Shown: in pieces, positions 1 through 54,788 of the stretch | How the letters are laid out: each line of letters begins with the position of its first letter | Position numbering within the stretch: the first letter of the stretch is position 1 | Notes under the pieces: generated by a model | Databases searched by the model: none | What the model was told of the DNA's origin: nothing | What the model saw: only the letters and a program-made list of their open reading frames with translations | Position numbers and translations under genes: made by a program | Source: Planctomycetia bacterium | GTDB taxonomy: Bacteria; Planctomycetota; Planctomycetia; Pirellulales; PALSA-1355 | Assembly (NCBI GenBank): GCA_031400775.1 | Contig: JANNQN010000293.1 | Span: forward strand, 1-54,788 | Direction of reading: 5' to 3' | Length of the DNA stretch: 54,788 bases

Positions 1-1
1 C

Positions 2-98
2 AACCGCCACTGGAACGAATTCGTGAACTACCGCATTGAAACTGAACAAGCCTCGCTATACGGGCGCTCTGCGGCATAGCGGGATGCGAGTTACACCC
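2..98 (+). mobile_element. Right end of a probable ISKra4-family insertion sequence (transposase C-terminus plus terminal inverted repeat)
   Basis: Frame 2..79 reads NRHWNEFVNYRIETEQASLYGRSAA*, which resembles ISKra4 transposase C-termini (W..Y....EQ..LY..AA). It is followed by ...GAGTTACACCC ending at 98 (reverse complement GGGTGTAACTC), the GGGTG-type terminus seen in this family. The rest of the element lies outside the window. Confidence 0.5.
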
Positions 99-105
99 AA
101 TTGAG

Positions 106-1242
106 CTACTGCGACTTGTTGGCGGTAGCTTCCGTCACCGCCGGCTGCGGCGACTCGCTTGGCACGAGGGGAGGTCGCGGTCCGAAGCGGCGCGTGCGAT
201 ACAAATCCAGCGCCCGGGTCGCATGATAGAGAGCGCCGCATTCCAGGTCGAACTGCTGCGTCTTCTCAAAACCGTCGACCAGGTTCACCACGGCCCGTTC
301 GACCCACGGCTCGCGCAGCTCGTCGTCGTCCAGAACGACCATCAGGAACTCCAGCGCGTGGCCGGTGGCGCTGATCCGTTTGCTGATCTCGGGCGAGGTG
401 CCAGGCCGCGAGAAGTAATTGGTCGAGAAGCTGCCGTCCGGCTGTTGATTTTCTCGGATCGTAGTCACGGCATCGTCGATCTTGCGTTGGCATTTATCCC
501 ACGCGCCGTCGCCATCGTCGTCCACCTTGCCGCCGGCCGCCAGGTAGCGGTTCAAGGCAATAGCCAGCGCGTACATGCGGTGCGTTCCGCCGCAGGCGCT
601 GGTTTCGAGATCTTGCCCGGCTTCCATACCAACCATTCGCTCGATCGTCCAATCGGTTCCGTCCTTGGCGGTCCACTTGGTATCCAGTGGTAAGTAGGTG
701 CTGAAGGCCATCAGCGTCCAGGTTGCCTCCATGCTGTCGTAGATGTCCCATTGGGCCTGCGTGACGAGGTCGCGGATTTTATAGGTCTGGCCGCCGACGA
801 CAAGAGCGTCGTCCATCGTGATTCCACATTGCGACAGGTATCCCATCCATTGATCTTCGTGACCCTGGCCCATGTTCGAGCCGGCTTCCAGAATGGCTTC
901 CAGCCCGTGATCGCCGGGTCGCATGTTCCAGCCACGCAGTTGACCGCCGGCGAGCAGATAGTCGATCGCTTTGACCAGCTTGCCGTCGTTGTAGATCTGA
1001 AAGTCGCGCCCGAAGACCAACGCGCCGTGTACGACCTGCCAGGCGGCCTGGTCCTTGGTGTTCAGGTGCCGATTGGCGTAGGTATATTCGATCGCCCGAT
1101 CCAACCGCTCGCGCAGTTGCTCGTCGGTCGGCAGCGGGATCTCGGCGACCGGAGGCGCCGTTTTTCCGCAGCCAGAAACGGCCGCGACGGCCAGTGCACA
1201 GCAGGCGGCCAGCCGGGCTGGGCGAAACGTGGAGTACGTCAT
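106..1242 (-). CDS. Planctomycete lipoprotein of unknown function, possibly alpha/alpha-barrel (prenyltransferase-like)
   Basis: ATG at 1242 (MTYSTF...) gives a signal peptide with a lipobox-like VSGC; ENQQPDGSF resembles a QW/prenyltransferase repeat; ACGGTH and ECGALYH motifs. Confidence 0.7.
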   Translation of the reverse strand: MTYSTFRPARLAACCALAVAAVSGCGKTAPPVAEIPLPTDEQLRERLDRAIEYTYANRHLNTKDQAAWQVVHGALVFGRDFQIYNDGKLVKAIDYLLAGGQLRGWNMRPGDHGLEAILEAGSNMGQGHEDQWMGYLSQCGITMDDALVVGGQTYKIRDLVTQAQWDIYDSMEATWTLMAFSTYLPLDTKWTAKDGTDWTIERMVGMEAGQDLETSACGGTHRMYALAIALNRYLAAGGKVDDDGDGAWDKCQRKIDDAVTTIRENQQPDGSFSTNYFSRPGTSPEISKRISATGHALEFLMVVLDDDELREPWVERAVVNLVDGFEKTQQFDLECGALYHATRALDLYRTRRFGPRPPLVPSESPQPAVTEATANKSQ

Positions 1243-1760
1243 CGTATTCGTTCCTGAAACGGGGTCGGAGGACGTCGATCGGCGGAGTGTCCGGTTGGGA
1301 GTCGTGGCGCGATTTTGCGGGCGAACCAGCAAGGATGACCCGGTTTTCGACCAATCACGCACAGCTAACTTTCGGCATTCCCGGTTGAGTGGTTTGGGTA
1401 AAAAACAAAGAATACAGAAAATGCGCGGATATTGGCAAGCGTTCGCAGCGCCTGTGATCGTCTGTAACGGCTAATATACCGGTCTGGGGGACCAATTGAA
1501 CGGCCGCAACGACGAAACTGTTTCTGGCAGCCACCACAGGGCGGACCCGAGCGAGAGCGTCCCGAGGTTGCCAACCGTCGTGCCGGCCGCCATGATACGA
1601 AACCCTTGTGGCGCTGGGGACCTGCGGACGTCCAAATGCCGAACCGCGACATTGCGATTGACGTAATATAATCATCCACTGTCGAGCCCCCTTTGCGCGC
1701 GAACCTCCCCAACGCGCGTTTTCGACCGGGCCGCCAGTCGTCGAAAGTCTGGAGTTAGCC

Positions 1761-2453
1761 ATGCACGGGCCGATGTTCTTCAATTTCGAATACATGCTGT
1801 GGATCGCTCCGGCGCTGTTGCTGGGCTTGTGGGCGCAGTGGCGCGTCAAGTCGACGTACGCGGCCGCGCAGCAAATGCCCGCTCCCTTGAGCGGCGCGGC
1901 GGCGGCACGGCACATTCTGGACTCCGGCGGTCTGCGAAACGTCGAGATCGAGCAGATCCCCGGACAGTTGACCGACCACTACGACCCAAAAGCCAAGGTG
2001 CTGCGATTGAGCCCCGAGGTGTACCAGGGCCGCAACCTGGCCGCCGTGGGCATCGCTGCTCACGAGTCGGGCCACGCGCTTCAAGATGCACAATCGTACG
2101 CGGCGCTAGTGGTGCGCAACGCGGCCGTGCCGGTTGCCAGCTTCGGCAGCGGCATCAGCTACATCCTGATCCTGGCCGGTTTCTTCCTGCAGTTCGGCGC
2201 GCTACTGTGGGCTGGGATCGCGCTGTTCGGCGGCGTGGTGTTCTTTCAATTGGTGAATTTGCCGGTCGAGTTCAACGCCAGTTCGCGCGCCAAAGCGCAA
2301 CTGGTCGACCTGGGCATCATCAACAACGAACAACTGCATCACGTCGACAAAGTGCTCGACGCTGCCGCTTGGACCTATGTGGCCGGCACGCTGCAAACCG
2401 TGCTCACGCTGCTGTACTACATCTCGCTCGCGAATCGCAGCAGCCGGGACTAG
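1761..2453 (+). CDS. Membrane zinc metallopeptidase (Zn_peptidase_2 / YugP family)
   Basis: LTDHYDP, AAHESGHALQ (HExxH), LPVEFNAS and AAWTYVA motifs; hydrophobic segments. Confidence 0.9.
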   Translation: MHGPMFFNFEYMLWIAPALLLGLWAQWRVKSTYAAAQQMPAPLSGAAAARHILDSGGLRNVEIEQIPGQLTDHYDPKAKVLRLSPEVYQGRNLAAVGIAAHESGHALQDAQSYAALVVRNAAVPVASFGSGISYILILAGFFLQFGALLWAGIALFGGVVFFQLVNLPVEFNASSRAKAQLVDLGIINNEQLHHVDKVLDAAAWTYVAGTLQTVLTLLYYISLANRSSRD

Positions 2454-2503
2454 AAGCCGGTTGCTAAGCCGCAAAGCGGCGAACGCATCGACCGAAATAC
2501 TTT

Positions 2504-3700
2504 CTAGCGCCGCGCGCGGGGATGAGCCAACGGCGTCCACTGGCCGTCGGCGGCGCTGCTGGCCACGCATTGCTGGATGAAGTACATCCCCTCGACTCCG
2601 TCGTTGATGTTCGGATAAACGGTGTCGGTCGCCTCGAACTTCTGACCCGTCGCTCGCAGGGCCATGTTGTCGTAGGCCGCGCGATAAATGTTGGCAAACG
2701 CCTCGAAGAAGGCCTCGGGATGGCCGCTCGGCAGCCGGCAGGCCGCTTTGCCAGCGTCGTTCATGTAGGGCGCGTTGGGATCGCGGGTGTAAATGGCGTG
2801 CGGATGTCCATTGCGGCGGAAGATCATCGAATTGGGCTCCTCCTGCCGCCAGGCCAACGAACCCAGCGTGCCGTCGACCTCGATCGCCAGATCGTTTTCG
2901 TGCCCGTGGCTGATCTGCGAAGCCGTCACCGAACCCAAGGCGCCATTTTCGAAGCGGATCACGGCCTGTCCGTAATCGTCCAGCTTGCGGCCCCCTTCGA
3001 AGACTTTCAGATTGCAACTGACCGTCTTGCTTTTGAGCCCCGTCATGTAGCGGGCCAGGTTGTAGGCGTGCGTGCCGATGTCGCCGAAGCAACCGGCCGC
3101 GCCGCTCTTGGCCGGATCGGTGCGCCAGGCCGCCTGTTTCTGGTTCTCGCTCTCCAGCCGGGTGCGCAGCCAGCCTTGCAGGTAATGAACGCGCACGGCG
3201 TTGATCTCGCCCAACTCGCCGCTCAAGATCATCTGCCGCGCTTGTCGCACCAGCGGGTAGCCGGTGTAGTTGTGCGTGACGGCGAACACGGCCCCCGATC
3301 GATCCACGACCGCGGCCAACTGCTCGGCCTGCGCCAGATCGAACGTCATCGGCTTGTCGCACACGACGTTGAAGCCAGCCTCGAGCGCGGCCTTGGCGAT
3401 TTCGAAATGGGTGTGATTCGGCGTGGCCACGGTGATGAAGTCGACACGCTGGTCGGCCGGAAGCTTCGATTCGCCGGCGAGCAACTCGGAGTACGATCCA
3501 TAGGCCCGCGCCGGCACGATGTCGTAGTCGGGGGCCGAGGCCTTGGCTTTCTGCGGGTCCGACGAGAGCGCGCCAGCCACCAGGGCCGCGCGATTGTCGA
3601 GCACGGCGGCCGTGCAGTGTACCCGGCCGATGAAAGCGCCCTGGCCGCCGCCGACCAGCGCCATGCGAAGTTTGCGATTGAGTGCGCCGTTGGTGGACAT
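2504..3700 (-). CDS. Gfo/Idh/MocA family oxidoreductase
   Basis: [10 protein letters not shown] Rossmann motif, ATPNHTH, CDKP, GDIGTHA. Confidence 0.92.
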
Positions 3701-4063
3701 GCGTGTGTTTGCTCCTGGCTTGCGCGTAGTGTGCGAGTTCCGGCAGGCGCCGGCCCGGCGAATCGATCGGTCGCGCGGCGACGAGCGTGCGCTCGAAGCA
3801 GCGATGTCGCTGGAGAGCCTCCTTTTTTACCAGATGCGGACCGCCTCGCCAGCCGTTTGGTAAAAATCGTTCGCTTGGCCTCGCCGGCCGCGTGCTGCGG
3901 CGAGACATACTCCGACCGCGCTCGCCCGGCGGCAACTTTGACTGGTTTTCGCCGGCCTTTGGCGGTACGATCCAAGCAGAAAGAAAAGGCCGGCGGCGCG
4001 AAGTCGTTCGCTCGGCTCGGCGCGGCGATACTCAGACCGACAGGCAGCACGGACCGCACGAAA

Positions 4064-4585
4064 ATGCCAAATTCAAGATTGCCCTGGTTGCTCCTGGGCC
4101 TGGCGGCGGGGCTGGTCGTGGGGCTCAACGTGGCCGGCGTTTGGCCGCAGGTGCCGTTGCACGCCGTAGCCACGCACGGGCAAGACAATTTCGCCATCTG
4201 CACGGCCCCCATGGATGAGGACGTCGAGGCTCTTTTCGTGTTGGACTCCGTCACCGGCGATCTCAAGGCGGCCGTGCTTAACGTGCAGACGCGGCGCTTC
4301 ACCACGCTGTTTGAGTACAATGTCGTGGGCGATTTCCAGGGGCAGAACGTCAAGAATCCCCATTACCGAATCGTAAGCGGCGTCGCCAATCTCCGGCAGG
4401 TGGTCACTGCCGGTCAGTTGGCCCGGGCGGTCGTCTACGTGGCCGAAGCCGCCAGCGGACAGGTCGTGGCCTACGGCGTGCCCTGGCTGCCGGGCCGCGC
4501 CGCCGCCGTCGTTCCCTACAAAGGAACGCTGCTGCCGCTGGACCGCTGGCAGTATCGCACCACGGCGGTGCGCGATAATCCATAA
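4064..4585 (+). CDS. Planctomycete hypothetical exported/membrane-anchored protein
   Basis: ATG at 4064 (MPNSRLPWLLLGLAAGLVVG...), N-terminal hydrophobic helix, then a beta-rich domain; directly upstream of thiS. Confidence 0.75.
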   Translation: MPNSRLPWLLLGLAAGLVVGLNVAGVWPQVPLHAVATHGQDNFAICTAPMDEDVEALFVLDSVTGDLKAAVLNVQTRRFTTLFEYNVVGDFQGQNVKNPHYRIVSGVANLRQVVTAGQLARAVVYVAEAASGQVVAYGVPWLPGRAAAVVPYKGTLLPLDRWQYRTTAVRDNP

Positions 4586-4621
4586 ACATCTCGATCCGGC
4601 ATCTCAAACGCGAACGCTAAC

Positions 4622-4822
4622 TTGAACATCCTGGTCAACGGCACGCCCCGCGAAGTGCCCGAGGGCACCACGATCTCCGCGCTGCTCGGCGAGCTGGAAT
4701 TGGCCTCGCGGCACGTCGCCGTGGAAGTCAACTTGGAACTTGTGCCCCGCGCGCGACACACCGAACATCGATTGCGCGACGCGGATCGCTTGGAAGTAGT
4801 CACCCTGGTCGGAGGAGGCTAG
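4622..4822 (+). CDS. thiS: Sulfur carrier protein ThiS
   Basis: 66 aa, I.VNG start, AVEVN, C-terminal VGGG; adjacent to thiG. Confidence 0.93.
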
Positions 4823-4827
4823 TACGA

Positions 4828-5679
4828 ATGGCCGCGAGCACGAATGCATCGGAACCCGGAGTCGACGACCGCTTGCAAATCGGCACGCACACGCTGGCCA
4901 GCCGGCTGATCGTCGGCACCGGAAAATACGCCACCTATGGGCTGATGGGCGAAGCGTTGGCCCTCTCCGGCGCCGATTGCATCACCGTGGCCGTGCGCCG
5001 CGAGCGACTCGTCGATGGTCACGGGCAAAACATCCTCGATTTCATCGACACCCGCCGCTACACGCTGTTGCCCAACACGGCCGGGTGTTTCACGGCCGCC
5101 GACGCGGTGCGCGTGGCACGATTGGGGCGAGAGATTCTGCTGGGCCTGGAAAACCCCGGCGCCGATTGGGTCAAGCTCGAAGTCCTGGCCGACACCAAGA
5201 CGCTATTGCCCGATCCCGTGGCCACGCTGGAAGCCACCGAGTTGCTTGTGGCCGACGGTTTTCAAGTCCTCTGCTATACGAGTGACGATCCCATCGTGGC
5301 GCGCCGGCTGAAGCAAGCCGGCGCCGTGAGCGTGATGCCCGCGGGCAGCCCGATCGGCTCGGGCCAGGGGATTCTCAACCCCAACAGCATTCGCATCTGC
5401 CTGGAGTATCTCAAAGACGGCGATCCGGACTATCCGGTTATCGTCGATGCCGGTGTGGGCACGGCCAGCGACGTGACGATCGCGATGGAGTTGGGCGTCG
5501 ACGGCGTGCTGCTCAACTCCGGGATTGCGCACGCCGCCAATCCGCTGCAGATGGCGGTAGCCATGAAGCTCGGCATCGAAGCCGGCCGGCTCGCCTATCT
5601 GGCAGGGCGGATCCCGAAGAAGCTCTACGCGACGGCCAGCAGTCCAGAAACGGACACGATTGCGCCGAAGCCGCGCTAG
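4828..5679 (+). CDS. thiG: Thiazole synthase ThiG
   Basis: [41 protein letters not shown] motifs. Confidence 0.97.
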
Positions 5680-5716
5680 CCGCGCTGCGCCCGTTCTGGC
5701 CCGCACTCGGCCCCGC

Positions 5717-6877
5717 TCAGTCGCGCCGCGAACGATCTTTGAGATAGGCCACGGTGCTCAGCAACAGGACGAACGGCACGGCAAACGGCAGCCCCAGTCC
5801 TAATGGCAATGCGCCGGCCGTCAGCACGAGGAGCGATAGGACGAACAAGCCCACCAGCGGCGCGAAATTGCGCTTCGTATAGCGCAGCACGCAGAGCAGA
5901 GCCTCGGTCGGACTGGCCACGCGATCCACCAACACCAGCAAGGCGGGCACCCAGATCATCAGGCCAATGACCGGCCAAGACAACAGGATCGCGCCGCCGA
6001 CAAACTCGGGCGGCAGCCCGGCGAGCCATGCAAGACTCGCGGCCAACAGCGGCGGGACGAAGCACATGATCCAGATCGCCACGGCCGAGCCGGCCAGCGG
6101 CATGCCACTAAACAGAACGGCCAGGCCGGGCCGATGGCCGCGCGCCGTCTTGATCGTGAACGTCATCGCGCCCAGCATCAGCCAGATCAATACGATTTGC
6201 GGCAGGCAGAATTGAACGAGCGCGGGCGCCATTCGGAAGAGAAAGCCGATCGCGGCGCTGGCGGCGGCCACGATCAGCGGCGCCACAATGCCGGCCGCAA
6301 ACAGTGACTTAAAATTGGTTTTGTAGATTCCCCAAGTGCGCTGCAGGATGTCTTGAATTTGAATCTGCGGTGGATGCGTGACGGCGGCCTTCTTCTCGTT
6401 TTTCTTCTCGTGGCGGCTCGGGTCCAACAAAATCGGCCGCGCGGCGCTTGGCCGCGGATGGACGCCGCTGGCGGCGGGACTTGGCGATGCGGCTGCCGGC
6501 GCGCTGTTTCCGCCGTGGACACCGTTTCCGTTTTTGATACCGCTGCCGTCGTGGACACTGTTGGTGACGTTCGGCGCCGCCTTGGGAATGACAATCGTTT
6601 CGGAGAGATCAACCACCGTGTCACACACCGACGCCGGCGCAGGTTCTGCGCTGGGTTTGGCATGCGATGCGACCGCAGGCCGTGTGATAACGGAGCTGGT
6701 GCTTGCCGCGAGCGACCGAGCGGCCGCCTGTTGACTGCCGGGGGGCCAATAGTGCGCGGTCGGACTGGGAATCGTCAGCACTTCGCCGCATTTCACGCAC
6801 TGGGCGCGAAGTCCGGCCATGTCGTCGGGCAAGCGGAGGGTTGTCTTGCAGCCGCTGCAATCGAATTCGATAGTCAT
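5717..6877 (-). CDS. Zinc-ribbon plus low-complexity linker plus multi-TM membrane protein
   Basis: ATG at 6877: MTIEFDCSGC...CVKC, Ala/Pro/Ser linker, IQDILQRTWGIYK then several TM helices; paralog of the next gene. Confidence 0.75.
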   Translation of the reverse strand: MTIEFDCSGCKTTLRLPDDMAGLRAQCVKCGEVLTIPSPTAHYWPPGSQQAAARSLAASTSSVITRPAVASHAKPSAEPAPASVCDTVVDLSETIVIPKAAPNVTNSVHDGSGIKNGNGVHGGNSAPAAASPSPAASGVHPRPSAARPILLDPSRHEKKNEKKAAVTHPPQIQIQDILQRTWGIYKTNFKSLFAAGIVAPLIVAAASAAIGFLFRMAPALVQFCLPQIVLIWLMLGAMTFTIKTARGHRPGLAVLFSGMPLAGSAVAIWIMCFVPPLLAASLAWLAGLPPEFVGGAILLSWPVIGLMIWVPALLVLVDRVASPTEALLCVLRYTKRNFAPLVGLFVLSLLVLTAGALPLGLGLPFAVPFVLLLSTVAYLKDRSRRD

Positions 6878-7016
6878 GGCAATTCCCGACGTCTGCACGC
6901 AGAGTGGTCGTTGCCTCGACTTGTTCCACCAAGCAGTATATCACCCAGTGGTAGGGGGCCAAAACCGAAGTTCCGAAAAAAATTCACTCCGCACGCATCC
7001 GCCCGACAACCAGCGC

Positions 7017-7961
7017 TCAGAAGCCCGACCCAAGTGCCCGTTCTCGCTCGACTTCCGGGGTAAAGGCCGTATTCTGACCGGTCATGGCCAGGTAGGCAAC
7101 GCTACCCATCAACGAGATAAACGGCGCCACGACGAGCGCCGACAGCCCGCAGGTCAGCGTCGCCGCGACCGTGTTGACGGCCCACATCAGCAAACCGAGC
7201 AGCAACAGCGTGACTTTGTTTCCTTCGGTCGCTGCGATCGACATCCTCAAGGCCTCAATGGCCCCCACCTGGCGATCGACCATGACATTGATGAACTGCG
7301 AGAACATCAAGGACAGGATCACGCCCGGCACGATCAACAGCATGAAACCGAACATCACGGCGGCTCCCACCAGCACGGTGGCCAACAGGGCGGGCACTAG
7401 CAGCGAGGTTTCGCCAAACAAATCGCGGGCCAAAGCTTCCTCGCCGCGCGCGAGCTTGAGCATGAACGCGTGGATGCCCAGCGCCATCCACACGCTGGCC
7501 GCGACGGCCACAGCGCCCAATAGCAGCGAGGCCGCCACGATGCTGGCAGCGTCGTCTTGGGCGTTCATCGAGGTGAACACGACGATCAGGATAAACGGAG
7601 CGCACACGCCAGCCAGAATGAAGGGCACACCCCAGGTCGCCGCCACGCAGGGCAGCCAGCGGAGCTTGAATATTTCCCAGGTGCGACTCAGCACGTCGCC
7701 CACCTCGATTCGCGTCGGTTGAAAATCGTGCGAGACCGAGCGAGGAGACGCTTCGGGCGGGAGCCGGTTCGGAGAAGCGTAGGGATTGTCTGGCGGCGGA
7801 GCAACCTGAGGAGCGGGCGGCGAGGCGGCATGCACCGCCGCCGCGGGCTCGGGAATCTTCACGATCGCTCCGCACTGGGGGCACTTGGCCTCCCGGCCCG
7901 AGCTACCGTCGGGCGTGCGCAATAACTTCTGACATTTTGTGCAGCGAAATTCGATTGGCAT
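7017..7961 (-). CDS. Zinc-ribbon plus multi-TM membrane protein (paralog of 5717..6877)
   Basis: ATG at 7961: MPIEFRCTKC...CPQC, NPYASP, VGDVLSRTWEIFK, LLIVPG-type TM segments. Confidence 0.8.
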   Translation of the reverse strand: MPIEFRCTKCQKLLRTPDGSSGREAKCPQCGAIVKIPEPAAAVHAASPPAPQVAPPPDNPYASPNRLPPEASPRSVSHDFQPTRIEVGDVLSRTWEIFKLRWLPCVAATWGVPFILAGVCAPFILIVVFTSMNAQDDAASIVAASLLLGAVAVAASVWMALGIHAFMLKLARGEEALARDLFGETSLLVPALLATVLVGAAVMFGFMLLIVPGVILSLMFSQFINVMVDRQVGAIEALRMSIAATEGNKVTLLLLGLLMWAVNTVAATLTCGLSALVVAPFISLMGSVAYLAMTGQNTAFTPEVERERALGSGF

Positions 7962-8129
7962 GACCTTGAGGTCCTCTTGCGCGGGAAAGCGGTGTCCGTT
8001 GCTTCGCCAGATCTCTGGCGCAAGAATAGCACACAGCCGGCGATTGCGCCCATGCAAGGCATCCGCCTAGCCGTTCCAACGCCGACCTGTTAGCCTGACT
8101 CTCTCTTCGCTATCCGTTGGCAAATATTT

Positions 8130-10139
8130 ATGCTCACTTCGGCCGAAATCCTTGGTCCCACGGGTCGAATCGCCGCCCGGCTGGAGCACTACGAAACCCG
8201 CGTGCAGCAACTGGCCATGGCCGAGGCCGTGGCCGCCGCGATCCGCGAAAAGCGGCACCTGATCGCCGAGGCGGGCACGGGCATCGGCAAGAGCTTTGCC
8301 TACCTCGTGCCAGCAATCCTGGCCGTGGCCCAAACCAGCGAAGAAGGCGCCCCGGCGGAGCCGCCGCGGCGCGTGATCGTCTCCACGCATACGATCAGCT
8401 TGCAGGAGCAATTGATCCAGAAGGATCTGCCGCTGCTCAACAGCGTCATTCCGCTCGAATTTTCGGCCGTGCTCGTCAAAGGACGGCACAACTACCTGAG
8501 CCTCCGCCGCCTCCGCTTGGCATCGGCGCGGGCAGCGAGCTTGTTTCGCCGCGAGGAAGAATTCGACGAGCTGCGCAACCTGACCGATTGGTCGCGCGCC
8601 ACGGCCGACGGTTCGCTCGCCGACTTGGACTACCGTCCGCTGTCGAATGTCTGGGACGAGGCCGAAAGTGATAGCGTCAACTGCCTGGGCCGGAAGTGTC
8701 CGACGTATCAGGAATGCTTTTACTATCGAGCTCGGCGGCGCGTGCAGAACGCGCAGATCCTGGTGGTCAACCACGCGCTGTTCTTCAGCGACCTGGCGCT
8801 GCGCCGCGGCGGCGCGAGCATTCTTCCGGACTACGATATCGTCATTTTCGACGAAGCCCACATGCTCGAGTCGGTGGCCAGCGATCACCTGGGCGTAAAT
8901 CTTTCCTCGGGACAAATCGAATACGTTCTCAACAAGCTGTACAACGAACGAACCGGCCGTGGGCTGCTGGCGCACCACCGCCTGGCCGAGGCGCAGCGAG
9001 AGGTGGAAAAATGCCGCTACCGCGCCGACGAGTTCTTTGATTCGATCGGCCAGTGGTCGCAGCAGCGGGGAAAGACCACAGTGAGGGTCGAGCAGAGCGA
9101 GTTCGTCGACAATCCACTCAGCCCGGCGCTCGCGCGCCTGGCCCGCGTGCTCAAGGGGTGCGCGGCCGACGTGCCGGACGAGGAGCGCCCCGACTTCACT
9201 TCGGCGGCGGAACGGCTGCAGGCGATTTCCTCGTCGATCGAGGATTGGCGCTGCCAGCGCGAAGGGGACGCCGTGTATTGGATCGACTCCACGCGCAGCC
9301 GCCGCGGCCGCGAGCGCTGGCACCTGGCCGCCGCGCCGTTGGACGTGGGGCCGGCCTTGCGCGAGCAACTGTTCGACAAGATTTCGACGGTCGTTCTGAC
9401 TAGCGCCACACTGACGGTGGGACGCACAGGCTCGTTCGATTTCCTCAAGTCGCGCATCGGGCTGACGCAAGCCGACTGTCAACGCTGGGGAAGTCCGTTC
9501 GATTATTCCAAGCAGGCCGAGCTGGTGCTGGTCGACGGCATGCCCGACCCCACGACGGACGCGGCTGGCTACCTGCGCGCGGCCTGTGAGATGATTCGCC
9601 GTTATGTGGCCCGCAGCGATGGTCACGCGTTCGTGCTGTTTACCAGCTACGACATGATGCGCAGCGCCGCCGCCGAGTTGGCCCCCTGGCTAGTCGCGCA
9701 GAACCTGGCCGTCTATTGCCAATCCGACGGCATGCCGCGGACCCAGATGCTCGAGCGGTTTCGTGCTAACCCCCGTGCCGTGCTGTTGGGAACGGATAGT
9801 TTCTGGCAGGGCGTGGACGTGCCGGGCGATGCGCTACAGAATGTGATCATCACGAAGTTGCCGTTCAGCGTGCCCGACAGACCGCTGCTGGCGGCCCGCT
9901 TGGATGCGATTCGCGCGGCCGGCGGCAATCCGTTTGTCGATTATCAATTGCCCGAGGCCGTGCTCAAGCTCAAGCAGGGTTTCGGCCGGTTGATCCGCTC
10001 GCAACGGGATCATGGCATGGTCGTGATCTTGGATCCCCGCATTCGCAGCAAGCCCTACGGCCGGATGTTCTTGGAATCGCTACCCGATTGCCGGCGGGTG
10101 ATCGAGACGCTGGGCGCCGACGAAGTCGTGCGCGAGTAG
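8130..10139 (+). CDS. dinG: DinG/YoaA family ATP-dependent helicase
   Basis: Q motif, EAGTGIGKS, VVNHAL, DEAH, TSATL, FWQGVDVPG, KLPF, QGFGRLIR. Confidence 0.93.
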   Translation: MLTSAEILGPTGRIAARLEHYETRVQQLAMAEAVAAAIREKRHLIAEAGTGIGKSFAYLVPAILAVAQTSEEGAPAEPPRRVIVSTHTISLQEQLIQKDLPLLNSVIPLEFSAVLVKGRHNYLSLRRLRLASARAASLFRREEEFDELRNLTDWSRATADGSLADLDYRPLSNVWDEAESDSVNCLGRKCPTYQECFYYRARRRVQNAQILVVNHALFFSDLALRRGGASILPDYDIVIFDEAHMLESVASDHLGVNLSSGQIEYVLNKLYNERTGRGLLAHHRLAEAQREVEKCRYRADEFFDSIGQWSQQRGKTTVRVEQSEFVDNPLSPALARLARVLKGCAADVPDEERPDFTSAAERLQAISSSIEDWRCQREGDAVYWIDSTRSRRGRERWHLAAAPLDVGPALREQLFDKISTVVLTSATLTVGRTGSFDFLKSRIGLTQADCQRWGSPFDYSKQAELVLVDGMPDPTTDAAGYLRAACEMIRRYVARSDGHAFVLFTSYDMMRSAAAELAPWLVAQNLAVYCQSDGMPRTQMLERFRANPRAVLLGTDSFWQGVDVPGDALQNVIITKLPFSVPDRPLLAARLDAIRAAGGNPFVDYQLPEAVLKLKQGFGRLIRSQRDHGMVVILDPRIRSKPYGRMFLESLPDCRRVIETLGADEVVRE

Positions 10140-10156
10140 CGGTCGCATGTGACGCG

Positions 10157-10684
10157 TCAGATGGTATTCGATTCGACTCGCGGGTCGCTCAGCAGCGGAG
10201 GGCAGCGGTCCCGCGTCGCCAAGCCGGCGTAGTCGCCGAAGCGGGGATATCGCTCCCAGTTGTAAGTCACGTCGACAAGGCGGGATTCTTCACCAACGCG
10301 CTTCGAACCGATTCCGTCCGGATTCGACTTAAATCGCTCAATCCTGAGCTGGCCATCGGTCTTGAAATAAAGGACGGTCGTTCCATGTGGCGGATCGACG
10401 TTGTTTGGAAAGTCCGGCCGATGCGACATCGAGATGAAAAGTTCGTTGTGACGTTTTTCTTGAAATGAATACGTCAGGTAGGTGCGCAGCGCGGAGTCTA
10501 AGAACTCGACACATACCGAACGGAAGGCAGTAATCTCTAGGAAGCAATCCGGCCGCAAACGATCGCCAACCAACACAGTATAGAGTTTCCCCTTTTCGTG
10601 AGCCGTTCGAGCTTGGGCTTCTGTAAGTGAATCGTGGGGCCGATGATTGTGACGCGACCATTGCGTGCAATAGCTAATGTCCAT
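10157..10684 (-). CDS. Putative orphan toxin-immunity protein
   Basis: ATG at 10684 (MDISYCTQW...). The pattern AHEKGKLYTVLV...FLD..LR.YLTYSFQE...NWERYPRFGDY recalls proteins found in toxin-immunity clusters. It sits downstream of the CdiI gene in the same orientation and is more AT-rich than its neighbours. Confidence 0.6.
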   Translation of the reverse strand: MDISYCTQWSRHNHRPHDSLTEAQARTAHEKGKLYTVLVGDRLRPDCFLEITAFRSVCVEFLDSALRTYLTYSFQEKRHNELFISMSHRPDFPNNVDPPHGTTVLYFKTDGQLRIERFKSNPDGIGSKRVGEESRLVDVTYNWERYPRFGDYAGLATRDRCPPLLSDPRVESNTI

Positions 10685-10734
10685 GATGCTGTTTCGGCCG
10701 AAAAAACGGTTGGTCCAGTCGAGTATTCTCAATA

Positions 10735-11196
10735 TTACTCAAAGTGCGGCACGCAAAGCCGAATTGCTGTCTGAATTGCTTCGCCTATCTCAGTGACCGG
10801 TGCGTCCGCGCGCACGCGCTCGGTGACACGGGGCATCGGAACAAATCCGTTCTTCGGGCCGGCATTCTCCCATGGTTCGATGGTCAGCCATTCGCTGTCG
10901 TCGTCGGCTTGAACGCTGACAGAGCAAGCTCGTCGCGCGAACGCAGTCCAAGTCTTTACTCCGGCCAATTCCAACATGGACTTAAATCCGCACTCCAGTT
11001 CGGTCACAGTTGGCCGAGGTATTGCTGATCTCGACCCATTCAATGCTTCTACGACGGCGCTGCCGAGGGCATCGCACGAAGCATCCACTCCGAGGCTTAT
11101 TTCCGGCGGCGTGGCCACTCCAAGTCCGTCGATTGTTTTAGAAGTGGCATGCAAAAACCAACCGTTGGCTCGCCGATATATCGTTGCTCGCTTCAT
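10735..11196 (-). CDS. CdiI-like immunity protein (DUF1436/CdiI_2-like)
   Basis: Overlaps the toxin stop (4-nt ATGA-type coupling); DAS...LGSAVVEALNGSR and IGEAI..A patterns resemble CdiI partners of EC869-type DNases. Confidence 0.7.
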   Translation of the reverse strand: MKRATIYRRANGWFLHATSKTIDGLGVATPPEISLGVDASCDALGSAVVEALNGSRSAIPRPTVTELECGFKSMLELAGVKTWTAFARRACSVSVQADDDSEWLTIEPWENAGPKNGFVPMPRVTERVRADAPVTEIGEAIQTAIRLCVPHFE

Positions 11197-12674
11197 CGCT
11201 TCACCTCGATAACAACCACAGTCACTCCTCTCGATTGGCCATAGGATTTTAGCATAGCCAGAGCGCCGCGGTGCTGACCTGATGCACCGGGCGGAATCGC
11301 CAACTCCAGCGCGCGGCCCATTATCTCTCGTTCGGTGATCTCCGCACCTCCAAACTTTGCGCCTTTAAATGCGGCCACACTGTCAATGTACTCCTTGCAA
11401 ACCTTGTAGAAAGTTCCGGGCTTACGGTAACTAGGGGCTCGCAAATCGATGCTCTTTATGCTGGTTACGATTCCACCTATAAATTTGTCAATCACCGGAA
11501 AGGACCTGGGAAGAGTTTGGCCAAGCCGGTCGTGAATTATTTCACCGCGAACAACCGGTCCCAAGTCCCAAACGCCGCGATCTGCAATAGTTTCGGGCGG
11601 CGCCGGATTTGTGACTGTCGCATCTTGCTGTGCGGCCGCCGGCTTGGCAGGGACGGGCTTTTCACTTTCTGCGCTCGCCGCGCGGTTCTTCCGGCGCAGT
11701 AAAATGAACCCAATCACCGTCGCGGCTAGGCGCGCGCCACGGATTGTCTGTTCGTCCGCGCCAGCGGCGCGCAGGCCGGCCTCGACACCTTGTTCGGCGG
11801 CGCCCGCCGCCGCGGCCACGGCCAGCGCTTTGACGACGGCCCATTTGCCCCCTGTCTTGAAAGTAGTGACTAGAATTCCGCCGCCAACGACTATGCCTGC
11901 ACCGGTAAGCGCGAGATTCGTCCACTCCAAGCCGCCCACGACCCGGTTCATCGTCTTGTCGCGCCCGTGGGATCGCGCGTTCATTTGCATCAGTTGCCGC
12001 ATTGCCCGTTGGTCTTGCTGCTCGTCAGTAATCCTCGGCAGTCCGAAATGGGAGGGCGACAACAGCTTGGCCATACGGGCGTCTGCCTCACCCGACAGAT
12101 CGTCTCGCAGCCACGCGTTGCGCGCACTTTCCAGTGCGTCGTGGTAACGCCAGATCAGTGCCTCGCAAAGCTCGACTTCCGCTTCGGCGTCGACGGTTTC
12201 ATCGAGCTTCGCTGCGTCGAGCCGGCCGCCAAACTCGTCCAGCAATTGCTTGATTTCGTCCAGCGACCCCTGGGCATCGGCCAGCTTCTGGTTGAAAAAC
12301 TCCTCGCGCCGATTGGTCTCAACCGGCTTCGGCGGCGTCCGCCGCGAAATAGGAGGCTGTTCGGTCGCAGCCGGCGCGGGCGGCACGGCACGCGTTTCTG
12401 CGACAGGCAACAACTCGCAATAGCGGGCCCAGGCCTCAATCCAATCTTCGAACTCGCGAACGCTTTGGGGCGAAATCCGATAGCCGGCCGCCTCCTGCTC
12501 GGCGATAATCGCGTGCCACTGCTCGCGCCAATCGGCCGGCAGGCGGGCTGAAAATAGCACCGCGAAGAAGTCGTTGACCGCGTCGACCAGCGGTTGCAGT
12601 GCCGCCTCGAGCCGACGAAAAATGTCCTCGACCAAGAGTCGGCGGTTGTATTCAATCTGTTTGGCGAAATCCAT
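11193..12674 (-). CDS. Polymorphic toxin 1: novel N-terminal domain, helical/hydrophobic middle, CdiA-CT EC869-like PD-(D/E)xK DNase
   Basis: ATG at 12674 (MDFAKQI...). The C-terminus LPRSFPVIDKF..GIVTSIKSIDL...YIDSVAAF...I..RALELAIP...YGQSRGVTV parallels CdiA-CT of E. coli EC869 orphan 11 and Yersinia YPIII. Followed directly by a CdiI-like gene. Confidence 0.85.
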   Translation of the reverse strand: MDFAKQIEYNRRLLVEDIFRRLEAALQPLVDAVNDFFAVLFSARLPADWREQWHAIIAEQEAAGYRISPQSVREFEDWIEAWARYCELLPVAETRAVPPAPAATEQPPISRRTPPKPVETNRREEFFNQKLADAQGSLDEIKQLLDEFGGRLDAAKLDETVDAEAEVELCEALIWRYHDALESARNAWLRDDLSGEADARMAKLLSPSHFGLPRITDEQQDQRAMRQLMQMNARSHGRDKTMNRVVGGLEWTNLALTGAGIVVGGGILVTTFKTGGKWAVVKALAVAAAAGAAEQGVEAGLRAAGADEQTIRGARLAATVIGFILLRRKNRAASAESEKPVPAKPAAAQQDATVTNPAPPETIADRGVWDLGPVVRGEIIHDRLGQTLPRSFPVIDKFIGGIVTSIKSIDLRAPSYRKPGTFYKVCKEYIDSVAAFKGAKFGGAEITEREIMGRALELAIPPGASGQHRGALAMLKSYGQSRGVTVVVIEVKR

Positions 12675-12690
12675 TGCGAGAAACCCTGGG

Positions 12691-12767
12691 GTAGGCTGGA
12701 GACCGGAGGCTGGAGGCTGGGGGTCGGAAACGAAAAGCAAACTCACATCCCTCCGGCCTCCCGCCTC
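12691..12767. repeat. Intergenic GGAGGCT-type heptamer array with partial inverted copy
   Basis: gtaggct ggagacc ggaggct ggaggct gggggtc (12691-12725) and ctccggcctcccgcctc (12751-12767). Confidence 0.7.
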
Positions 12768-12774
12768 GCTTCAC

Positions 12775-13767
12775 CTACCGCCCTCCATAAATGGCTCGCT
12801 CTTCGCAGGCGCGCAGCCAAAAGGCGTCGTCAACTTGTTGCTTGGCGACCTCTGCGGCGGTTTTGGCGTCGCGCCGACCGGCCTCGACCAGAGCCTCGTC
12901 GAGAATGCGACGCGTTTCTTCGTCCGGAACGGACGCCAAGAGAATCGGGCGGGCCAGGGGTGGACCGCCGTCGGAGGTCGGCGATTGCAGTCTCGTCGCC
13001 CGCGGACTCAAGTCGGAGTCCGACGGGCGTTCCGGGACATCCGAGTCGCCTCTGCTATTGCTAAGCAATTCGATCGAGGGCCGCCAAGAGTCGTTGTCGG
13101 TTCTCAGCGGCCCGCGCTCAATCACAATTGGGTCGGTCGGCCGTCCGATGAGATCATCGATCACGCCATGATGCGGGGAGTTGAGATTCGGCACCCGATC
13201 AAATGCGCCGATATCCTTTATTGATCCGAAGTGTGGCTCAACCGGCTCCATCGCCATGAAGCCGCCGACGTCCAACGAGTTCGCGGCGCTGGTCGACTCT
13301 CGGCGATCTGCCGTCGCATCGTCGTTTTGGGAGTCGAGGTCCGCAGGCAGGTCCTGCCAAGTCGCGAACATGTCGCGCGCTACGCTCGCGGCAGGCACGT
13401 CGGCGATTGGGGGCGAGCGTAACGAGGCAGCAATCTCTTCGATCGGGGGAGGCGACAACGCGGCGTCCGACGCGAAAGAGTCGGTACCTGCCGGCATGTT
13501 GTCGATAGTGCCGTCCGAAGAGCGTCGTTCCGCGCTCGCATCTGGGATGGCATCGGGCGTCGCTTGTGCGCCGACATCCAACGAGCCGAACAACTCCGCA
13601 GGATCGAGCGCGTCGCTCGTCGTATCGGCATCGGTAACCTGGTCATCAGTTACGGCCTCAGTCGGTGGCTCCGGCCGTTTTTTGCCTGCTGGCTGTTCGG
13701 CCGGTTGCCGAATTAGCTCGGGCTCAAGTGCCGATTCGTCGGCGGTGCGAGGTCGTTTCGGATCCAT
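12775..13767 (-). CDS. Acidic, probably disordered protein with a helical C-terminal domain; first gene of toxin operon 1
   Basis: ATG at 13767 with AGGAG SD; rich in D/E/P/S/A; ends with RPILLASVPDEETRRILDEAL...FWLRACEERAIYGGR. Confidence 0.75.
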   Translation of the reverse strand: MDPKRPRTADESALEPELIRQPAEQPAGKKRPEPPTEAVTDDQVTDADTTSDALDPAELFGSLDVGAQATPDAIPDASAERRSSDGTIDNMPAGTDSFASDAALSPPPIEEIAASLRSPPIADVPAASVARDMFATWQDLPADLDSQNDDATADRRESTSAANSLDVGGFMAMEPVEPHFGSIKDIGAFDRVPNLNSPHHGVIDDLIGRPTDPIVIERGPLRTDNDSWRPSIELLSNSRGDSDVPERPSDSDLSPRATRLQSPTSDGGPPLARPILLASVPDEETRRILDEALVEAGRRDAKTAAEVAKQQVDDAFWLRACEERAIYGGR

Positions 13768-13819
13768 GGCGGACTTGCTCCTGCGGTTTGATGGCAAACA
13801 ACGTTCGATGACATGCAAC

Positions 13820-13876
13820 AAAAAAAGGCCCGTCGCTCGAAAGCGCGTTCGAATGCGCTCTCAAGCGACGGGCCTT
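13820..13876 (-). terminator. Intrinsic terminator in the leader of toxin operon 1 (attenuator)
   Basis: Minus strand aaggcccgtcgcttgagagcgc-loop-gcgctttcgagcgacgggcc followed by a U7 run, ending 52 nt before the ATG at 13767. Confidence 0.85.
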
Positions 13877-14029
13877 CTGGATACCTGCCTGTTGTCGGCA
13901 AGCCCCATGCAGTACCCGCGGTACCAATGCTATTTCGTGACGATCCGCGATCGATTGATCGCAGATCACTCCACGAACGGAAGCCTACCAGATCACGCGA
14001 CGACTGTCAGCGGCCGGAATTAGGCCACT
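13820..14029 (-). promoter_or_regulatory. Conserved leader copy A (promoter plus structured 5' UTR)
   Basis: CTGACA (14010-14005), N17, TGg-TAGGCT (13987-13982); homologous to 16329..16529. Confidence 0.75.
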
Positions 14030-14129
14030 TTCGAGCGGACGAGCCGCCCGCCGCGGCCGTGCCGTTACCGCATGTTTTTCTTGCCGATGTTGATGTCCGA
14101 AAATGGCCAGACAGAGTCCGCCAAAGCGG

Positions 14130-14141
14130 TAGAATCTGGTT
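14130..14141 (+). promoter_or_regulatory. Possible -10 box of a leaderless ada-alkA transcript
   Basis: TAGAAT at 14130-14135 lies 6 nt before the ATG at 14142; no SD sequence. Confidence 0.45.
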
Positions 14142-15611
14142 ATGGATTCGCATCACCAAAGTTGTTACCGGGCCCTCGTCGCACGCGACGCGCGCTTTGA
14201 CGGTTTGTTCTTCGTGGGCGTGACCACGACGCGAATATATTGCCGCCCCATTTGTCCGGCGCGCACACCCGGCAGTAAGAACTGCCGCTTCTTCCCCGTC
14301 GCGGCGGCGGCCGAGCAGGCGGGTTTCCGTCCATGCCTGCGGTGTCGTCCGGAGCTGGCGCCCGGCAACTCATCCGTCGATGCGGTGGGTCGCGTGGCGC
14401 GGATGGCGGCGCTGCGGATCCAGGCGGGGGCGCTCAACAATGGCGGCGACGTGGAAGAGTTGGCCAGCGAATTCGGCTTGTGCTCGCGGCAGTTGCGACG
14501 AGTCATGCGGCAGGAGTTGGGTGTTTCGCCGGTGCAGCTCGCGCAGACGCACCGGCTGCTGTTGGCCAAGCAACTCTTGACCGAGACCCATTTGCCGATC
14601 GTCCAGGTGGCGCTGGCCAGCGGATTCGAGAGCGTGCGACGTTTCAACTCGCTGTTCAAGTCGCACTACCGGCTGGCGCCGCGTCGTTTTCGCCGCTCGT
14701 CGCGGCCGGCCATGGACGGCGAGCCCCTGCGACTTCATTTGGCCTTTCGTCCTCCCCTGGCCTGGCCTGAGTTGCTGCGTTTCCTGGCGGATCGCGCGGT
14801 GGTCGGCGTCGAGCGCGTCTCGGCTGTGGGATACTCGCGCACCGTGGCCATCGGTTCCGCACGGGGTTGGCTCAGCGTGACGCCCGGCAAGATCTCCAAC
14901 ACGCTTTGCGTCGAGCTCGCACCTTCGCTCAGCGGCGTGCTGGCGCCGCTGCTGGCGCGACTCCGGCACCTGTTCGATCTGGGGGCGCGGCCCGCTGCCA
15001 TCGCCGGGCACCTTTCCGCCGACCCCAGGATCGGAAAGTCCGTCAAACGTTTTCCGGGCCTGCGCGTGCCGGGAGCCTTCGACGGCTTTGATCTGGCCTG
15101 CCGGGCGATCCTCGGCCAGCGGATATCGGTCCGCGCGGCCACGACACTGGCCGGGCGACTGGCGGCCCGGTTCGGCGAGACCATCGAGACGCCCGATCCC
15201 GCCTTGACCCGACTGGCGCCCGATCCCGAGAGGGTCGCAACCGCGGCGGTCGATGACCTGGTGGATCTGGGCATCGCACGCGCGGTCGCGGTTGCGATCG
15301 GGGCGCTGGCCCGGGCGGTGTCCGATGGGCGGCTGCGAATCGAGCCGGGGGCGCAAGTTGAATCCACGATCGATCAGCTTTGCGAATTGCCGGGAGTCGG
15401 CCCCTGGACTGCACACTACATTGCCATGCGCGGCCTGGGCTGGCCCGATGCTTTTCCGGATGGTGATCTGGGGCTGCTTCGAGGGCTGGGCGAATCGTCG
15501 GCCGCCCGTGTGCGGAATGCGGCAGAGGCCTGGCGACCGTGGCGCGCTTATGCGGTGATGCATGTCTGGAACCAATTGGCGAATTCTTCAAGCACGAGGA
15601 ACCGATCATGA
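14142..15611 (+). CDS. alkA: Ada-AlkA fusion (Ada Zn-binding, AraC HTH, AlkA N-terminal, HhH DNA-3-methyladenine glycosylase)
   Basis: RDARFDG.FF.GV.TT.IYCRPICPAR...GFRPCLRCRPE; ASGFESVRRFN; LPGVGPWTA.Y; DAFPDGD; WRPWRAYA. Confidence 0.95.
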   Translation: MDSHHQSCYRALVARDARFDGLFFVGVTTTRIYCRPICPARTPGSKNCRFFPVAAAAEQAGFRPCLRCRPELAPGNSSVDAVGRVARMAALRIQAGALNNGGDVEELASEFGLCSRQLRRVMRQELGVSPVQLAQTHRLLLAKQLLTETHLPIVQVALASGFESVRRFNSLFKSHYRLAPRRFRRSSRPAMDGEPLRLHLAFRPPLAWPELLRFLADRAVVGVERVSAVGYSRTVAIGSARGWLSVTPGKISNTLCVELAPSLSGVLAPLLARLRHLFDLGARPAAIAGHLSADPRIGKSVKRFPGLRVPGAFDGFDLACRAILGQRISVRAATTLAGRLAARFGETIETPDPALTRLAPDPERVATAAVDDLVDLGIARAVAVAIGALARAVSDGRLRIEPGAQVESTIDQLCELPGVGPWTAHYIAMRGLGWPDAFPDGDLGLLRGLGESSAARVRNAAEAWRPWRAYAVMHVWNQLANSSSTRNRS

Positions 15612-16150
15612 ACCTTGCAGAAGTGAACTATACGGTGATTGAGAGTCCGATTGGCCGCCTGCTTGCAGTCGGTGATGACGCCGCGCTGTGCGGACTCTAC
15701 ATGGAGTCGCACAAGCGCGGTCCGGCGCCGAACGACCGCTGGCGGCGCGACGATGACTCGCTGCGATTCGCGGCCGAGCAAATCGAAGCTTACTTCGCGG
15801 GCCAGCTCGAGCAGTTCGACTTGCCCTGTGTGACCGCGGGCACGCCCTTCCAGCGCCGCGTATGGACGGCGCTTGGCGAAATTGGCTTCGGCGAAACGAT
15901 TACGTACGCACGATTGGCCCAGCGCGTGGGTGCGCCACGGGCGGCCCGCGCGGTCGGCGCCGCGGTGGGGCGCAATCCGATCTCGATTATCGTGCCCTGC
16001 CATCGTGCCGTGGGGTCGAACGGAAGCCTGACTGGTTTTGCTGGCGGCCTGCCGCGCAAGCGATGGCTGCTCGAACATGAACAAGCGGTGCTGGGAGAAC
16101 GGTCCGGCTGCACGGCGGGGCCAGGTCTGTGCCAGGCTGCTGGCAAGTGA
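15608..16150 (+). CDS. ogt: Methylated-DNA--protein-cysteine methyltransferase
   Basis: ATG at 15608 overlaps the alkA stop; GTPFQ..VW, ARAVG.A...NP, active site VPCHR. Confidence 0.95.
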   Translation: MNLAEVNYTVIESPIGRLLAVGDDAALCGLYMESHKRGPAPNDRWRRDDDSLRFAAEQIEAYFAGQLEQFDLPCVTAGTPFQRRVWTALGEIGFGETITYARLAQRVGAPRAARAVGAAVGRNPISIIVPCHRAVGSNGSLTGFAGGLPRKRWLLEHEQAVLGERSGCTAGPGLCQAAGK

Positions 16151-16328
16151 TTCGCGTCCTCTGCGTGCGGTGTCGATTTGACGGGCCAAAACGTGGCCGC
16201 CAGTGGGTCAGGTTCGTTTCGCCGCTGGCGGCGAATTCGCCCCGGGATTGGAGCCCGTCCGAGACTTGCTGGGTGGACGCACATGTTGGCCTAGCGCTTC
16301 CGAACACAAGTCGCTGGACTCTATAGCG

Positions 16329-16529
16329 AGTGGCCTAGTTTCAGGCGCAGAAATCGTCGCGCGTCTTTGATAGACTTCCGGCATTGAGTTGTGAACACAA
16401 GTTCATCGACTCATCCGTTAATTGCCTGTCTGCGGGTATTGTGCGGGGCCTGCCACTAGAGCGGGTATCCGAATGGGCCCGTCGCTCTTGAGCGCATTTT
16501 CAATGCGTCCGAGTGCGGCGGGCTTTTTT
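16329..16529 (+). promoter_or_regulatory. Conserved leader copy B (promoter plus structured 5' UTR)
   Basis: CAGAAA (16348-16353), N17, TGa-TAGACT (16371-16376); shares blocks AGTGGCCTA, TCGTCGCG, CTTCCG, GCGGGTAYTG, GGGGCYTGCC, GGTATCC, GCCCGTCGCT and GAGCGCATT with copy A. Confidence 0.75.
16477..16529 (+). terminator. Intrinsic terminator in the leader of toxin locus 2 (attenuator)
   Basis: gcccgtcgc...gcggcgggc stem (one G-U pair) with an inner gcgcatt/aatgcgt helix, then U6; ends 61 nt before the ATG at 16591. Confidence 0.8.
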
Positions 16530-16590
16530 ATTGGCCGTGCATGCAGCCGGCGAGTTGGCCGCGGTCCCGACTCTCACTTTGGATAGGACC

Positions 16591-18151
16591 ATGGACTTCT
16601 CCAAACAGATAGCGGAAGACCAGCGATTCCTGCTGGCGGATTTACACCGTCGCATCGAAGCGGCGCTCCAGCCGTTTGCGAATGACCTCGATGACTTCTT
16701 GGGAGTCCTCTTTCAAGCGCGCCTGCCCGCGGATTGGCGTCAACAGTGGCACAATTTTGTGGCCGAGGCAGCGACCAAGGGCTTTTTCGTTAAGGGGAAG
16801 AGCGTTGTTGAGTTGGAGGAATGGATCGAGGCTTGGGCCCGGTTTTGCGGATTGCTCCCGCTCGGTTCTGAATTCGGACAGCCGGAGAATCCATCGGGAA
16901 TTCGGACTCTTGTGGGATCGTCCGAGGACCGCGAAGCTTCGACATTACCTGGCACCTACCAATCGGCCGATCGCGGCGCGCCGATCCTGCTAGCGAGTGT
17001 CCGACCAGGCAAGCAGGGCACGACTCCGTCCAAACCGGCCCCACCAAAACCTGCCGCTCAAACTCCGCCAAAGCCACCTGCTCCAGCGCCACCCGAACCG
17101 CCCGGGCCAACAGCGAAGCTTAATGATGACGGTGTCGAGGTGGCCGGACCCGGTCCCGACACAACCATGTGGTATCGCGTCAAGGTTCGCAAGGCGCTCG
17201 AGATCTTGGATCCTCGCATTGCCCGCTGGTGGCACGCCAACAGCGTCAGCGGACTGGTTCGTTCGCGCGGCGGCCGCGTTTTGGCAGCATGCGCATTACA
17301 GCCGGATGGATGAGGGTAATCGGCCCGTCATCGTTGTTGACGAGGATTACACGGCCGGCCAAACGGCGCAAGCCATCATTGCGGAAGTCACGGGCGGTTG
17401 GTTCGCAGATTCGATTGGCGCGTTTTACAAGAAGTATCGCTTTTCGCAGACGGGCGACTTCGAGGATTTTCGCAAATGGCAGTTGGGCGCCGTCAAGGAA
17501 GCGGCGCAACTGGCCAGCCAGTTAGCCGAGCTGTACGTCAATGCCATCGCCACGCTCACGCCGGCCGGCGACCTGGTGGTCTTCACCACCGACGCGATGG
17601 AACGCGGCCTGAAGCTCGACCAGCTCGTAAACCTGCTGCCGCTGTTGGCTCATTTGCCGATTGGGGCAATTATCGTCAAGTTCGGCAAGCGGCAAGTAAA
17701 GCTCACGAAGCAACTGGCTCGCGACTTCGAAAAGCTGAGCGTCGAACAGCGCACAATCCTTTTGGAAAAAGCAGCGGCCGCCAAGACCGACGAAGAAGCC
17801 GTCGTTATAATCAAGCGCGGCATTGAGGCCGCCACAGAAACCGAACACCACATTGCTACCAACAAGAACTGGCTATCGACGCTACGCGGTGGACCTTGGA
17901 GTCCGAGGTTTCAGAAGTTCTTTAAGAAAGCCGGGCTCACACTTGAGGACGCTGCGAATAAGGTTCGCATTCCAGCGCATCGCGGGCCCCACCCCGAGGC
18001 GTATCATCAAGAGATATACGATCGACTTGAACTGGCAACGGGCAGCAAGAGTGGAGCAGCATACAGAAACGCGCTTTTGGACGAGCTCCGCAAAATCGGA
18101 CGTGAGGCTAGTACACAGGGAACGAAACTAAACCGCTTGCTTACTGAGTAA
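16591..18151 (+). pseudogene. Polymorphic toxin 2: novel N-terminal domain, Pro-rich linker, AHH (HNH/EndoVII-fold) nuclease; apparent +1 frameshift near 17269
   Basis: ATG at 16591 (MDFSKQI...) homologous to toxin 1. That frame ends at 17313, while the +1 frame continues ...AAAFWQH... to EHHIATNK...GPW...KAGL.L...N...HRGPHPEAYH. Could be a real pseudogene or a sequencing error. Confidence 0.8.
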
Positions 18152-18171
18152 GAATTCGCCAGGACCGCAAT

Positions 18172-18759
18172 ATGTTTCAGACTTCGGCCAAACCCAAGCA
18201 ATTGTTTCGAATCCTTGCTGACCATATCCAATACCCCGACCAATGGTTCTTGGACGACCCATTGACTGCCGACGGCTGTGATATCGATCCTCGTGAATTC
18301 ACCGCTGGAAGTCCCTATTGCGGCCCAACACCGGTTGTGGCATCCATCGGGAATCCGGGCAGGGAACTGGCGTTTAATCTCGGCGCCTTTGACATGCCAG
18401 TCGTGTCGTCGGCAGTGGCGGACATCATCTGGCGGATTGCCCCCCTCGACGTTCAATGTTTCTCGATCGACATTCCCGGTGCGGTCGGCTCCTATCAAAT
18501 CCTCAACGCGGTCTGTTCGCTCGATTGTCTGGATGAAGAGCGATCCGAGTTCACGCGATTCCAAGTCGGTGACCATCGATCCGATCTGATCGGCCAGTAT
18601 CATTCGATCCCAACGATTCGTATCGATCCATCCCGCACACTCGATCACCACGTGTTCAGAATACTCAACTGGCACGTTGCGGTACTCGTCTCCGACACCA
18701 TTAAAGACGCATTGGCTGACATTCCACACCTCGGTATCGTCTTCAAGCAGGCCTCGTGA
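18172..18759 (+). CDS. Imm11/DUF1629-family immunity protein, cognate to the AHH toxin
   Basis: PVVS..VA......AP.DVQ, ILN...LDCLDE, IRIDP, VFR, LVS..IK.AL...G..F motifs; 20 nt after the toxin stop. Confidence 0.8.
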   Translation: MFQTSAKPKQLFRILADHIQYPDQWFLDDPLTADGCDIDPREFTAGSPYCGPTPVVASIGNPGRELAFNLGAFDMPVVSSAVADIIWRIAPLDVQCFSIDIPGAVGSYQILNAVCSLDCLDEERSEFTRFQVGDHRSDLIGQYHSIPTIRIDPSRTLDHHVFRILNWHVAVLVSDTIKDALADIPHLGIVFKQAS

Positions 18760-18802
18760 CGCCAGGTCAGCTTACTGGGCAAGAATTCGTCAGGACCGCG
18801 CT

Positions 18803-19388
18803 ATGTTTCAGAGTTCAGGCAATCCAATACAACTGTACCAATTGCTTCTTGACCACATCCAGTACCCCGATCAATGGTTCTTGGACGACCCGCTGACTGC
18901 CGACGGCCGAGAGATTGATCCTCGCGAGGTCGTCGATGGAGTTTCCTATGACGGTCCGGCGCCAGCCGTCGCATCCATCGGGAACGCGGGTAGGGAACTG
19001 GCGTTTAATCTTGGCGCCTTTGACATGCCAGTCGTGTCGTCAGCAGTGGCAGACATCATCTGGCGGATTGCCCCCCTTGACGTTCAATGTTTTGCCATCG
19101 ACATTCCTGGCTCGGTGGGCTCCTACTCAAATCCTGAATGCAGTTTGCTCGCTCGATTGTCTGGATGAAGAGCGATCCGAGTTTACACGCTGGCAAGAAG
19201 GAGATCACCGATCCGACTTGATCGGCCAATATCGTATGATCTCGACGATTCGCATCGACCCACTCCGTACTCACGATCATCACGTCTTCAGAATCCGCAA
19301 TTTTACCATCGCGCTATTGGTCTCGGAAACTGTAAAAGACGCGCTCGTTTACATCCCAAACCTGGGGGTCTTGTTCGATCCCGTGTAG
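18803..19388 (+). pseudogene. Second Imm11/DUF1629 immunity copy with a +1 insertion at about 19126
   Basis: Copy 1 reads tcc tat caa atc, copy 2 reads tcc tac t caa atc; protein similarity continues in the +1 frame to the TAG at 19388. Confidence 0.85.
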
Positions 19389-19458
19389 TAACGCCAGGTA
19401 TGCGTTCCCAGGGGCTTTTCGCCGCTTGAGCGGCTCGAAACCTTGGTAACCGATTCGC

Positions 19459-20286
19459 TCAGGTGCTCGCCGCTTCCGGCACGAGGACCTCGCCGCGGCT
19501 GGTGGCGATCATGTCGCCGTGATAGGTGCGATAGGCGGAGTGTACGAGCGACTCGTCGAAGGCGAAGTCCAGCCGGCGCAGCTCGCGAAAGATCAATTGC
19601 AGAAACAGCGGTTTGTCACAACTGCCAGCGCGAAATGTCGGTAGCAATTTGGGCACAGAGCTGGCAAGCAGACCCAGCGTGCCGCGTCGCATACCCGCTC
19701 CGCTGCGGATGCCCGCGGGACCAAAGACCAGGATCGTGCCGGCGATCATGTTGATGCCGGCGAAGTCGCCGCAGGCGCCGCCCACGGCCAAGAGTCCGCG
19801 GCGCATCGTGTGGCCGACCTCGTTGCCCACGTCGCCGCCAACCAGGATCGTACCGCCGGTCATGCCGCGAGGGCTGCCGCGATAGGCCGCGCCGATCAGG
19901 TGGCCCGCGTTGCCGCGGACGTGGATCAGTCCGCCGTGCATTTCGCCCCCGACCCAATCGCCAGCGTCGCCCGACACGTGCAGTTGGCCGCCGGTCATTT
20001 CGCTGCCCACGTGGCGGCCGGCCGTGCCCTCGACGCGAATCTCGCCATCGGCCATATGCGCGCCGATCCAGTGCACGCCCGACAGATCCCCCTCGAACAC
20101 CATGCCTCCATCGGCGGCGCTGCCGGAGACGGTAAAGAAATCGGCCAGCGGCCGCTTCTCATTGCCGTGAAAGATCTCGAATCGCTCGATCGCGTCCAGC
20201 GGCACGTCGCGGACCGTGTTTGGCACGAGCCCTTCGACTTCCACCGGCACGCTGGTCTGGGCTTTATAGAGGAGTCGGAGCGGCAT
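19459..20286 (-). CDS. fwdC: Formylmethanofuran dehydrogenase / Fhc subunit C
   Basis: Repeated G..M.GG.I.V.G beta-helix motifs, GAAYRGS..GMTGG, Y.GD..  G.GE. Confidence 0.93.
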   Translation of the reverse strand: MPLRLLYKAQTSVPVEVEGLVPNTVRDVPLDAIERFEIFHGNEKRPLADFFTVSGSAADGGMVFEGDLSGVHWIGAHMADGEIRVEGTAGRHVGSEMTGGQLHVSGDAGDWVGGEMHGGLIHVRGNAGHLIGAAYRGSPRGMTGGTILVGGDVGNEVGHTMRRGLLAVGGACGDFAGINMIAGTILVFGPAGIRSGAGMRRGTLGLLASSVPKLLPTFRAGSCDKPLFLQLIFRELRRLDFAFDESLVHSAYRTYHGDMIATSRGEVLVPEAAST

Positions 20287-20381
20287 GGTTGCGAGTATAA
20301 TTCACGGCCGTCGCAAAGCCCAGGGACGGTGATTCGCGGCGCCGTGTAACCACGCGAAAATACTCGAACGAGCGCAATGGC

Positions 20382-21026
20382 ATGAATCGCGGCGGGATCA
20401 TCTTGTGCGGTGGCCGCAGCAGTCGAATGGGACTGCCCAAGTGGTCGCTGCCGTTCGGTCCCGAGACAATGCTCGAGCGGATCGTGCGACTGCTGGGCGA
20501 GGTCTGTCCGACGCTCGTGGTCGTGGCCGCGCCCGGGCAGGCGCTGTCCAAGCTGGCCGTCGGAGTGATCGTGGCCCGCGATCGTCGCGAGGGCCGCGGG
20601 CCGCTGGAAGCACTTTCGGCCGGATTGTCGGCGTTGCCCGAGGATGTCGAGGCGGCGTATGTCACGAGTTGCGACGTGCCGCTGTTGGCGCCGGCCTTTG
20701 TGCGGCGCATGTTCGAACTGCTCGAGGACCACGCGGCGGCCGTGCCAATCAGCGACGGATATCTGCACCCGCTGTCGGCCGTCTATCGTCGCAGCCTGCT
20801 GGCGGTGATCGACGAGCTCTTGGCCAGCGATCGATTGCGGCCTTCGTTGCTCTTTGATCTGGTGTCGACGCGGCGCGTGGCCCCGCGCGAACTGGTCGAG
20901 GTGGATCCCGAGCTTGGCACGCTCAAGAATCTCAACCATCCGGCCGACTACCTGGCGGCGCTTGCGCAGTCGGGCTTCACGGCGCCGGCCGACGTGCTGG
21001 CGAACTTAAGCGGCCCGGGCCAGTAG
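20382..21026 (+). CDS. mobA: Molybdenum cofactor guanylyltransferase
   Basis: ILCGGRSSRMG.PK, GPLEAL, CDVP, HPL.AVY, NLN.P.D. Confidence 0.92.
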   Translation: MNRGGIILCGGRSSRMGLPKWSLPFGPETMLERIVRLLGEVCPTLVVVAAPGQALSKLAVGVIVARDRREGRGPLEALSAGLSALPEDVEAAYVTSCDVPLLAPAFVRRMFELLEDHAAAVPISDGYLHPLSAVYRRSLLAVIDELLASDRLRPSLLFDLVSTRRVAPRELVEVDPELGTLKNLNHPADYLAALAQSGFTAPADVLANLSGPGQ

Positions 21027-22688
21027 CTATTCGCAGGCAATCGTTTCGTGCTCGTGCATGTAGTCTTCGGTGACCGGATAGTTGCGAAAGCGGATCGAGT
21101 AGTACTTCTCGAACCAGGCGGCGATATCGGCCTCGACGCCCCGGTCGTAGTCGGGCGAGACGTGCAGCGTCTTGCCGTGTACCGGGTCGCGAACTTCGCC
21201 CAGCTCGACGATCATCTGCCCGGCCTTGATCACGTAGCGCGGCATCTCGAACATCGCCTCCTTGTTCTCGTGCGGCGTGTAGATGGTGATATCGGCGTCG
21301 GCGCCCGGCCCCAGGTGCCCCTTGTTCTTCAGACCCAGAATCTTGGCTGGGCCGGAGCGGGTGATGATGCAAATCTCGTACAGCGAATACTCGCGATCCA
21401 GATCGGCCAGAGAAGATCGTTCGCGCACTAGCGGGTTGACGGTCTTGAGCACGTCGGCCCGCCAGGTGCGGTCCATCAACAGGCGAATGATTTGCGGATA
21501 GGCCATGAACGATCCGCCGTTGGGATGGTCGGTGCTCATCACCACGCGCCACGGATCCTGCACCAACAGATACCATTCCAGTCCGATGGCCCATTGCAGC
21601 GAATGGATCAAGTTTTTGTTCTTGTATTCGATGGGGGCCATGCCGCAGCCAGCCTCCATCTCGGTCTCGCTGGAGAACCATTTCGATTTGAAGATGTTGC
21701 TCAGGTAATAGCCCAGCGGACTGTCACCTGTCATGCTCGTCGTGCTGCCGAACATCACCTGGCCGACGTCGCAGGTGATGTTCGGATGGGCATTGACGTA
21801 TTCGGCCAGTTGGGCGGTCTTGGAGTTGAACGTGTTCTCGTCTCCGCCGCCTCCGCCATAGCTGTGGAACTGGATGTGGGTCATGTGGCCGCCGTGCCCT
21901 TCGAGCGCCCGCATGGTTTCCAGGGTCGTCGTCCAATTGCCGGGCAGACCCAGGTTATTGGCGTGAATGTGGACGCGATGCGGCAGCTTCAGCTCCTCGG
22001 CAGCCCGGGCGATAGCACCGATGATCTGCCGCGGGGTGACGTTGAAATATTCCACGAGCGAATCGAGTCCGCTGACGTTGCCCCCCTGCTGCTGCTTCCA
22101 GACCTCGACACCGCCCGGATTGACGATCTTGGGCGCATAGCCCTTGGCGGCCGAGAGTAGCCAGCCCAAAAACCCCTTCAGTCGCTCGGGCTCCTGATCC
22201 TGAATGGCCTGCATGATGTAATGGTTGTTGCCGACCAGCACGTAGAAGCCCTTGTCGATGCACGGCGTGTCGCCGAACTCTTCGTGTACGTGTCGCGCGG
22301 CAAGCGGCGGAATGGCCGCGTCGAAGGCCGTGGTGTAGCCCATCCCCGCGTACTTATAACCCGTGGCAAATGTGCTGGGCACGCTGCCCATCGTGCCGCT
22401 ATGAGTGGTGGCGGTGCGCATCACCGGCGGAGCCAGCCGCTTTTCCTCCGGCCGCATGCGGCGGGCCATGTTCACCTTCGGCCCGGCGATATGACAGTGC
22501 ATGTCGATGCCGCCGGGCATCACGACCAGGCCCGCGGCGTCCAGGATTTTGTCGGGGCGGACTTGTGGATCGCTCGGCGCGTCGACGATCTTTCCGTCGC
22601 GTATCCAGATGTCGCGCACCAGCCCATCGATGCCGTGGAGCGGATCGTAGACGGTTCCGCCCGAGATTTTGAAAAATGAACTGGACAT
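21027..22688 (-). CDS. fwdA: Formylmethanofuran dehydrogenase / Fhc subunit A (amidohydrolase)
   Basis: PGGIDMHCHIAG, KIVNPGG, HIHANNLG, HIQFHSYG, STDHPNGG. Confidence 0.96.
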   Translation of the reverse strand: MSSSFFKISGGTVYDPLHGIDGLVRDIWIRDGKIVDAPSDPQVRPDKILDAAGLVVMPGGIDMHCHIAGPKVNMARRMRPEEKRLAPPVMRTATTHSGTMGSVPSTFATGYKYAGMGYTTAFDAAIPPLAARHVHEEFGDTPCIDKGFYVLVGNNHYIMQAIQDQEPERLKGFLGWLLSAAKGYAPKIVNPGGVEVWKQQQGGNVSGLDSLVEYFNVTPRQIIGAIARAAEELKLPHRVHIHANNLGLPGNWTTTLETMRALEGHGGHMTHIQFHSYGGGGGDENTFNSKTAQLAEYVNAHPNITCDVGQVMFGSTTSMTGDSPLGYYLSNIFKSKWFSSETEMEAGCGMAPIEYKNKNLIHSLQWAIGLEWYLLVQDPWRVVMSTDHPNGGSFMAYPQIIRLLMDRTWRADVLKTVNPLVRERSSLADLDREYSLYEICIITRSGPAKILGLKNKGHLGPGADADITIYTPHENKEAMFEMPRYVIKAGQMIVELGEVRDPVHGKTLHVSPDYDRGVEADIAAWFEKYYSIRFRNYPVTEDYMHEHETIACE

Positions 22689-22708
22689 GATTCCTTCGAA
22701 ATTGCGCC

Positions 22709-24049
22709 TTACGGAACTCGCGCAACCGCCTTGAGTTGTTTGACGCGCCGCTCGATGCCCGAGAGGACCTCGAAGTCGCTGGGATGGGGCGAATCGAACG
22801 CCGGTCGCAAGGGAATCGGCACGTCGTCCATGCGATACACGGTCCCCGCCGTGTTGACGCCATAGGTCGCCGTGGTAAAGGCCACCGTCGCCGCGCGGCT
22901 GGTGGCCGTTTCTCTGAAATCGAGCGAGATGTAAGGAATGACAGCCAACTGCTCGCGCGCCGGCGGAGCGAAGTCGGACATGGGATCGCCGGTGAGGATC
23001 ATGGCAGCGTCGGCTTCGCCCCGGGCCAGCATGTCGGCCGCGGTGTACTCGCCCGGATTGAACCGCGGATAGCCGCGCGACAGGTTCACTCCGAACGGAT
23101 AGCCGGTTTGCCAGGCCACGACGTTATCGGCGCCCGTCACGTTGCCGCCAGCGCGCATGGCTCGGGCCACGAAACGGGTGTAGGCGTTCATGTCGCGCAC
23201 CAGGGCCAGAACGGCTTCGCTGTTGAGATGTTTGCCGTCGGTCATCGTCAGTCCCATGCCGTACAGGATCACGCCGAAGCTGGCCTGCTTCATCCGCTCG
23301 ATGAGATCTTGCCAGGCGGTCAGCCGCACGCCCGTTTCTTCGACGACCTCTTGTGGGTCCAGCGGCCGTCCCTGCGCCAAGGCGCGCAGGATCCATAGCG
23401 CTTCGAAGTCTTTGCCGGGCTTGATCCGCAGGAAAATGTCGGCCGACTCGGCGCTCTTGGTCTGATGCACGTCGACCAGCACGCAGGTGCGGTCCTGACG
23501 CCCGCCCGGCACGAACATGCCGGTAGGCAATAAGCTGTACTTGGAAAAATGCCGCGGATGGGTATCGGCGGGGTTCGATCCCCAGAAGATGATCAGGTCG
23601 CCGCGGTTGGCGATCTCGCCCAGCGAGCAAGTGACTTCGCCCACGCCCTGAAAGGACACGCCCGAGGGACCGTGGTCGAGGCTGGTCGTGGTGTCGACCG
23701 TGCCGCCGATCCAATCGGCGATTCCCACGGCGACGCGCTGCGCCTCGCAGGTTGTATCGCGCAGGCCGTAGATCAGTGGATACCTGGCTGCGGTTAAAAT
23801 CCGCGCGGCGCGCTCGATTCCTTCGGCGACCGAAGTTGGCTGGCCGGCGATCAGACACGAGGGGCGCTGGGCGGGCTTGTGGCTAAAGAACCACGACTGG
23901 CCCAGCCCGCAGGCTCGCTCGGCCGCGACGATTTGGCCCTGCTTGACCGTCAGATCGATATCGTCGCACACGCAACCGCAGAACGTGCAGGTGGCATCGC
24001 GGACGATTTTGAGTGAGCCGTCGGCGACGGATGATTGTTGGGCGGCCAC
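22709..24049 (-). CDS. fwdB: Formylmethanofuran dehydrogenase subunit B
   Basis: CTFCGCVCDD, TCSLGEI.NR.DL..FWG.NP...HPRH, GNVTGA, GTVYRMD; GTG start. Confidence 0.93.
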   Translation of the reverse strand: MAAQQSSVADGSLKIVRDATCTFCGCVCDDIDLTVKQGQIVAAERACGLGQSWFFSHKPAQRPSCLIAGQPTSVAEGIERAARILTAARYPLIYGLRDTTCEAQRVAVGIADWIGGTVDTTTSLDHGPSGVSFQGVGEVTCSLGEIANRGDLIIFWGSNPADTHPRHFSKYSLLPTGMFVPGGRQDRTCVLVDVHQTKSAESADIFLRIKPGKDFEALWILRALAQGRPLDPQEVVEETGVRLTAWQDLIERMKQASFGVILYGMGLTMTDGKHLNSEAVLALVRDMNAYTRFVARAMRAGGNVTGADNVVAWQTGYPFGVNLSRGYPRFNPGEYTAADMLARGEADAAMILTGDPMSDFAPPAREQLAVIPYISLDFRETATSRAATVAFTTATYGVNTAGTVYRMDDVPIPLRPAFDSPHPSDFEVLSGIERRVKQLKAVARVP

Positions 24050-24281
24050 GATTGGATCCGGGAGAACAGCAGTTTTTCAGGCGGGCAGTGCTGGCAGACC
24101 CACTATTGTCGCACCGGCGGTGTCTCAATGCCAGTCCACAGTAACCCATGTGTAATTTCCCTCATTGCCGCTGTGTTGCCGCGGCGCGACAGCTATAATC
24201 CCGCGCTGGGATGACCGGAGCTTACCGGGTTCGCGCGATTCGGCCGCCCGGGGTGGCGGCTTATCGAAATGAGGGCATGGC

Positions 24282-24647
24282 ATGTCGGACGAATCCTGGG
24301 CCACTTTGGTTCGGCACGAGGGAGAAGTCCCGCGGGAGCAGAGCACCTGCGGCTGGCGCGACCGGCTGATCAGCCATGAGGACGACGGCCGCGTGGCGGC
24401 CTGGGCGCACGCGGTCGACATCGACGGCGCGCGAGAACACTACCACCGCCGTAGCGCCGAGTTGTACTACGTGCTCGACGGCGAGGGCCTCGTGACCTTG
24501 GACGGCAAGGCCCACGCGGTTCGCAAGGGATCGATCGTGCACATTCCCCCCGGCGTGATCCACGGCGCCAAGGGTCGCATGCGGGTGCTCGTGGTCGGCG
24601 TGCCCGATATCGCCGACGATGACCTGTATTTCGCCGACGAGGAGTGA
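24282..24647 (+). CDS. Cupin domain protein
   Basis: HYH...ELYYVLDGEG...IPPGVIH. Confidence 0.88.
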   Translation: MSDESWATLVRHEGEVPREQSTCGWRDRLISHEDDGRVAAWAHAVDIDGAREHYHRRSAELYYVLDGEGLVTLDGKAHAVRKGSIVHIPPGVIHGAKGRMRVLVVGVPDIADDDLYFADEE

Positions 24648-24723
24648 CGCGCCGCGCGTAGTACGCTCGCGCAGCAATCGTCGCGGCTCGGCAATCGCCC
24701 ACGATCGCTAGCGGCTTAACCCG

Positions 24724-25674
24724 CTACGCCGCGTGGCGCCATTGCTCTCCACTGGCCGGAAACGGCAAAATATGCCGCGCTTCATCGGCCGGATGCTCCG
24801 CGGTTCCTTCCTGGATCGGCGGCGAAAACGGCACGGCACTCGGGACCGGCACGGGAATGTATTGGATCGGTCCGGTCTTTTGCTTGAAGCGACGGAACTG
24901 CTGCAGGCGATCGAACAGGCCCGGTGCGAATCGCTTGAAGCGCCACATGGCATTGGCAAACGGCGTGATCACCACCACTCCTTCGGCGCGGTGTATGGCA
25001 CGGATCGCTCGCCGCGCAACCCGCTCGGGCGTCGTGGTGAGAAACGCTGGCGGCGTCGGCGCCGGCTTTCTCTGCGAAACCACGACCGTCGAGCGGAAAA
25101 TCTCCGTGCGGACGAATCCGGGACACAGCGCGGTCACGCCCAGCCCGCGCGGACCGTATTCGGCCCGCAGCGATTCCGAGAAGCCCACCAGGCCGAACTT
25201 GCTGGCGTGGTAGGCGGCGGTTCGGGGCGCCGCCACCAAGCCGGCAATGCTGCACACATTCAGTATGTGGGCTTCGCTACGGCCCAGCATCGCCGGCAGC
25301 AATTTTCGCGTCAGCAGGATCGGCGCCGTCATGTTCACGGCCATCACGCGATCCCAATGCTCGTCGGTCATGTTATGTGTCGATCCGTGAAAGGCGACGC
25401 CCGCGTTGTTGACCAGGATGTCGACCCCGTTCCAGCGATTGAGCAGCCGATCGACAATGCCTTGAATGTCTTCGGTCCGGGTCAGGTCGGCCACGTGGGC
25501 CGTGACCTGGGGATGGTGCTGGCGGACTTCGCCGGTCGTTTCGGCCAGTCGCTCGTGATCGAGATCCACGAGAAACAGGTCGACTTGTTGCCGCGCCAGC
25601 TCGATGGCGATGGCGCGGCCGATACCCGATGCGGAGCCAGTCACGAGGGCCGTTTTTCCCGCGAGCGTTTTCAT
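24724..25674 (-). CDS. Short-chain dehydrogenase/reductase (SDR)
   Basis: TGSASGIG, NNAG, YHASK (YxxxK), CPGFV.T. Confidence 0.92.
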   Translation of the reverse strand: MKTLAGKTALVTGSASGIGRAIAIELARQQVDLFLVDLDHERLAETTGEVRQHHPQVTAHVADLTRTEDIQGIVDRLLNRWNGVDILVNNAGVAFHGSTHNMTDEHWDRVMAVNMTAPILLTRKLLPAMLGRSEAHILNVCSIAGLVAAPRTAAYHASKFGLVGFSESLRAEYGPRGLGVTALCPGFVRTEIFRSTVVVSQRKPAPTPPAFLTTTPERVARRAIRAIHRAEGVVVITPFANAMWRFKRFAPGLFDRLQQFRRFKQKTGPIQYIPVPVPSAVPFSPPIQEGTAEHPADEARHILPFPASGEQWRHAA

Positions 25675-26068
25675 CGCCGGCATGCCTTGTCAGATGCGAA
25701 TTGTGGATCGGACTATCTTCACCAATCGGCAAATGTGGAACCCCACTTGAGATCCCCGGCATGCTAGCTGGCGGCGCCATCGGGGCTTGCAGCCGGGGGG
25801 ATCCGGATTGTGCGTATTGAGATTGTGGCACGCAAGATGCCGGGGCGACCCATCAAAAACCGCGGCAGTTGCAACCGCCGTTGGCACTTTTTTCGCTCTT
25901 GCGCGGGTGCCCTAAACCGGTTTTTCTCGATGCAACGATTAGTCCGTTTGGCCAACGATACGCCGGTCAGATGTAGGTGGACGGTCGGCTAGTCGCGTGC
26001 TATTTTTTTCGTGGCGACCTCCCTAAAGTGGGGAGGCGCAGACTCGTCGTTTCGTCGGCCATAGGTCC

Positions 26069-27178
26069 ATGGGTGCGGACACTAAATCCTTGCCATTGAA
26101 CAGCCACGTCTGGTGTCTCGCTGGCGAAATTGACGCGTTGGGATCGACGCGTCGAGTCGCCATCAATGCGACTCCTTTTCGAGTCGGCCGGGGACCCGAC
26201 GTGCCATTATCCTTGCCTTGCCTGAGCGTCTCGAAGTTGCACGCTGAGCTGACCAGGCACGCTTCGGACCTCTGCGTTCGCGACTTGCAGAGCACGAACG
26301 GCACCTATATCAACGGTCAACGAATCCGCCTTGAACAGGCGCTCAAAGAAGGCGATCTGTTGCAATTCGGCAACGTTGTTTTCCAGGTCGGTTGCGAAGC
26401 GCCGCCGGCCGCAACCGGAACTATCGGATTCGGCACAGCGAATCGGGCCGAGCAGATTCGCCAGTTCGACCGATTGATGAGAGATCGCGATGTGCTCGCT
26501 TTCTTTCAACCCATCGTGTGCATGAGCAGCCACAAGACTGTCGGGTACGAGGTACTGGGGCGAAGTTCGCTATTGGGCCTCGACACTCCGCAGGCCATGT
26601 TCCAGGCCGCGTCGGTGCTGAAGGTCGAAGCAGAACTGAGCCAAATCCTTCGCCTTGAAGGCATCCAGTCCAGCATCGGATTACAGGGCAAGCCCAACTT
26701 GTTCCTTAACACCCACCCGGTCGAATTGGACAAGCCCGGCCTCTTGGAATCGCTGGCCGCGATTCGCGCGTCGAACCCCGACTTGTCCATCACGTTGGAG
26801 ATCCACGAAGCGATGGTGACTCATCCCGTCGCCATGGCTGAACTTCGGGCCGCGTTGTGCGACCTTCAGATTCATCTGGCCTACGACGACTTCGGGGCCG
26901 GCCAGTCGCGATTGCTGGAGCTATTCGCAGTTCCGCCCGACTACTTGAAGTTTGATATGAGCATAGTGCAAGGCATTCATCGGGCTTCGGATCAAAGACA
27001 GAGCATGCTGTCGTCTCTCATCGCCATGGTTCGGGACGCCGGCATCATACCCTTGGCCGAAGGCATCGAGTGTGAGGCCGACAGTACGACCTGCTCGCAA
27101 CTCGGGTTTGAATTGGCGCAAGGCTTCTACTTTGGCCGACCGGCGCTCGCCAAGGACTGCTCGGCGAAAGGCCCGTGA
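26069..27178 (+). CDS. FHA-EAL domain protein (c-di-GMP phosphodiesterase)
   Basis: FHA: GR...VSK.HA...DL.STNGT.ING; EAL: FQPIV, YEVLGR, DDFGAG, KFD, AEGIE, QGFYFGRP. Confidence 0.92.
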   Translation: MGADTKSLPLNSHVWCLAGEIDALGSTRRVAINATPFRVGRGPDVPLSLPCLSVSKLHAELTRHASDLCVRDLQSTNGTYINGQRIRLEQALKEGDLLQFGNVVFQVGCEAPPAATGTIGFGTANRAEQIRQFDRLMRDRDVLAFFQPIVCMSSHKTVGYEVLGRSSLLGLDTPQAMFQAASVLKVEAELSQILRLEGIQSSIGLQGKPNLFLNTHPVELDKPGLLESLAAIRASNPDLSITLEIHEAMVTHPVAMAELRAALCDLQIHLAYDDFGAGQSRLLELFAVPPDYLKFDMSIVQGIHRASDQRQSMLSSLIAMVRDAGIIPLAEGIECEADSTTCSQLGFELAQGFYFGRPALAKDCSAKGP

Positions 27179-27435
27179 CGTTCTAGGCGGCCGTCAGGCG
27201 CCAACTCGTTCGCGGTGATCTTCAACCGCATCGCGCGGTGGGCGTGCTAGCGTCCTCAGGCGGAGTTGCCGCCACCGCCCGGCTGTCCGTGGTGGCAGGC
27301 AAAGGGTGTTGACGTCGAAGCCCGGTAGGGGTTCGGCGATACCTTACTATTGCGCGCAGCGGCGATTGCTACCAGGCGCGCAGGTCGGCGTCGGGGGGTG
27401 CCGCGCATTGCCGACCCGGACGAAAACCAACCCCC

Positions 27436-29232
27436 CTACTTTTCCCCAGTCTTTACTTCGTCCTTTAGGGCGTGGCCGGTCTTGGGGTCGATCTTCAGGT
27501 TCATTTGATCTTCATCGTGCACGAAGAAGATGAAGCCGTTGAACATCTCGTCGAACGACTGGTCGCCGTAGGGAACTTTGTACTTGGGGTCAGGGTTGTA
27601 CGGATTGAACTTTGAGTTGTCGTAGTGCGCGATTGCCGACAGCTCGGTGCCCGCTGGCAGTTTCACGTCATGGGGCGCCTCGGGGCAGACGTAGCCGATC
27701 TGCCATTCAAAATTATAGTTCGGCACCTGCAACAGGATCTCCTGCTTGCTGCCCGGCCGTTGGGCAAGAAAGGTCATGTCGCGGCCGCGCAGGTGCATGT
27801 GCGTGAATAGGCCCAGTAGCGTCGCGTCCTTGTTGAGTTTTCGGGAAGCCTTCATTTCGTAAAAGGCGTCGCCCGGCGGAATGGCGATGCCGTGCGGGTC
27901 TAACAGGATGAAATGCGTGGTCTTCTGCACCGTCCCTTTAGCATAGCGGAAGCCGATCGAGATCGTGCTCTCCTCCTCCTTGCCAGTGGTGACGTGGTGG
28001 ACCTGCAAGCCGATCATCGCGTTGGCGGGAATCCGCTGGGCGATGCCGGGCTGCATCGTGAATGGGACACCACCAGGCACGTAGCCCGTAATAAAATTGT
28101 TGGAACCGGACTTTTTGGTGACCGTGTCCACGTAGAATGCGTTGCAATGGTGTACCGCCGCGCGGTTGTGCGGCCGAATCTCGATTGCCTCAACGTAGGT
28201 GTCCTCGGTAAAGACCGGCTGCAAAAACACGTACTGGTAAGGAATGAAACCCGTGGCCGGGATTTTGCTGGGCTTGCTCATGGTTAGCACCAGGTCGGGC
28301 TCGCCGATCCGCCACTCGGTCTTGGCGAATTCGAGCGGCTTGGGCGCCTTGGCTGGATCGCCCTGGGGCATGCCTTCGCGCACCCAGGCCTCGACCAGGT
28401 TGCGCTCTTTTTGCGAGAGCGTGGGATCGTTGGTGAAACGACCAAACTCGGAGTGCGCATACCAGGGAGGCATGCGACCGTCACGCACTACTTCGGCCAG
28501 CGCCTCGCCCTGGGCCTTGGTCTCGTCGTAGCTGACCAGGGCGAACGGCGCAGCGGTGCCTTCGTGATGGCAGTTCTGGCAGCGCTTTTGCAGGACCATC
28601 TCAACGTGCTCGTGGAACGTGACCGTGTGGTCGAATTTTGGCGCTTGCCAGGCGGTAACCTTGCAACCATCAATCGTCGTTTCCGCGACAGAGATCGGCT
28701 TGCCGGCCAACAGCTCGTCGAGCGCCATGGCCAGGTCGTGTCGACCGACCTGCGGCTGCACGCCGCCGGTGCGATATTGATCGTCGATGCGGCCGTTGTA
28801 GACCACGTGCTTGCCGGCATCCAGAAGTACGACCTGCGGTACCCGCTCGACTCCCAGCGCGGATGTGCATTTCTGACCTTCATCCCAGACCAACGGGAAA
28901 CTAAGACCCGCGGTCAGACCGTGCGCGGCGACGTCCTTGGGTGTCTCGTCTTGCGAGTTGTAAACGGCGACGAACTGGATGCCCTCCGCGGCGTACTTCT
29001 CGTTCAGTTCCTTCAAGCGCGGCAGGTAACGCTGAGCGATCGGGCAGGAGGTGTTCATGAACACCAGCGCGTAGCCCTTGGCCTCGCCCAGGTCGCTCAG
29101 GCTGCGGGTCACGCAACGGATGTCTTTGAACGTGAGCTGTGGGGCCTCGCTGCCGATCTTGGCGGCCTGGGCCCGCAGCGACAGCAAGCAACAAAAACCA
29201 AGGGCCACGACGAACAGATTTCGCTTGATCAT
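27436..29232 (-). CDS. Secreted redoxin plus cytochrome c (CxxCH) plus copper type II monooxygenase-like protein
   Basis: ATG at 29232 with signal peptide; SCP, YNGRIDDQY, CQNCHH, MPPW, VHHC, HMHLRG, YNFEWQ, DEM. Confidence 0.88.
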   Translation of the reverse strand: MIKRNLFVVALGFCCLLSLRAQAAKIGSEAPQLTFKDIRCVTRSLSDLGEAKGYALVFMNTSCPIAQRYLPRLKELNEKYAAEGIQFVAVYNSQDETPKDVAAHGLTAGLSFPLVWDEGQKCTSALGVERVPQVVLLDAGKHVVYNGRIDDQYRTGGVQPQVGRHDLAMALDELLAGKPISVAETTIDGCKVTAWQAPKFDHTVTFHEHVEMVLQKRCQNCHHEGTAAPFALVSYDETKAQGEALAEVVRDGRMPPWYAHSEFGRFTNDPTLSQKERNLVEAWVREGMPQGDPAKAPKPLEFAKTEWRIGEPDLVLTMSKPSKIPATGFIPYQYVFLQPVFTEDTYVEAIEIRPHNRAAVHHCNAFYVDTVTKKSGSNNFITGYVPGGVPFTMQPGIAQRIPANAMIGLQVHHVTTGKEEESTISIGFRYAKGTVQKTTHFILLDPHGIAIPPGDAFYEMKASRKLNKDATLLGLFTHMHLRGRDMTFLAQRPGSKQEILLQVPNYNFEWQIGYVCPEAPHDVKLPAGTELSAIAHYDNSKFNPYNPDPKYKVPYGDQSFDEMFNGFIFFVHDEDQMNLKIDPKTGHALKDEVKTGEK

Positions 29233-29390
29233 AATTGGTCCCACCAGAAGGCCTGCCTGGACAAGCTGAGCGCGAGAAGGATCGGACGCCGACCGAGCGG
29301 CCCACGTCCATAATGATCCTATTTGAACCAGCCGCCCCCCGTTTGGCAAGCGAAATTATCGCGGAAAAGGCCACGATGGAAACCGAGCCC

Positions 29391-29780
29391 TTAGCAGCGG
29401 GTGCCCGCCACGATCGCCAGCGCTTCTTCGAAGTGAGCCTGCAAGAGCAGGAAGCGCCGCTCGTCGCCGCCGTGGTCGGGATGCAACCGCTGCACTTGCT
29501 TGCGATAGGCGTGCTTCAGGTCTTCTTCGCTACACGGCAGGCGAAGTCCCAAGGCTGCGATCGGCCGCGGTGTGTCGTGCCGGGCCCAGTCCGGAATTCC
29601 CGAAAACGTTCGCCCAACCACCGCCAGGCTGCGGCGTAGGGATCGCCAATAGGTGCGCAAATCGAGCGCCATGAACACGAATCCCAAAGCCGGCAGCAAG
29701 AAAAAAATCGCCAAGAAACCGGCGGTGACCGCCAGGTCGAGCGAGTTGGGCCACGAATTGGCCGAAGCGACTTGCACCAT
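29391..29780 (-). CDS. Membrane-anchored J-domain (DnaJ) protein
   Basis: TM helix followed by LK.AYR....LHPDHGGD...F..LQ..FE.AL. Confidence 0.82.
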   Translation of the reverse strand: MVQVASANSWPNSLDLAVTAGFLAIFFLLPALGFVFMALDLRTYWRSLRRSLAVVGRTFSGIPDWARHDTPRPIAALGLRLPCSEEDLKHAYRKQVQRLHPDHGGDERRFLLLQAHFEEALAIVAGTRC

Positions 29781-29900
29781 GCCTGGAATCTCCCTCAGGC
29801 CCGCCAAGCCCCCGATTGAACCTTGGTAATCAAGGTTACAAATGCCGTTCCAATCTTAAAAGACCCGGCGGCTGGTTACAAGACGAAGATTCGCGGCCGG

Positions 29901-30623
29901 CTACAGCTTCATGTCGTCGCCGAAGTAGTACTTGCGGGCTTCGGCGTTGCCCAGCACCTCGTCGGGGCTGCCGTGGCAGAGCACGCTTCCGGAGCGAATC
30001 ACGTAGCTCCGATCCGTAATTTGCAGCGTTTCGCGGACCTGGTGATCGGTAATCAAGATTGAAATGCCGCGTTCGCGCAGGTCGCGGATGACCTTTTGGA
30101 TGCTGTTGATCGTGACCGGGTCGATGCCGGTGAAGGGCTCATCCAGCAGGATGATCTTGGGATTCGAGACCAGCGAACGGGCGATCTCGAGCCGCCGCCG
30201 CTCGCCGCCGGAGAGCGAATCGGCGCGGGCTTTGCGCAAGCGGGTGATATCGAACTGCTCGAGCAACTCGTCGCAGCGGTCGCGGCGCTGCTTGCGATCC
30301 ATGCCCAGCATCTCCATCACGCCCAACAGATTGTTCTCCACCGACAGCTTGCGAAACACGCTTGACTCTTGCGCCAGGTAGCCCATGCCTTGCTGGGCTC
30401 GCTGATACATGGGCAGACTCGTAACGTCGAGCTCGTTGAGCAGCACGCGTCCGGAGTCGGGCTCGACCAGGCCGCAGGTCATGCGAAAGCTGGTGGTCTT
30501 GCCGGCGCCGTTGGGCCCTAATAGCCCCACGATCTCTCCTTCCTCGACGGAGAAATCGACCCCGTCGACGACGCGCCGCCGCCCATACGTCTTGACCAGT
30601 CCCAGCGCTTCCAGCACGATCAT
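29901..30623 (-). CDS. lptB: LPS export ABC transporter ATP-binding protein
   Basis: GPNGAGKTT, GYLAQE.SVFRKL.V, LSGGERRRLEIAR, LLDEPF.G.DP, ITDH.VRETL. Confidence 0.95.
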   Translation of the reverse strand: MIVLEALGLVKTYGRRRVVDGVDFSVEEGEIVGLLGPNGAGKTTSFRMTCGLVEPDSGRVLLNELDVTSLPMYQRAQQGMGYLAQESSVFRKLSVENNLLGVMEMLGMDRKQRRDRCDELLEQFDITRLRKARADSLSGGERRRLEIARSLVSNPKIILLDEPFTGIDPVTINSIQKVIRDLRERGISILITDHQVRETLQITDRSYVIRSGSVLCHGSPDEVLGNAEARKYYFGDDMKL

Positions 30624-30712
30624 TCGCCGCGTCCTCCCTGCCTCGTTCGCGCCGCCGTGGGCGCGATTACCGTTGGGCGCTCCGGCACCCCTCGAGCGAA
30701 TTTGGCGCTCTG

Positions 30713-32455
30713 CTAGCGAATCAACCCCATGTCAGGAATGTTCGGCAGCACGCCGATCGACTTGTTGGTAAAAGGAATCGGCAAGTCGAGCGGGTGGGGC
30801 CAATAAACGAGCAAGGCCTTGCCGACCAGCAGATTGCGCTCGACGAAATGCTGTGTACTCCACAGCCTCGCGTCGGAGCTTGCCGGACTGTTGTCGCCGA
30901 GCACGAAAAACTGATCCGCGCCTAGCTCAAACGTCACGGCCTGCCGCCGGTCGAAGACATTGCCGTCGCGCGGGTTTTCCCACTCCGATGGCGTGGCCAG
31001 AAATTCTGCGAAGCGAGCCGGGTTTTCCCAAGGGATCATTTGGTTCGAGTGGTGATAGTCGCTGATCTGGTTCCCGTAGGGCGTCGTTTTGGCGATGTAA
31101 TAAATGTCTCGCAGTACCCGCAAGTGCCGCACGGTCAACGCCGCTCCGCGCGAGCCGATTCCCAAAGGCGCGAGGTCCTCATTGGCCGCCGGCCGGTCGT
31201 TTTTCAGGTGGGGATACGTCGTGGGAATGTCGAACGCAACCACTTTGTCGTCGACCCACACGAGCAGTTGCTCATCGACGTTGGCGAACATCAGCCGGTA
31301 CTTGCCCGGACCGTGCACCGAGGTCTCGGCCGTGGGATGCCAGTCGCTCAAGCCGTCGATCGAGAGTTGGGCTTTACCAGTGGCCACGTCGATCGAGCAG
31401 CCAAAGTGTCGCCCGCCTTTGACCAGGTCCAACAGCACCGCGCCGCTCGTGCCTTGCACGTCCAATTCGCAGTCCACGACCAGATCGCCCACCCAGTGCA
31501 GCCCCAGCATGTTCGCCTCCGGATAGGGGCGGTCGCGGGTCAGACGCGTGTTGAAGGCGTAGAAGTCGGTGATCAACTCGGCGGCGGGCTGCCGCGCGGG
31601 CGTCCAGGCCGCGTCCCGCCAGTTGGCCAGCGGAGGCACAATATGCTGATAGCGCAACCAGCTATCGCCCGCCGCGCTGCCATCGGTGTGGTACGAGCGC
31701 GTGTCTTCCGAGGGCTCCCAATCGCCGGGCGAATCCTGCTTGGACCAGGTTTGCCAGCGCAGCGGCCAGTTGTACTTCAACAGCTCCTCACTAACGTAGT
31801 CATTGTCGTGCACGATCTGCGCCATCGCACGGATCTTGTCCGCCGGCTTGTGCTGAATCACGAAGTCCTTGTCGCCGGAACCCTTGGTATAGATGTCGCC
31901 GTGCAAAATCTTCACCGTTTCGCCGGGCAATCCCACCAGACGTTTGATGTAGTACGTCTCGGCCTCCTCGGGATACCGAAACACGATCACGTCCCACCGC
32001 CTGGGTTCCATGAAGTGGTATGGCACCTTGCTGACCCAGATGCGGTCGCCGCTGTAGCTCGGGTTGGCCCTGCCCTCCGGCTCGATCGGATCGACGTTCA
32101 TCGGAAAGCGGCAGATCGGGCACATGCACGAAATGACCTGCGAGCCAATGTCGGCCTTGACCGCGCCGTTGCGGTCGGCCTCCTCGCTGGCACTGGCCGA
32201 GTAGCGATAGCCGCACTTGGTGCAGACGACATCCTTGTGCCGGCCCATCAGTGTTGGCGCCATCGACCCCGTCGGGATGACAAAGGCCTCGGCCTCGAAC
32301 GTCTTGAATAGAAACGCCAGCGCAAAGGCGATCGCGATGGCTTCGATCGTCTCGCGAACTCCACGCGACAAGTGGGAGGGATCGCTCCCGGTATTGGGGC
32401 GCGAAGCGGGTGCCGGCGAGCCGGACGATGACGGTGTTGATGCGGATTGAATCAT
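30713..32455 (-). CDS. lepB: Signal peptidase I (large planctomycete type)
   Basis: IPTGSMAPTL (catalytic Ser), YIKRLVGLPGE (Lys), LGDNSP.S.DAR; CxxC...CxxC insert. Confidence 0.93.
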   Translation of the reverse strand: MIQSASTPSSSGSPAPASRPNTGSDPSHLSRGVRETIEAIAIAFALAFLFKTFEAEAFVIPTGSMAPTLMGRHKDVVCTKCGYRYSASASEEADRNGAVKADIGSQVISCMCPICRFPMNVDPIEPEGRANPSYSGDRIWVSKVPYHFMEPRRWDVIVFRYPEEAETYYIKRLVGLPGETVKILHGDIYTKGSGDKDFVIQHKPADKIRAMAQIVHDNDYVSEELLKYNWPLRWQTWSKQDSPGDWEPSEDTRSYHTDGSAAGDSWLRYQHIVPPLANWRDAAWTPARQPAAELITDFYAFNTRLTRDRPYPEANMLGLHWVGDLVVDCELDVQGTSGAVLLDLVKGGRHFGCSIDVATGKAQLSIDGLSDWHPTAETSVHGPGKYRLMFANVDEQLLVWVDDKVVAFDIPTTYPHLKNDRPAANEDLAPLGIGSRGAALTVRHLRVLRDIYYIAKTTPYGNQISDYHHSNQMIPWENPARFAEFLATPSEWENPRDGNVFDRRQAVTFELGADQFFVLGDNSPASSDARLWSTQHFVERNLLVGKALLVYWPHPLDLPIPFTNKSIGVLPNIPDMGLIR

Positions 32456-32464
32456 GCTTCGATT

Positions 32465-34258
32465 TTACCTGATAAAACCCATGCGAGCGAAGTTGGGAAA
32501 GAATGGAAAGGGAATATTCGTGCCGGGCAGCTTGTTGAACGAGTGCGGCCAGAAAATCAACAATGCCTTGCCGATCAGCAGGTCGCGGCTGACATATTTC
32601 TCGTCCGTCCAGAGCCGCGCGTCCAGGCTGGCCGGGCTGTTGTCGCCCAGCATGAAAAACTGGTCGGCCTCCAGCCGGAAAGTCGCCTCGCGGCGCTCGT
32701 CGAAAGGACTCTTGCCGGCGGCCGGCTCCCACTCGGCCGGCGTCGACCAGAATTTGAGCAGTTGTCGATAGCTCATGCGATGAAGCAAGCTATGCTGCGG
32801 ATAGTCGGTCACCGGGCCGGTCTTGGCGGCGATGTAATACAGATCGCGCCATAGCCGCAGATGATTGACCCGCAGGCCGCACGACTGCGAACCGATGCCA
32901 GCCGGCGCCAAGTCCAGCGGATCGTCGGCGGCCGAACGCGGTCGATCGTTGTCGAGCGGCCCGTAATCCGTGGGGCCGTCGAACGTCACCGGCGATCCGT
33001 CGATCCACAGCACGAGCTGCCCGTCGATGTTGGCAAAGGCAACCTGGTGCGTGCCGCCCGGGCGCACGGAAGTCTCGGCGGCCGGTTTGAAGTCGGGCAA
33101 GCCGTCGATTTCTAATTGTGCCCGGCCAGTCTTGCAATCCAAACGGCAGCGAAAATGCACGCCCCCCTTGACCAGGTCGAAAATTGCCGCGCCTTCGGCG
33201 CCAGTCACTTGAAGCTCGCACTCAACGAGCAAGTCGCCGACCCAGTGCATGCCCAGGAAGTGCGGCTGATCCTCGGGCTGGCCGCGCGACACGCTGGTGT
33301 CGTAGGCATAAAAATCGGTGACCAGGCTGGGCACGGGACGGCGATCGTTCGGCAGCGAGGCCGAGCGCATCAGGGCCCAGTCTTCGAGTGACGGAACGAA
33401 GTGTTGATAGCGAATCCACTGGGTGTCGGCACTCGAGCCGTCGACCTGAAACGATCGTCCGCCGTCGGTGCTGGTCCACCCGCCGCTGGTGCTCGATTGC
33501 TGGGCCGGCCAGGATTGCCAGCGCAGCGGCCAGCCTTTCTGAGTCAGCTCCTCCAACACGTAGTCGTTGTCGTACACGATCTGCGCCATGGCCCGCAGCT
33601 TGGCCGGCGAGCGGCGCTCGATCTGAAAGTCGTCGGCCTGATCTTGCCGGGTGTGCAGATCGCCGTGCCGGATGCGCAGCGTTTCGTTGGGCAGACCGAC
33701 CAGTCGCTTGATGTAATTGGTTTGCGCGCCGCCGGGAAACTTGAACACGGCCACGTCCCAGCGCTCGGGCTGGGCGAATTCATAGGCGAACTTACTGACC
33801 AGAATTCGATCGCCGCCATACGACGGATGTTCGCGGCCCTCGGCCGTGCGCGGATCGACGTTGGCCGTGTAACGGCACAATGGGCAGGTGACCGCCACCA
33901 CGTTCTGGCTGCCCCCGGCCACGCCGCGCTGTTCGGCGAGTTGCTCGTCCTCGCTGCTAGCGCCGGCCTGATAATGGTAGCCGCACTTGGGACAGAGCAA
34001 GTCCTTGTTCTGGCCCAGCAGCGTGGGGGCCATCGAGCCGGTGGGGATGACGAAGGCCTCGGCCTGGAAGGTGCGAAACAGAAAGGCCAGGATGAACGCC
34101 ACGGCGAGCGATTCGATCGTCTCGCGAATCGAACGCGCGGAAAACATCGAGCCCCGTTCGCTCGTCTTGGCGGCTGGCGCCGCGTCACTCGGCGCATAAG
34201 AGGGCGTCGGCGGTTGTCGCTCGGGCAACTTCCTGTCAGGCATTTTCTTTTTCGACAT
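32465..34258 (-). CDS. lepB: Signal peptidase I (large planctomycete type)
   Basis: IPTGSMAPTL, YIKRLVGLP, LGDNSPASLDAR; CPKC...CPLC insert. Confidence 0.93.
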   Translation of the reverse strand: MSKKKMPDRKLPERQPPTPSYAPSDAAPAAKTSERGSMFSARSIRETIESLAVAFILAFLFRTFQAEAFVIPTGSMAPTLLGQNKDLLCPKCGYHYQAGASSEDEQLAEQRGVAGGSQNVVAVTCPLCRYTANVDPRTAEGREHPSYGGDRILVSKFAYEFAQPERWDVAVFKFPGGAQTNYIKRLVGLPNETLRIRHGDLHTRQDQADDFQIERRSPAKLRAMAQIVYDNDYVLEELTQKGWPLRWQSWPAQQSSTSGGWTSTDGGRSFQVDGSSADTQWIRYQHFVPSLEDWALMRSASLPNDRRPVPSLVTDFYAYDTSVSRGQPEDQPHFLGMHWVGDLLVECELQVTGAEGAAIFDLVKGGVHFRCRLDCKTGRAQLEIDGLPDFKPAAETSVRPGGTHQVAFANIDGQLVLWIDGSPVTFDGPTDYGPLDNDRPRSAADDPLDLAPAGIGSQSCGLRVNHLRLWRDLYYIAAKTGPVTDYPQHSLLHRMSYRQLLKFWSTPAEWEPAAGKSPFDERREATFRLEADQFFMLGDNSPASLDARLWTDEKYVSRDLLIGKALLIFWPHSFNKLPGTNIPFPFFPNFARMGFIR

Positions 34259-34332
34259 GTTCCTTCAACCGTAATTTGCCTCGCTGCCAATTCGAGTTGA
34301 ACTCGCAACTCGAAACGAAGGATAACTCACAA

Positions 34333-35730
34333 CTAATCGCCGCCGCTCCCCTGCCGGGTCGATGCCTTGCGATGCGTCCGCCAGCGAATCGCTCGACCGA
34401 CGATCGCATCGCTAGAAATCCCTCGGCCGAACGACTCCGCCCGGCTGTCGAGCGCATGGGGGCTGTTGTCGCCCAATACATAGTATTCGTTGGGCCCGAG
34501 TCGATGCTTGGACCCACCCTCGGGGGGGCCGGTTGTGTAATGCACATCACGCAAAATTTGCAACCGCCGGACTTCGACGGCCGCGCCTCGCGCTCCGATC
34601 GCCACGACGTGCATTCCGGGGCCTGCGGATGGCTCGTAATGCTGCTGGGCGACCATTCGCCCGTCGAGAAACAAGCTGGCGCGATGATCGGCGAGAATGA
34701 ATTCTACTCGTGTCGCCGCTTGCAATGGGTTTTGTCCGGCGGTGAACGTAGTCAGAGTGCGGCCGTTGTGCGTGAGTTGGCCCTGGCCCGAGGTGACGTC
34801 CAGGCTGGCCGTGAATTCGTCGGCCGTCGAGCCCGCGCGCAGCATTAGTTTGCCTTCGCCCGCGGCTTGCAGTTGGCAATCCAGCAGCAGATCGGCTACC
34901 GGCTCCAGCGCTCGCGACTCGGCCTGGTCGACGGGGCTTTCGTCGAGGATCGCGGTTTCGGCTGCCGGTGCACCCGGATTGAAGCCATGCTCGTGGCGAT
35001 ACGCGAGCCAATCGATTTCGGCATCATCCGTCGCCGGGTGACGATAGAGCGCGCCCCCCTCGCCCTTTTGCCAGGTTCCGCCCGCTGTGGCCTGCCAGCG
35101 GCGATCGGCTTTGGACGCGTCGTACACATTGACAGCCATCGTGCGAAGTTCGGCCAGGCTCTTTGCCGCCACGCGACCGTCGATGACCACGTCGCCGCCG
35201 TGAATTTCCACGACCTCGCCGGGCAATCCGACGACGCGCTTCACGCACCAGGAGGTCGCCTGGCGGGGATCGCGAAACACGACGGTCTCCCAGCGGCGGG
35301 GCGCCCGCAAGAGCAGCGTCGCCCGGTCGACCAGCATGCGATCCCCCTCATAGTCCATACCCTGCTCGGCGACTTGCCGAGCGCCGCAGTTGGAACACGC
35401 TGCCGTCGAACCCGGCGCGGGCAACGATTCGGCCGAGCAGCAGAACTCGTGACCGCAGGCCGAGCATTGCCACACGCGGTGCGGACCTAGTAGAGCAGGC
35501 GCCATCGAACCACTGGCCACCACGGCAGGCGCTGTAAGTCCTTGAAGCAACCAGGCGTTCGAGATCACGGCGAGCAACGCGCAACCAACGGTTGCATGGA
35601 TCACACGGCGCACGGCGTTGCGTTGCACAAGCGCGCGGCGAGCAGCGCCAAAGCGCGCCGGCGCGATTTGCTGCGCGATTCGTTCAGCAGTGCGATGGGC
35701 CGGCGTGGCGGTGACGAGTGCGGGAATCAA
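34333..35730 (-). CDS. lepB: Signal peptidase I, divergent third paralog (start uncertain)
   Basis: SGSMAPAL, CVKRVVGLPGE, LGDNSPHALDSR; CSAC...CSNC insert. Start placed at the TTG at 35730, after the lepA stop. Confidence 0.85.
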   Translation of the reverse strand: MIPALVTATPAHRTAERIAQQIAPARFGAARRALVQRNAVRRVIHATVGCALLAVISNAWLLQGLTAPAVVASGSMAPALLGPHRVWQCSACGHEFCCSAESLPAPGSTAACSNCGARQVAEQGMDYEGDRMLVDRATLLLRAPRRWETVVFRDPRQATSWCVKRVVGLPGEVVEIHGGDVVIDGRVAAKSLAELRTMAVNVYDASKADRRWQATAGGTWQKGEGGALYRHPATDDAEIDWLAYRHEHGFNPGAPAAETAILDESPVDQAESRALEPVADLLLDCQLQAAGEGKLMLRAGSTADEFTASLDVTSGQGQLTHNGRTLTTFTAGQNPLQAATRVEFILADHRASLFLDGRMVAQQHYEPSAGPGMHVVAIGARGAAVEVRRLQILRDVHYTTGPPEGGSKHRLGPNEYYVLGDNSPHALDSRAESFGRGISSDAIVGRAIRWRTHRKASTRQGSGGD

Positions 35731-35755
35731 TCGAGTCGCCCCAGGGAGTCGACGG

Positions 35756-37567
35756 TTATTTTTCCGAACCGGTGTCGAGAACCGCCAGGAAGGCCTTTTG
35801 CGGAATGTCGACACTGCCGATCGACTTCATCCGCTTCTTGCCTTCCTTCTGCTTGGCCCACAGCTTTCGCTTGCGGGTGATGTCGCCGCCGTAGCATTTG
35901 GCGGTCACATTCTTGCGCATCGCCGAGATGGTTTCCCGCGCGATGATCCGCGTGCCGATGGCGGCCTGCAGCGCGATCTCGAACATGTGTCGGTCGATTT
36001 CGGTGCGCAGCTTCTTGACGATGGCCCGGCCGCGGCGGTCGGCATCGCGGCGATCGCAGATGATCGACAGCGCGTCGACCCGCTTGGCGCCCACCAGGAT
36101 ATCCATTTTCACCAGATCGGCGGGGAAATAGCCGATCAACTCGTAATCCATCGTGCCGTATCCACGCGTCACGCTCTTGAGCTTGTCGTGCATGTCGTAT
36201 ATCACGTCGGCCAGCGGCAGGTTGAACGTCAACATGGCCCGCGTCGGCGAGAGATATTCGGTCCGCACGTACACGCCGCGGCGGTCGGTACACAACTGCA
36301 TCACCGGGCCGATCGATTCGACCGGCAGCACGAAGTTGACTTTGACGACGGGCTGGCGAAATTCCTCGATCTGACCCGAGTCGGGGACCTTCTGCGGGTT
36401 GTGGATGTAGAGCGTCTCGCCGCTGGTGGTGAGAATCTCGTAGGTCACGTTGGGCGCGGTCTGCACCAGGTCGAGATTGGATTCGCCCTCCAGCCGCTGC
36501 TGAATGATCTCCATGTGCAACAGCCCGAGGAAGCCGCAGCGGAAGCCGAAGCCCAGCGCGTCGCTGGTTTCGGGCTCGAACTCGAAGCTGGGATCGTTGA
36601 TGCTGAGCTTCGTCAGCGCGTCGCGCAGTTCTTCGAAATCCTGTCCGTCAGAAGGATACAGCCCGCAGTAAACCATGCGCTGCGGCGCGCGATAGCCCTC
36701 GAGCGCTTTGGCGCCGCCATCGCCGCCCACGGTGACGGTATCGCCGACGTGAACCTGGCCCAGCGACTTGATGTTGCAGATCAGATAGCCCACCTGGCCG
36801 GCTTGCAACTGCGCGCAGGCCCGGCGAGCGGGCACGAACTGGCCCAACTCCAGCACGTCGTGGGTCGTGCCGGCGCGGATGAAACGAATCTTCTGGCCTT
36901 TTTTGACCGTACCGTTCATGACCCGCACATACGTGATAGCGCCGCGGAACTCGTCGTAGTGGCTGTCGAACACCATCGCTTGCAGCGGAGCGGTCGGATC
37001 GCCCGTCGGCGGCGGAATGCGGGCCACGATGGCTTCCAGCAGGGCCTCGGCCCCCTGCCCCGTCTTGCCGCTGGTATAGAGAACTTCCTCCGGATCGATC
37101 GCCAGCACCGATTCGATCTCGGCAATCACTTCGTCGGGCCGGGCATGCTTCAGGTCGACTTTGTTGAGCACCGGCACGATCGTCAGACTGTGCTCCATCG
37201 CCGCATAGGCGTTGGCCACGGTCTGGGCTTCCACGCCCTGGAAGGCATCGACCAAGAGCACGGCCCCTTCGCAACAGGCGAGGCTGCGCGAAACCTCGTA
37301 TTGGAAATCCACGTGACCCGGCGTGTCGATCAGGTTCAATTCGTAGACTTCGCCGGCCAGCTCATAGCGCATCGCCACGGCGCGGGCCTTGATCGTGATG
37401 CCCCGCTGCCGCTCCAAGTCCATATCGTCGAGCGTCTGTTCGCGAATGTCGCGCTTGTCCACCGTGCCCGTCTTTTCCAGCAGACGATCGGCCAGCGTGC
37501 TCTTGCCATGGTCGATGTGGGCAATGATGGAGAAATTGCGAATGTGTTTGCAGTCGATCTTGGCCAT
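35756..37567 (-). CDS. lepA: Translation elongation factor 4 (LepA)
   Basis: IRNFSIIAHIDHGKSTLADR, DTPGHVDF, GFRCGFLGLLH, KCYGGDITRK.KL. Confidence 0.98.
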   Translation of the reverse strand: MAKIDCKHIRNFSIIAHIDHGKSTLADRLLEKTGTVDKRDIREQTLDDMDLERQRGITIKARAVAMRYELAGEVYELNLIDTPGHVDFQYEVSRSLACCEGAVLLVDAFQGVEAQTVANAYAAMEHSLTIVPVLNKVDLKHARPDEVIAEIESVLAIDPEEVLYTSGKTGQGAEALLEAIVARIPPPTGDPTAPLQAMVFDSHYDEFRGAITYVRVMNGTVKKGQKIRFIRAGTTHDVLELGQFVPARRACAQLQAGQVGYLICNIKSLGQVHVGDTVTVGGDGGAKALEGYRAPQRMVYCGLYPSDGQDFEELRDALTKLSINDPSFEFEPETSDALGFGFRCGFLGLLHMEIIQQRLEGESNLDLVQTAPNVTYEILTTSGETLYIHNPQKVPDSGQIEEFRQPVVKVNFVLPVESIGPVMQLCTDRRGVYVRTEYLSPTRAMLTFNLPLADVIYDMHDKLKSVTRGYGTMDYELIGYFPADLVKMDILVGAKRVDALSIICDRRDADRRGRAIVKKLRTEIDRHMFEIALQAAIGTRIIARETISAMRKNVTAKCYGGDITRKRKLWAKQKEGKKRMKSIGSVDIPQKAFLAVLDTGSEK

Positions 37568-37659
37568 GAATGAAGGTTTCGATTGGTTGCGTGCTTCGGT
37601 GCGTCGTTCGGCGGGACAAGAACGACAATAAATGGCAAACGCCGGGTGCGGTTATTTCG

Positions 37660-38694
37660 TCAATGTGGTTGCAAATGGGCCCGCCGCGCCAGCCCGGCGG
37701 CGCCGATAAATCCGGCATCGGGACCCAGCGAGGCAAAGTCGATCTTGGTGCGCTCGGCGAGAAATGGAAATGCACGCTTGGAAACTTCTTTTTTGATGCG
37801 GTCCAGGAATTTGCGCCCGGTGGCTGATTCGTGCTCGCCAAACGTCATGGCGCCGCCGATCACCACGCCCTGCGGATCGACCGAGTGCATGGCCGTCACC
37901 ACGCCGATGCCCAGGTAGCGGGCAGTATCCAGCACGATCTCGAGCGACAGCGGGTCGCCCCGTTCGGCCTCCTGGTCGATCATCAAGGCAGAAAGTTCTT
38001 CGCCGGCGTCGATGCGTTTCTTGAGAGAGCTGGTGCGGCCCGCGCTTAGGACCTCGGCTGTGCGTTTGACGACCGACGTGGCGCTGGCGTAGGCCTCGAG
38101 ATGGCCGTGCTGGCCGCAGGAGCAAACCCGCGCAGTGTCATGGTAGTCGATAATCATGTGTCCCAATTCGGAGCCGGCGCTATTCTCGCCTTCGACCAGC
38201 AAGTCGCCGATGACGATTCCACCGCCAACGCCAGTGCCCAGTGTGAACATGACCATGCTTTTCAGCACGCGGCCACTGCCGACCCAGTACTCGCCGTAGG
38301 TCGCCGAGCGGGCGTCGTTGGCAAACGTCACCGGCAGGCCACAGGCCTTGGACAGGGCATCGCGAATCGGAAAATTCCACCAGCCGGGCAAGTTTCCGGG
38401 CGAGAGCAGAATTCCCTTGGAGATATCCATCGTGCCGGGCGTCCCTAGTCCGATCCGCGCGATGCGGCCGCGGTCCAGTCCGACCTCGGCGATCACCCGA
38501 TCGAGCTCGTGGGCCGTTCGCTGGATGGCCGCCTGCGGGCCTTCTTCAACCTGGGTATGGATGCTGGCCCAACCCAGCGGTTGGCCCAAATCGTCGACCA
38601 CGCCCAGCTTGATATTCGTGCCGCCCACGTCCACGCCGGCAAAAAAGGGGGGCCGCGCTTGCGCTAGGGAGACAAACTGCCGGGAGTAAGCCAT
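37660..38694 (-). CDS. ROK family sugar kinase (glucokinase-like)
   Basis: ATG at 38694; GVDVGGT, ANDA, TLGTGVGGG, ELGH, CSCG..GHLEAYAS. Confidence 0.9.
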   Translation of the reverse strand: MAYSRQFVSLAQARPPFFAGVDVGGTNIKLGVVDDLGQPLGWASIHTQVEEGPQAAIQRTAHELDRVIAEVGLDRGRIARIGLGTPGTMDISKGILLSPGNLPGWWNFPIRDALSKACGLPVTFANDARSATYGEYWVGSGRVLKSMVMFTLGTGVGGGIVIGDLLVEGENSAGSELGHMIIDYHDTARVCSCGQHGHLEAYASATSVVKRTAEVLSAGRTSSLKKRIDAGEELSALMIDQEAERGDPLSLEIVLDTARYLGIGVVTAMHSVDPQGVVIGGAMTFGEHESATGRKFLDRIKKEVSKRAFPFLAERTKIDFASLGPDAGFIGAAGLARRAHLQPH

Positions 38695-38925
38695 AGCATG
38701 CACGCGGGGGGCGGGACGCGCCAAGAGCGGAGGCGGATGGATCGAACCACCGGAAGTATAGGGACTTGCGCCCTGCTGGGCAATGCGAACCGACTGGCGG
38801 ACAACCGCGCGCAACATCTTGTCGGGCAATCCGTTAAGCGCTCACGATCGAGCGACTGTCGGATGGCCCATCGTGTGGCGAATCGGCCTTCGATTTCGCT
38901 TGCCAATAGCACCGCCTGAGGGCGG

Positions 38926-39063
38926 CTACTTCTTGGGTCGCGAGGTGAGGGCTTTGCTGCATCGCTTGCAGCGTTTCCGCTGGGGATTCACCTTACCGCC
39001 GCACTTGGGACAGCGTAGGGCTTTCAGCTTCTGTACGAAGGCACTGTGCGGGCGGGTTCTCAT
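38926..39063 (-). CDS. Small basic zinc-ribbon protein (45 aa), absent from the ORF track
   Basis: Hand translation: MRTRPHSAFVQKLKALRCPKCGGKVNPQRKRCKRCSKALTSRPKK*; purine-rich GAGAAG upstream; ccgcc-tgag-ggcgg hairpin just downstream. Confidence 0.75.
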   Translation of the reverse strand: MRTRPHSAFVQKLKALRCPKCGGKVNPQRKRCKRCSKALTSRPKK

Positions 39064-39270
39064 CGCGGGGGTACTTCTCGAAATGCGGAGGCTGGACTAT
39101 GACGTAAGTGATGACGCTTGTTACAGATAGAAGTTTTCGCAGCGGGCCGTTTCCTCCGCAAGGGCGTGCCCCAGGATAACAGCGCCGCGTTACCATGTCC
39201 ATTGCCGCTTTACGCAGCCCCTTATTTAGCCGCTTGCGGCTTAGCCGTATAAACCGACTGGCCCGTCACC

Positions 39271-39969
39271 CTACGGCGACAACTCCTTGATCCGCGCGTC
39301 GCGGATCTCGACGTGGCTGCCGCCGCGGCTGAGCTCCTGAAAGCCGATGTGGCCGCGACGCGGGCGATCTTTGAGCGGCGCGCCGCGCTCGAGCTTGCGC
39401 TTCTGCATGTCCAGATTCACGTTCAGAACCAGCTCGCCGTTGAGCCACACGGCCACTTGCGGCCCGCTGCAGGTGATCTCGTAGTGATTCCATTCGGTGG
39501 GAATGAACGGCTCGCGGCCCGGCGCAACGGCCTTGTAGATGGCGCCGGTCAATTCGGCCTTGCCGACCTTGTCCTCGCCGTAGTAGCGCGGATCGACGAT
39601 CTGTAGTTCCAAGCCATCGAAGGCCGGGTCGCCCGCATCGGGAAAGCGCAGACCCACGCCGCTGTTGCCTTGCTCGCCGATCTTGAATTCGAACTCGAGC
39701 ACGAAATCTCCGTACTCACGCGGACTGACCAGCCAACTGCCGCGCGGCGTGCTGCCGTGCAACACCCCGTCGACGACTTTCCAGGCGGCGCCCTCGGGCG
39801 CAGGATTCTTGACGTCGGCCCAATGCGCCACGCGCCAGCCATCGGGCACGCCCTCCTTGGGAAACAACCGGGCGAAGCCATCGTCGGCCGGCTTGGCGGC
39901 ATGCGACGAGGCGTGCATCGCAAACAGCAAACTGCCAAGCACGGCGAGCAGAACAAGCGACCGTTTCAT
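39271..39969 (-). CDS. DUF1080 (3-keto-disaccharide hydrolase family) secreted protein
   Basis: Signal peptide; W.V.DG, YGDF.LE.EFK, NSGV, ELQI.D, GAIY, EWN.YEI, GHIGFQ. Confidence 0.92.
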   Translation of the reverse strand: MKRSLVLLAVLGSLLFAMHASSHAAKPADDGFARLFPKEGVPDGWRVAHWADVKNPAPEGAAWKVVDGVLHGSTPRGSWLVSPREYGDFVLEFEFKIGEQGNSGVGLRFPDAGDPAFDGLELQIVDPRYYGEDKVGKAELTGAIYKAVAPGREPFIPTEWNHYEITCSGPQVAVWLNGELVLNVNLDMQKRKLERGAPLKDRPRRGHIGFQELSRGGSHVEIRDARIKELSP

Positions 39970-39992
39970 AATCGTGGGTCCCCGGAATGGAA

Positions 39993-41459
39993 TTAGGTCA
40001 GGATGTCGTGCACGACTTCACCGTGAACGTCGGTCAGACGAAAGTCGCGGCCGGCGTAGCGGTAGGTCAGCTTGGTATGGTCGAGTCCCAGCAGGTGCAG
40101 CATCGTGGCATGCAGATCGTGTAGGTGGACCTTGTTCTCGACGGCATAGTAACCGTAGTCGTCGGTGTTGCCGTATCGCATGCCCGGCTTCACGCCGCCG
40201 CCGGCCATCCACATGGTAGAGCCGTGCGGGTTGTGGTCGCGGCCGTCGCCCCCCTGGGCCGTGGGCGTGCGGCCGAACTCTCCGCCCCACAGAACCAGCG
40301 TGTCTTCGAGCAAGCCGCGAGCTTTCAAATCGCGGATCAGTCCGGCGATCGGCTTGTCGACTTCGAGGGCGTTGGAGGCGTGATCTTTTCGCAGTCCGCC
40401 GTGCTGGTCCCATTTGTAACTGTGGCTGACTTGCACGAAGCGCACGCCGCTCTCGGCAAACCGGCGGGCCATCAAGCATTGCCGGCCGAAGTTCTTGGTC
40501 TTGGCGTCGTCCAAGCCGTACAGCGCGAGCGTGGCCTCGGTCTCGTCCGAAATATCTTGCAAGCGCGGCGCGGCGGCCTGCATGCGAAAGGCCAGCTCGA
40601 AGGAATCGATGCGACCTTCGAGCGCCAGATCGGGTCCCGTCGTGGCCAGGTGCTCGGCCTCCATCTGCCGCAACAGGTCCAACTCGAGCCGCTGCGCGGC
40701 GCGCGAGGTCTGGTCGTTGTCGATAAATGGAATCTTGGCCCGATCGGCGGGGATGCTGGCATTGCCCAGCGCTGTGGCCTGGTAGGCGGCGGGCAGAAAC
40801 GCGGAGCTGTAGTTGTTCTCGGCGCCGTGCGTCAATGTGGGACAAATCGTAATGAAGCCGGGCAGGTCCTGGTTCTCGCTGCCCAGGCCATACGTGATCC
40901 ACGAGCCCATGCTGGGGCGGACGAACGTATCGCTGCCGGTGTGCAGCTCGAGCAGCGCCCCGCCGTGCCGGCTGTTCGAGCCGTGCATGGAGTGGATCAT
41001 GCACAGTTCGTCGACCACACCTGCCACGTGCGGAAACAACTCGCTGACCCACGCGCCGCTCTGGCCGTGTTGGCTGAACTGCCAGGGCGACTTGAGCAGG
41101 TTGCCGGTCTCGCTGGAAACGACGCGCGGCTTGGCGAACGGCAGCGGCTTGCCGTGATCGCGAGCCAAAAGCGGCTTATAGTCGAACGTGTCGACCTGCG
41201 AGGGCCCGCCGTGCATGAACAGAAAGATGACCCGTTTGGCCTTGGCCGGATGATGCGGCAGTCGCGGCGCGAGCGGGTTCGCATTGGCGGCGGCGGCTTC
41301 GTCGGCCAATAGCCCAGCCAGCGCCAGGCCGGCAAACCCGGCCGCCGAACTGCGCAGCATGTCGCGACGCGACAGCGGACCCGCGCAATTGCAGGCATTC
41401 CAGTGCGCGCGGGCGGCTCGGCCTGTGTGGGCTGCTAAATCTGTGCGCTGGCGAGGCAT
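39993..41459 (-). CDS. DUF1501 domain protein (Tat-exported, sulfatase-like)
   Basis: SRRDML twin-arginine signal, FMHGGPSQVDTFDYKP, WGGEFGRTP, GRDHNP, DLHATMLHLLG. Confidence 0.93.
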   Translation of the reverse strand: MPRQRTDLAAHTGRAARAHWNACNCAGPLSRRDMLRSSAAGFAGLALAGLLADEAAAANANPLAPRLPHHPAKAKRVIFLFMHGGPSQVDTFDYKPLLARDHGKPLPFAKPRVVSSETGNLLKSPWQFSQHGQSGAWVSELFPHVAGVVDELCMIHSMHGSNSRHGGALLELHTGSDTFVRPSMGSWITYGLGSENQDLPGFITICPTLTHGAENNYSSAFLPAAYQATALGNASIPADRAKIPFIDNDQTSRAAQRLELDLLRQMEAEHLATTGPDLALEGRIDSFELAFRMQAAAPRLQDISDETEATLALYGLDDAKTKNFGRQCLMARRFAESGVRFVQVSHSYKWDQHGGLRKDHASNALEVDKPIAGLIRDLKARGLLEDTLVLWGGEFGRTPTAQGGDGRDHNPHGSTMWMAGGGVKPGMRYGNTDDYGYYAVENKVHLHDLHATMLHLLGLDHTKLTYRYAGRDFRLTDVHGEVVHDILT

Positions 41460-41463
41460 GGCG

Positions 41464-43980
41464 TTATTCCAGGTACATAAACTCATTCGATGAAATCAGC
41501 ACCCGGCACAGGGCCTGCCAGGCGCGAGTGCGAGCTTCGGCCGGTTCTACGTTCGCGCCCGCCAGACCGGACTGATAGCGGGCGATAAACTCGATCGCCC
41601 GGCTGGTCTCATTGGCCGACGGCGCCCGACCGTGTACTCGGCGATAGGCCAACGTCGCCAGTGCCGCGTCGTCAGTGGCCGTGCGCAAAAGTTCTTCGGC
41701 CAGGTCGCGAGTCTGCCGCAGCACCAGCGGGCTGTTCATCATGAACAGGGCCTGCGGCGCCACCGTGGTCGCAGGGCGCTTGCCGTTCATCGTGCTGGGA
41801 TCGGCGAAGTCGAACGCCGAAAATACTTCGTAGACAGCACTGCGCACCACGGGCAAGTAGATCGAACGGCGCGTGTTGTCGTAGTTCACGTCGTTGGCCG
41901 AGGCCGTGCTGGTGACGTACGTGTGGTTCTTGTTCGTCAGCAATGTTCCGCCCATGGCGCCGTGAATGCCGCCGCAAGTGGCCAGGATCGCGTCGCGGAT
42001 TTCCTCGGCTTCCAACCGCCGGCGATTCATCCGCCAGAGCAGCCGATTTTCGGGATCGGCCGCGGCGCCGCGCTCGCTGTACGTGGTGCTCATTCGATAC
42101 GCGTTCGACAGCATGATCCGCCGGTGCAGCGTCTTGATCGACCAGCCGGACTCGACAAACCGCAGTGCCAGCCAATCCAAGAGTGGCTGATTGTCGGGCT
42201 GCTGACCGAGCTTGCCAAAGTTATCGGGCGTACGCACCAGCCCCTCGCCAAAATGTCCCTGCCAGACACGATTCACCATCACCCGAGCGGTCAGCGGATG
42301 ATCGGCCCGCGTAAGCCATCGCGCCAACTCAAGCCGCCCGCTGGCGGCCGGTGCAATGGTCGGCTGAGTGTCGCCGGCCAACACGGCCGGAAACCGCCGC
42401 GGCGCCAGCTCGCCCAAGGTCAAATGACTACCGCGCAGATGGACCCGCAGGTCCTGCGGCGTTCGATCGGACACGCCGAGGGCATAAGGAATATCGGGGC
42501 GTGCTTTCTCCAATTCGGCACGCTCGGCTTTGACCTTCGCGAGCGCGTCGTTGTTTTCCGACGAGTAAAAGCCCGCGAGATCTTTCGGCACGGCGCCCGG
42601 CACAACCCCCTGCCCCACGGCGCCGGCGAGTAATCGTTGGTAAAAATCCTGCGTGGCGTCGTCCTTAGCGACCTGCTCGGCCGCTTTGAGGGCGCCGTCG
42701 GCGCGAGCGACCTGCTTTTCGAATTCGGCCAATCGGGCCAGCTTCTGGCTGTTGGCCAGCGGGCGCTCCGACCACATTGCCACGACCCGATAGTTCTCCA
42801 TCGACTTGGTGCTTTTGAAGATTCCGGCGAGCGAGTAATAGTCGGCCGTCGGAATCGGATCGAACTTGTGATCGTGGCACCGCGCGCATCCCAAGGTCAG
42901 GCCCATGAACGCGCGGCCGATCGTGTCGACCTGCTCGTCGACGATGTCCATCTCCATTTTGACCGGGTCGTCCTCGGCGAGCATCTTGGGGCCAAGGACC
43001 AGAAAACCGGTGGCCACCAGCCGTTCGAAGTTCGTGGCGTCGTCGGCCGGGGGCAGCAGATCGCCGGCCAGTTGTTGGCGAATGAATTCGTCGTAGGGCA
43101 GATCGCGATTGAAGGCCGCCACGACGTAGTCGCGATAGCGCCAGGCATGGGCCATCGCCATGTTCTCGTCCATGCCGTTCGAATCGGCATAGCGGGCGAT
43201 GTCGAGCCACCGCCGCCCCCAGCGCTCGCCATAGCGGGGCGAAGCCAAGAGACGATCGACCAGTCGGGCAAAGGCATCGCTGGACGTGTCCGCCAGAAAA
43301 CGGTCGACTTCCTCGGGCGCTGGCGGCAGGCCGTGTAAATCGAACGTCGCACGGCGAATCAACTGCCGCTTGTCGGTCGCGGGCGCCGGCGACAGGCTGC
43401 GGGCTTCGAGCGCGGACAGCACAAAAAAGTCGAGCGGTGAGATGGGCCACGACGTATTCTGCACGGCTGGCAAAGCCGAGTCGCGCGGCGGCTGAAAGGC
43501 CCAGAATTCGCGTGCTTGCGGATCGAGCGCCGCTTCAACCTTCGGCGCGGGCTGGGGCGAGTCACCTTGAGCGCTGCCGGGCCACGGCGCGCCTTGCGCC
43601 ACCCAGGCGGTCAGGTCGGCGATCTCGCGCGCGGGCAATTTGGTTTTGGGAGGCATTTGCACGACCTCGCCGTGCCGCACGGCGTCGATCAGCAAGCTGT
43701 TCTGCGGATCGCCCGGCTTGATCGCCGGGCCGAGGTCGCCTCCTTTGAGCAGGGCGGCGCGCGAGTCGAGCCGCAAGTTGCCTTCGCGCTTGGAGTCGGG
43801 GCCGTGGCACTCGTAGCACCGCGCGGCCAGCACGGGACGAACGTTGGTCTCGAAGAATTTGGCCGCCGCTTCGTCGCCCCCCTTCCCATCATTGGACGCT
43901 GCCGGCTCGGCCGCCAACGCGCCGGCGGCAAATCGCCAGGCGACGAAGAGCACGCAGATCGGCCAGGTTGGACGGATCAT
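41464..43980 (-). CDS. PSD1 / DUF1549 / DUF1553 planctomycete cytochrome c protein
   Basis: FFE..VRPVL..RCYECH, RRATFDL.GLPP, CARCHDHKFDPI, ARVMVNRVWQ.HFG, APQALF.MN. Confidence 0.95.
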   Translation of the reverse strand: MIRPTWPICVLFVAWRFAAGALAAEPAASNDGKGGDEAAAKFFETNVRPVLAARCYECHGPDSKREGNLRLDSRAALLKGGDLGPAIKPGDPQNSLLIDAVRHGEVVQMPPKTKLPAREIADLTAWVAQGAPWPGSAQGDSPQPAPKVEAALDPQAREFWAFQPPRDSALPAVQNTSWPISPLDFFVLSALEARSLSPAPATDKRQLIRRATFDLHGLPPAPEEVDRFLADTSSDAFARLVDRLLASPRYGERWGRRWLDIARYADSNGMDENMAMAHAWRYRDYVVAAFNRDLPYDEFIRQQLAGDLLPPADDATNFERLVATGFLVLGPKMLAEDDPVKMEMDIVDEQVDTIGRAFMGLTLGCARCHDHKFDPIPTADYYSLAGIFKSTKSMENYRVVAMWSERPLANSQKLARLAEFEKQVARADGALKAAEQVAKDDATQDFYQRLLAGAVGQGVVPGAVPKDLAGFYSSENNDALAKVKAERAELEKARPDIPYALGVSDRTPQDLRVHLRGSHLTLGELAPRRFPAVLAGDTQPTIAPAASGRLELARWLTRADHPLTARVMVNRVWQGHFGEGLVRTPDNFGKLGQQPDNQPLLDWLALRFVESGWSIKTLHRRIMLSNAYRMSTTYSERGAAADPENRLLWRMNRRRLEAEEIRDAILATCGGIHGAMGGTLLTNKNHTYVTSTASANDVNYDNTRRSIYLPVVRSAVYEVFSAFDFADPSTMNGKRPATTVAPQALFMMNSPLVLRQTRDLAEELLRTATDDAALATLAYRRVHGRAPSANETSRAIEFIARYQSGLAGANVEPAEARTRAWQALCRVLISSNEFMYLE

Positions 43981-44206
43981 GACGGACACCAGTTAAGCGG
44001 ATGCGCGGCGCGATGTAGAGGGCGGAAGTTTCCGGGGACCGGGGTCTATTGTATCTGGCCGCCGGGGGCTTGTAACCCAAGCGGGAGAGCGGAACAGTGG
44101 CGACACCGCGGCTTGTGCTTGTGCCGTCGCGGGGCCGGAGCATAGTATGGGGCACCCCCGGGTGCCGCTCTCCGTACCTTTACGGGCCGCAAGGTCCGGC
44201 TTGCCG

Positions 44207-45703
44207 ATGTCGAATTTCTCCTGGATCGATGGCAGCATCGTCGGCGTCTATTTGCTGGTGACGATGGTCGCCGGTATGAGCGTGCGCAAGTACGTCGGCA
44301 AGGTGGAGCACTTTCTAGTCGCCGGCCGCGAGATGGACGTGTACCTGGGCGTGGCCTCGCTGGCGGCCACCGAGTTCGGCATCGTTACCTGCATGTCGGC
44401 CTCGGAACTGGGTTACAAACACGGGTTCGCCGGCGCCACGACCGGCATCATCTACGCGCTGGCCATGTTCCTGGTCGGCTGGACCGGTTTCTGCGTCAAG
44501 CCGCTGCGCGATTCGGGCGTGATAACGATCGCCGAGCTGTTCGAAAAGCGATTCGGCCCTCGCATTCGCTGGTGGAGCGGTGTGGTTATCGTGCTGGGCG
44601 GGTTGCTCAACATGGGAGTGTTTCTGCGCACCGGCGGCGAGTTCCTTGTCACCGTCTGCGGCCTGAACAACGAGCATCTGGAAATCACGATGACCGTGTT
44701 GTTGGTTGGCGTGGCGGCCTACACGATCGTGGGCGGCATGCTCTCGGTTCTGGTCACCGATTATTTGCAATTCATCGTGATGAGCGTGGGGCTCTTGGCC
44801 GTTACGTTTTTGATGCTGGCCACGATTCCTTGGGACACGCTGGTTAGCGCCGTGCAAGACCGGCACGGCGACGGCGGCTTCAATCCGTTTATCAACGAGG
44901 ATCTGGGTTGGTCGTATATCGTGTTCAACTGCCTGTTGCAGTTGGCGGCCGTGCTCACCTGGCAAACGACGATCGCGCGGTTGCTGGCCGCCAAGGACAC
45001 CAAGACCGGCCAGCGCGTGTATACCAGGACCGCCTTTTTCTTCGTCTGCCAGTTTTTGATCCCGGGCGTGTGGGGCATCGCCGCTTTGGCGACGCTGGCC
45101 CCCGGCGTGGTGCCCGCGGACAATGCGGCCCAGGCCATGCCGCTGCTGCTCAGCACCACCGTACCCATCGGGCTGATGGGATTGCTCGTGGCCGCGATGC
45201 TGGCCGCCGACATGTCGACAGACTCGTCCTACATGCTCACCTGGGCGAGCGTCATCTATAACGATCTGTTGGCACCGTTTCGCAAAACATCCTGGTCGGA
45301 GCGGCGCGGGTTGTTTTGGAATCGCACGATCGTGGCCCTGATCGGCGTGTTTCTCTTGATCTACGGCCTATGGTACAAGATTCAGGGTGGAATCTGGACC
45401 TATTTGACTGTCACCGGGACGATTTATCTGTCCAGCATGTCCACCTTGTTGATCGCCTGCTGCTATTGGAAGCGGGCTAACAATTGGGGCGCCGCCGGCG
45501 CCATCCTGGCAGGCGCGTTTTTTCCGCTGGCCTACCTGGTCATGGAACAGCTCGACGGCACGCGCGAGCTGGCCCGTTGGATCGGACCGAACTACTCCGG
45601 CATTGCCGCTTATGTTGGCGCCGCCACGGCCATGGTCGTGGGCTCGCTCGTGAAACCGCAGCCGAAACAAGACATCAGCCAGGGAGTCGTACATGGCCGC
45701 TAG
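44207..45703 (+). CDS. Sodium:solute symporter family protein
   Basis: ATG at 44207; many TM helices, FLVAGR, YT..GG..SV..TD.LQF, AA.MST.SS. Confidence 0.92.
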   Translation: MSNFSWIDGSIVGVYLLVTMVAGMSVRKYVGKVEHFLVAGREMDVYLGVASLAATEFGIVTCMSASELGYKHGFAGATTGIIYALAMFLVGWTGFCVKPLRDSGVITIAELFEKRFGPRIRWWSGVVIVLGGLLNMGVFLRTGGEFLVTVCGLNNEHLEITMTVLLVGVAAYTIVGGMLSVLVTDYLQFIVMSVGLLAVTFLMLATIPWDTLVSAVQDRHGDGGFNPFINEDLGWSYIVFNCLLQLAAVLTWQTTIARLLAAKDTKTGQRVYTRTAFFFVCQFLIPGVWGIAALATLAPGVVPADNAAQAMPLLLSTTVPIGLMGLLVAAMLAADMSTDSSYMLTWASVIYNDLLAPFRKTSWSERRGLFWNRTIVALIGVFLLIYGLWYKIQGGIWTYLTVTGTIYLSSMSTLLIACCYWKRANNWGAAGAILAGAFFPLAYLVMEQLDGTRELARWIGPNYSGIAAYVGAATAMVVGSLVKPQPKQDISQGVVHGR

Positions 45704-45848
45704 TTTCTGGTGGTGGCTCACCATCGCCTGCCTGGTGTGGTATTCCACGATCACGGTGTTCGTCACCGTTCGCGGCGCCTACGATATCAAGCACATGCTG
45801 GCTCGGCTGCGAGATCTGCGCGACGGCGGCGACGACGAAAAAGTCTGA
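45693..45848 (+). CDS. Small single-TM protein coupled to the symporter (51 aa)
   Basis: Hand translation: MAASFWWWLTIACLVWYSTITVFVTVRGAYDIKHMLARLRDLRDGGDDEKV*; AGGGAG SD; overlaps the symporter stop. Confidence 0.8.
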   Translation: MAASFWWWLTIACLVWYSTITVFVTVRGAYDIKHMLARLRDLRDGGDDEKV

Positions 45849-45865
45849 ATCCCGAGGCGCTTGCT

Positions 45866-46915
45866 ATGGACGAAATCGCCCGCGAATTGGACTCGCCGGT
45901 GATCGGTCAATCGGAGCCGCCGCGCCGTGCTCGATGGCGGTTGCTGCTGGCCGGCGGGATATGGATTTATGTCGCCGCGATGGTCCTGCTGGCTCTGTGG
46001 ATGCATGCCTACGGCGACCGCCGGTGGCTGGCCACCTTGTTTCTGTTCGGCCCGCGCTGGTTGTGCGCGGTCCCGCTGCCGCTGTTGGTCGCGGTCGCGG
46101 CGATCTGGCAGCGCTGGTTGCTGCCGCCGCTTGCGATCGCGGGCATGGTGATCGTCGGCCCGATCATGGGACTGTGTGTCCATCCCGATTTGTCGAATAC
46201 TACTTTCCACGATTTGCGCGTGTTGACGTGCAACGTCGAGCAAGACGCGCTGCATCCACTGGCGCTCGCCGTGCTGGTCGAAGACGAGCAGGTCGACGTG
46301 GTCGCACTGCAGGAGGTTCGCAACCCTCGGCATTTTGAGTGGCCGCCGCGCTGGTACGTCGTGGCCCACGATGAGTTCCTGCTGGCGAGTCGCTTTCCGA
46401 TCGTGGAGCAGGAGTATATTGGCCGGCCTCGGAATGCGTTTGAGCTGGCCGCCATTCGTTACACGATCGAGCTACCCGATCGGCAAGTACAGATATTCAA
46501 CTTGCATCTGGAATCGCCCCGCTCGGGGCTGGAAGCCGTGCTCGACCGCCGGACCCTGCTCGATTTGTCGCAGGCCCCGCTGCTCAAGGCCGTGATCGAA
46601 GCCCGCGCCGTCGAGTCGGCCCGAACGAGCCAATGGATCGCCGGATTTGCCGGAGCGAAGATCGTCGTGGGGGATTTCAACATGCCGGTCGAAAGCGCGA
46701 TCTATGGCCGCGACTGGTCGCCGCTGACCAACGCCTTTTCCACGGCTGGTTGGGGATTCGGATTCACCAAGAGGACGGCCGTGCGCGGCTGGAGTTTTGG
46801 CACTCGCATCGACCACGTGCTCTGGGACGGACCCTGGCGATGCCCACGATCGTGGATGTCCGGCGACCTTGGCTCAGACCATTTGCCGCTGCTAGCCGAC
46901 TTCATCATTCAGTAG
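45866..46915 (+). CDS. Membrane-anchored endonuclease/exonuclease/phosphatase family protein
   Basis: ATG at 45866; N-terminal TMs, LTCNV, DVVALQE, GDFN, RIDHV, GSDHLP. Confidence 0.9.
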   Translation: MDEIARELDSPVIGQSEPPRRARWRLLLAGGIWIYVAAMVLLALWMHAYGDRRWLATLFLFGPRWLCAVPLPLLVAVAAIWQRWLLPPLAIAGMVIVGPIMGLCVHPDLSNTTFHDLRVLTCNVEQDALHPLALAVLVEDEQVDVVALQEVRNPRHFEWPPRWYVVAHDEFLLASRFPIVEQEYIGRPRNAFELAAIRYTIELPDRQVQIFNLHLESPRSGLEAVLDRRTLLDLSQAPLLKAVIEARAVESARTSQWIAGFAGAKIVVGDFNMPVESAIYGRDWSPLTNAFSTAGWGFGFTKRTAVRGWSFGTRIDHVLWDGPWRCPRSWMSGDLGSDHLPLLADFIIQ

Positions 46916-47070
46916 GGTGATTGCGCCGCAAGATCAGCTCGCCAGTCGCCGCCGGCGCCGCGACTGGCAATTGGCGCCCGGGCTGACTATCCTGGGTTGC
47001 AGCCGGCGGCGCACCTTTCGAGCGTGCGCGCAGCACGATCCCCCGTCGAGTTGAAAGCGAGTTAAGCGCC

Positions 47071-48273
47071 ATGCCCCGGCCGAACTGTTTAGCACGACTG
47101 GGCCTCGTCGTCGGCTCGTTGGCGATTTGCCTGTCGCCCGCCACGGCCCGCGCCGTTGTCATCTCGGCGGCCTCCGACGCGGCGAATCTCATTGCGCCGG
47201 GGAACGATCCGGGCTGGAACAACGTGGGGCGGCAGTCCGGAGCGTCGGCCGTCTACCTGGGCAATCGTTGGGTGCTCACGGCCAATCACGTCGCTCAAAC
47301 GGCGTTTCACTTGACCGATGGCCGGTCGTTCGACATGTCGGTCGGTTCGGCCGTGACGCTCAAGCCGCCGAGCGACCGCTTCTCCAGCAAGGCCGTGGAC
47401 CTGCGGATGTTCCGCCTGGCCGAGGATCCCGGACTGCCGTCGTTGACGATCGCCGACGCGACGCCAACCGGCGGTGAAATCGTGACCATGATCGGGCGGG
47501 GCCTGGATCAAGCGCCGGGCTACATCGGCTGGAGCGTCAACGCGCGAAATCAATGGACGCAAACGATCCTTCCCTTCGCAAATCAGACGGGCTTCGCGCT
47601 CGGGGAGACGCAGCACATGCGTTGGGGCGTCAATCGGGTGGCGGGCAATGGGTCGACGCTCTTGCAGTCGAGCAATACGTTTGTCTTTTCCACCCAGTTT
47701 GATCGCCAGGGCATGCCGTTCGAAGCCCAGGCCGTGCTCGGCGACTCCGGTGGCGGCGTGTTTCAGTCGATCGACGATAGTTGGGAGTTGGCCGGCCTCA
47801 TGATCAGCCAGCAGACGCTTCCCGGTCAGCCGAACCGATCGGCGGTTTACGGCAACACCACGTTTATCGCCGACTTGTCGAAATACCGCGATCAGATCTT
47901 GAAGCTCGTCAACCATGCCGAGCCGCTATGGCAGAACCAGGTAAACCAATTCGACGTGGATGGTTCAGGGAGCGTTAACGCGCATGACTTACTGCTGTTG
48001 ATGAGCGAACTGCGGCAAGGAAACTTTGCCGGGAAGGACCTGCTCGGATCGCCCGGGCTGGGCGACTTCGGATTCGACGTCGACGGCGACCTGCGCCTCA
48101 CAGCGCAGGACGGCACCCGCTTACTCAACGCACTGCTGAACAACACGGCCAACCCGGCCTCCTCGCAATCGGCCACCGGTCTTGTGCCCGAGCCGTCCAG
48201 CGCCGTGCTAGCCGCGGTGGGATTGTTGGCGTTGGCTTGGACTCGCTTCCGCAAACGATTTACGGGGCGGTAG
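47071..48273 (+). CDS. Secreted trypsin-like serine protease with dockerin repeat and PEP-CTERM sorting signal
   Basis: LTANHV, VDL, GDSGG; DVDGSG.VN..D and DVDGD....D; VPEPSS, TM helix and basic tail. Confidence 0.9.
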   Translation: MPRPNCLARLGLVVGSLAICLSPATARAVVISAASDAANLIAPGNDPGWNNVGRQSGASAVYLGNRWVLTANHVAQTAFHLTDGRSFDMSVGSAVTLKPPSDRFSSKAVDLRMFRLAEDPGLPSLTIADATPTGGEIVTMIGRGLDQAPGYIGWSVNARNQWTQTILPFANQTGFALGETQHMRWGVNRVAGNGSTLLQSSNTFVFSTQFDRQGMPFEAQAVLGDSGGGVFQSIDDSWELAGLMISQQTLPGQPNRSAVYGNTTFIADLSKYRDQILKLVNHAEPLWQNQVNQFDVDGSGSVNAHDLLLLMSELRQGNFAGKDLLGSPGLGDFGFDVDGDLRLTAQDGTRLLNALLNNTANPASSQSATGLVPEPSSAVLAAVGLLALAWTRFRKRFTGR

Positions 48274-48300
48274 GTTGGAGGCCGGAGGCTGGAGGTCGGA
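48270..48300. repeat. GGAGGCT-type heptamer array (second copy in the window)
   Basis: gtaggtt ggaggcc ggaggct ggaggtc gga between convergent genes. Confidence 0.65.
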
Positions 48301-48324
48301 AAGCACGACATCCCGTCGCTCTCA

Positions 48325-49221
48325 TTACTGTCCCCCGGCGCCGACAGTTGCTTTCACCTTCGAATGGCTGGCCAGGAACGCCTGCAAGTCGTCGATGAAT
48401 GCCGAGGCCCGGAAGCACGTCATGTGGTCCGTGTCCTTGATGACCTCGACGGTCAGGTTGGCCATCACTTTTTGCATCGCGTCGACGCCCACTTTCAACG
48501 GGTCCTGATCGCCGATCAAGCATAGCGTGGGCACCTTGTTGGCGCGCAACTGGGCTTCGGTCACGGCCAGGCCCTTCATGCCGCGAATGCAGGCGGCCAG
48601 CGCCTTGGAGTCGTTGGTCAGCATCAGCATCTGGTTGATGGCGCTGATTTGCTCCTCGGTCGGCTTGGGGCGATCCGCCGGCGTCAGATGCACGATCAAA
48701 GGCCCGATTCCCTTGCCGGCATCCAGCGATTCGGCCAGGTCGGTCAAGAAGTCCAAGCGGGTGTCTTCCGGTTGCGACCAGCCGGCGCCGCCCAGGGTCG
48801 CCGTGATCACGCGGTCCGGATGCGCGGTCAACAAGTAGCTGGTCATGAATCCGCCCATCGAATAGCCGACGACATGAGCCTTCTTGATCTGCAAGTGATC
48901 GAGCAATCGGATCACGTCGGCCACCATCTCCACGCCGTATTGCTTGGGTTCGTGCGGCTTGCCGCTGCGGCCGTGCCCGCGATTGTCCAAAGCGATGACC
49001 TGATAGTTCGCACTCAGCTTCGACAGAATTCCGGGCATACCCCATTGCACGGGAATGCTGCCGGTGAAGCCGTGGATCAGCACGACCGGATCACCCTGGC
49101 CTTCAATGACGTAATGAATCTTGACGCCATTGGAGTCGAAGAATTTGTCTTCAGCGGCGGCGGCAGCGGCTGAAACAAAAAGTGCGCACAGCACGACGGC
49201 GGCAGTGAGACGGCGAATCAT
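48325..49221 (-). CDS. Secreted alpha/beta hydrolase
   Basis: Signal peptide; LIHG, DNRGHG.S, GYSMG nucleophile elbow, G.QD, DH. Confidence 0.92.
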   Translation of the reverse strand: MIRRLTAAVVLCALFVSAAAAAAEDKFFDSNGVKIHYVIEGQGDPVVLIHGFTGSIPVQWGMPGILSKLSANYQVIALDNRGHGRSGKPHEPKQYGVEMVADVIRLLDHLQIKKAHVVGYSMGGFMTSYLLTAHPDRVITATLGGAGWSQPEDTRLDFLTDLAESLDAGKGIGPLIVHLTPADRPKPTEEQISAINQMLMLTNDSKALAACIRGMKGLAVTEAQLRANKVPTLCLIGDQDPLKVGVDAMQKVMANLTVEVIKDTDHMTCFRASAFIDDLQAFLASHSKVKATVGAGGQ

Positions 49222-49362
49222 TCTGGCGGTTCCTGTATTGGTCGATGGGATGCGAGTTGGACGGTAAGGGCACCTGGACGCCTATAAGTTTGCGCGGAAC
49301 AAACAGCGGCTACAAGGGTGCCTATGAAGATTTTCGCAGATCGAATGATGGTCTCCGGCTTT

Positions 49363-49443
49363 GAACCGCTAATGGACGCGAATAAGCGCGAATGCATGCA
49401 CCTGATTTCCTGATTAGCGTTCATTAGCGTCCATTAGCGGTTC
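49363..49443. repeat. Palindromic repeat unit 1 flanking the GxxExxY gene
   Basis: Perfect 17-bp inverted repeat gaaccgctaatggacgc / gcgtccattagcggttc built on 10-nt subunits; contains the stop codon of the gene. Confidence 0.9.
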
Positions 49444-49835
49444 CTCTTCGTATTGGCATAGCGCTTCCATTCAAGTTGAGGCGTTCCAAAATTGACGATC
49501 AGCCCGAGCGGAAGATTCGTTGCCTTCAGGTAGTTGAGGATTTGTGACTCTTCGATACCCGTGATCGCCTTGATGGCCTTGATCTCGACCACAATCTGAT
49601 CGTGGCACAAGAAGTCGGCGATGTATTCCTTGTTCAACGCCCTTCCTTTGTAGGAAATCACGATCCGCTTCTGCGGGACGTGGGGAATCCGTCGCTCATC
49701 AAGTTCGATCCCCAATGCTTCTTGATAGACCGCCTCCAGAAAACCGCACCCCATTTGGTTGGACACCTCCATCGCCGCGCCCACGATTTGATAGACCTCG
49801 TCCTTCAAAATCAATTCGCGTTCATTTGCGTCCAT
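49434..49835 (-). CDS. GxxExxY protein (PD-(D/E)xK superfamily)
   Basis: GCGFLEAVY, ADF...D.IVVEIKA, QILNYLKAT...GL..NFG. Confidence 0.95.
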   Translation of the reverse strand: MDANERELILKDEVYQIVGAAMEVSNQMGCGFLEAVYQEALGIELDERRIPHVPQKRIVISYKGRALNKEYIADFLCHDQIVVEIKAIKAITGIEESQILNYLKATNLPLGLIVNFGTPQLEWKRYANTKRNR

Positions 49836-49947
49836 TAGCGGTTATTACCTCCTACATTCACGTCAACTAATCGTCATCGTGTCGAGAATGGCGTCGGGCG
49901 ACTCTGGAAAATCAAGATGCGGCGCCATGAGTTACCTGTGAGGATGT

Positions 49948-50025
49948 GAACCGCGAATGGACGCGAATAAACGCGAATGGATGCTCCTGATTTCCTAATT
50001 CGCGTTCATTCGTGTGCATTCGCGG
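49948..50025. repeat. Palindromic repeat unit 2 flanking the GxxExxY gene (direct repeat of unit 1)
   Basis: gaaccgcgaatggacgcgaataaacgcgaat...cctgatttcct...attcgcgttcattcgtgtgcattcgcgg; a half-unit at 49814-49843 contains the start codon. Confidence 0.9.
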
Positions 50026-50032
50026 ATCACTT

Positions 50033-51325
50033 CTACCGGCTCGCGGCAAACACCAGTCCAGCATCCAGGGCAGCTATCAGCTCGTCGACCTGGGCGGTCG
50101 TGGCGTTGAGCGGCAGGCCGGTGCGGATGACGTTGGCATACAGCCCGCCCTTGCCGATCAGCACGCCCCGACGGCGCGTCTCTTCGAAAACATCCAGCAC
50201 AGCCTGCGGCGCGGGCTCCTTGGTCTTGCGGTCCGTGACCAGTTCCAAAGCTTGCATCAACCCCATGCCGCGCACGTCGCCCACCAACGCATGCTTGTCC
50301 TTCAATGTGTTCAGCTTGCCGCGCAGGTAGTCGCCCACCACGCGGGCATTGGTCTTGAGATCGTCCTGGTCGATCACGGTCAAGGTCGCCAGGGCCGCGG
50401 CCATCGAGACCGGATTGCCGCCGAACGTGGCGAACGTGATGCCTGGATATTTGTCGGCCACTTCGGGCGTGGCGATGGTGACCGCGACCGGAGCGCCGTT
50501 GCCCATGCCCTTGGCGCTGACCAGCAGATCGGGCTCGACGTTCCAATGTTCGATGCCGAACCAACGATCGCCCGTTCGGCCCCAGGCAGTTTGCACTTCG
50601 TCGGCGATGAACAGCCCGCCGTACTTGCGGGCGATTGCGGTGGCGCGTTCGAAATATCCCGGCGGCGGAACGATGAACCCGCCGGAGCCGATAATCGTCT
50701 CGGCCATGAAGGCGGCGATCTCGCCCGTGGTGCAGGTGCGAATCAACTCTTCGATGTCGTCGGCACAAGCCAGCTCGCACTGCGGATACTCGAGCTTGAA
50801 CGGGCAGCGATAACAGTATGGAGCATGGGCATGGACGAATCCGGGCACCTGCGCGGGCAGTCGCTTCCAGGGGGCCTGGCCCGAGGCGGCCAGCGTTTGC
50901 GCCGCGCGGCCCGAATAGCTGTGCCGCAGCGTGACGATCTCGAATCGCCCGGTGGCATGCCGGGCCGCGTTCAAGGCGGTTTCGTTGGCTTCCGTTCCGC
51001 TGCTGGTGAAAAAGCTCTTGGTCAATTTGCCCGGCGCGATCTGGGCCATGCGCTCGGCCAGATCCGATTGCGGGCCATTGGCATATAGGGTCGAGACGTG
51101 CGACAGCGTTTTGACTTGCTCGACGATGGCCGCCACGACCTTGGGATTGGCGTGGCCGACGCTGATCGTCAGCACCCCGCCGAACGCGTCCAGATAGCGA
51201 TTGCCGGCGTCGTCCCAGACATACGATCCTTCGCCGCGGACCAGCGCCAATGGCTGCTGATAGTACATCGCCACGGCCGGAAACAGATAGTCTTTGTGCT
51301 TTTGCACGATCTTGGAACTTGCCAT
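50033..51325 (-). CDS. Class III PLP-dependent aminotransferase (alanine-glyoxylate/GABA aminotransferase-like)
   Basis: ATG at 51325 (MASSK); GEG..VWD..G.RYLD, SGTEANE, IADEVQT.WGRTG, AKGMGNG, TFGGNP. Confidence 0.93.
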   Translation of the reverse strand: MASSKIVQKHKDYLFPAVAMYYQQPLALVRGEGSYVWDDAGNRYLDAFGGVLTISVGHANPKVVAAIVEQVKTLSHVSTLYANGPQSDLAERMAQIAPGKLTKSFFTSSGTEANETALNAARHATGRFEIVTLRHSYSGRAAQTLAASGQAPWKRLPAQVPGFVHAHAPYCYRCPFKLEYPQCELACADDIEELIRTCTTGEIAAFMAETIIGSGGFIVPPPGYFERATAIARKYGGLFIADEVQTAWGRTGDRWFGIEHWNVEPDLLVSAKGMGNGAPVAVTIATPEVADKYPGITFATFGGNPVSMAAALATLTVIDQDDLKTNARVVGDYLRGKLNTLKDKHALVGDVRGMGLMQALELVTDRKTKEPAPQAVLDVFEETRRRGVLIGKGGLYANVIRTGLPLNATTAQVDELIAALDAGLVFAASR

Positions 51326-51517
51326 GTCGATCACCGTTGAAAAATCGTGGAGGACACCCTGGGAGATTGCCAGCGGCTTTCTTAGGTAGTTTAGCAGCCC
51401 CTCGATTTGATCGACAGGCTGTTGGGCCAGCCGCGCGACTTGGCAGTGTTTCCGCGGCCCGCTAAACTGCGCGACCGCGATTGTTATTCGCCGAGTTACC
51501 GTGCATGGAGCCGTTCG

Positions 51518-52363
51518 ATGCTGCATTTGGCCGCACAAGTGGAAGAAGCCGCCGCCGCGATTCGTGACCAGTGGAAACGGCGGCCGAGCGCGGGAATCAT
51601 CCTGGGCACGGGCATTGGTCCGCTGGTCGAAGAGATCGAGACCGAAGCTTCGATCGACTACGAACAGATTCCCCACTTTCTGCGGGCCACGGCGACGGGG
51701 CATCGCGGACGGCTGGTGTGCGGTCTGCTGGCCGGCGTGCCGGTGATGGCGATGGAAGGCCGATTTCATGCCTACGAAGGATACAGCCTCGGGCAGATCA
51801 CGTTGCCGGTGCGCGTGATGCGCACGCTGGGTGCCGAACTGCTGATCGTTACGAATGCTTGCGGCGGCATGAACCCGAACTACGCCTCGGGCGATATCAT
51901 GCTCATCGACGATCACATCAACCTGATCGGTAGCAGTCCGCTGGTCGGCATCAACGACGACGCGCTGGGCCCGCGGTTTCCGGATATGGCGCGTCCCTAC
52001 GATCCGGCGCTGGTGGACAAGGCGTTGGAGATCGCCCGCCGCGCGGATTTCGCCGCGCACAAGGGAGTGTTCGTGGCCGTGCTGGGACCGAACCTGGAGA
52101 CCCGAGCCGAGTATCGTTTCTTGCGCTCGATCGGGGCTGATGCGGTTGGAATGTCGACCGTTCCGGAGGTGATCACGGCGATGCACTGCGGTTTGCGCGT
52201 GCTGGGTTGCTCGATCGTGACCGATCTGTGTCTGCCCGACGCGCTTGAGCCGGTCGACATCGCCAAGATCATCGCCGTGGCCAATGCCGCCGAGCCCAAG
52301 GTGCGCAAGATCATTCTGGGCGTGTTGGCCCACGCGTTCCCGCGCGGAGCGAGCCCCGCATGA
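51518..52363 (+). CDS. punA: Purine-nucleoside phosphorylase (trimeric type), copy 1
   Basis: ILGTG, GRFHAYEG, TNACGG, DHIN, GP.LET.AE, VGMSTVPE, VTD. Confidence 0.93.
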   Translation: MLHLAAQVEEAAAAIRDQWKRRPSAGIILGTGIGPLVEEIETEASIDYEQIPHFLRATATGHRGRLVCGLLAGVPVMAMEGRFHAYEGYSLGQITLPVRVMRTLGAELLIVTNACGGMNPNYASGDIMLIDDHINLIGSSPLVGINDDALGPRFPDMARPYDPALVDKALEIARRADFAAHKGVFVAVLGPNLETRAEYRFLRSIGADAVGMSTVPEVITAMHCGLRVLGCSIVTDLCLPDALEPVDIAKIIAVANAAEPKVRKIILGVLAHAFPRGASPA

Positions 52364-53193
52364 TCGTCGGCCGAGAACACGTGGAAGCCGCCGCCAATGC
52401 GATTCGCAAGCAGTGGAGTGGCCGGCCGCTCTCGGGCCTGATCCTGGGCACGGGGCTGGGCAACCTGGCCGCTACGGTCGAGGTGGAAACGTGCATCGAC
52501 TTCGAATCGATACCCCACTTTCCCCGCGCTACGGCGCTCTCGCATCGCGGCCGCTGGATCTCTGGCAAGCTCGCCGGTGTGCCGGTCGTGGTGATGGACG
52601 GCCGGCTGCACGGCTACGAAGGCTACTCGGCCGCGCAAATCGCTTTTCCGGTGCGGGTCATGAGCGAGCTGGGCGCTAAGCTATTGATCGTTTCGAATGC
52701 CTGCGGCGGCATGAACCCGAACTTTCGCGCGGGCGACGTGATGGTCGTCGAAGACCATATCAACTTGACTGGCGACAACCCATTGGTCGGACCGCACGAT
52801 CTCAACCCTGGGCTCGGTTATCCCGACATGAGCGGTCCCTACGACCCGCGACTGATCGATTGCGCATTGTCGATCGCGCGGCGCGAGGGTATCGTCGCCC
52901 ATCGCGGAGTGTATGTAGGTGTCCAAGGTCCCAGTTACGAAACGCGGGCCGAGTACCGCTTCTTGCGCCGCATCGGCGGCGACGCGGTGGGAATGTCGAC
53001 CGTGCCCGAGGTGATCGTGGCCGCGCAGTGCGGATTGCGGGTGTTGGCCCTTTCGGTCGTGACCAATGTCTGCTCGCCCGACCGATTGCTCTCGACCGAT
53101 GGCAACCGAGTAGTGGCCGTGGCCCAGAGCGCCGAGCCGCTGGTACGGGCGATCGTGGCGGGAGTCATCGCCAGCGAGGCAGCGTCTCTTTAA
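52360..53193 (+). CDS. punA: Purine-nucleoside phosphorylase (trimeric type), copy 2
   Basis: ILGTGLG, GRLHGYEG, SNACGG, GPSYET.AE, VGMSTVPE, VTN; ATGA overlap with copy 1. Confidence 0.93.
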   Translation: MIVGREHVEAAANAIRKQWSGRPLSGLILGTGLGNLAATVEVETCIDFESIPHFPRATALSHRGRWISGKLAGVPVVVMDGRLHGYEGYSAAQIAFPVRVMSELGAKLLIVSNACGGMNPNFRAGDVMVVEDHINLTGDNPLVGPHDLNPGLGYPDMSGPYDPRLIDCALSIARREGIVAHRGVYVGVQGPSYETRAEYRFLRRIGGDAVGMSTVPEVIVAAQCGLRVLALSVVTNVCSPDRLLSTDGNRVVAVAQSAEPLVRAIVAGVIASEAASL

Positions 53194-53229
53194 TCATGCC
53201 GTTCTTAAGATGAGCTGTAGCCGGTCGGC

Positions 53230-54462
53230 TCAGAGCAGCACGCCCGCCACGCAGGCCGTCATGAAGCAAGCCAGCGTTCCGCCCAGCATGGCCCGCAATC
53301 CGAGCCGCGCCAGGTCCTTTTGACGATCGGGGGCCACGCCGCCGATACCGCCGAGTTGCACTCCGATCGAGCCGAAGTTCGCGAAGCCGCACAATGCATA
53401 GGTGAGCAATACTTCGGTGCGAGGGCTGAGCTGGCCGGGCGTCTTCATCATGTCGGCCAGGCCCTTGAAGGCGATGAACTCGTTGCTGATCATGCGCAGT
53501 CCCAACAGCTCGCCGGCCTTGCGACAATCGGCCGCTTCGATGCCCATGATCCAAGCAAAGGGCGCGAACAGGATGCCGAGCAAATCCTCCAGCGTGGTCT
53601 CGAACCCAAGCATGCCCAGCGTCCAAGCGACGGCGAACTTGAGCATGGCGATCAAGGCCAGAAAGGCAATGATGATGCCGGCCACTTGCATCGCCAGCTT
53701 CAGGCCGTCCAAGGCGCCGGTGGCCGCGGCTTCGATGGCGTTGATCGTGCCGGTTTCCACTTCCACCACGACCCGTCCTCGCGTCTGCGGCTGCTCCACC
53801 TCGGGCTGCATGATCTTGGCGATCACGATCGAAGCCGGCGCGGCGATGACCGACGCGGTTACCAGGTGCCCGGCGTCGATCCCCATCTGCACGTAAGCGG
53901 CCAACACGCCGCCGGCCACGGTGGCAAAGCCGGCCATCATCACGGCCATCAGTTCCGACCGCGTCATCGAGTTCAAGTAGGGCCGCACCACCAGCGGCGC
54001 CTCGACCTGGCCCAGAAAAATATTGGCCGCGACCGACAGACTCTCGGCGCCCGACAGGTTGAGCGTCTTTTGCATCAGCCTGGCCGCCAGGCTCACGACG
54101 CGCTGCATGATATTGAAGTGATACAGCACCGATACGAGCGAGGAGAAAAACACGATGCTGGGCAGCACGCCGAAAGCAAAGCTGGTGAGCAATCGCCGGT
54201 CGACGCTGCCGTCGGCTTGCGGAATGCCGAACACGAACAGACTTCCTTCGTCGACGAAGCCCAACAGCGCCGTAAAGAGATTGCCGAGCCAGGCGAATAG
54301 ATCGTGGCCCGCCGCGGTGCCGAGTGTCAGAAACGCGAAAGCGAATTGCAGCGCGAGTCCCCCGGCGATCGTCCGCCAGGGGATCTGCCGCCGGTCCGCG
54401 CTCATCAGCCAGGCCAGCCCCATCATCGCCAGCAATCCCAGGCAGCTAATCAGCTTTTCCAT
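53230..54462 (-). CDS. nupC: CNT/NupC family nucleoside transporter
   Basis: ATG at 54462; FAF.VLP.I.FFS.L, ANIFLGQ.EAPL, GFATVAG, NEF.A, YALCGFANFGSIG. Confidence 0.94.
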   Translation of the reverse strand: MEKLISCLGLLAMMGLAWLMSADRRQIPWRTIAGGLALQFAFAFLTLGTAAGHDLFAWLGNLFTALLGFVDEGSLFVFGIPQADGSVDRRLLTSFAFGVLPSIVFFSSLVSVLYHFNIMQRVVSLAARLMQKTLNLSGAESLSVAANIFLGQVEAPLVVRPYLNSMTRSELMAVMMAGFATVAGGVLAAYVQMGIDAGHLVTASVIAAPASIVIAKIMQPEVEQPQTRGRVVVEVETGTINAIEAAATGALDGLKLAMQVAGIIIAFLALIAMLKFAVAWTLGMLGFETTLEDLLGILFAPFAWIMGIEAADCRKAGELLGLRMISNEFIAFKGLADMMKTPGQLSPRTEVLLTYALCGFANFGSIGVQLGGIGGVAPDRQKDLARLGLRAMLGGTLACFMTACVAGVLL

Positions 54463-54595
54463 CGCGCGAACGGATCGGTGCGTGTGCGGACGCCTGCGAC
54501 GCCGCGCCATGCTAGCAGCTGCCGTCTAGAAAGCGGAATAGCGGTACGCGGGGTGCCATGCACCGAACGCGCGGCTCCTCGGCGGCATGAGCCTG

Positions 54596-54787
54596 CTACT
54601 TCAAATCGTCGATCAACAGCTCCAGCAGCTCGTCGTCCAGACCCAGGGAGTCCGCCACGGCATCGAACTTCTGGAGCAATTTCCGCGTGCCCGGCGTATT
54701 CACGTCGTGCAAGTGCTGGAACAGTCTGGCCGGCTTCCCTGTATTCAGGTCGATGCTGTCCAGCCGATTCTTGATCCAGCCTGGAAC
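54596..54787 (-). CDS. 3' end of a CDS running off the window, probably a large secreted planctomycete protein
   Basis: Open frame VPGWIKNRLDSIDLNTG...SLGLDDELLELLIDDLK* with stop at 54596-54598. Confidence 0.65.
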   Translation of the reverse strand, partial: VPGWIKNRLDSIDLNTGKPARLFQHLHDVNTPGTRKLLQKFDAVADSLGLDDELLELLIDDLK

Positions 54788-54788
54788 C

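Follow-up and report, generated by a model that had tools for sequence, protein, structure and literature searches.

Two loci that lie side by side in a 54,788-nt stretch of planctomycete DNA (hereafter the window) raise the question of whether toxins that share an N-terminal domain and a leader RNA and carry different nucleases belong to an undescribed polymorphic toxin system, and how such toxins would be delivered and controlled. We consider it probable that the two loci represent a lineage-restricted polymorphic nuclease toxin–immunity system of one planctomycete family, with control by a terminator leader and a predicted routing function of the N-terminal domain.

Organization of the two loci

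Positions 10157–19399 of the window contain two divergent toxin–immunity loci on either side of ada/ogt. The ORF list confirms the order given for locus 1 (minus strand) in the preliminary description: leader, acidic protein, toxin, 153-aa gene and 191-aa gene. The toxin of this locus, T1 (493 aa from the ATG at 12674; 11193..12674, minus strand), is composed, according to ORF, Pfam and AF2 analysis (mean pLDDT of the model 72.3), of the N-terminal domain, a Pro-rich linker, a helical central domain, a hydrophobic segment and an EC869-like DNase. The nuclease assignment made previously is upheld by Pfam (CDI_toxin_EC869_like, PF21111, E 2.4e-12). This restriction-endonuclease-fold domain (aa 387–492; 11199..11516, minus strand) matches PDB chain 4g6u_A by phmmer (E 3.9e-10), the complete model matches the same chain in Foldseek (E 1.9e-4), and VIA comparisons of the domain gave Z 8.8 with 4zqu_A (rmsd 3.7, 99 aligned) and Z 8.2 with 4g6u_A (rmsd 3.1, 94 aligned). 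The Gly-rich hydrophobic segment (aa 251–273; 11856..11924, minus strand) holds the sole 19-residue windows of T1 with a Kyte–Doolittle mean of at least 1.4; toxins T4 (251–272) and T3 (340–365) have one comparable segment each. We infer that it probably aids passage of the nuclease across a membrane. A signal peptide is absent, the first 19 residues having an average hydropathy of about −0.27.

The 153-aa gene (10735..11196, minus strand) overlaps the toxin stop by 4 nt. Its earlier label, 'CdiI-like', has to be abandoned: no Pfam family matches at E ≤ 0.1 and the best PDB match is at chance level (E 0.74). A homologue directly follows all three EC869-like toxins examined (in the window, L061 and L068), and it is by position and co-variation only that this gene is supported as a candidate immunity gene. 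The 191-aa ORF (10157..10732, minus strand), possibly an orphan immunity gene, has no family in Pfam or NCBIfam; together with its homologues it occupies the distal position in three toxin loci (the window, C205:3238-3783 and L061:11919-12554).

Upstream of T1 is a protein of 330 aa from the ATG at 13767 (12775..13767, minus strand), which is acidic (pI 4.4, Asp+Glu 19%) and poorly conserved over most of its length, with a conserved C-terminal module of about 70 aa. Of 28 toxin genes examined, at least 11 have a homologue of it as their immediate upstream neighbour, and the partner is missing from over half of them, including locus 2 and C205. Searches of Pfam, NCBIfam, PADLOC and PHROGs gave no match for this protein, whose role is probably accessory, for example as a chaperone or adaptor.

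The leader, AHH nuclease and two Imm11 matches described for locus 2 (plus strand) are all present; its toxin, T2, previously taken as a single ORF, occupies two frames. The first (16591..17313, plus strand; ORF, BLASTP and indel map) encodes the N-terminal domain, the Pro-rich linker and the beginning of the central region; the second (17269..18151, plus strand) covers the remainder of that region together with the AHH (HNH/EndoVII) nuclease (PF14412, E 4.4e-17). Compared with an intact paralogue on contig C124, the assembly carries one extra base near 17268/9, past which the first frame hits a stop; the second frame, with an ATG at 17306 that overlaps this stop, is collinear with the paralogue (C124:14919-16475, a single ORF of 518 aa). 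In run X3, three contigs are one base shorter at 17269 (depth 26.1 of 58.4). T2 is followed by an Imm11 immunity gene of 195 aa (18172..18759, plus strand; PF07791, E 2.1e-7) and a second Imm11 gene (18803..19388, plus strand; E 5.4e-7), whose frame is likewise disrupted by a single additional base near 19126, where its paralogue (C124:17014-17712) is intact; runs X1 and X3 both cover 19126 and no indel was reported there. Locus 2 is frameshifted in the assembly, and consequently at least that copy of the toxin may be inactive. Imm11 follows AHH in both AHH loci of the genome (paralogue C124:16494-17084, E 2.7e-8), and a table of Zhang et al. 2012 (PMC3482391) pairs the same two domains.

A toxin family with a constant N-terminal domain

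As had been noticed initially, the homology between the two toxins is N-terminal only: BLASTP aligned the first 102 aa with 52% identity (E 4e-36), and all other segments gave E > 1. The nuclease C-termini are of different types, EC869-like in locus 1 and AHH in locus 2. The shared domain (12372..12674, minus strand, in T1) is about 95 aa long and is predicted by AF2 with a pLDDT of 92.3 as three helices (3–40, 49–62 and 69–86). The genome contains five copies of it, with three types of C-terminus (EC869-like, AHH and one without an assigned family).

A profile HMM of the N-terminus retrieved 117 representative proteins, 31 of them fragments under 200 aa, and the domain was N-terminal in all 117. 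When the 49 representatives of at least 350 aa were clustered by BLAST, their first 110 aa formed a single cluster and their last 140 aa formed 24. Pfam named a toxin domain in only 18 of the 117 (six WHH, three each of LHH, EC869-like and Colicin-DNase, and one each of AHH, Tox-REase-9 and Tox-GHH), and all recognised warheads are DNases. Proteins whose N-domains are 84–95% identical nevertheless end in PF21111, PF14414, PF14411, PF15650 or no Pfam domain at all. Immunity genes were found downstream of the toxins (Imm11 after AHH, the 153-aa family after EC869-like toxins). In a survey of 23 loci, each spanning at most 20 kb, the recurrent genes were those for the toxin and the acidic protein and those of the immunity families, and no others. 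This is thus a polymorphic toxin family, as first suggested, in which warheads are swapped on a constant N-terminus and toxin and immunity genes co-vary. In the producer, the product of the adjacent downstream immunity gene would neutralise the exchangeable DNase.

The distribution of the family is restricted. The N-domain is present in 22 of 32 genomes of its own family, in none of 48 genomes of other families of the order and in none of 400 in a sample of the phylum, that is, in 0 of 448 other planctomycetes. The idea of a planctomycete toxin class consequently holds with respect to polymorphism and fails as a phylum-wide statement. The possibility that the N-domain is a known trafficking domain found no support: Pfam searches of the 117 members, NCBIfam and fold searches returned no match, fold similarity remaining at a generic helical level (best Z 6.2; no Foldseek hit at E ≤ 0.001), and the literature gave no match either.

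Possible delivery routes

In line with the absence of delivery signatures noted earlier, the toxins have no RHS, filamentous-haemagglutinin, PAAR, LXG, WXG or MuF part. Neither Phage_sheath_1 (the eCIS sheath) nor WXG100 was found in the genome, which is 96.7% complete, and a single FtsK_SpoIIIE match was obtained in place of an EssC-like gene. We infer that the N-domain could serve as a routing handle, by analogy with polymorphic toxins, most likely read by an apparatus for export or delivery other than T6SS, eCIS or T7SS. Just as well, it could serve for entry into the target cell rather than for export, as N-terminal domains of colicins do.

The latter possibility is developed furthest if the toxins are soluble bacteriocins resembling colicins or S-type pyocins, the conserved N-domain and the variable central region serving in receptor binding and import, release occurring by lysis or leakage of a sub-population of cells, and the leader keeping expression rare. 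Nuclease colicins and pyocins are built in the same way, with a constant N-terminus, a middle part that varies and a nuclease accompanied by its immunity gene; the warheads recognised here are exclusively DNases, Colicin-DNase being found in three of the 117 proteins. The lack of a signal peptide, the 23 toxin neighbourhoods devoid of secretion genes and the lack of support for T6SS, eCIS and T7SS agree with it as well. However, none of the 117 members has a Pfam match to a colicin or pyocin translocation or receptor domain, no small lysis-type gene recurs in the loci and colicin operons contain nothing equivalent to the acidic partner. We regard a bacteriocin as a rather unlikely explanation.

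The leader RNA

The upstream regions of the two loci align, in agreement with the homology originally proposed for their leaders. Leader 1 (13816–14028, minus strand; fold z −7.2) and leader 2 (16330–16535, plus strand; located by alignment, with its end 55 nt upstream of the ATG of the toxin) are about 210 nt long and both have a strong intrinsic terminator at the 3' end. They score 199 and 194 bits, respectively, with a covariance model built from the five copies of the genome, a match by construction since both are among the building sequences. The same model also matches upstream of N-domain genes at no fewer than 15 loci of other genomes (E to 1e-33), which supports the leader independently of the building sequences, and the leader is present in 26 of the 32 genomes of the family. 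Leader 1 comprises a GTGGCC box, a promoter-like CTGACA-N17-TAGGCT, a GGGUA motif, hairpin P2 and the intrinsic terminator (13827–13874 plus U7; 20 pairs in a terminator scan), which ends no other gene because the upstream neighbour, ada (plus strand), is divergent.

Of the 19 base pairs predicted in P2 and the terminator, 11 show changes on both sides, across about 11 genera, and pairing is kept in 94.4% of cells, compared with 83.2% after shuffling and no more than 52.6% after the partners have been slid. The maintenance of these pairs implies selection on RNA structure. The unpaired motifs GGGUA and GGUAUCC are almost invariant and their flanks are variable. Rfam 15, searched over 9500–20000 at E ≤ 1, returned no family for the leader and only two rows, both chance matches elsewhere. 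We found no paper that ties polymorphic toxins to a conserved structured leader. The best reading is that of a new terminator-based RNA type with no described match.

Transcription would start from the promoter-like element within the conserved upstream block; the pattern, which was defined after the alignment had been viewed, fits 15 of 20 leaders and was not flagged by a strict sigma-70 scan. The RNA-run contigs aligned to the window do not overlap either leader. The transcript would then enter the structured leader, with the GGGUA motif, P2 and a terminator of 13 to 20 bp plus U-tract. This terminator lies 50–130 nt before the first ORF, so that expression of the toxin most likely depends on conditional read-through; the most likely gate is attenuation by some protein or ligand. 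The search for an antiterminator as an alternative fold did not yield one, and the complementarity between the two GGUAU-type motifs, read by eye in the alignment, showed no clear compensatory change.

The leader is also found upstream of toxins of a second class, class B, whose N-terminus is unrelated and whose C-termini are DddA-like, WHH and others. This finding strengthens the earlier suggestion of co-ordinated regulation and uncouples the leader from the N-domain, to which it is not specific. As the leader is common to two toxin classes, the toxin loci that carry it appear, as judged from sequence, to form a regulon.

The block could be something other than a regulatory RNA, namely a promoter with a leftover terminator, carried with the toxin cassettes as a homology arm for recombination. 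Its first 48 nt or so are promoter-like with an upstream box, it accompanies two unrelated toxin classes and an antiterminator fold was not found. We nevertheless judge this improbable: the covariation of P2 and the terminator across genera and the near invariance of GGGUA and GGUAUCC between variable flanks argue against it, and a terminator so close to the first ORF must affect expression.

Intracellular and type VI alternatives

The toxins might not be exported at all and could act as intracellular toxin–antitoxin, addiction or abortive-infection modules, the leader coupling the toxin to a stress or infection signal. The missing signal peptide and secretion apparatus, the tight terminator control directly before the toxin and the cytoplasmic location of the DNA on which nucleases act would all be compatible with such a role, but we consider it very unlikely. 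PADLOC families match no component, the exchange of C-termini on a constant N-terminus and the additional immunity cassettes are characteristic of conflict between bacteria, and a non-catalytic N-terminal and central part of about 380 aa with a hydrophobic segment would be unexpected in a toxin of a toxin–antitoxin module. Moreover, AHH (with Imm11), WHH, LHH, EC869-like and DddA-like domains are treated as polymorphic-toxin domains by Zhang, de Souza, Anantharaman, Iyer and Aravind (2012; PMC3482391).

Least probable of all is that the toxins are T6SS cargo and the N-domain marks them for loading, as MIX, FIX and RIX domains do: marker domains at the extreme N-terminus of polymorphic effectors are known in T6SS, the genome has a T6SS away from the toxin loci, on contig C32, with TssC (PF05943, E 4e-142) and a PAAR protein, and all three TssC-positive relatives in the family have the N-domain, but the toxin loci do not adjoin T6SS genes and the proposed co-occurrence fails, TssC being found in only 3 of 22 N-domain-positive relatives and lacking in the other 19, which include G427 (100% complete, three copies), G418 and G422 (99%), G408 (97%) and G419 (96%).

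Comparison with known systems

The leader resembles leaders of the attenuator or riboswitch type in being a structured 5' element with a G+C-rich hairpin and U-tract just before the first ORF, and in having conserved unpaired nucleotides beside covarying helices; it differs from them in its position on toxin loci rather than metabolic genes and in belonging to no Rfam 15 family. Nuclease colicins and S-type pyocins have a similar three-part toxin with a C-terminal nuclease, cognate immunity, no signal peptide and tight regulation. Unlike them, the present toxins show no translocation or receptor domain match and no lysis gene was seen in the loci, and their control would be exerted by a terminator leader and not by an SOS operator.

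LXG toxins (type VII) are comparable in that their N-terminal domain is entirely helical and is not preceded by a signal peptide, and in their polymorphic nuclease C-terminus, downstream immunity gene and, often, a helper-like gene just upstream. However, no LXG/WXG100 Pfam match is found in the toxins studied here and no multi-FtsK ATPase of the EssC kind in the genome; the N-domain measures about 95 aa rather than about 200, the upstream partner is acidic and of 235–370 aa rather than small and helical, and the host is a diderm planctomycete. With CdiA-CT(EC869)/CdiI (4g6u, 4zqu), T1 shares a homologous DNase domain in its C-terminal 105 aa or so. In contrast to CdiA, it has only 493 aa, lacks a TPS domain, FHA repeats, VENN and a signal peptide and is not accompanied by CdiB, and the 153-aa neighbour does not resemble CdiI or any other chain of known structure in sequence.

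The closest relatives are polymorphic toxin systems. The loci described here depart from these in an N-domain without a match among the trafficking domains represented in Pfam, in the restriction of the toxins to one family and in the conserved structured leader RNA. They share with the systems described in PMC3482391 the constant N-terminus with exchangeable AHH, WHH, LHH, GHH and REase-fold C-termini, the immunity gene directly downstream (Imm11 with AHH) and the extra immunity cassettes.

Polymorphism of the toxin family

The alignment between the toxins of the two loci, T1 in locus 1 and the AHH toxin in locus 2, is limited to the first 102 residues (52% identity, E 4e-36); no segment beyond these gave E < 1, in line with the preliminary description, which considered them homologous at their N-termini only. 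The two different nuclease warheads that it described are also real: T1 ends in a CDI_toxin_EC869_like domain (PF21111, E 2.4e-12; 4g6u_A, E 3.9e-10; VIA Z 8.2-8.8 for 4g6u_A and 4zqu_A) and the locus 2 toxin carries an AHH nuclease (PF14412, E 4.4e-17). The shared part, hereafter the N-domain, occurs in five copies in this genome, followed by three different C-termini. A profile made from these five copies and searched against 1.84 billion representative proteins matched 117 proteins at E ≤ 0.001, 65 of them at ≤ 1e-10, and the match was N-terminal in 117 of 117. A pattern scan of genome contigs with the N-domain gave only three loci and was far less sensitive than the search of genomes described under Distribution.

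Pfam named seven nuclease families among the C-termini of the 117 members, namely WHH (6 proteins), LHH (3), EC869-like (3), Colicin-DNase (3), AHH (1), Tox-REase-9 (1) and Tox-GHH (1). Only 18 of the 117 could be given a toxin domain by name; fragments shorter than 200 aa account for 31. When the 49 representatives of at least 350 aa were compared, their first 110 residues formed one BLAST cluster and their last 140 residues 24 clusters. N-domains 84-95% identical to that of T1 are attached to PF21111, PF14414, PF14411, PF15650 or no Pfam domain; the source name of all these homologues is 'hypothetical protein', and a more distant match (60% identity) bears the label 'TolA-binding protein'. 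For the C-terminus of another toxin of this genome, on contig C205, Pfam returned nothing at E ≤ 1 and the PDB sequence search nothing meaningful. The family therefore has the make-up of polymorphic toxins, a constant N-terminal part with differing C-terminal toxin domains, and the search with an N-terminal HMM upholds the proposed toxin class. With about 100 representative clusters, it swaps warheads as classical systems do.

An immunity gene lies immediately downstream of the toxin and co-varies with the toxin domain, as the preliminary description anticipated. Imm11 directly follows AHH in both AHH loci of this genome (2/2), and a homologue of the 153-aa gene of locus 1 immediately follows the EC869-like toxin in all three loci examined. 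The 153-aa product was previously labelled 'CdiI-like', a label without sequence support: Pfam, NCBIfam and PDB sequence searches related the product neither to CdiI or another solved chain nor to any family. The 191-aa gene likewise matches no family. Zhang et al. 2012 (PMC3482391) list AHH with Imm11 and place many toxin domains in planctomycetes. Both loci are thus polymorphic nuclease toxin-immunity modules whose toxicity and neutralisation are predicted from sequence, and they add toxin and immunity domains without family assignment.

Organisation and integrity of the loci

Locus 1 lies on the minus strand and comprises the leader (13816-14028), a gene for an acidic protein of pI 4.4 starting from an ATG with an AGGAG box (12775-13767), T1 of 493 aa (11193-12674), the 153-aa gene, which overlaps the T1 stop (10735-11196), and the 191-aa gene (10157-10732). 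Locus 2, on the plus strand, consists of the leader (16330-16535), the AHH toxin in two frames (the first at 16591-17313, the second reaching 18151) and two Imm11 genes recognised by Pfam. From the ORF listing and Pfam, the two loci are divergent and flank two DNA-repair genes on the plus strand, an ada/alkA fusion (14142-15611) and ogt (15539-16150); both loci diverge from this alkylation-repair pair (14142-16150). Contig C124 of the same genome also has divergently oriented toxin loci, one at each end.

Elsewhere the window carries genes that are ordinary for planctomycetes (PSCyt1/PSCyt2/PSD1, DUF1501, ThiG and a DinG-like helicase). At 30713-35814 three paralogues of signal peptidase I (Peptidase_S26) lie in tandem; with 493-597 aa they are far above the usual length of the enzyme. 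One protein (26069-27178) joins FHA to EAL, a c-di-GMP phosphodiesterase domain. No dedicated secretion system was found among the 20 of 39 non-overlapping window ORFs of at least 150 aa that were scanned, which agrees with the earlier remark that the window lacks secretion genes. An orthologue of locus 1, beside the same DinG-like helicase, is present in a genome of the same genus (G406, stretch L061, 8863-13202); it has a TAG stop inside the toxin frame, two members of the 153-aa immunity family and the 191-aa gene.

The AHH and Imm11 content attributed to locus 2 stands, whereas intact reading frames do not. Contig C124 carries an intact paralogue, 84% identical at the nucleotide level, with a leader and an acidic gene; there a single ORF encodes an AHH toxin of 518 aa, and both Imm11 genes are intact. 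Relative to it, the AHH toxin of the window is split by one net extra base near 17268/9 and the second Imm11 gene by a further extra base near 19126. Among assembled contigs of public sequencing runs, three from run X3, which comes from another study than the run that best covers the stretch, are one base shorter at 17269 (depth 26.1 of 58.4); in run X1 the base is missing in 0 of 7.53 depth. No indel at 19126 was listed in these contigs. Strain variation, cross-mapping from a relative and an error in the assembly are the three candidate causes of the toxin frameshift.

The N-domain and the acidic partner

Folded alone from 105 aligned sequences, the N-domain of ~95 aa is predicted with confidence as a three-helix unit (pLDDT 92.3; helices 3-40, 49-62 and 69-86), with an invariant W49 and nearly invariant R50 and G64. 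Foldseek returned nothing at E ≤ 0.001, and neither Foldseek nor an all-against-representatives structural search gave anything above generic helical matches. The best of these was ribosomal protein bS20 (Z 6.2, rmsd 5.5 over 77 aligned residues), and the next matches were single long helices. The N-terminal part of the 117 members matched no Pfam family and the N-domain no NCBIfam family; eight proteins of the system had no match in PADLOC or PHROGs, and neither the N-domain nor the C-terminus of the acidic protein had a usable match in the ESM Atlas. Thus no known trafficking domain was detected at the N-terminus by Pfam, NCBIfam or fold searches, as had been supposed from the sequence, and the N-domain is a conserved, structured handle, undescribed within the libraries and searches used. 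Full-text searches of openly accessible papers brought up no account of this N-domain, nor of any leader RNA at polymorphic toxin loci.

The full-length model of T1 places a disordered, Pro-rich linker between the N-domain and a helical domain modelled with confidence (~117-235); next come a Gly-rich stretch, modelled poorly, and the nuclease. Outside the nuclease, fold matches of T1 were of the generic helical-repeat kind (residues 113-257, Z ≤ 8.8) and were set aside. T1, T4 and T3, the full-length toxins of this genome, have exactly one strongly hydrophobic central segment each (251-273, 251-272 and 340-365, respectively), and all three lack a signal peptide, as their N-termini are hydrophilic. 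This segment would mediate membrane passage, and the N-domain would set the toxin's route.

Of the 28 toxin genes examined, at least 11 have a gene for the acidic protein (235-370 aa, pI 4.1-5.1) directly upstream. Conservation is low over the N-terminal two thirds of this protein, whereas the last ~70 residues make up a conserved module; the protein matches no family. When all ORFs of 23 neighbourhoods (20 stretches of up to 20 kb and three from this genome) were clustered, only two families were recurrent, the toxin (23/23) and this protein; immunity families occurred in small sets. The acidic protein is an optional accessory, because locus 2, the C205 locus and many others do not have it, and it would assist the toxin. 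A complex predicted between the N-domain and the acidic C-terminal module reached a median score of 0.29 against a mark of 0.32, which gives no verdict. A hairpin between the acidic and toxin genes, suggested by a chance mir-483 match, was discarded (z -1.3 and +0.6 against shuffles in two loci).

A leader RNA with an intrinsic terminator

Five copies of the leader are present in this genome and can be aligned over ~210 nt. Leader 1 folds far more stably than shuffles (z -7.2) and ends in a terminator, a 20- to 23-bp hairpin followed by U7 (13827-13874), which ends no other gene, as the next gene upstream is divergent. No Rfam 15 family was found: two matches at E ≤ 1 were far below the gathering score and neither fell on a leader. 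A covariance model of the five copies detected the element upstream of N-domain genes at 15 distinct loci of other genomes (E down to 1e-33), so that the same leader does precede homologues elsewhere, as the preliminary description foresaw.

For 20 leaders, drawn from about 11 genera and aligned independently with MAFFT, RNAalifold predicts hairpin P2 and the terminator. Changes on both sides were found in 11 of 19 pairs (8 of 13 in the terminator alone); 94.4% of cells are paired, compared with 83.2% in shuffles (0 of 500 reach the observed value) and at most 52.6% with partners slid. The motifs GGGUA, GGGGCC, GGUAUCC and GGCCCG are nearly invariant, lie unpaired or at stem bases, and flank variable helices. 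The first ~48 nt are promoter-like: a GTGGCC box is followed by nnGAcA-N17/18-TAnnnT, which 15 of 20 leaders have at the same position; this pattern was defined post hoc, after the alignment was seen, and a strict sigma-70 scan did not flag it.

The first ORF begins 50-130 nt past the U-tract, and toxin expression therefore most likely needs read-through of the terminator. The leader would act by conditional termination. Candidate antiterminator pairings read from the alignment showed no clear compensatory change, and the GGGUAU/GUAUCC complementarity was rejected as a pseudoknot or antiterminator because variant sequences do not compensate. In metatranscriptome X20, eight short contigs with 90-99% likeness match portions of the T1, ogt and 191-aa genes and none covers either leader; being assembled contigs, possibly from a relative, they show neither transcription of the locus nor termination.

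A second toxin class behind the same leader

The covariance model found leaders at E ≤ 1e-6 in 26 of 32 genomes of the family, often in more copies than there were N-domain matches. Among 28 leader loci, 11 have an N-domain toxin (class A) downstream and at least nine have a second kind of protein (class B), at a distance of 3-124 nt; one has an acidic gene only before the contig end, two have too little downstream sequence, and four have other genes. The class B N-terminal region has its own conservation, with the motifs AWLFAQA..G.PIP and WDP.KHPR, and is unrelated to that of class A by profile-profile comparison (probability 0.1%). Its C-termini are again varied and include a DddA-like deaminase (E 2e-17), WHH, a weak Tox-REase-2 match and the C-terminus of the C205 toxin, which has no Pfam family. 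A relative of the DddA-like deaminases is thereby found under the same leader control. In this genome class B is represented once (contig C258, stretch L056, 387-1433, minus strand); a weak leader match precedes this copy, and a fragment of an IS256-like transposase (L056, 2-283) cuts it. Class B toxins also stand directly behind the leader in stretches L092, L094, L097-L102 and L105.

The leader is thus a conserved structured RNA with an intrinsic terminator, common to two toxin classes. The proposal that it is shared by toxin loci holds; it is not specific to the N-domain, as it also precedes the unrelated class B. Within the searches made, it has no precedent as a structured, covarying RNA linked specifically to loci of polymorphic toxins, and through it the timing of toxin arming becomes testable. 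The four loci with other genes (L088, L093, L096 and L106) suggest further cargo behind the same leader: in L088 a short acidic protein comes first and small basic ones follow, and L106 has a phage-like protein, guessed from its first residues alone. A weak leader-like match of 40.8 bits on contig C458 of this genome (L055, 1501-1664) lies just before a 195-aa protein (1667-2254) and an ORF running from 1858 onwards, the later part of which begins with a signal-peptide-like stretch.

Distribution

In the same family, 22 of the 32 other genomes searched contain the N-domain, in up to seven copies per genome; none of 48 genomes from other families of the order and none of 400 drawn across the phylum has it. 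A toxin class does exist in planctomycetes, as first described, but in the genomes sampled it is confined to one family. A contig of the betaproteobacterium Cupriavidus numazuensis (L016, 6001-6141) gave a weak tblastn match to the N-domain (38% over residues 3-54), with an E-value relative to the candidate stretches only, and is a possible occurrence outside planctomycetes.

Comparison with known systems

Polymorphic toxins are usually classified by the secretion system that the N-terminus addresses, and little is understood of the cell envelope and protein export of planctomycetes. The N-terminus studied here matches nothing known and the host genomes are mostly without T6SS, which makes the N-domain a concrete bait for a planctomycete delivery route. 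Our preferred reading is that it would direct export by an apparatus of a kind not recognised so far. The wider proposal, that the N-domain and acidic partner mark substrates of an unrecognised export or delivery pathway in this planctomycete family and, jointly, that a terminator-based leader RNA of a new class, either riboswitch-like or protein-bound, switches a whole regulon of inter-bacterial toxins of at least two unrelated N-terminal classes, is tentative, and we consider it rather doubtful that both parts hold together.

The main rival to an unrecognised export apparatus is a colicin-like import role for the N-domain. A functional analogy to colicins and S-pyocins is possible; among the 117 members there is no translocation or receptor family of Pfam, and no lysis-like gene recurs across the 23 neighbourhoods. 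The genome of the window does encode a T6SS outside it, with TssC and PAAR on contig C32 (10906-11805 and 25374-25571; L047, L048). T6SS effectors depend on a T6SS in the same genome, whereas TssC (PF05943) was found in just 3 of 22 N-domain-positive relatives (0 of 10 negative ones) and is missing from several positive relatives that are 95-100% complete, so that the suggested co-occurrence with T6SS is not borne out. TssC is present in 3 of the 32 other family genomes, yet in many other families of the order.

With CDI the system shares the EC869-type CdiA-CT nuclease domain of T1. CdiA is a large protein, encoded next to CdiB, with a signal peptide, TPS domain, FHA repeats and a VENN-type pretoxin, whereas T1 has 493 aa, a hydrophilic N-terminus, PF21111 as its sole Pfam domain and no CdiB-like neighbour. 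Both eCIS and T7SS are without support, since this genome, which is 96.7% complete, has no match to Phage_sheath_1 (PF04984) or WXG100 (PF06013) and a single FtsK_SpoIIIE protein (PF01580, a 727-aa ORF). The contractile sheath gene expected for eCIS/PVC cargo was thus not detected in this genome, the only one searched for it, and the eCIS link considered earlier lacks support there. Neither does the genome combine WXG100 with an EssC/YueA-type multi-FtsK ATPase, and an N-terminal LXG or WXG100 domain is absent from 117 of 117 members (Pfam, E ≤ 0.001); the fold search of the N-domain listed no LXG/WXG100 chain, an absence that by the rule of the tool carries no verdict. Mobile WXG/YueA-type systems, noted in planctomycetes by Zhang et al. 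2012 (PMC3482391), were not found in this genome. On the side of regulation, the leader resembles an intrinsic-terminator attenuator, with a G+C-rich hairpin and U-tract placed between the promoter-like element and the first ORF.

Follow-up and report, generated by a model that had tools for sequence, protein, structure and literature searches.

A 90-residue N-terminal domain of lineage-restricted planctomycete nuclease toxins, a candidate docking module with a conserved upstream partner

Two toxin genes on opposite strands of a planctomycete sequence share a homologous N-terminus of 90 residues (hereafter, the N-domain) and end in different nucleases. The sequence analysed comprises 54,788 nucleotides, the whole of which is referred to here as the window. 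The question that this locus raises is what the shared N-terminus is, and which role it may play for the toxins that carry it. A preliminary description had presented it as an unrecognised targeting or loading domain, for instance of a secretion apparatus, a particle or a chaperone. The features on which our analysis is based are collected in Table 1.

Table 1. Coordinates of the toxin, partner and immunity features in the window.
Feature	Position	Strand	Evidence
Candidate immunity or orphan-cassette gene 2, 191 aa	10157–10732	−	homologous ORFs in loci L008 and L010
Candidate immunity gene 1, 153 aa, downstream of toxin gene 1	10735–11196	−	position
Toxin gene 1, 493 aa	11193–12674	−	translation, Pfam, alignment of nine orthologues
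CDI_toxin_EC869_like (PF21111), restriction-endonuclease-fold DNase, C-terminus of gene 1	11211–11519	−	Pfam
Hydrophobic Gly/Ala-rich segment of gene 1, residues ~250–335	11670–11927	−	hydropathy scan, alignment
N-domain of toxin gene 1, subtype A, 90 residues	12405–12674	−	translation, BLASTP, AF2, profile matches
Partner gene, 330 aa	12775–13767	−	17 homologues
Conserved C-terminal domain of partner, residues 250–330 (...SPTSDGGPPLARPILLASVP...FWLRACEERAIYGGR)	12778–13020	−	alignments A3 and A5, family search
Toxin gene 2, frame-disrupted near 17268–17270	16591–18151	+	tblastn, two frames
N-domain of toxin gene 2, subtype B, 90 residues	16591–16860	+	translation, BLASTP, profile
AHH nuclease domain (PF14412) of gene 2	17828–18106	+	Pfam
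Imm11 immunity gene (PF07791)	18172–18759	+	Pfam E=2.1e-7, 30.9 bits against a cut-off of 22.1
Second Imm11-like gene, split over two reading frames in the assembly	18803–19385	+	tblastn

The homology of both N-termini was established by a single BLASTP comparison of the two full proteins (E=1e-36), which returned one ungapped block with 53 identities and 71 positives over 103 residues. Within the first 90 residues there are 51 identities, the very number previously counted by hand, and the shared strings EAALQP, ARLPADWRxQWH and WIEAWARxCxLLP that had been reported are found in the translations. Beyond LLP, 2 of 13 aligned residues agree, and the best alignment of any other segment of the two proteins has an E value of 1.2; hence, the similarity ends at LLP, as abruptly as had been proposed. 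The source genome contains five copies of the N-domain, retrieved by profile search at E values from 1.5e-57 to 8.3e-32. When 127 proteins carrying the domain are aligned, residues W49, R50 and G64 are nearly invariant.

The sequence was then compared with already characterized domains. At E<=10, Pfam returned for both N-domains sub-threshold noise only (bDLD3 0.027, VbhA 0.085, DUF6635 0.2), with LXG and WXG100 absent even at that level. NCBIfam, PADLOC and PHROGs gave no match for the toxins, the partner or the immunity candidates, and neither the partner nor candidate immunity genes 1 and 2 were matched in Pfam. Against PDB sequences, the N-domain profile reached a best E value of 0.14. AF2 models the domain as three helices (residues 3–40, 49–62 and 69–85; pLDDT 88.7). 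Foldseek comparison of this model with the PDB gave nothing at E<=0.001 (best 2.9), and ESM Atlas gave no usable match. The top result of the wide fold search VIA was ribosomal protein S20, with an rmsd of 4.8–5.1 over 77–80 residues and a Z of 6.6, a value that lies within the noise range or below the level meaningful for helical bundles. As modelled, the fold is a generic three-helix bundle, and the structure consequently provides no functional clue; these fold searches speak neither for nor against any named family. The domain thus deserves the term unrecognised that it had been given, since family libraries, PDB sequences and fold search yielded no confident match to a described domain. 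The open-access literature searched contains no description of the N-domain or of a planctomycete-specific toxin N-terminal domain, with the proviso that supplementary tables (of Zhang et al., 2012, and of the T6SS-marker papers) could list relatives.

The product of gene 1 is composed, from its N- to its C-terminus, of the N-domain, a Pro-rich linker, a helical region, a hydrophobic Gly-rich region, a linker and the nuclease. The latter corresponds to residues 386–488 and matches PF21111 with E=2.2e-12 and 47.7 bits, over a cut-off of 27. In the alignment of nine orthologues, conservation extends up to about residue 340 and variability follows. A similar boundary is apparent in a paralogue on contig C205 of the source genome, whose DNA is 91% identical to that of gene 1 over a stretch that begins 59 nt before the start and reaches about codon 318, after which it switches to a different C-terminus. 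The hydrophobic segment, where the Kyte-Doolittle profile peaks (residues 251–273), has invariant G/A columns in the nine orthologues and may have a membrane role; hydrophobic segments preceding the toxin are present in some other members of the family as well. Full-length AF2 modelling of the window protein P0003 from nine sequences was poor (mean pLDDT 47, pTM 0.30), and for this reason secondary structure alone was taken from that model. The position of the ORFs downstream of gene 1 suggests that they confer immunity, and ORFs homologous to the first of them exist in the syntenic locus L010. Metatranscriptome run X17 contains only short contigs of 90–95% likeness, two of them over gene 1 (12033–12254 and 12514–12669, the second inside the N-domain); these derive from a relative, DNA carry-over is possible, and uncovered X17 bins do not mean silence.

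Gene 2 had been taken to encode a protein of 240 aa. This has to be corrected, as the frame changes at the disruption and the gene continues in the frame of ORF 16997–18151. By tblastn, it is in both frames 79% identical to an intact paralogue of 518 aa (G000:C124:14919-16475), relative to which it has one extra base near 17269; this base is absent from contigs of runs X3 and X4. The AHH domain of this gene, which is frame-disrupted here, comprises residues 278–370 of the ORF (E=7.8e-17, 61.7 bits against a cut-off of 22.3). An AHH toxin followed by Imm11 is found both in the window and on C124, the latter with two Imm11 copies; both C124 proteins match the second Imm11-like gene of the window in frames 2 and 3, with 70–97% identity (tblastn). 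The pairing of Imm11 with AHH is among those tabulated by Zhang et al. (2012; PMC3482391).

Searching 1.84 billion (1.84e9) proteins with the N-domain profile resulted in 127 representatives at E<=1e-3, with 69 at E<=1e-10. Of 139 family proteins, 121 have the domain at their very start, to within two residues; its implied start is at 3–35 residues in 16 and beyond 35 in the other 2. Pro-rich linkers connect it with no fewer than four different downstream architectures. Pfam was run on 127 proteins, namely P0003 of the window and 126 hits (all but the 52-aa P0066). Twenty-one nuclease-toxin matches were obtained: WHH (7), EC869-like (4), Colicin-DNase (4), LHH (3), AHH (1), Tox-REase-9 (1) and Tox-GHH (1). 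Wherever a C-terminus could be recognised, it is a nuclease toxin domain. Tandem toxin/immunity arrays are also present, e.g., the tandem toxins of genome G090. With a constant N-terminus, exchanged C-terminal toxins and a downstream immunity gene, the N-domain proteins are polymorphic toxins. No recognised N-terminal trafficking domain or signal was found in them (Pfam for the 127 proteins, NCBIfam), and no known trafficking domain is among the Pfam matches listed. By Pfam score, their C-termini belong to the CdiA-CT EC869-type and AHH/WHH/LHH cassettes. For such cassettes, trafficking by T2SS, T5SS, T6SS, T7SS, PVC and TcdB/TcaC has been described (Zhang et al., 2012; PMC3482391); none of these modes includes a domain like the N-domain, and none of the corresponding N-terminal modules was detected in our proteins.

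The distribution of the domain is narrow. It is present in 22 of the 33 genomes of a single planctomycete family (21 of 32 if the source genome is set apart), and was found neither in 268 genomes from 29 other families of the order nor in 400 further genomes sampled across the phylum, that is, in 0 of 668 non-family genomes. Scoring was confined to 17 first-look candidates per genome for the order and to 12 for the phylum, so that weak relatives outside the family may have escaped notice. One of eight loci from a scan of the genome collection, L017 from a Bacillota MAG, was rejected as a chance match, for it covers 27 residues only (E=9e-5 against candidate stretches).

Directly upstream of gene 1 lies the partner gene. 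Its product is largely disordered and has a conserved C-terminal domain; residues 1–250 are acidic and rich in Pro, Ser and Thr (pI 4.16, 50 D+E versus 21 K+R). Among the 33 family genomes, 15 of 19 hits of the partner domain are located about 50–350 bp upstream of an N-domain hit and on the same strand. Clustering of the neighbours at 15 toxin loci showed that the partner and immunity-like ORFs are the only recurrent ones. Two partner copies exist in the source genome, 45% identical over 132 aa, and each precedes a different N-domain subtype. For 35 of 50 N-domain hits no upstream partner was detected; these include gene 2 of the window, the C205 copy and the tandem toxins of G090. In genome G200 there is a partner and no toxin after it. 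This orphan is 13 kb from a long FtsK-like gene, a lead that was dropped because the genes between them showed no operon link. A loose pattern for the P-I-L-L-A-S-V strand of the partner is found in 16 of 17 partners and in 4 of 140 toxins (background, 0.012 per 1,000 residues); the three clear toxin matches belong to one subtype and hence represent one evolutionary event.

It had been suggested that the N-domain be modelled together with the 12775–13767 protein. We predicted the complex of the N-domain with partner residues 245–330, along with three controls. The pair obtained a score of 0.45 and the best control 0.01, at least 92% of the contacts agree between runs, and partner pLDDT is at least 66. 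Of 80 solved complexes, 58 pass the mark set for these predictions, as do 2 of 110 mismatched pairs; with scores of 0.60 or lower, only 7 of these complexes pass, along with both of the mismatches that pass at all, and this class of weak passes is more often wrong than right when a good prior is missing. The prediction thus points, weakly, to a contact, and the N-domain may bind the C-terminal domain of the partner.

Taking these data together, the reading that we favour, and to which we would give an even chance, is that of a lineage-restricted nuclease-toxin module which serves for docking or delivery on the producer side, is partner-bound in one large subclade and uses a putative export route. 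The N-domain, a small leaderless bundle of three predicted helices, would be the N-terminal module by which a group of antibacterial nuclease toxins of one Planctomycetes family is defined. A presumably flexible Pro-rich linker would join it to interchangeable bodies that end in DNase/HNH-type toxins, the putative immunity genes being located downstream. Its task would lie in the producer cell and consist in docking (delivery). Within one large subclade, the acidic upstream protein would bind it through its own conserved C-terminal domain; this protein could be an adaptor, a chaperone or a partner exported along with the toxin, and both together would pass the toxin on to a route of export or delivery.

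With respect to this route, the earlier view of a targeting or loading domain holds in part: the autonomous N-terminal toxin module is supported, and the tie to a secretion apparatus or particle is not, none having been found. No secretion gene recurs beside the toxins at the 15 loci, and T6SS, T4SS, contractile sheaths and the long FtsK-like ATPase show no co-distribution with the N-domain. Since no machine is tied to the domain, it is from the architecture of the proteins that we infer a targeting or loading role. Toxin delivery probably uses neither a T6SS or T4SS nor an extracellular contractile or T7SS-like system. As the N-domain tracks no known toxin-injection machine, it may mark an undescribed delivery route. 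We put forward as a tentative proposal, rather doubtful in our own judgement, that the N-domain and the C-terminal domain of the partner are the recognition pair of such an export or delivery route in one Planctomycetes family, a route operating without T6SS, T4SS, contractile injection systems or a T7SS-like ATPase.

Nuclease colicins and S-type pyocins target close relatives; colicins have N-terminal parts that work inside the target and are disordered or receptor-binding. Were the planctomycete toxins bacteriocins of this kind, they would be released without a dedicated secretion system, and the N-domain would bind a lineage-specific envelope receptor or import component of the target; we regard this as unlikely. 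The resemblance is broad: the proteins are leaderless and modular, their N-terminal and central parts are helical, the C-terminus is a nuclease (HNH types as well as Colicin-DNase, the latter in 4 of 127 proteins at E<=1e-3 and in 8 at E<=1), and immunity genes are encoded downstream. Secretion machinery is not linked to the toxins (15 loci), restriction to one family fits a weapon directed against close kin through a lineage-specific receptor, and the internal hydrophobic Gly-rich segments could serve for membrane translocation. However, a lysis or release gene is not recurrent at the 15 loci (ORFs of 60 aa or longer). Neither a conserved, cytoplasmic-looking upstream partner nor its weak predicted contact with the N-domain would be expected of a bacteriocin, and a compact three-helix bundle accompanied by a conserved producer-side partner gene is unlike the colicin arrangement. 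Receptor-binding parts tend to diversify, and the extreme conservation of the N-domain beside a swapped middle region would be unusual for them.

Loading onto a T6SS is more unlikely still. The marker domains MIX, RIX, PIX and WHIX are N-terminal and lineage-biased, and mark orphan polymorphic effectors, some with secreted adaptors. The N-domain is comparable in these respects, and could by analogy load the toxins onto VgrG, PAAR or Hcp with the partner as a T6SS adaptor. The source genome has one T6SS cluster (contig C32, with TssC, ClpV, VgrG, DUF6931 and PAAR), its spike genes have no recognisable adjoining effector, the N-domain is present in all four TssC-positive genomes of the family, and the toxins are orphan, leaderless and of the size typical of cargo effectors. 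Yet TssC is found in only 4 of the 33 family genomes versus 22 for the N-domain. Eighteen of the 22 N-domain-positive genomes are devoid of it, including G041, G060, G090, G152, G141, G076 and G104, which are 95–100% complete; among high-quality genomes the figures are 14 of 16 for the N-domain and 2 of 16 for TssC. No toxin adjoins T6SS genes at the 15 loci. The near-exclusive occurrence in T6SS genomes that characterizes cargo effectors is therefore not seen here, TssC being present in 4 of 22 carriers. For WHIX homologues, by contrast, more than 98% of the encoding genomes have a T6SS according to PMC12135965, which also defines WHIX as a bipartite motif (residues 31–126 plus 271–476, about 300 aa) with WHxxxH. 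The N-domain has 90 residues, and that of P0003 reads W53-H54-A-I-I-A-E, with WH at positions 53 and 54 and the second His missing. Families of the MIX, RIX or PIX type are absent among the Pfam matches listed.

LXG domains are about 200 aa long; the N-domain has 90 aa and no Pfam match to LXG or WXG100. As part of a T7SS-like substrate, it would be a divergent LXG/WXG-type helical targeting domain, and the partner would act as a Lap or WXG protein towards an EssC-type ATPase. We consider this reading highly improbable. The logic would be that of the LXG toxins and Lap1/Lap2 of the Bacillota T7SSb, exported with small helical partners encoded upstream (bioRxiv 10.1101/2022.07.06.499029 and 10.1101/2023.07.21.550046): the likeness comprises a leaderless helical N-domain, swappable C-terminal toxins, and flanking genes for a partner (directly upstream) and for immunity (downstream). 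Solo WXG domains and a YueA-like ATPase in planctomycetes are mentioned by Zhang et al. (2012; PMC3482391), and 16 of the 33 family genomes contain a second, long FtsK/SpoIIIE-family frame, a putative EssC only, of about 1,320–1,455 aa where intact and with two matched stretches. This long protein is, however, present in 7 of 22 N-domain-positive versus 9 of 11 N-domain-negative genomes. The source genome (96.7% complete) has a single FtsK hit, no EssC-like ATPase and no WXG100 hit, and the host is a planctomycete instead of a member of the Bacillota. Neither LXG nor WXG100 is among the best 25 of 78 families matched by the 127 proteins at E<=1, and the partner, with 330 aa, acidic and mostly disordered, is unlike the small, helical Lap proteins.

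Equally improbable is an intracellular role, in which the N-domain and the partner would regulate or sequester the toxin in the manner of toxin–antitoxin or abortive-infection-like systems, the acidic partner being a nucleic-acid mimic or inhibitor. It would agree with the strong acidity of the first 250 partner residues, with the fact that all recognisable toxins are nucleases and with the lack of a tie between the N-domain and any of the tested export markers. But the layout, with swapped C-termini, tandem arrays and Imm11, is that of interbacterial polymorphic toxins as portrayed in PMC3482391. PADLOC recognised nothing in the toxin, the partner or the immunity candidates, and neutralisation is already supplied by separate immunity genes. 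The least probable route is flagellar type III export, for which the N-domain would provide a signal or a site for chaperone binding and the acidic partner would be a chaperone-like factor. T3SS substrates do have N-terminal signals and acidic chaperones encoded adjacently, and of the export markers tested, FlhA (FHIPEP) alone is found family-wide (32 of 33 genomes, one locus each). But it is near-universal, including the 11 N-domain-negative genomes, and so does not discriminate, the 33 family genomes yielded no second FlhA/SctV locus of injectisome type, a folded three-helix bundle is unlike a disordered T3SS signal, and flagellar genes were not found near the toxins at the 15 loci.

Marker domains such as LXG, MIX, RIX and WHIX are the main handle for finding effectors and for studying how cargo is chosen. 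The N-domain is a clean, so far unannotated marker of a toxin family in the Planctomycetes, a phylum whose interbacterial weapons have hardly been studied. A co-conserved partner gene accompanies it, and the distribution of the N-domain speaks against each of the delivery machines tested. If the toxins turned out to be colicin-like, they would be the first bacteriocin-type nucleases described for the phylum, as far as the open-access literature searched reaches. The 127 representatives, most of them with unrecognised C-termini, are moreover a source of new toxin and immunity domains. Should the producer-side docking that we favour be true, the pair formed by the N-domain and its partner would be a bait for finding the delivery machine.

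The two 90-residue N-termini compared in the preliminary description are indeed translated from 12674-12405 (minus strand) and 16591-16860 (plus strand), at the starts of toxin genes 1 and 2. BLASTP of the full proteins (one comparison) gave a single ungapped block with 53 of 103 residues identical (E=1e-36), in which the 51 identities previously counted over residues 1-90 were recovered, and the homology of both N-termini is far beyond chance. The abrupt end of similarity after LLP is also real, as 2 of the 13 aligned residues past it are identical and the next best segment reached only E=1.2, with no alignment elsewhere between the two proteins. A search of the assembly to which the window belongs (5.74 Mb in 462 contigs, 96.7% complete) yielded five copies of this N-domain. 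Besides the two in the window, contig C205 carries one and contig C124 two, of which one is truncated by the contig end.

A word-indexed search with residues 1-95 returned 18 proteins, all metagenomic, with differing C-terminal Pfam toxin domains. When a profile built from 11 N-domains was run with HMMER against 1.84 billion representative proteins, 127 matches were obtained at E<=1e-3, of which 69 also passed E<=1e-10 and 18 passed E<=1e-30. The domain starts at most two residues from the protein start in 121 of 139 stored family proteins (median length 328 residues, maximum 635), at 3-35 residues in 16, where mis-called starts are the likely reason for the most part, and beyond 35 in two. 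Pfam was scanned (E<=1e-3) with 126 of the 127 profile matches plus the gene 1 protein, the 52-residue P0066 being excluded. These 127 proteins gave 21 matches to nuclease toxin families (WHH 7, EC869-like 4, Colicin-DNase 4, LHH 3, AHH 1, Tox-REase-9 1, Tox-GHH 1) and five single weak matches to unrelated families; the rest had no match, and no known trafficking domain was detected among them. Occurrence mainly in non-toxin proteins, which the preliminary description had named as speaking against its reading, is thus not what the scan returned. The same N-domain is joined to quite different bodies in other members, and a constant N-domain with diverging bodies and C-termini is a hallmark of polymorphic toxin systems. 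Such systems have been catalogued by Zhang et al. (2012; PMC3482391).

Two variants of the architecture were observed. In the subfamily P0005/P0008/P0016 the WHH nuclease domain lies mid-protein, reversing the usual order of body and toxin, and the ~230 residues after it include a hydrophobic segment and a helical, charged tail. Genome G090 carries two tandem toxin genes (C1, ~302500-305700; locus L037, 8878-12000) with near-identical divergent N-domains (…RRDWRERF…YLEMWDRNVYGGPP…), different C-termini and an unrelated small ORF in between; no partner gene lies upstream, and a sigma-54-type activator is found 1.1 kb away.

The domain had been called unrecognised, and this description holds: a confident match to a described domain was sought in family libraries and by fold searches, and none was found. 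N-domains alone against Pfam at E<=10 gave a best match of only 0.027, no Pfam match to the N-domain recurred across the 127 proteins at E<=1 among the matches listed, and NCBIfam, PADLOC, PHROGs and the ESM Atlas returned none; the profile against PDB sequences reached a non-significant best E of 0.14. AlphaFold2 with the 11-sequence alignment, as had been proposed, produced a confident model (mean pLDDT 88.7, pTM 0.67) with predicted helices at residues 3-40, 49-62 and 69-85, for which Foldseek returned nothing from the PDB at E<=0.001. An independent fold search gave ribosomal protein S20 as best match, at a Z of 6.6 that is within noise for helical bundles by the tool's own calibration. 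The predicted fold is a generic three-helix bundle, so that novelty lies at the level of the sequence family. A description of the domain was not found in the literature, the search covering the main texts of open-access papers.

Coordinates of the toxin loci in the window and of long FtsK-like frames in other genomes
Feature	Coordinates	Strand or position	Remarks
Gene 1	11193-12674	minus	493 residues, translation
Small ORF	10735-11196	downstream of gene 1	no family match; conserved in related loci
Small ORF	10157-10732	downstream of gene 1	no family match; conserved in related loci
Partner gene	12775-13767	just upstream of gene 1	330 residues
Imm11 gene	18172-18759	3' of gene 2 AHH frame	
Second Imm11-like gene	18803-19385		split over two frames in this assembly
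Long FtsK-like frame	G183:C1:1925320-1926534		example
Long FtsK-like frame	G104:C319:19242-20459		example
Long FtsK-like frame	G200:C131:18496-19710		example

In the gene 1 protein a Pro-rich linker connects the N-domain to a helical region, after which come a hydrophobic stretch rich in Gly and Ala (hydropathy peak at residues 251-273), another linker and, at the C-terminus, a CDI_toxin_EC869_like DNase domain (PF21111), which scores 47.7 bits where the cut-off is 27. The two small ORFs downstream occupy the position expected of immunity genes and are candidates for that role. Nine gene 1 orthologues are conserved to about residue 340 and carry different toxins beyond; likewise, gene 1 and the C205 paralogue are 91% identical in DNA over a stretch that begins 59 nt before the start codon and runs to about codon 318, past which they differ.

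Gene 2 is 79% identical to an intact 518-residue paralogue on C124, with residues 1-224 in one frame and 225-518 in the next. The switch lies at 17268-17270, where one extra base is found within a GC-rich run, and the downstream frame encodes a nuclease domain of the AHH family (PF14412; 61.7 bits, cut-off 22.3). Base 17269 is retained in sequencing run X1, possibly the source sample (left out in 0 of 7.53), and is left out in runs X3 (depth 26.1 of 58.4, 3 contigs) and X4 (14.4 of 14.4, 1 contig), both from another study and with depths that may include short contigs derived from the C124 paralogue. The frame changes in the AHH toxin and the second immunity gene reflect either a cassette decaying in the strain or an assembly error. 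The approximately 330 bp upstream of gene 2 (16259-16590) are 87% identical to G000:C124:387-719, which precedes the contig-edge copy in the same genome; neither that copy nor gene 2 has a partner gene, and the shared stretch may have been conserved as a promoter or leader of copies without a partner.

The partner encoded upstream of gene 1 comprises 250 acidic, Pro/Ser/Thr-rich and evidently disordered N-terminal residues (50 D+E versus 21 K+R, pI 4.16) and a conserved C-terminal domain of about 80 residues (…SPTSDGGPPLARPIxLVSxP…DEAL…RDAKT…FWLRxCEERALYGGR). It matched no family in Pfam, NCBIfam, PADLOC or PHROGs, and an index of 5.8 billion proteins held 17 homologues, four of them on contigs (12,818; 59,886; 196,355; 13,131 bases) equal in size to contigs with toxin matches. 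Among the 33 genomes of the window's planctomycete family, a profile of the C-terminal domain was positive in 13, of which 12 also carry the N-domain; 15 of its 19 matches lie ~50-350 bp upstream of an N-domain match in the same orientation; of the other four, one falls at a contig edge and three are not followed by an N-domain match. No toxin was found downstream of the partner in G200. All-against-all clustering of the ORFs of 15 toxin loci left only toxin, partner (10 of 15 loci) and immunity-like families as recurrent, with no recurring secretion gene. The partner does not occur everywhere: none was detected upstream of 35 of the 50 N-domain matches, among them gene 2, the C124 edge copy, the C205 copy and the divergent G090 tandem toxins.

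Modeling against this protein, which the preliminary description had suggested, lent weak support to binding: the N-domain alignment and partner residues 245-330 scored 0.45, the best of three controls 0.01. In the benchmark, 58 of 80 solved complexes attained this mark, as did 2 of 110 mismatched pairs; at 0.60 or under it was attained by only 7 of the 80 and by both passing mismatches. At least 92% of contacts agreed between runs, and partner pLDDT was at least 66. Taking gene linkage as prior together with this prediction, binding of the N-domain to the partner is likely.

The two partner copies of the window's genome are 45% identical over 132 residues and precede different N-domain subtypes, A in the window and B on C124. 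The partner strand ...ARPILLASVP... (within 12778-13020) recurs as ...GAPILLASVRPG... in linkers of subtype-B toxins only, namely gene 2 (~16975-17005, residues ~128-138), the C124 toxin, P0022 and P0023. Written as a loose pattern, the strand matches 4 of the 140 toxins and 16 of the 17 partners (background 0.012 per 1,000 residues); a short recognition peptide common to both is conceivable. One short X3 contig (depth 12.1, side 37) joins 12693 to 16589 on opposite strands, that is, the region just upstream of the gene 1 start to the start of the gene 2 N-domain; this single contig suggests a strain in which a partner-A gene precedes a subtype-B toxin, and a cassette exchange at the N-domain boundary.

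The N-domain is restricted to one lineage. A pattern scan of the genome collection found eight loci, seven in uncultured Planctomycetaceae or Planctomycetia MAGs; the eighth, a 27-residue match in a Bacillota MAG, was regarded as chance. By profile, 21 of the 32 other species-representative genomes of the family are positive. Counting the window's own, the domain is present in 22 of the 33 genomes, in 10 of the 15 genera and in 14 of the 16 genomes of high quality, and a single genome has at most 6 copies. It was absent from the genomes sampled in 29 other families of the order (268 genomes, 17 first-look candidates scored in each) and from a phylum-wide sample of 400 others (12 per genome).

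As to surroundings, both window toxin loci sit among DNA-repair genes (8130-10139, 14142-15611, 15539-16150: DinG-like helicase, Ada/AlkA fusion, Ogt methyltransferase), and synteny on the DinG side extends to a related MAG. A series of ORFs at 19462-24049 (minus), of GXGXG-motif, amidohydrolase and molybdopterin-like types, resembles a formylmethanofuran dehydrogenase / formyltransferase-hydrolase (H4MPT C1-pathway) cluster. Beside the C124 edge copy (846-4482; L007) lies a pair of neighboring Hsp70-family genes (641 and 594 aa), and then two ~1,000-aa genes for DUF7133-HEAT-cytochrome c proteins; these and the formylmethanofuran-dehydrogenase-like genes agree with a planctomycete context.

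Marker distributions over the 33 family genomes show that the N-domain tracks none of the tested machines; absences read from MAGs are never proof, and the pattern is consistent across complete genomes. VirB4 was found in none of the 33, nor was Phage_sheath_1 over its cut-off. We consider it unlikely that these proteins are colicin-like bacteriocins, which would need no machine and whose N-domain would act on a lineage-specific receptor of the target.

Export as T6SS cargo was the obvious guess, given the single T6SS cluster of the window's genome (C32, ~9400-27000; L006, L009, L019-L021) with TssC, ClpV, VgrG, DUF6931 and PAAR. Across the family, however, only 4 of the 33 genomes have TssC (2 of the 16 of high quality), each of them N-domain-positive, and it is absent from 18 N-domain-positive genomes, some rated 95-100% complete; this reading appears quite improbable. 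In that cluster the DUF6931 protein lies between VgrG and PAAR, with a 239-aa protein without Pfam match and, next, a gene whose product exceeds 1,000 aa and has a Ser/Thr kinase domain at its N-terminus; none of the cluster's genes is recognisable as an effector.

A T7SS-like analogue of LXG/Lap is very doubtful. A second long FtsK/SpoIIIE-family frame (~1,320-1,455 aa, matched over two stretches), which may be an ATPase of the T7SS-like YueA/EssC kind, occurs in 16 of 33 genomes and is commoner without the N-domain (9 of 11 negative, 7 of 22 positive genomes); the window's genome has ordinary FtsK only and no WXG100 match. A YueA-like ATPase is mentioned for planctomycetes by Zhang et al. 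(PMC3482391). Just as doubtful is an intracellular regulatory module. Flagellar export is the least credible reading, FlhA being found in 32 of 33 genomes at one locus each, which indicates the flagellar apparatus, no second injectisome, and does not discriminate.

The reading that we put at about an even chance is that the N-domain is a producer-side docking module: it would dock in the producer cell, jointly with the partner where present, and direct a leaderless nuclease toxin into some delivery route, while the internal hydrophobic Gly-rich segments, by analogy, would serve the passage of the nuclease through the target membrane. Closest in logic to this pair are LXG toxins, whose Lap partners are likewise encoded upstream, and the marker domains of T6SS effectors (RIX, PIX, MIX and WHIX); it differs from both groups in having no model match among those listed and no co-occurrence with the respective machine. 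WHIX is described as a bipartite domain of ~300 residues with WHxxxH, and T6SS as present in >98% of genomes encoding its homologues (PMC12135965). The N-domain and its partner are a new N-terminal domain family and a new partner family for polymorphic toxins, and the delivery route of these planctomycete toxins is possibly new as well.

Follow-up and report, generated by a model that had tools for sequence, protein, structure and literature searches.

What is the structured leader that ends in a terminator just before each of two polymorphic toxin loci, and does it control the genes behind it? The question is raised by a contig of 54,788 nucleotides from a Planctomycetia bacterium (JANNQN010000293.1, analysed over its whole length and called the window here), for which an earlier note had described two such leaders of about 200 nt. 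An answer would give a testable handle on the induction of polymorphic toxins, a process about which little is known except in a few model systems.

Two copies of the leader in the window

All the parts that had been described are present in both copies (copy A, 16329-16533 on the forward strand; copy B, 13817-14029 on the reverse strand): promoter-like hexamers, a first hairpin, a conserved block, a small stem and a long terminator. The two copies have a mean column identity of 76% in the alignment, and the proteins encoded directly after them are unrelated to each other. Folding compared with shuffled sequences gave z-scores of -6.1 for copy A and -9.9 for copy B, with none of 200 shuffles equally good. 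The features of the two loci are the following.

16329-16337, forward: conserved box AGTGGCCTA of copy A, 5' of the -35 hexamer, a possible operator half-site; the same in copies A, B, C and E
14021-14029, reverse: conserved box AGTGGCCTA of copy B, from the sequence and the A/B alignment
16348-16376, forward: promoter-like site A, CAGAAA (16348-16353), 17-nt spacer, TGaTAGACT (16368-16376); score 4.5 in the looser scan
13982-14010, reverse: promoter-like site B, CTGACA (14010-14005), 17-nt spacer, TGgTAGGCT (13990-13982); score 6.5 in the looser scan
16385-16413, forward: first hairpin, P1, of copy A in the predicted fold; variable in sequence and outside the core
13936-13975, reverse: P1 of copy B in the predicted fold
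16432-16441, forward: GCGGGTATTG of copy A, from the sequence
16434-16454, forward: unit 1 of copy A, GGGTATT, 4 nt and GGGGCCTGCC (the 5' arm of P3), from alignment column counts
16445-16470, forward: hairpin P3 of copy A, from covariation; its 3' arm holds motif 2, GGTATCC (16464-16470)
13879-13917, reverse: core of copy B, with motif 1 GGGTACT (13917-13911), P3 (13906-13879) and motif 2 GGTATCC (13885-13879), from sequence and fold
16475-16529, forward: intrinsic terminator A, stem 16475-16523 and U run 16524-16529, then ATTG; from the fold and, for its upper part, the terminator scan
13820-13874, reverse: intrinsic terminator B, 20-pair stem 13874-13827 and U run 13826-13820, then GTTG; from the fold and the terminator scan
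16591-18151, forward: gene downstream of copy A, encoding a polymorphic toxin whose N-terminal domain is of the N1 type and whose C-terminus is an AHH nuclease (Pfam AHH, 7.8e-17)
18172-18759, forward: Imm11 immunity gene of locus A (Pfam Imm11, 2.1e-7)
12775-13767, reverse: first open reading frame after copy B, 330 aa, acidic and proline-rich, with no Pfam or NCBIfam match
11193-12746, reverse: polymorphic toxin of locus B, in which an N1-type N-terminal domain is joined to a CDI_toxin_EC869-like nuclease at the C-terminus (Pfam, 2.4e-12)

The terminator of copy B has 20 pairs, 14 of them G-C, followed by TTTTTTT; in copy A the upper stem and TTTTTT were found. From the U run to the first ATG there are 61 nt in copy A (ATG at 16591, forward) and 52 nt in copy B (ATG at 13767, reverse). 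The R2 core match at copy B covers 13820-13926 with 82.6 bits. A frameshift near 17270 splits the reading frame of the locus A toxin; in tblastn against an uninterrupted 518-aa paralog (C124), residues 1-226 lie in frame 1 and residues 225-518 in frame 2. The N1 domain of locus B was located by tblastn at 12674-12363, with 51% identity.

A strict sigma-70 scan did not pick up the promoter-like sites of copies A and B. Under a looser rule with its cut at 5, a score reached by 2.2% of shuffles, a score of at least 5 is found at the homologous position in 25 of 31 toxN2 copies, in 13 of 29 toxN1 copies and in all 13 copies that start the phage-like gene cluster described below. No promoter-like site precedes the copies at its head module (0 of 62 loci, these being the 62 of 66 matches with at least 700 nt upstream). 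P1, whose pairing had been said to survive changes of sequence, does so in the five copies of this genome that were compared, and is missing from the cluster-start and head-module copies. Thus the promoter-like site and first hairpin, present in copies A and B as described, are optional and not general. An inverted repeat, GTGGCY..RGCCAC, was read by eye around the -35 hexamer in relatives.

A conserved core and the genes behind it

The conserved unit is smaller than the cassette of about 200 nt first proposed: it is a core of about 90-105 nt, made of two GUAUC units, P3 and the terminator. Its order is GGGUAUC, 3-5 nt, GRGC (which opens P3), GGUAUCC (which closes P3), RRAG and GCCCG (which opens the terminator). 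The base of P3 is formed by GRGC paired with G, U, U and C of the second motif, GGUAUCC; motif 1 is mostly single-stranded, and a purine linker of 3-4 nt separates motif 2 from the terminator. The GUAUC repeats are direct and about 30 bp apart, their spacing ranging from 20 to 54 nt with the insertions lying within P3.

These features were counted in 87 sequences. From 96 R1 matches we left out five in which two motifs could not be delimited (L038, L059, L070, L083 and L103), three exact duplicates and the aberrant L077, and re-trimmed L099 and L106. One R1 match, at C404:13500-13702 (23 bits), has a terminator-like end and no GUAUC motifs and was discarded as spurious, and partial reverse-strand matches at terminators are due to the palindromic hairpins. 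Column counts in unit 1 are G79 G87 G86 T87 A83 T81 C70 ... G87 R87 G86 C85, and the terminator has nearly invariant GCCC and GGGC in its 5' and 3' arms, respectively. GUAUC, GRGC and the terminator CCC/GGG are each retained in 79-87 of the 87 sequences, beyond what pairing needs, a constraint that fits recognition of specific sequence. Registers of an anti-terminator helix between motif 1 and the terminator 5' arm were also tried, and none was supported past the invariant GGG:CCC.

In the 87 cores, 88.4% of the cells of paired columns can pair, against 76.7% after shuffling, and the covariation score is 0.414 against 0.213, a value reached by none of 500 shuffles; partners slid along the alignment pair in 35-48%. 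Within P3, pairs 28-71 and 29-70 swap CG to UA in 35 and 31 of the 87 sequences. Across the family, 15 of the 17 pairs of the terminator stem show compensatory changes, 89.8% of its cells are paired, and it is followed by at least 5 U. A further 67 matches from other species are paired in 90.9% against 76.5% of cells (0 of 500 shuffles), in an alignment fitted by the model and hence biased toward structure. Comparative evidence of this kind strongly suggests that the P3 and terminator helices are under selection. Covariation alone does not discriminate between RNA and single-stranded DNA. The predicted mean unpaired probability over G, U, A, U and C is 0.35-0.70 for motif 1 and 0.10-0.83 for motif 2, which mildly favours an arrangement with unit 1 open and unit 2 hidden. 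Folding z-scores, the eight copies in the source genome and helix covariation together bear out the leader as conserved and structured, with its terminator ahead of the reading frame.

The element occurs in 68 of 151 sampled genomes labelled Pirellulales and reaches 11 copies in a single genome. Relatives labelled Rhodopirellula and Thermoguttaceae also carry it. In 150 genomes drawn from other orders of the phylum there was no match at an E-value of 1e-6, and by these counts the model is specific. The earlier note had recognised no known riboswitch class, and agreement came from Rfam: Rfam 15 gave no match at gathering scores over the whole window, its permissive mode gave only mir-248 in 13600-16800 (20.1 bits against a gathering score of 90, that is, noise), and seven related loci (35,406 bases) gave no match at E ≤1. 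Neither the element nor the cluster was found described in the portions consulted of the literature on Planctomycetes gene transfer agents, structured RNAs and intrinsic terminators. In the part consulted of a catalogue of candidate RNAs, one candidate, DNAVirus_1944, comes from Caudovirales with a Planctomycetes host (PMC10690425), and the motif may be among the 10,006 unnamed candidates of the same catalogue; PMC3482391, in the part consulted, bears only on the toxin domains. The element thus appears to be an order-wide, well-supported RNA motif that had not been catalogued, in a phylum with almost no known RNA regulators.

Downstream of the element, 63 of 96 loci have a polymorphic toxin. 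Other downstream genes belong to modules of a conserved phage-like cluster for lysis, packaging and head formation, so that the specificity for toxin loci implied by the window does not hold: the element also precedes both modules of this cluster. In total, 81 of the 96 elements lie directly upstream, and on the same strand, of five conserved gene families; 15 are unclassified, seven of them at contig ends with less than 500 nt downstream. The link between element and genes holds in both directions. All five N1 toxin domain copies of the source genome sit behind an element, and a same-strand element ends 19-148 nt upstream of the head protease gene in 66 of the 80 loci that were located through this protease alone. 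Homologs of the 330-aa protein of locus B (FAM 2) occupy the same position in 11 loci. Head-module copies lie within the operon, between portal-side genes and head genes, and one copy stands at the start of the packaging module.

The downstream flanks, 91 of them distinct, share one order: after the U run come GUUG, a stretch resembling a Shine-Dalgarno sequence and the start codon. The start codon lies about 13-60 nt past the U run, with only the Shine-Dalgarno sequence in between. Measured from the end of the match, conserved open reading frames cluster at 3-30 nt (median 23 for toxN2, 17-19 for the head protease), and in 12 of 13 cluster-start copies the distance is 4-19 nt. Such a short gap between terminator and reading frame leaves no room for a separate promoter.

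Two other kinds of element were considered and set aside. A mobile repeat of the MITE or REP kind was rejected, the copies being tied to gene position and strand in 81 of 96 cases. The locus does not resemble a type III toxin-antitoxin system such as ToxIN either, in that the downstream genes are diverse rather than of one endoribonuclease family: they encode AHH, EC869-like and other toxins with protein immunity genes, peptidases and the head protease. One metatranscriptome contained 0.09 of the sampled words, and its nine contigs were 90-95% alike over 13000-18000; they cover only short conserved parts of ada/ogt from relatives and one part of the toxin gene, leave the element untouched, and are uninformative on its expression.

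A proposed terminator gate and its alternatives

We propose that the element acts in cis as a terminator gate, closed by default until a factor recognises the two GUAUC(C)-N3-4-GRGC units, and give this reading an even chance. Default-off attenuation in cis, already offered in the earlier note, is the reading that best fits the anatomy, with 13-60 nt from terminator to start codon and only a Shine-Dalgarno sequence between them. Of what the note offered, the leader and its terminator have stood, and the size of the unit, its restriction to toxins and its likeness to ops (see below) have not. Action in cis is suggested by the fixed position near the start codon. The anatomy, covariation, position, orientation and downstream genes reported above are observed; termination in vivo, regulated read-through, recognition at the RNA level and the nature of the factor are inferred.

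According to the proposal, RNA polymerase would enter from the element's own promoter (at toxin loci and the cluster start) or from an upstream gene (at the head module) and would halt at the U run by default; read-through would occur only when a trans-acting factor recognises both direct units. In the variant that we favour, the factor would bind the exposed unit 1 first and open the base of P3, so freeing unit 2, and a second copy of the factor on unit 2 would keep the first bases of the terminator 5' arm single-stranded, so that the hairpin would fail to reach the U run. The terminator stems of toxin loci have 17-23 bp, and stems of more than 14 bp are reported to resist conAn processive antitermination in B. 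subtilis (PMC10325885); consequently, we disfavour a processive mechanism and prefer blocking of the 5' arm. If confirmed, an attenuation mechanism in which the second of two tandem sites is hidden and fused to a terminator of such length would be an unusual one. One consequence sits oddly with the gate: partial read-through at the head module would put capsid expression below that of the portal, unless induced read-through is complete.

The presence of a shared gate before toxin operons and both phage-like modules suggests that the toxin operons and the lysis, packaging and head cluster are probably one co-induced regulon under a single RNA-level gate. More tentatively, and with a probability that we put well short of even, a new class of antitermination based on RNA recognition may across Pirellulales tie the operons of polymorphic nuclease toxins to the late-gene circuit of a phage-like particle that is inherited vertically and resembles gene transfer agents or tailocins. 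If so, a subpopulation would induce toxins, lysis peptidases and particles at the same time, by way of one gate present in 2-11 copies per genome.

Which protein might act as the factor was addressed in the genome and its relatives. Phage_antitermQ (PF06530) had no match in the genome, which is 96.7% complete and in which a fold-level relative could escape such a search; Antiterm (PF03589) and Phage_AlpA (PF05930) stayed below their cut-offs of 26.7 and 21, with 19.5 and 19.7 bits, respectively. The sole NusG paralog of the genome (C432:33733-33960) carries an in-frame TAG. One candidate factor is a conserved 60-aa protein; in at least 35 of 62 loci, its reading frame stops 1-148 nt before the head-module element. 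Among 107 genomes with the head protease, 56 have both element and 60-aa frame, one the element only, 18 the frame only and 32 neither, a co-occurrence that is no independent test, as the genomes are kin and the features adjacent. Eleven genomes have the element without the 60-aa frame and without the protease, four of them from the same family as the source genome, with 5-8 copies each. Pfam assigns the protein to no family, with a faint trace of DUF2292 in 2 of 16 members (E 0.09 at best); it has no sequence relative among solved structures, and its model, a helix and a beta hairpin (pLDDT 81), has no Foldseek match at E ≤0.001.

Four other readings were weighed against the gate. That the product is the terminated leader itself, an independent small RNA of about 90-160 nt acting in trans, for example by titrating an RNA-binding protein or through base pairing between its GUAUC motifs and GGAUACC-like targets, would suit the promoter-like site and strong terminator of the toxin-locus and cluster-start copies, the up to 11 copies per genome and the partly single-stranded motifs. 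We think it unlikely: a role in trans leaves one copy per operon unexplained, element and next gene are strictly tied in position and strand, the start codon lying 13-60 nt past the U run, and the head-module copies are promoterless (0 of 62) inside an operon. A constitutive partial terminator, or an unregulated module for RNA processing or stability, is rather doubtful too. It could insulate genes from stray transcription, as reported for terminators in mobile elements (PMC11658703), fix expression ratios, which agrees with the placement between portal-side and head genes, or let P3 and terminator protect processed mRNA ends; however, neither the two sequence-constrained units nor very long, near-perfect stems with 6-8 U between a promoter and its gene would be explained.

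An ON riboswitch, in which a ligand would stabilise a helix between GGG of motif 1 and CCC of the terminator 5' arm and so block the terminator, appears quite improbable, although part of the anatomy agrees with it. The helix would close an internal loop of two GUAUC strands around P3, its pairs are possible in 77, 86 and 85 of the 87 sequences, the CCC is retained far beyond pairing needs, and about 20 conserved nt flank a covarying hairpin with a variable loop that adjoins the terminator as expression platform. Yet these three pairs are invariant and thus neutral, the three positions that would extend the helix pair in 69.7% against 69.1% after shuffling (reached by 127 of 500 shuffles), 3 bp would face a terminator of 17-23 bp, and the genes are toxins and phage-like structural and lysis genes, not metabolic or transport genes. 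Least of all do we expect a site read in DNA, with the direct repeats as operator, roadblock or pac-like site for a DNA-binding protein such as a small terminase or repressor, and with incidental hairpins. Repeats about 30 bp apart and the copy that heads the packaging module would speak for such a site; the compensatory changes in P3 would have no cause in duplex DNA, strand and distance to the start codon are fixed, and the spacing of the repeats varies over 20-54 nt by insertions within P3. We retain the terminator gate as the preferred reading.

Relation to known systems

The arrangement of promoter and terminator leader ahead of phage-derived structural or lysis genes recalls the antiterminators Q (lambda, 21 and 82), AlpA and BrrG. 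The alp lysis genes of P. aeruginosa have a promoter, a terminator leader and a dedicated antiterminator (PMC7969949, PMC9371919), and the same layout is found at the capsid operon of the Bartonella gene transfer agent (10.1101/2024.11.20.624540). Expression there requires the dedicated factor, which takes RNA polymerase past the terminator, a precedent for the proposed gate. These proteins load at a DNA element in or near the promoter, whereas the conserved part of the present element is transcribed, 15-96 nt after the predicted -10, also occurs without a promoter, and comes with no Q or AlpA homolog above the cut-off in the genome.

The N protein of lambda acts with nut (boxA and boxB), an antitermination signal carried by RNA. 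The nascent-RNA elements HK022 put and conAn2 of pLS20 act in cis on their own polymerase (PMC9378689, PMC8191782). Like put and conAn2 RNA, the element is structured or sequence-specific RNA that can be repeated within a phage or mobile element; its stems exceed in length those that conAn is reported to overcome (PMC10325885). It has no relation in sequence or in Rfam to nut, put or conAn2, and here the terminator is fused to the signal, 3-4 nt past motif 2.

HutP of B. subtilis is an RNA-binding attenuation protein that prevents terminator formation, and systems of its type control catabolic operons in response to a metabolite bound by the protein. Two spaced, short single-stranded motifs in and just before the terminator 5' arm are a shared trait that fits a multimeric protein holding the arm open, although the motifs are unrelated. 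Riboswitches with terminator platforms likewise have a covarying conserved 5' element next to a terminator near the start codon; they differ in that no alternative pairing is supported by covariation here, the genes are non-metabolic and Rfam gave no match.

The ops element of RfaH is a 12-nt sequence. In common with ops and JUMPStart, the present element has a short G-rich GGTA motif in the leaders of long operons, toxin operons included. The loose likeness to ops suggested at the outset was lost in the family consensus, which shrinks to GGGUAUC, occurs twice and lies partly in an RNA hairpin, unlike ops. Membership in the RfaH/ops group was rejected, with only GGGUAUC conserved and the second NusG-like gene interrupted by its in-frame TAG.

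In the pyocin regulon of P. aeruginosa, the P box and PrtN are common to soluble nuclease pyocins and to the phage-tail-like R and F pyocins. Here too, one cis element joins nuclease toxins and their immunity genes, a domesticated phage-derived apparatus and lysis. The P box is bound as DNA by a transcription activator, whereas the present element is a transcribed module of hairpin and terminator, and a conserved Pirellulales phage-like cluster that shares its control element with toxins would be the RNA-level counterpart of the pyocin regulon.

Two leaders in the window and their copies in the genome

When the sequence from 13500 to 16900 was read, all leader features that the earlier note had named from sequence alone were found in place. 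The two leaders, A and B, diverge from a spacer that holds alkylation repair genes.

Features of the window
16329-16533 (+): leader copy A
13817-14029 (-): leader copy B
14142-15611: ada-alkA fusion (alkylation repair), in the spacer
15539-16150: ogt (alkylation repair), in the same spacer between the divergent toxin loci A and B
16329-16337 (+) and 14021-14029 (-): conserved box AGTGGCCTA, some 10 nt before the -35 of the toxin loci
16591-16920 and 12363-12674 (-): N1 domain, RLEAALQP..LF.ARLP.DWR..W

Mean column identity between the copies is 76% in an alignment of 319 columns, and the first proteins encoded after them are unrelated to each other. The predicted RNA folds reach -71.4 kcal/mol (z -6.1) for A and -92.0 kcal/mol (z -9.9) for B, and none of 200 dinucleotide shuffles was as good in either case. 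An Rfam search of the whole window at gathering scores gave no match; the sole match in permissive mode, mir-248 on terminator B (20 bits, where the gathering score is 90), is noise. Nothing was seen in the spacer (14142-16150) that links ada-alkA or ogt to the element. At three related loci (L043, L046, L112) the -35 is bracketed by an inverted repeat, GTGGCY..RGCCAC, both halves of which change in step; this repeat and the box suggest an additional putative repressor operator at the DNA level. A frameshift near 17270 splits the AHH-nuclease toxin gene after copy A (16591-18151). Its paralog, from C124:14919 of the same genome onward, encodes an uninterrupted 518 aa, residues 1-226 matching frame 1 and 225-518 frame 2; the frameshift could be an assembly error or mark a pseudogene.

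BLASTN against the own genome (GCA_031400775.1) found one 92% copy and three partial copies. A first covariance model, R1, made from five own copies (41 pairs, 8 with compensatory change), scored these sources at 139-154 bits and also found weaker copies. A second model, R2, restricted to the core, found eight full-length copies, namely A, B and six others.

Further R2 copies in the own genome (contig:positions)
C124:446-553
C124:13644-13755
C205:670-776
C258:1418-1539
C458:22079-22168
C339:15437-15528

A conserved core of two direct units

In 32 genomes, R1 gave the 96 full-length matches that form the family sample; all genomes are kin, and counts across them here and below are not independent events. 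The leader of about 200 nt proposed as conserved proved constant in its core across the parsed matches, but its promoter region and first hairpin are variable or absent. The 5' half of the core reads GGGUAUC, 3-5 nt, then GRGC with the 5' arm of hairpin P3 and a loop of varying length; in the 3' half the other P3 arm ends in GGUAUCC, followed by RRAG, a long hairpin opened by GCCCG and closed by CGGGCYC, and 5-9 U. Column counts in a MAFFT alignment of 87 R1-selected sequences were G79 G87 G86 U87 A83 U81 C70, then G87 R87 G86 C85, for unit 1, and G87 U85 A83 U85 C79 C75, then G80 R87 G86 C86 C86 C83, for unit 2. The element therefore consists of a GUAUC(C)-N3-4-GRGC unit and its direct repeat; unit 1 opens P3 and unit 2 the terminator.

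A hand-written structure of 10 P3 pairs and 17 terminator pairs was tested on these 87 sequences. Paired cells amounted to 88.4% (76.7% in shuffles), pairs with compensatory changes to 21 (13.9) and the covariation score to 0.414 (0.213); on each of five structure measures none of 500 shuffles reached the observed value, and with slid partners only 35-48% of cells are paired. Two P3 pairs change between C-G and U-A, 28-71 in 35 sequences and 29-70 in 31. In an independent set of 67 matches from protein-found loci, whose alignment came from fitting to the model, which biases it towards the structure, 90.9% of cells were paired versus 76.5%, and 0 of 500 shuffles reached the pairing or the covariation score. 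The second motif (motif 2) uses its G, U, U and C to pair with the GRG(C) in unit 1 and leaves its A bulged (of 87 sequences, G-U in 84, A-U in 56 or G-U in 29, and G-C in 79). Motif 2 is thus partly hidden inside P3, with which predicted accessibility agrees only moderately.

After the U run, 91 distinct flanks show GUUG (G 59, U 55, U 61, G 55 of 91), then a stretch resembling a Shine-Dalgarno sequence, then a start codon, and in most loci the match ends 3-30 nt before the start of the conserved downstream ORF. As this leaves no space for another promoter, the downstream genes could, on the sequence, be transcribed only through the terminator.

Toxin genes, a phage-like cluster and distribution

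The genes behind the 96 elements, called by our own ORF heuristics in high-GC DNA, fall into few classes.

Genes downstream of the 96 elements
N2 polymorphic toxin (for example locus L083, AHH + Imm11): 33/96
N1 polymorphic toxin (window type): 30/96
192-aa papain-like protein, then trypsin-like peptidase: 13/96
Head protease/scaffold, then Phage_cement_2 and Phage_capsid_4 proteins: 4/96
Small ORF and ParB-like gene: 1/96
Unclassified: 15/96 (7 with <500 nt of downstream sequence)

An acidic ORF of 260-350 aa lies between element and toxin in 13 of the N1 loci, and the five N1-domain-coding places of the own genome are exactly its five strongest elements. Neither the N1 nor the N2 N-terminal domain (N2, L065:2112-3482: EAWLFAQ..GKPIP, then LEWLA repeats) has a Pfam or NCBIfam match; they may serve in trafficking or loading and be tied to the phage-like cluster, of which the two non-toxin classes are parts.

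Two modules of the cluster in the own genome
C458:22079-28338 (L139): element, papain-like protein, trypsin-like peptidase, 290-aa protein, 83-aa membrane/coiled-coil protein, ParB-like protein, ATPase, terminase
C339:1-17902 (L138): portal, 60-aa ORF, element, protease/scaffold, cement, capsid, connector and tail-like genes
L138:15638-15814 (-), and 15 further aligned loci: strongly conserved 60-aa ORF directly upstream of the head-module element, ..LRRGFxGTAxVELxVQDGTIQxIRRRVERIEK

Here the gene set is complete, with lysis-type peptidases, packaging, head and tail. The two-element layout recurs in three sampled genomes (G029, G031, G010) and one IMG/VR contig, and in the order-wide R2 search a pair of matches separated by about 9-11 kb on a single contig was seen in many genomes. 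Vertical inheritance is suggested because the neighbouring moaB and CoA-binding genes are the same in the own genome and in G029, of a different genus. By its genes the cluster looks domesticated, gene transfer agent- or tailocin-like; no title or abstract beginning seen in the literature on Planctomycetes gene transfer agents or structured RNAs describes it. Inserted in the G029 cluster (L122:9709-10158), with the ParB-like gene on one side and the terminase region on the other, is a gene whose N-terminal sequence, by eye, resembles that of an IS200/IS605-type transposase.

In the reverse direction, an alignment of five head proteases retrieved 231 related stretches in species-level genomes; the 80 retained are labelled Planctomycetota, Pirellulales and often Thermoguttaceae. 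In 66 of the 80, R2 found an element on the same strand as the head protease, with its end 19-148 nt ahead of that gene; the 14 negative loci include one without upstream sequence (L177) and two with about 130 nt (L216) and 274 nt (L192). The 60-aa ORF precedes the head-module element in at least 35 of 62 loci.

Promoter-like sites were found by one rule at 13/13 cluster-start, 25/31 N2 and 13/29 N1 copies (2.2% in shuffles) and at 0/62 head-module copies with at least 700 nt upstream. Such a site is thus present at cluster-start and many toxin copies but not at head-module copies; the promoter is context and not core.

With order and family names taken from related records, R2 at E 1e-5 or better matched 68 of 151 genomes of the order, the own genome included, in 20 of 30 sampled families and at 1-11 copies; for the head protease the figure is 107 of these 151, mostly with one copy per genome. 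At E 1e-6 or better R2 matched none of 150 genomes from the other orders of the phylum, which doubles as a specificity control. Two genomes of other families of the order, G156 and G126, have 11 and 9 matches, so that multiplication of the element is not confined to the window's own family.

Possible action of the element and known systems

Read from its anatomy, the element would by default stop transcription immediately before the ribosome-binding site. The GUAUC units and the terminator CCC/GGG are constrained beyond the needs of pairing, which would call for a sequence-specific reader. We favour a trans-acting factor that acts on the RNA. Its binding would start at the exposed unit 1 and open the base of P3, this would free unit 2, and a second copy of the factor there would prevent the terminator arm from pairing at its first bases. 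The 60-aa protein is a candidate for this factor; its ORF occurs only in head-protease genomes, where 56 of 57 element-bearing genomes have it, but 11 element-bearing genomes lack it, and neither a family nor a structural relative of it was found.

Another version is processive antitermination of the Q or N kind, against which stand stems of 17-23 bp, a range that resisted conAn antitermination (PMC10325885), and the finding of no Q, AlpA or intact NusG-paralog gene in the own genome; a second NusG-like gene (C432:33733-33960 (-); L061:1249-1848), with NGN and KOW and about 190 aa, has an in-frame TAG. A riboswitch would require a GGG:CCC helix, which could form but lacks support. A small RNA, a constitutive attenuator and a DNA site are further rivals to a factor acting on the RNA.

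Functionally closest are the terminator-bearing leaders of phage-derived lysis or gene-transfer-agent operons, opened by the dedicated antiterminators AlpA and BrrG; RNA-borne signals, put and conAn2 among them, come near as well. For the regulon as a whole, we take the pyocin system to be the closest. The element belongs to none of these, and we rate it as a probable new RNA family, in which both the tandem-unit, terminator-fused design and the regulon appear unusual.
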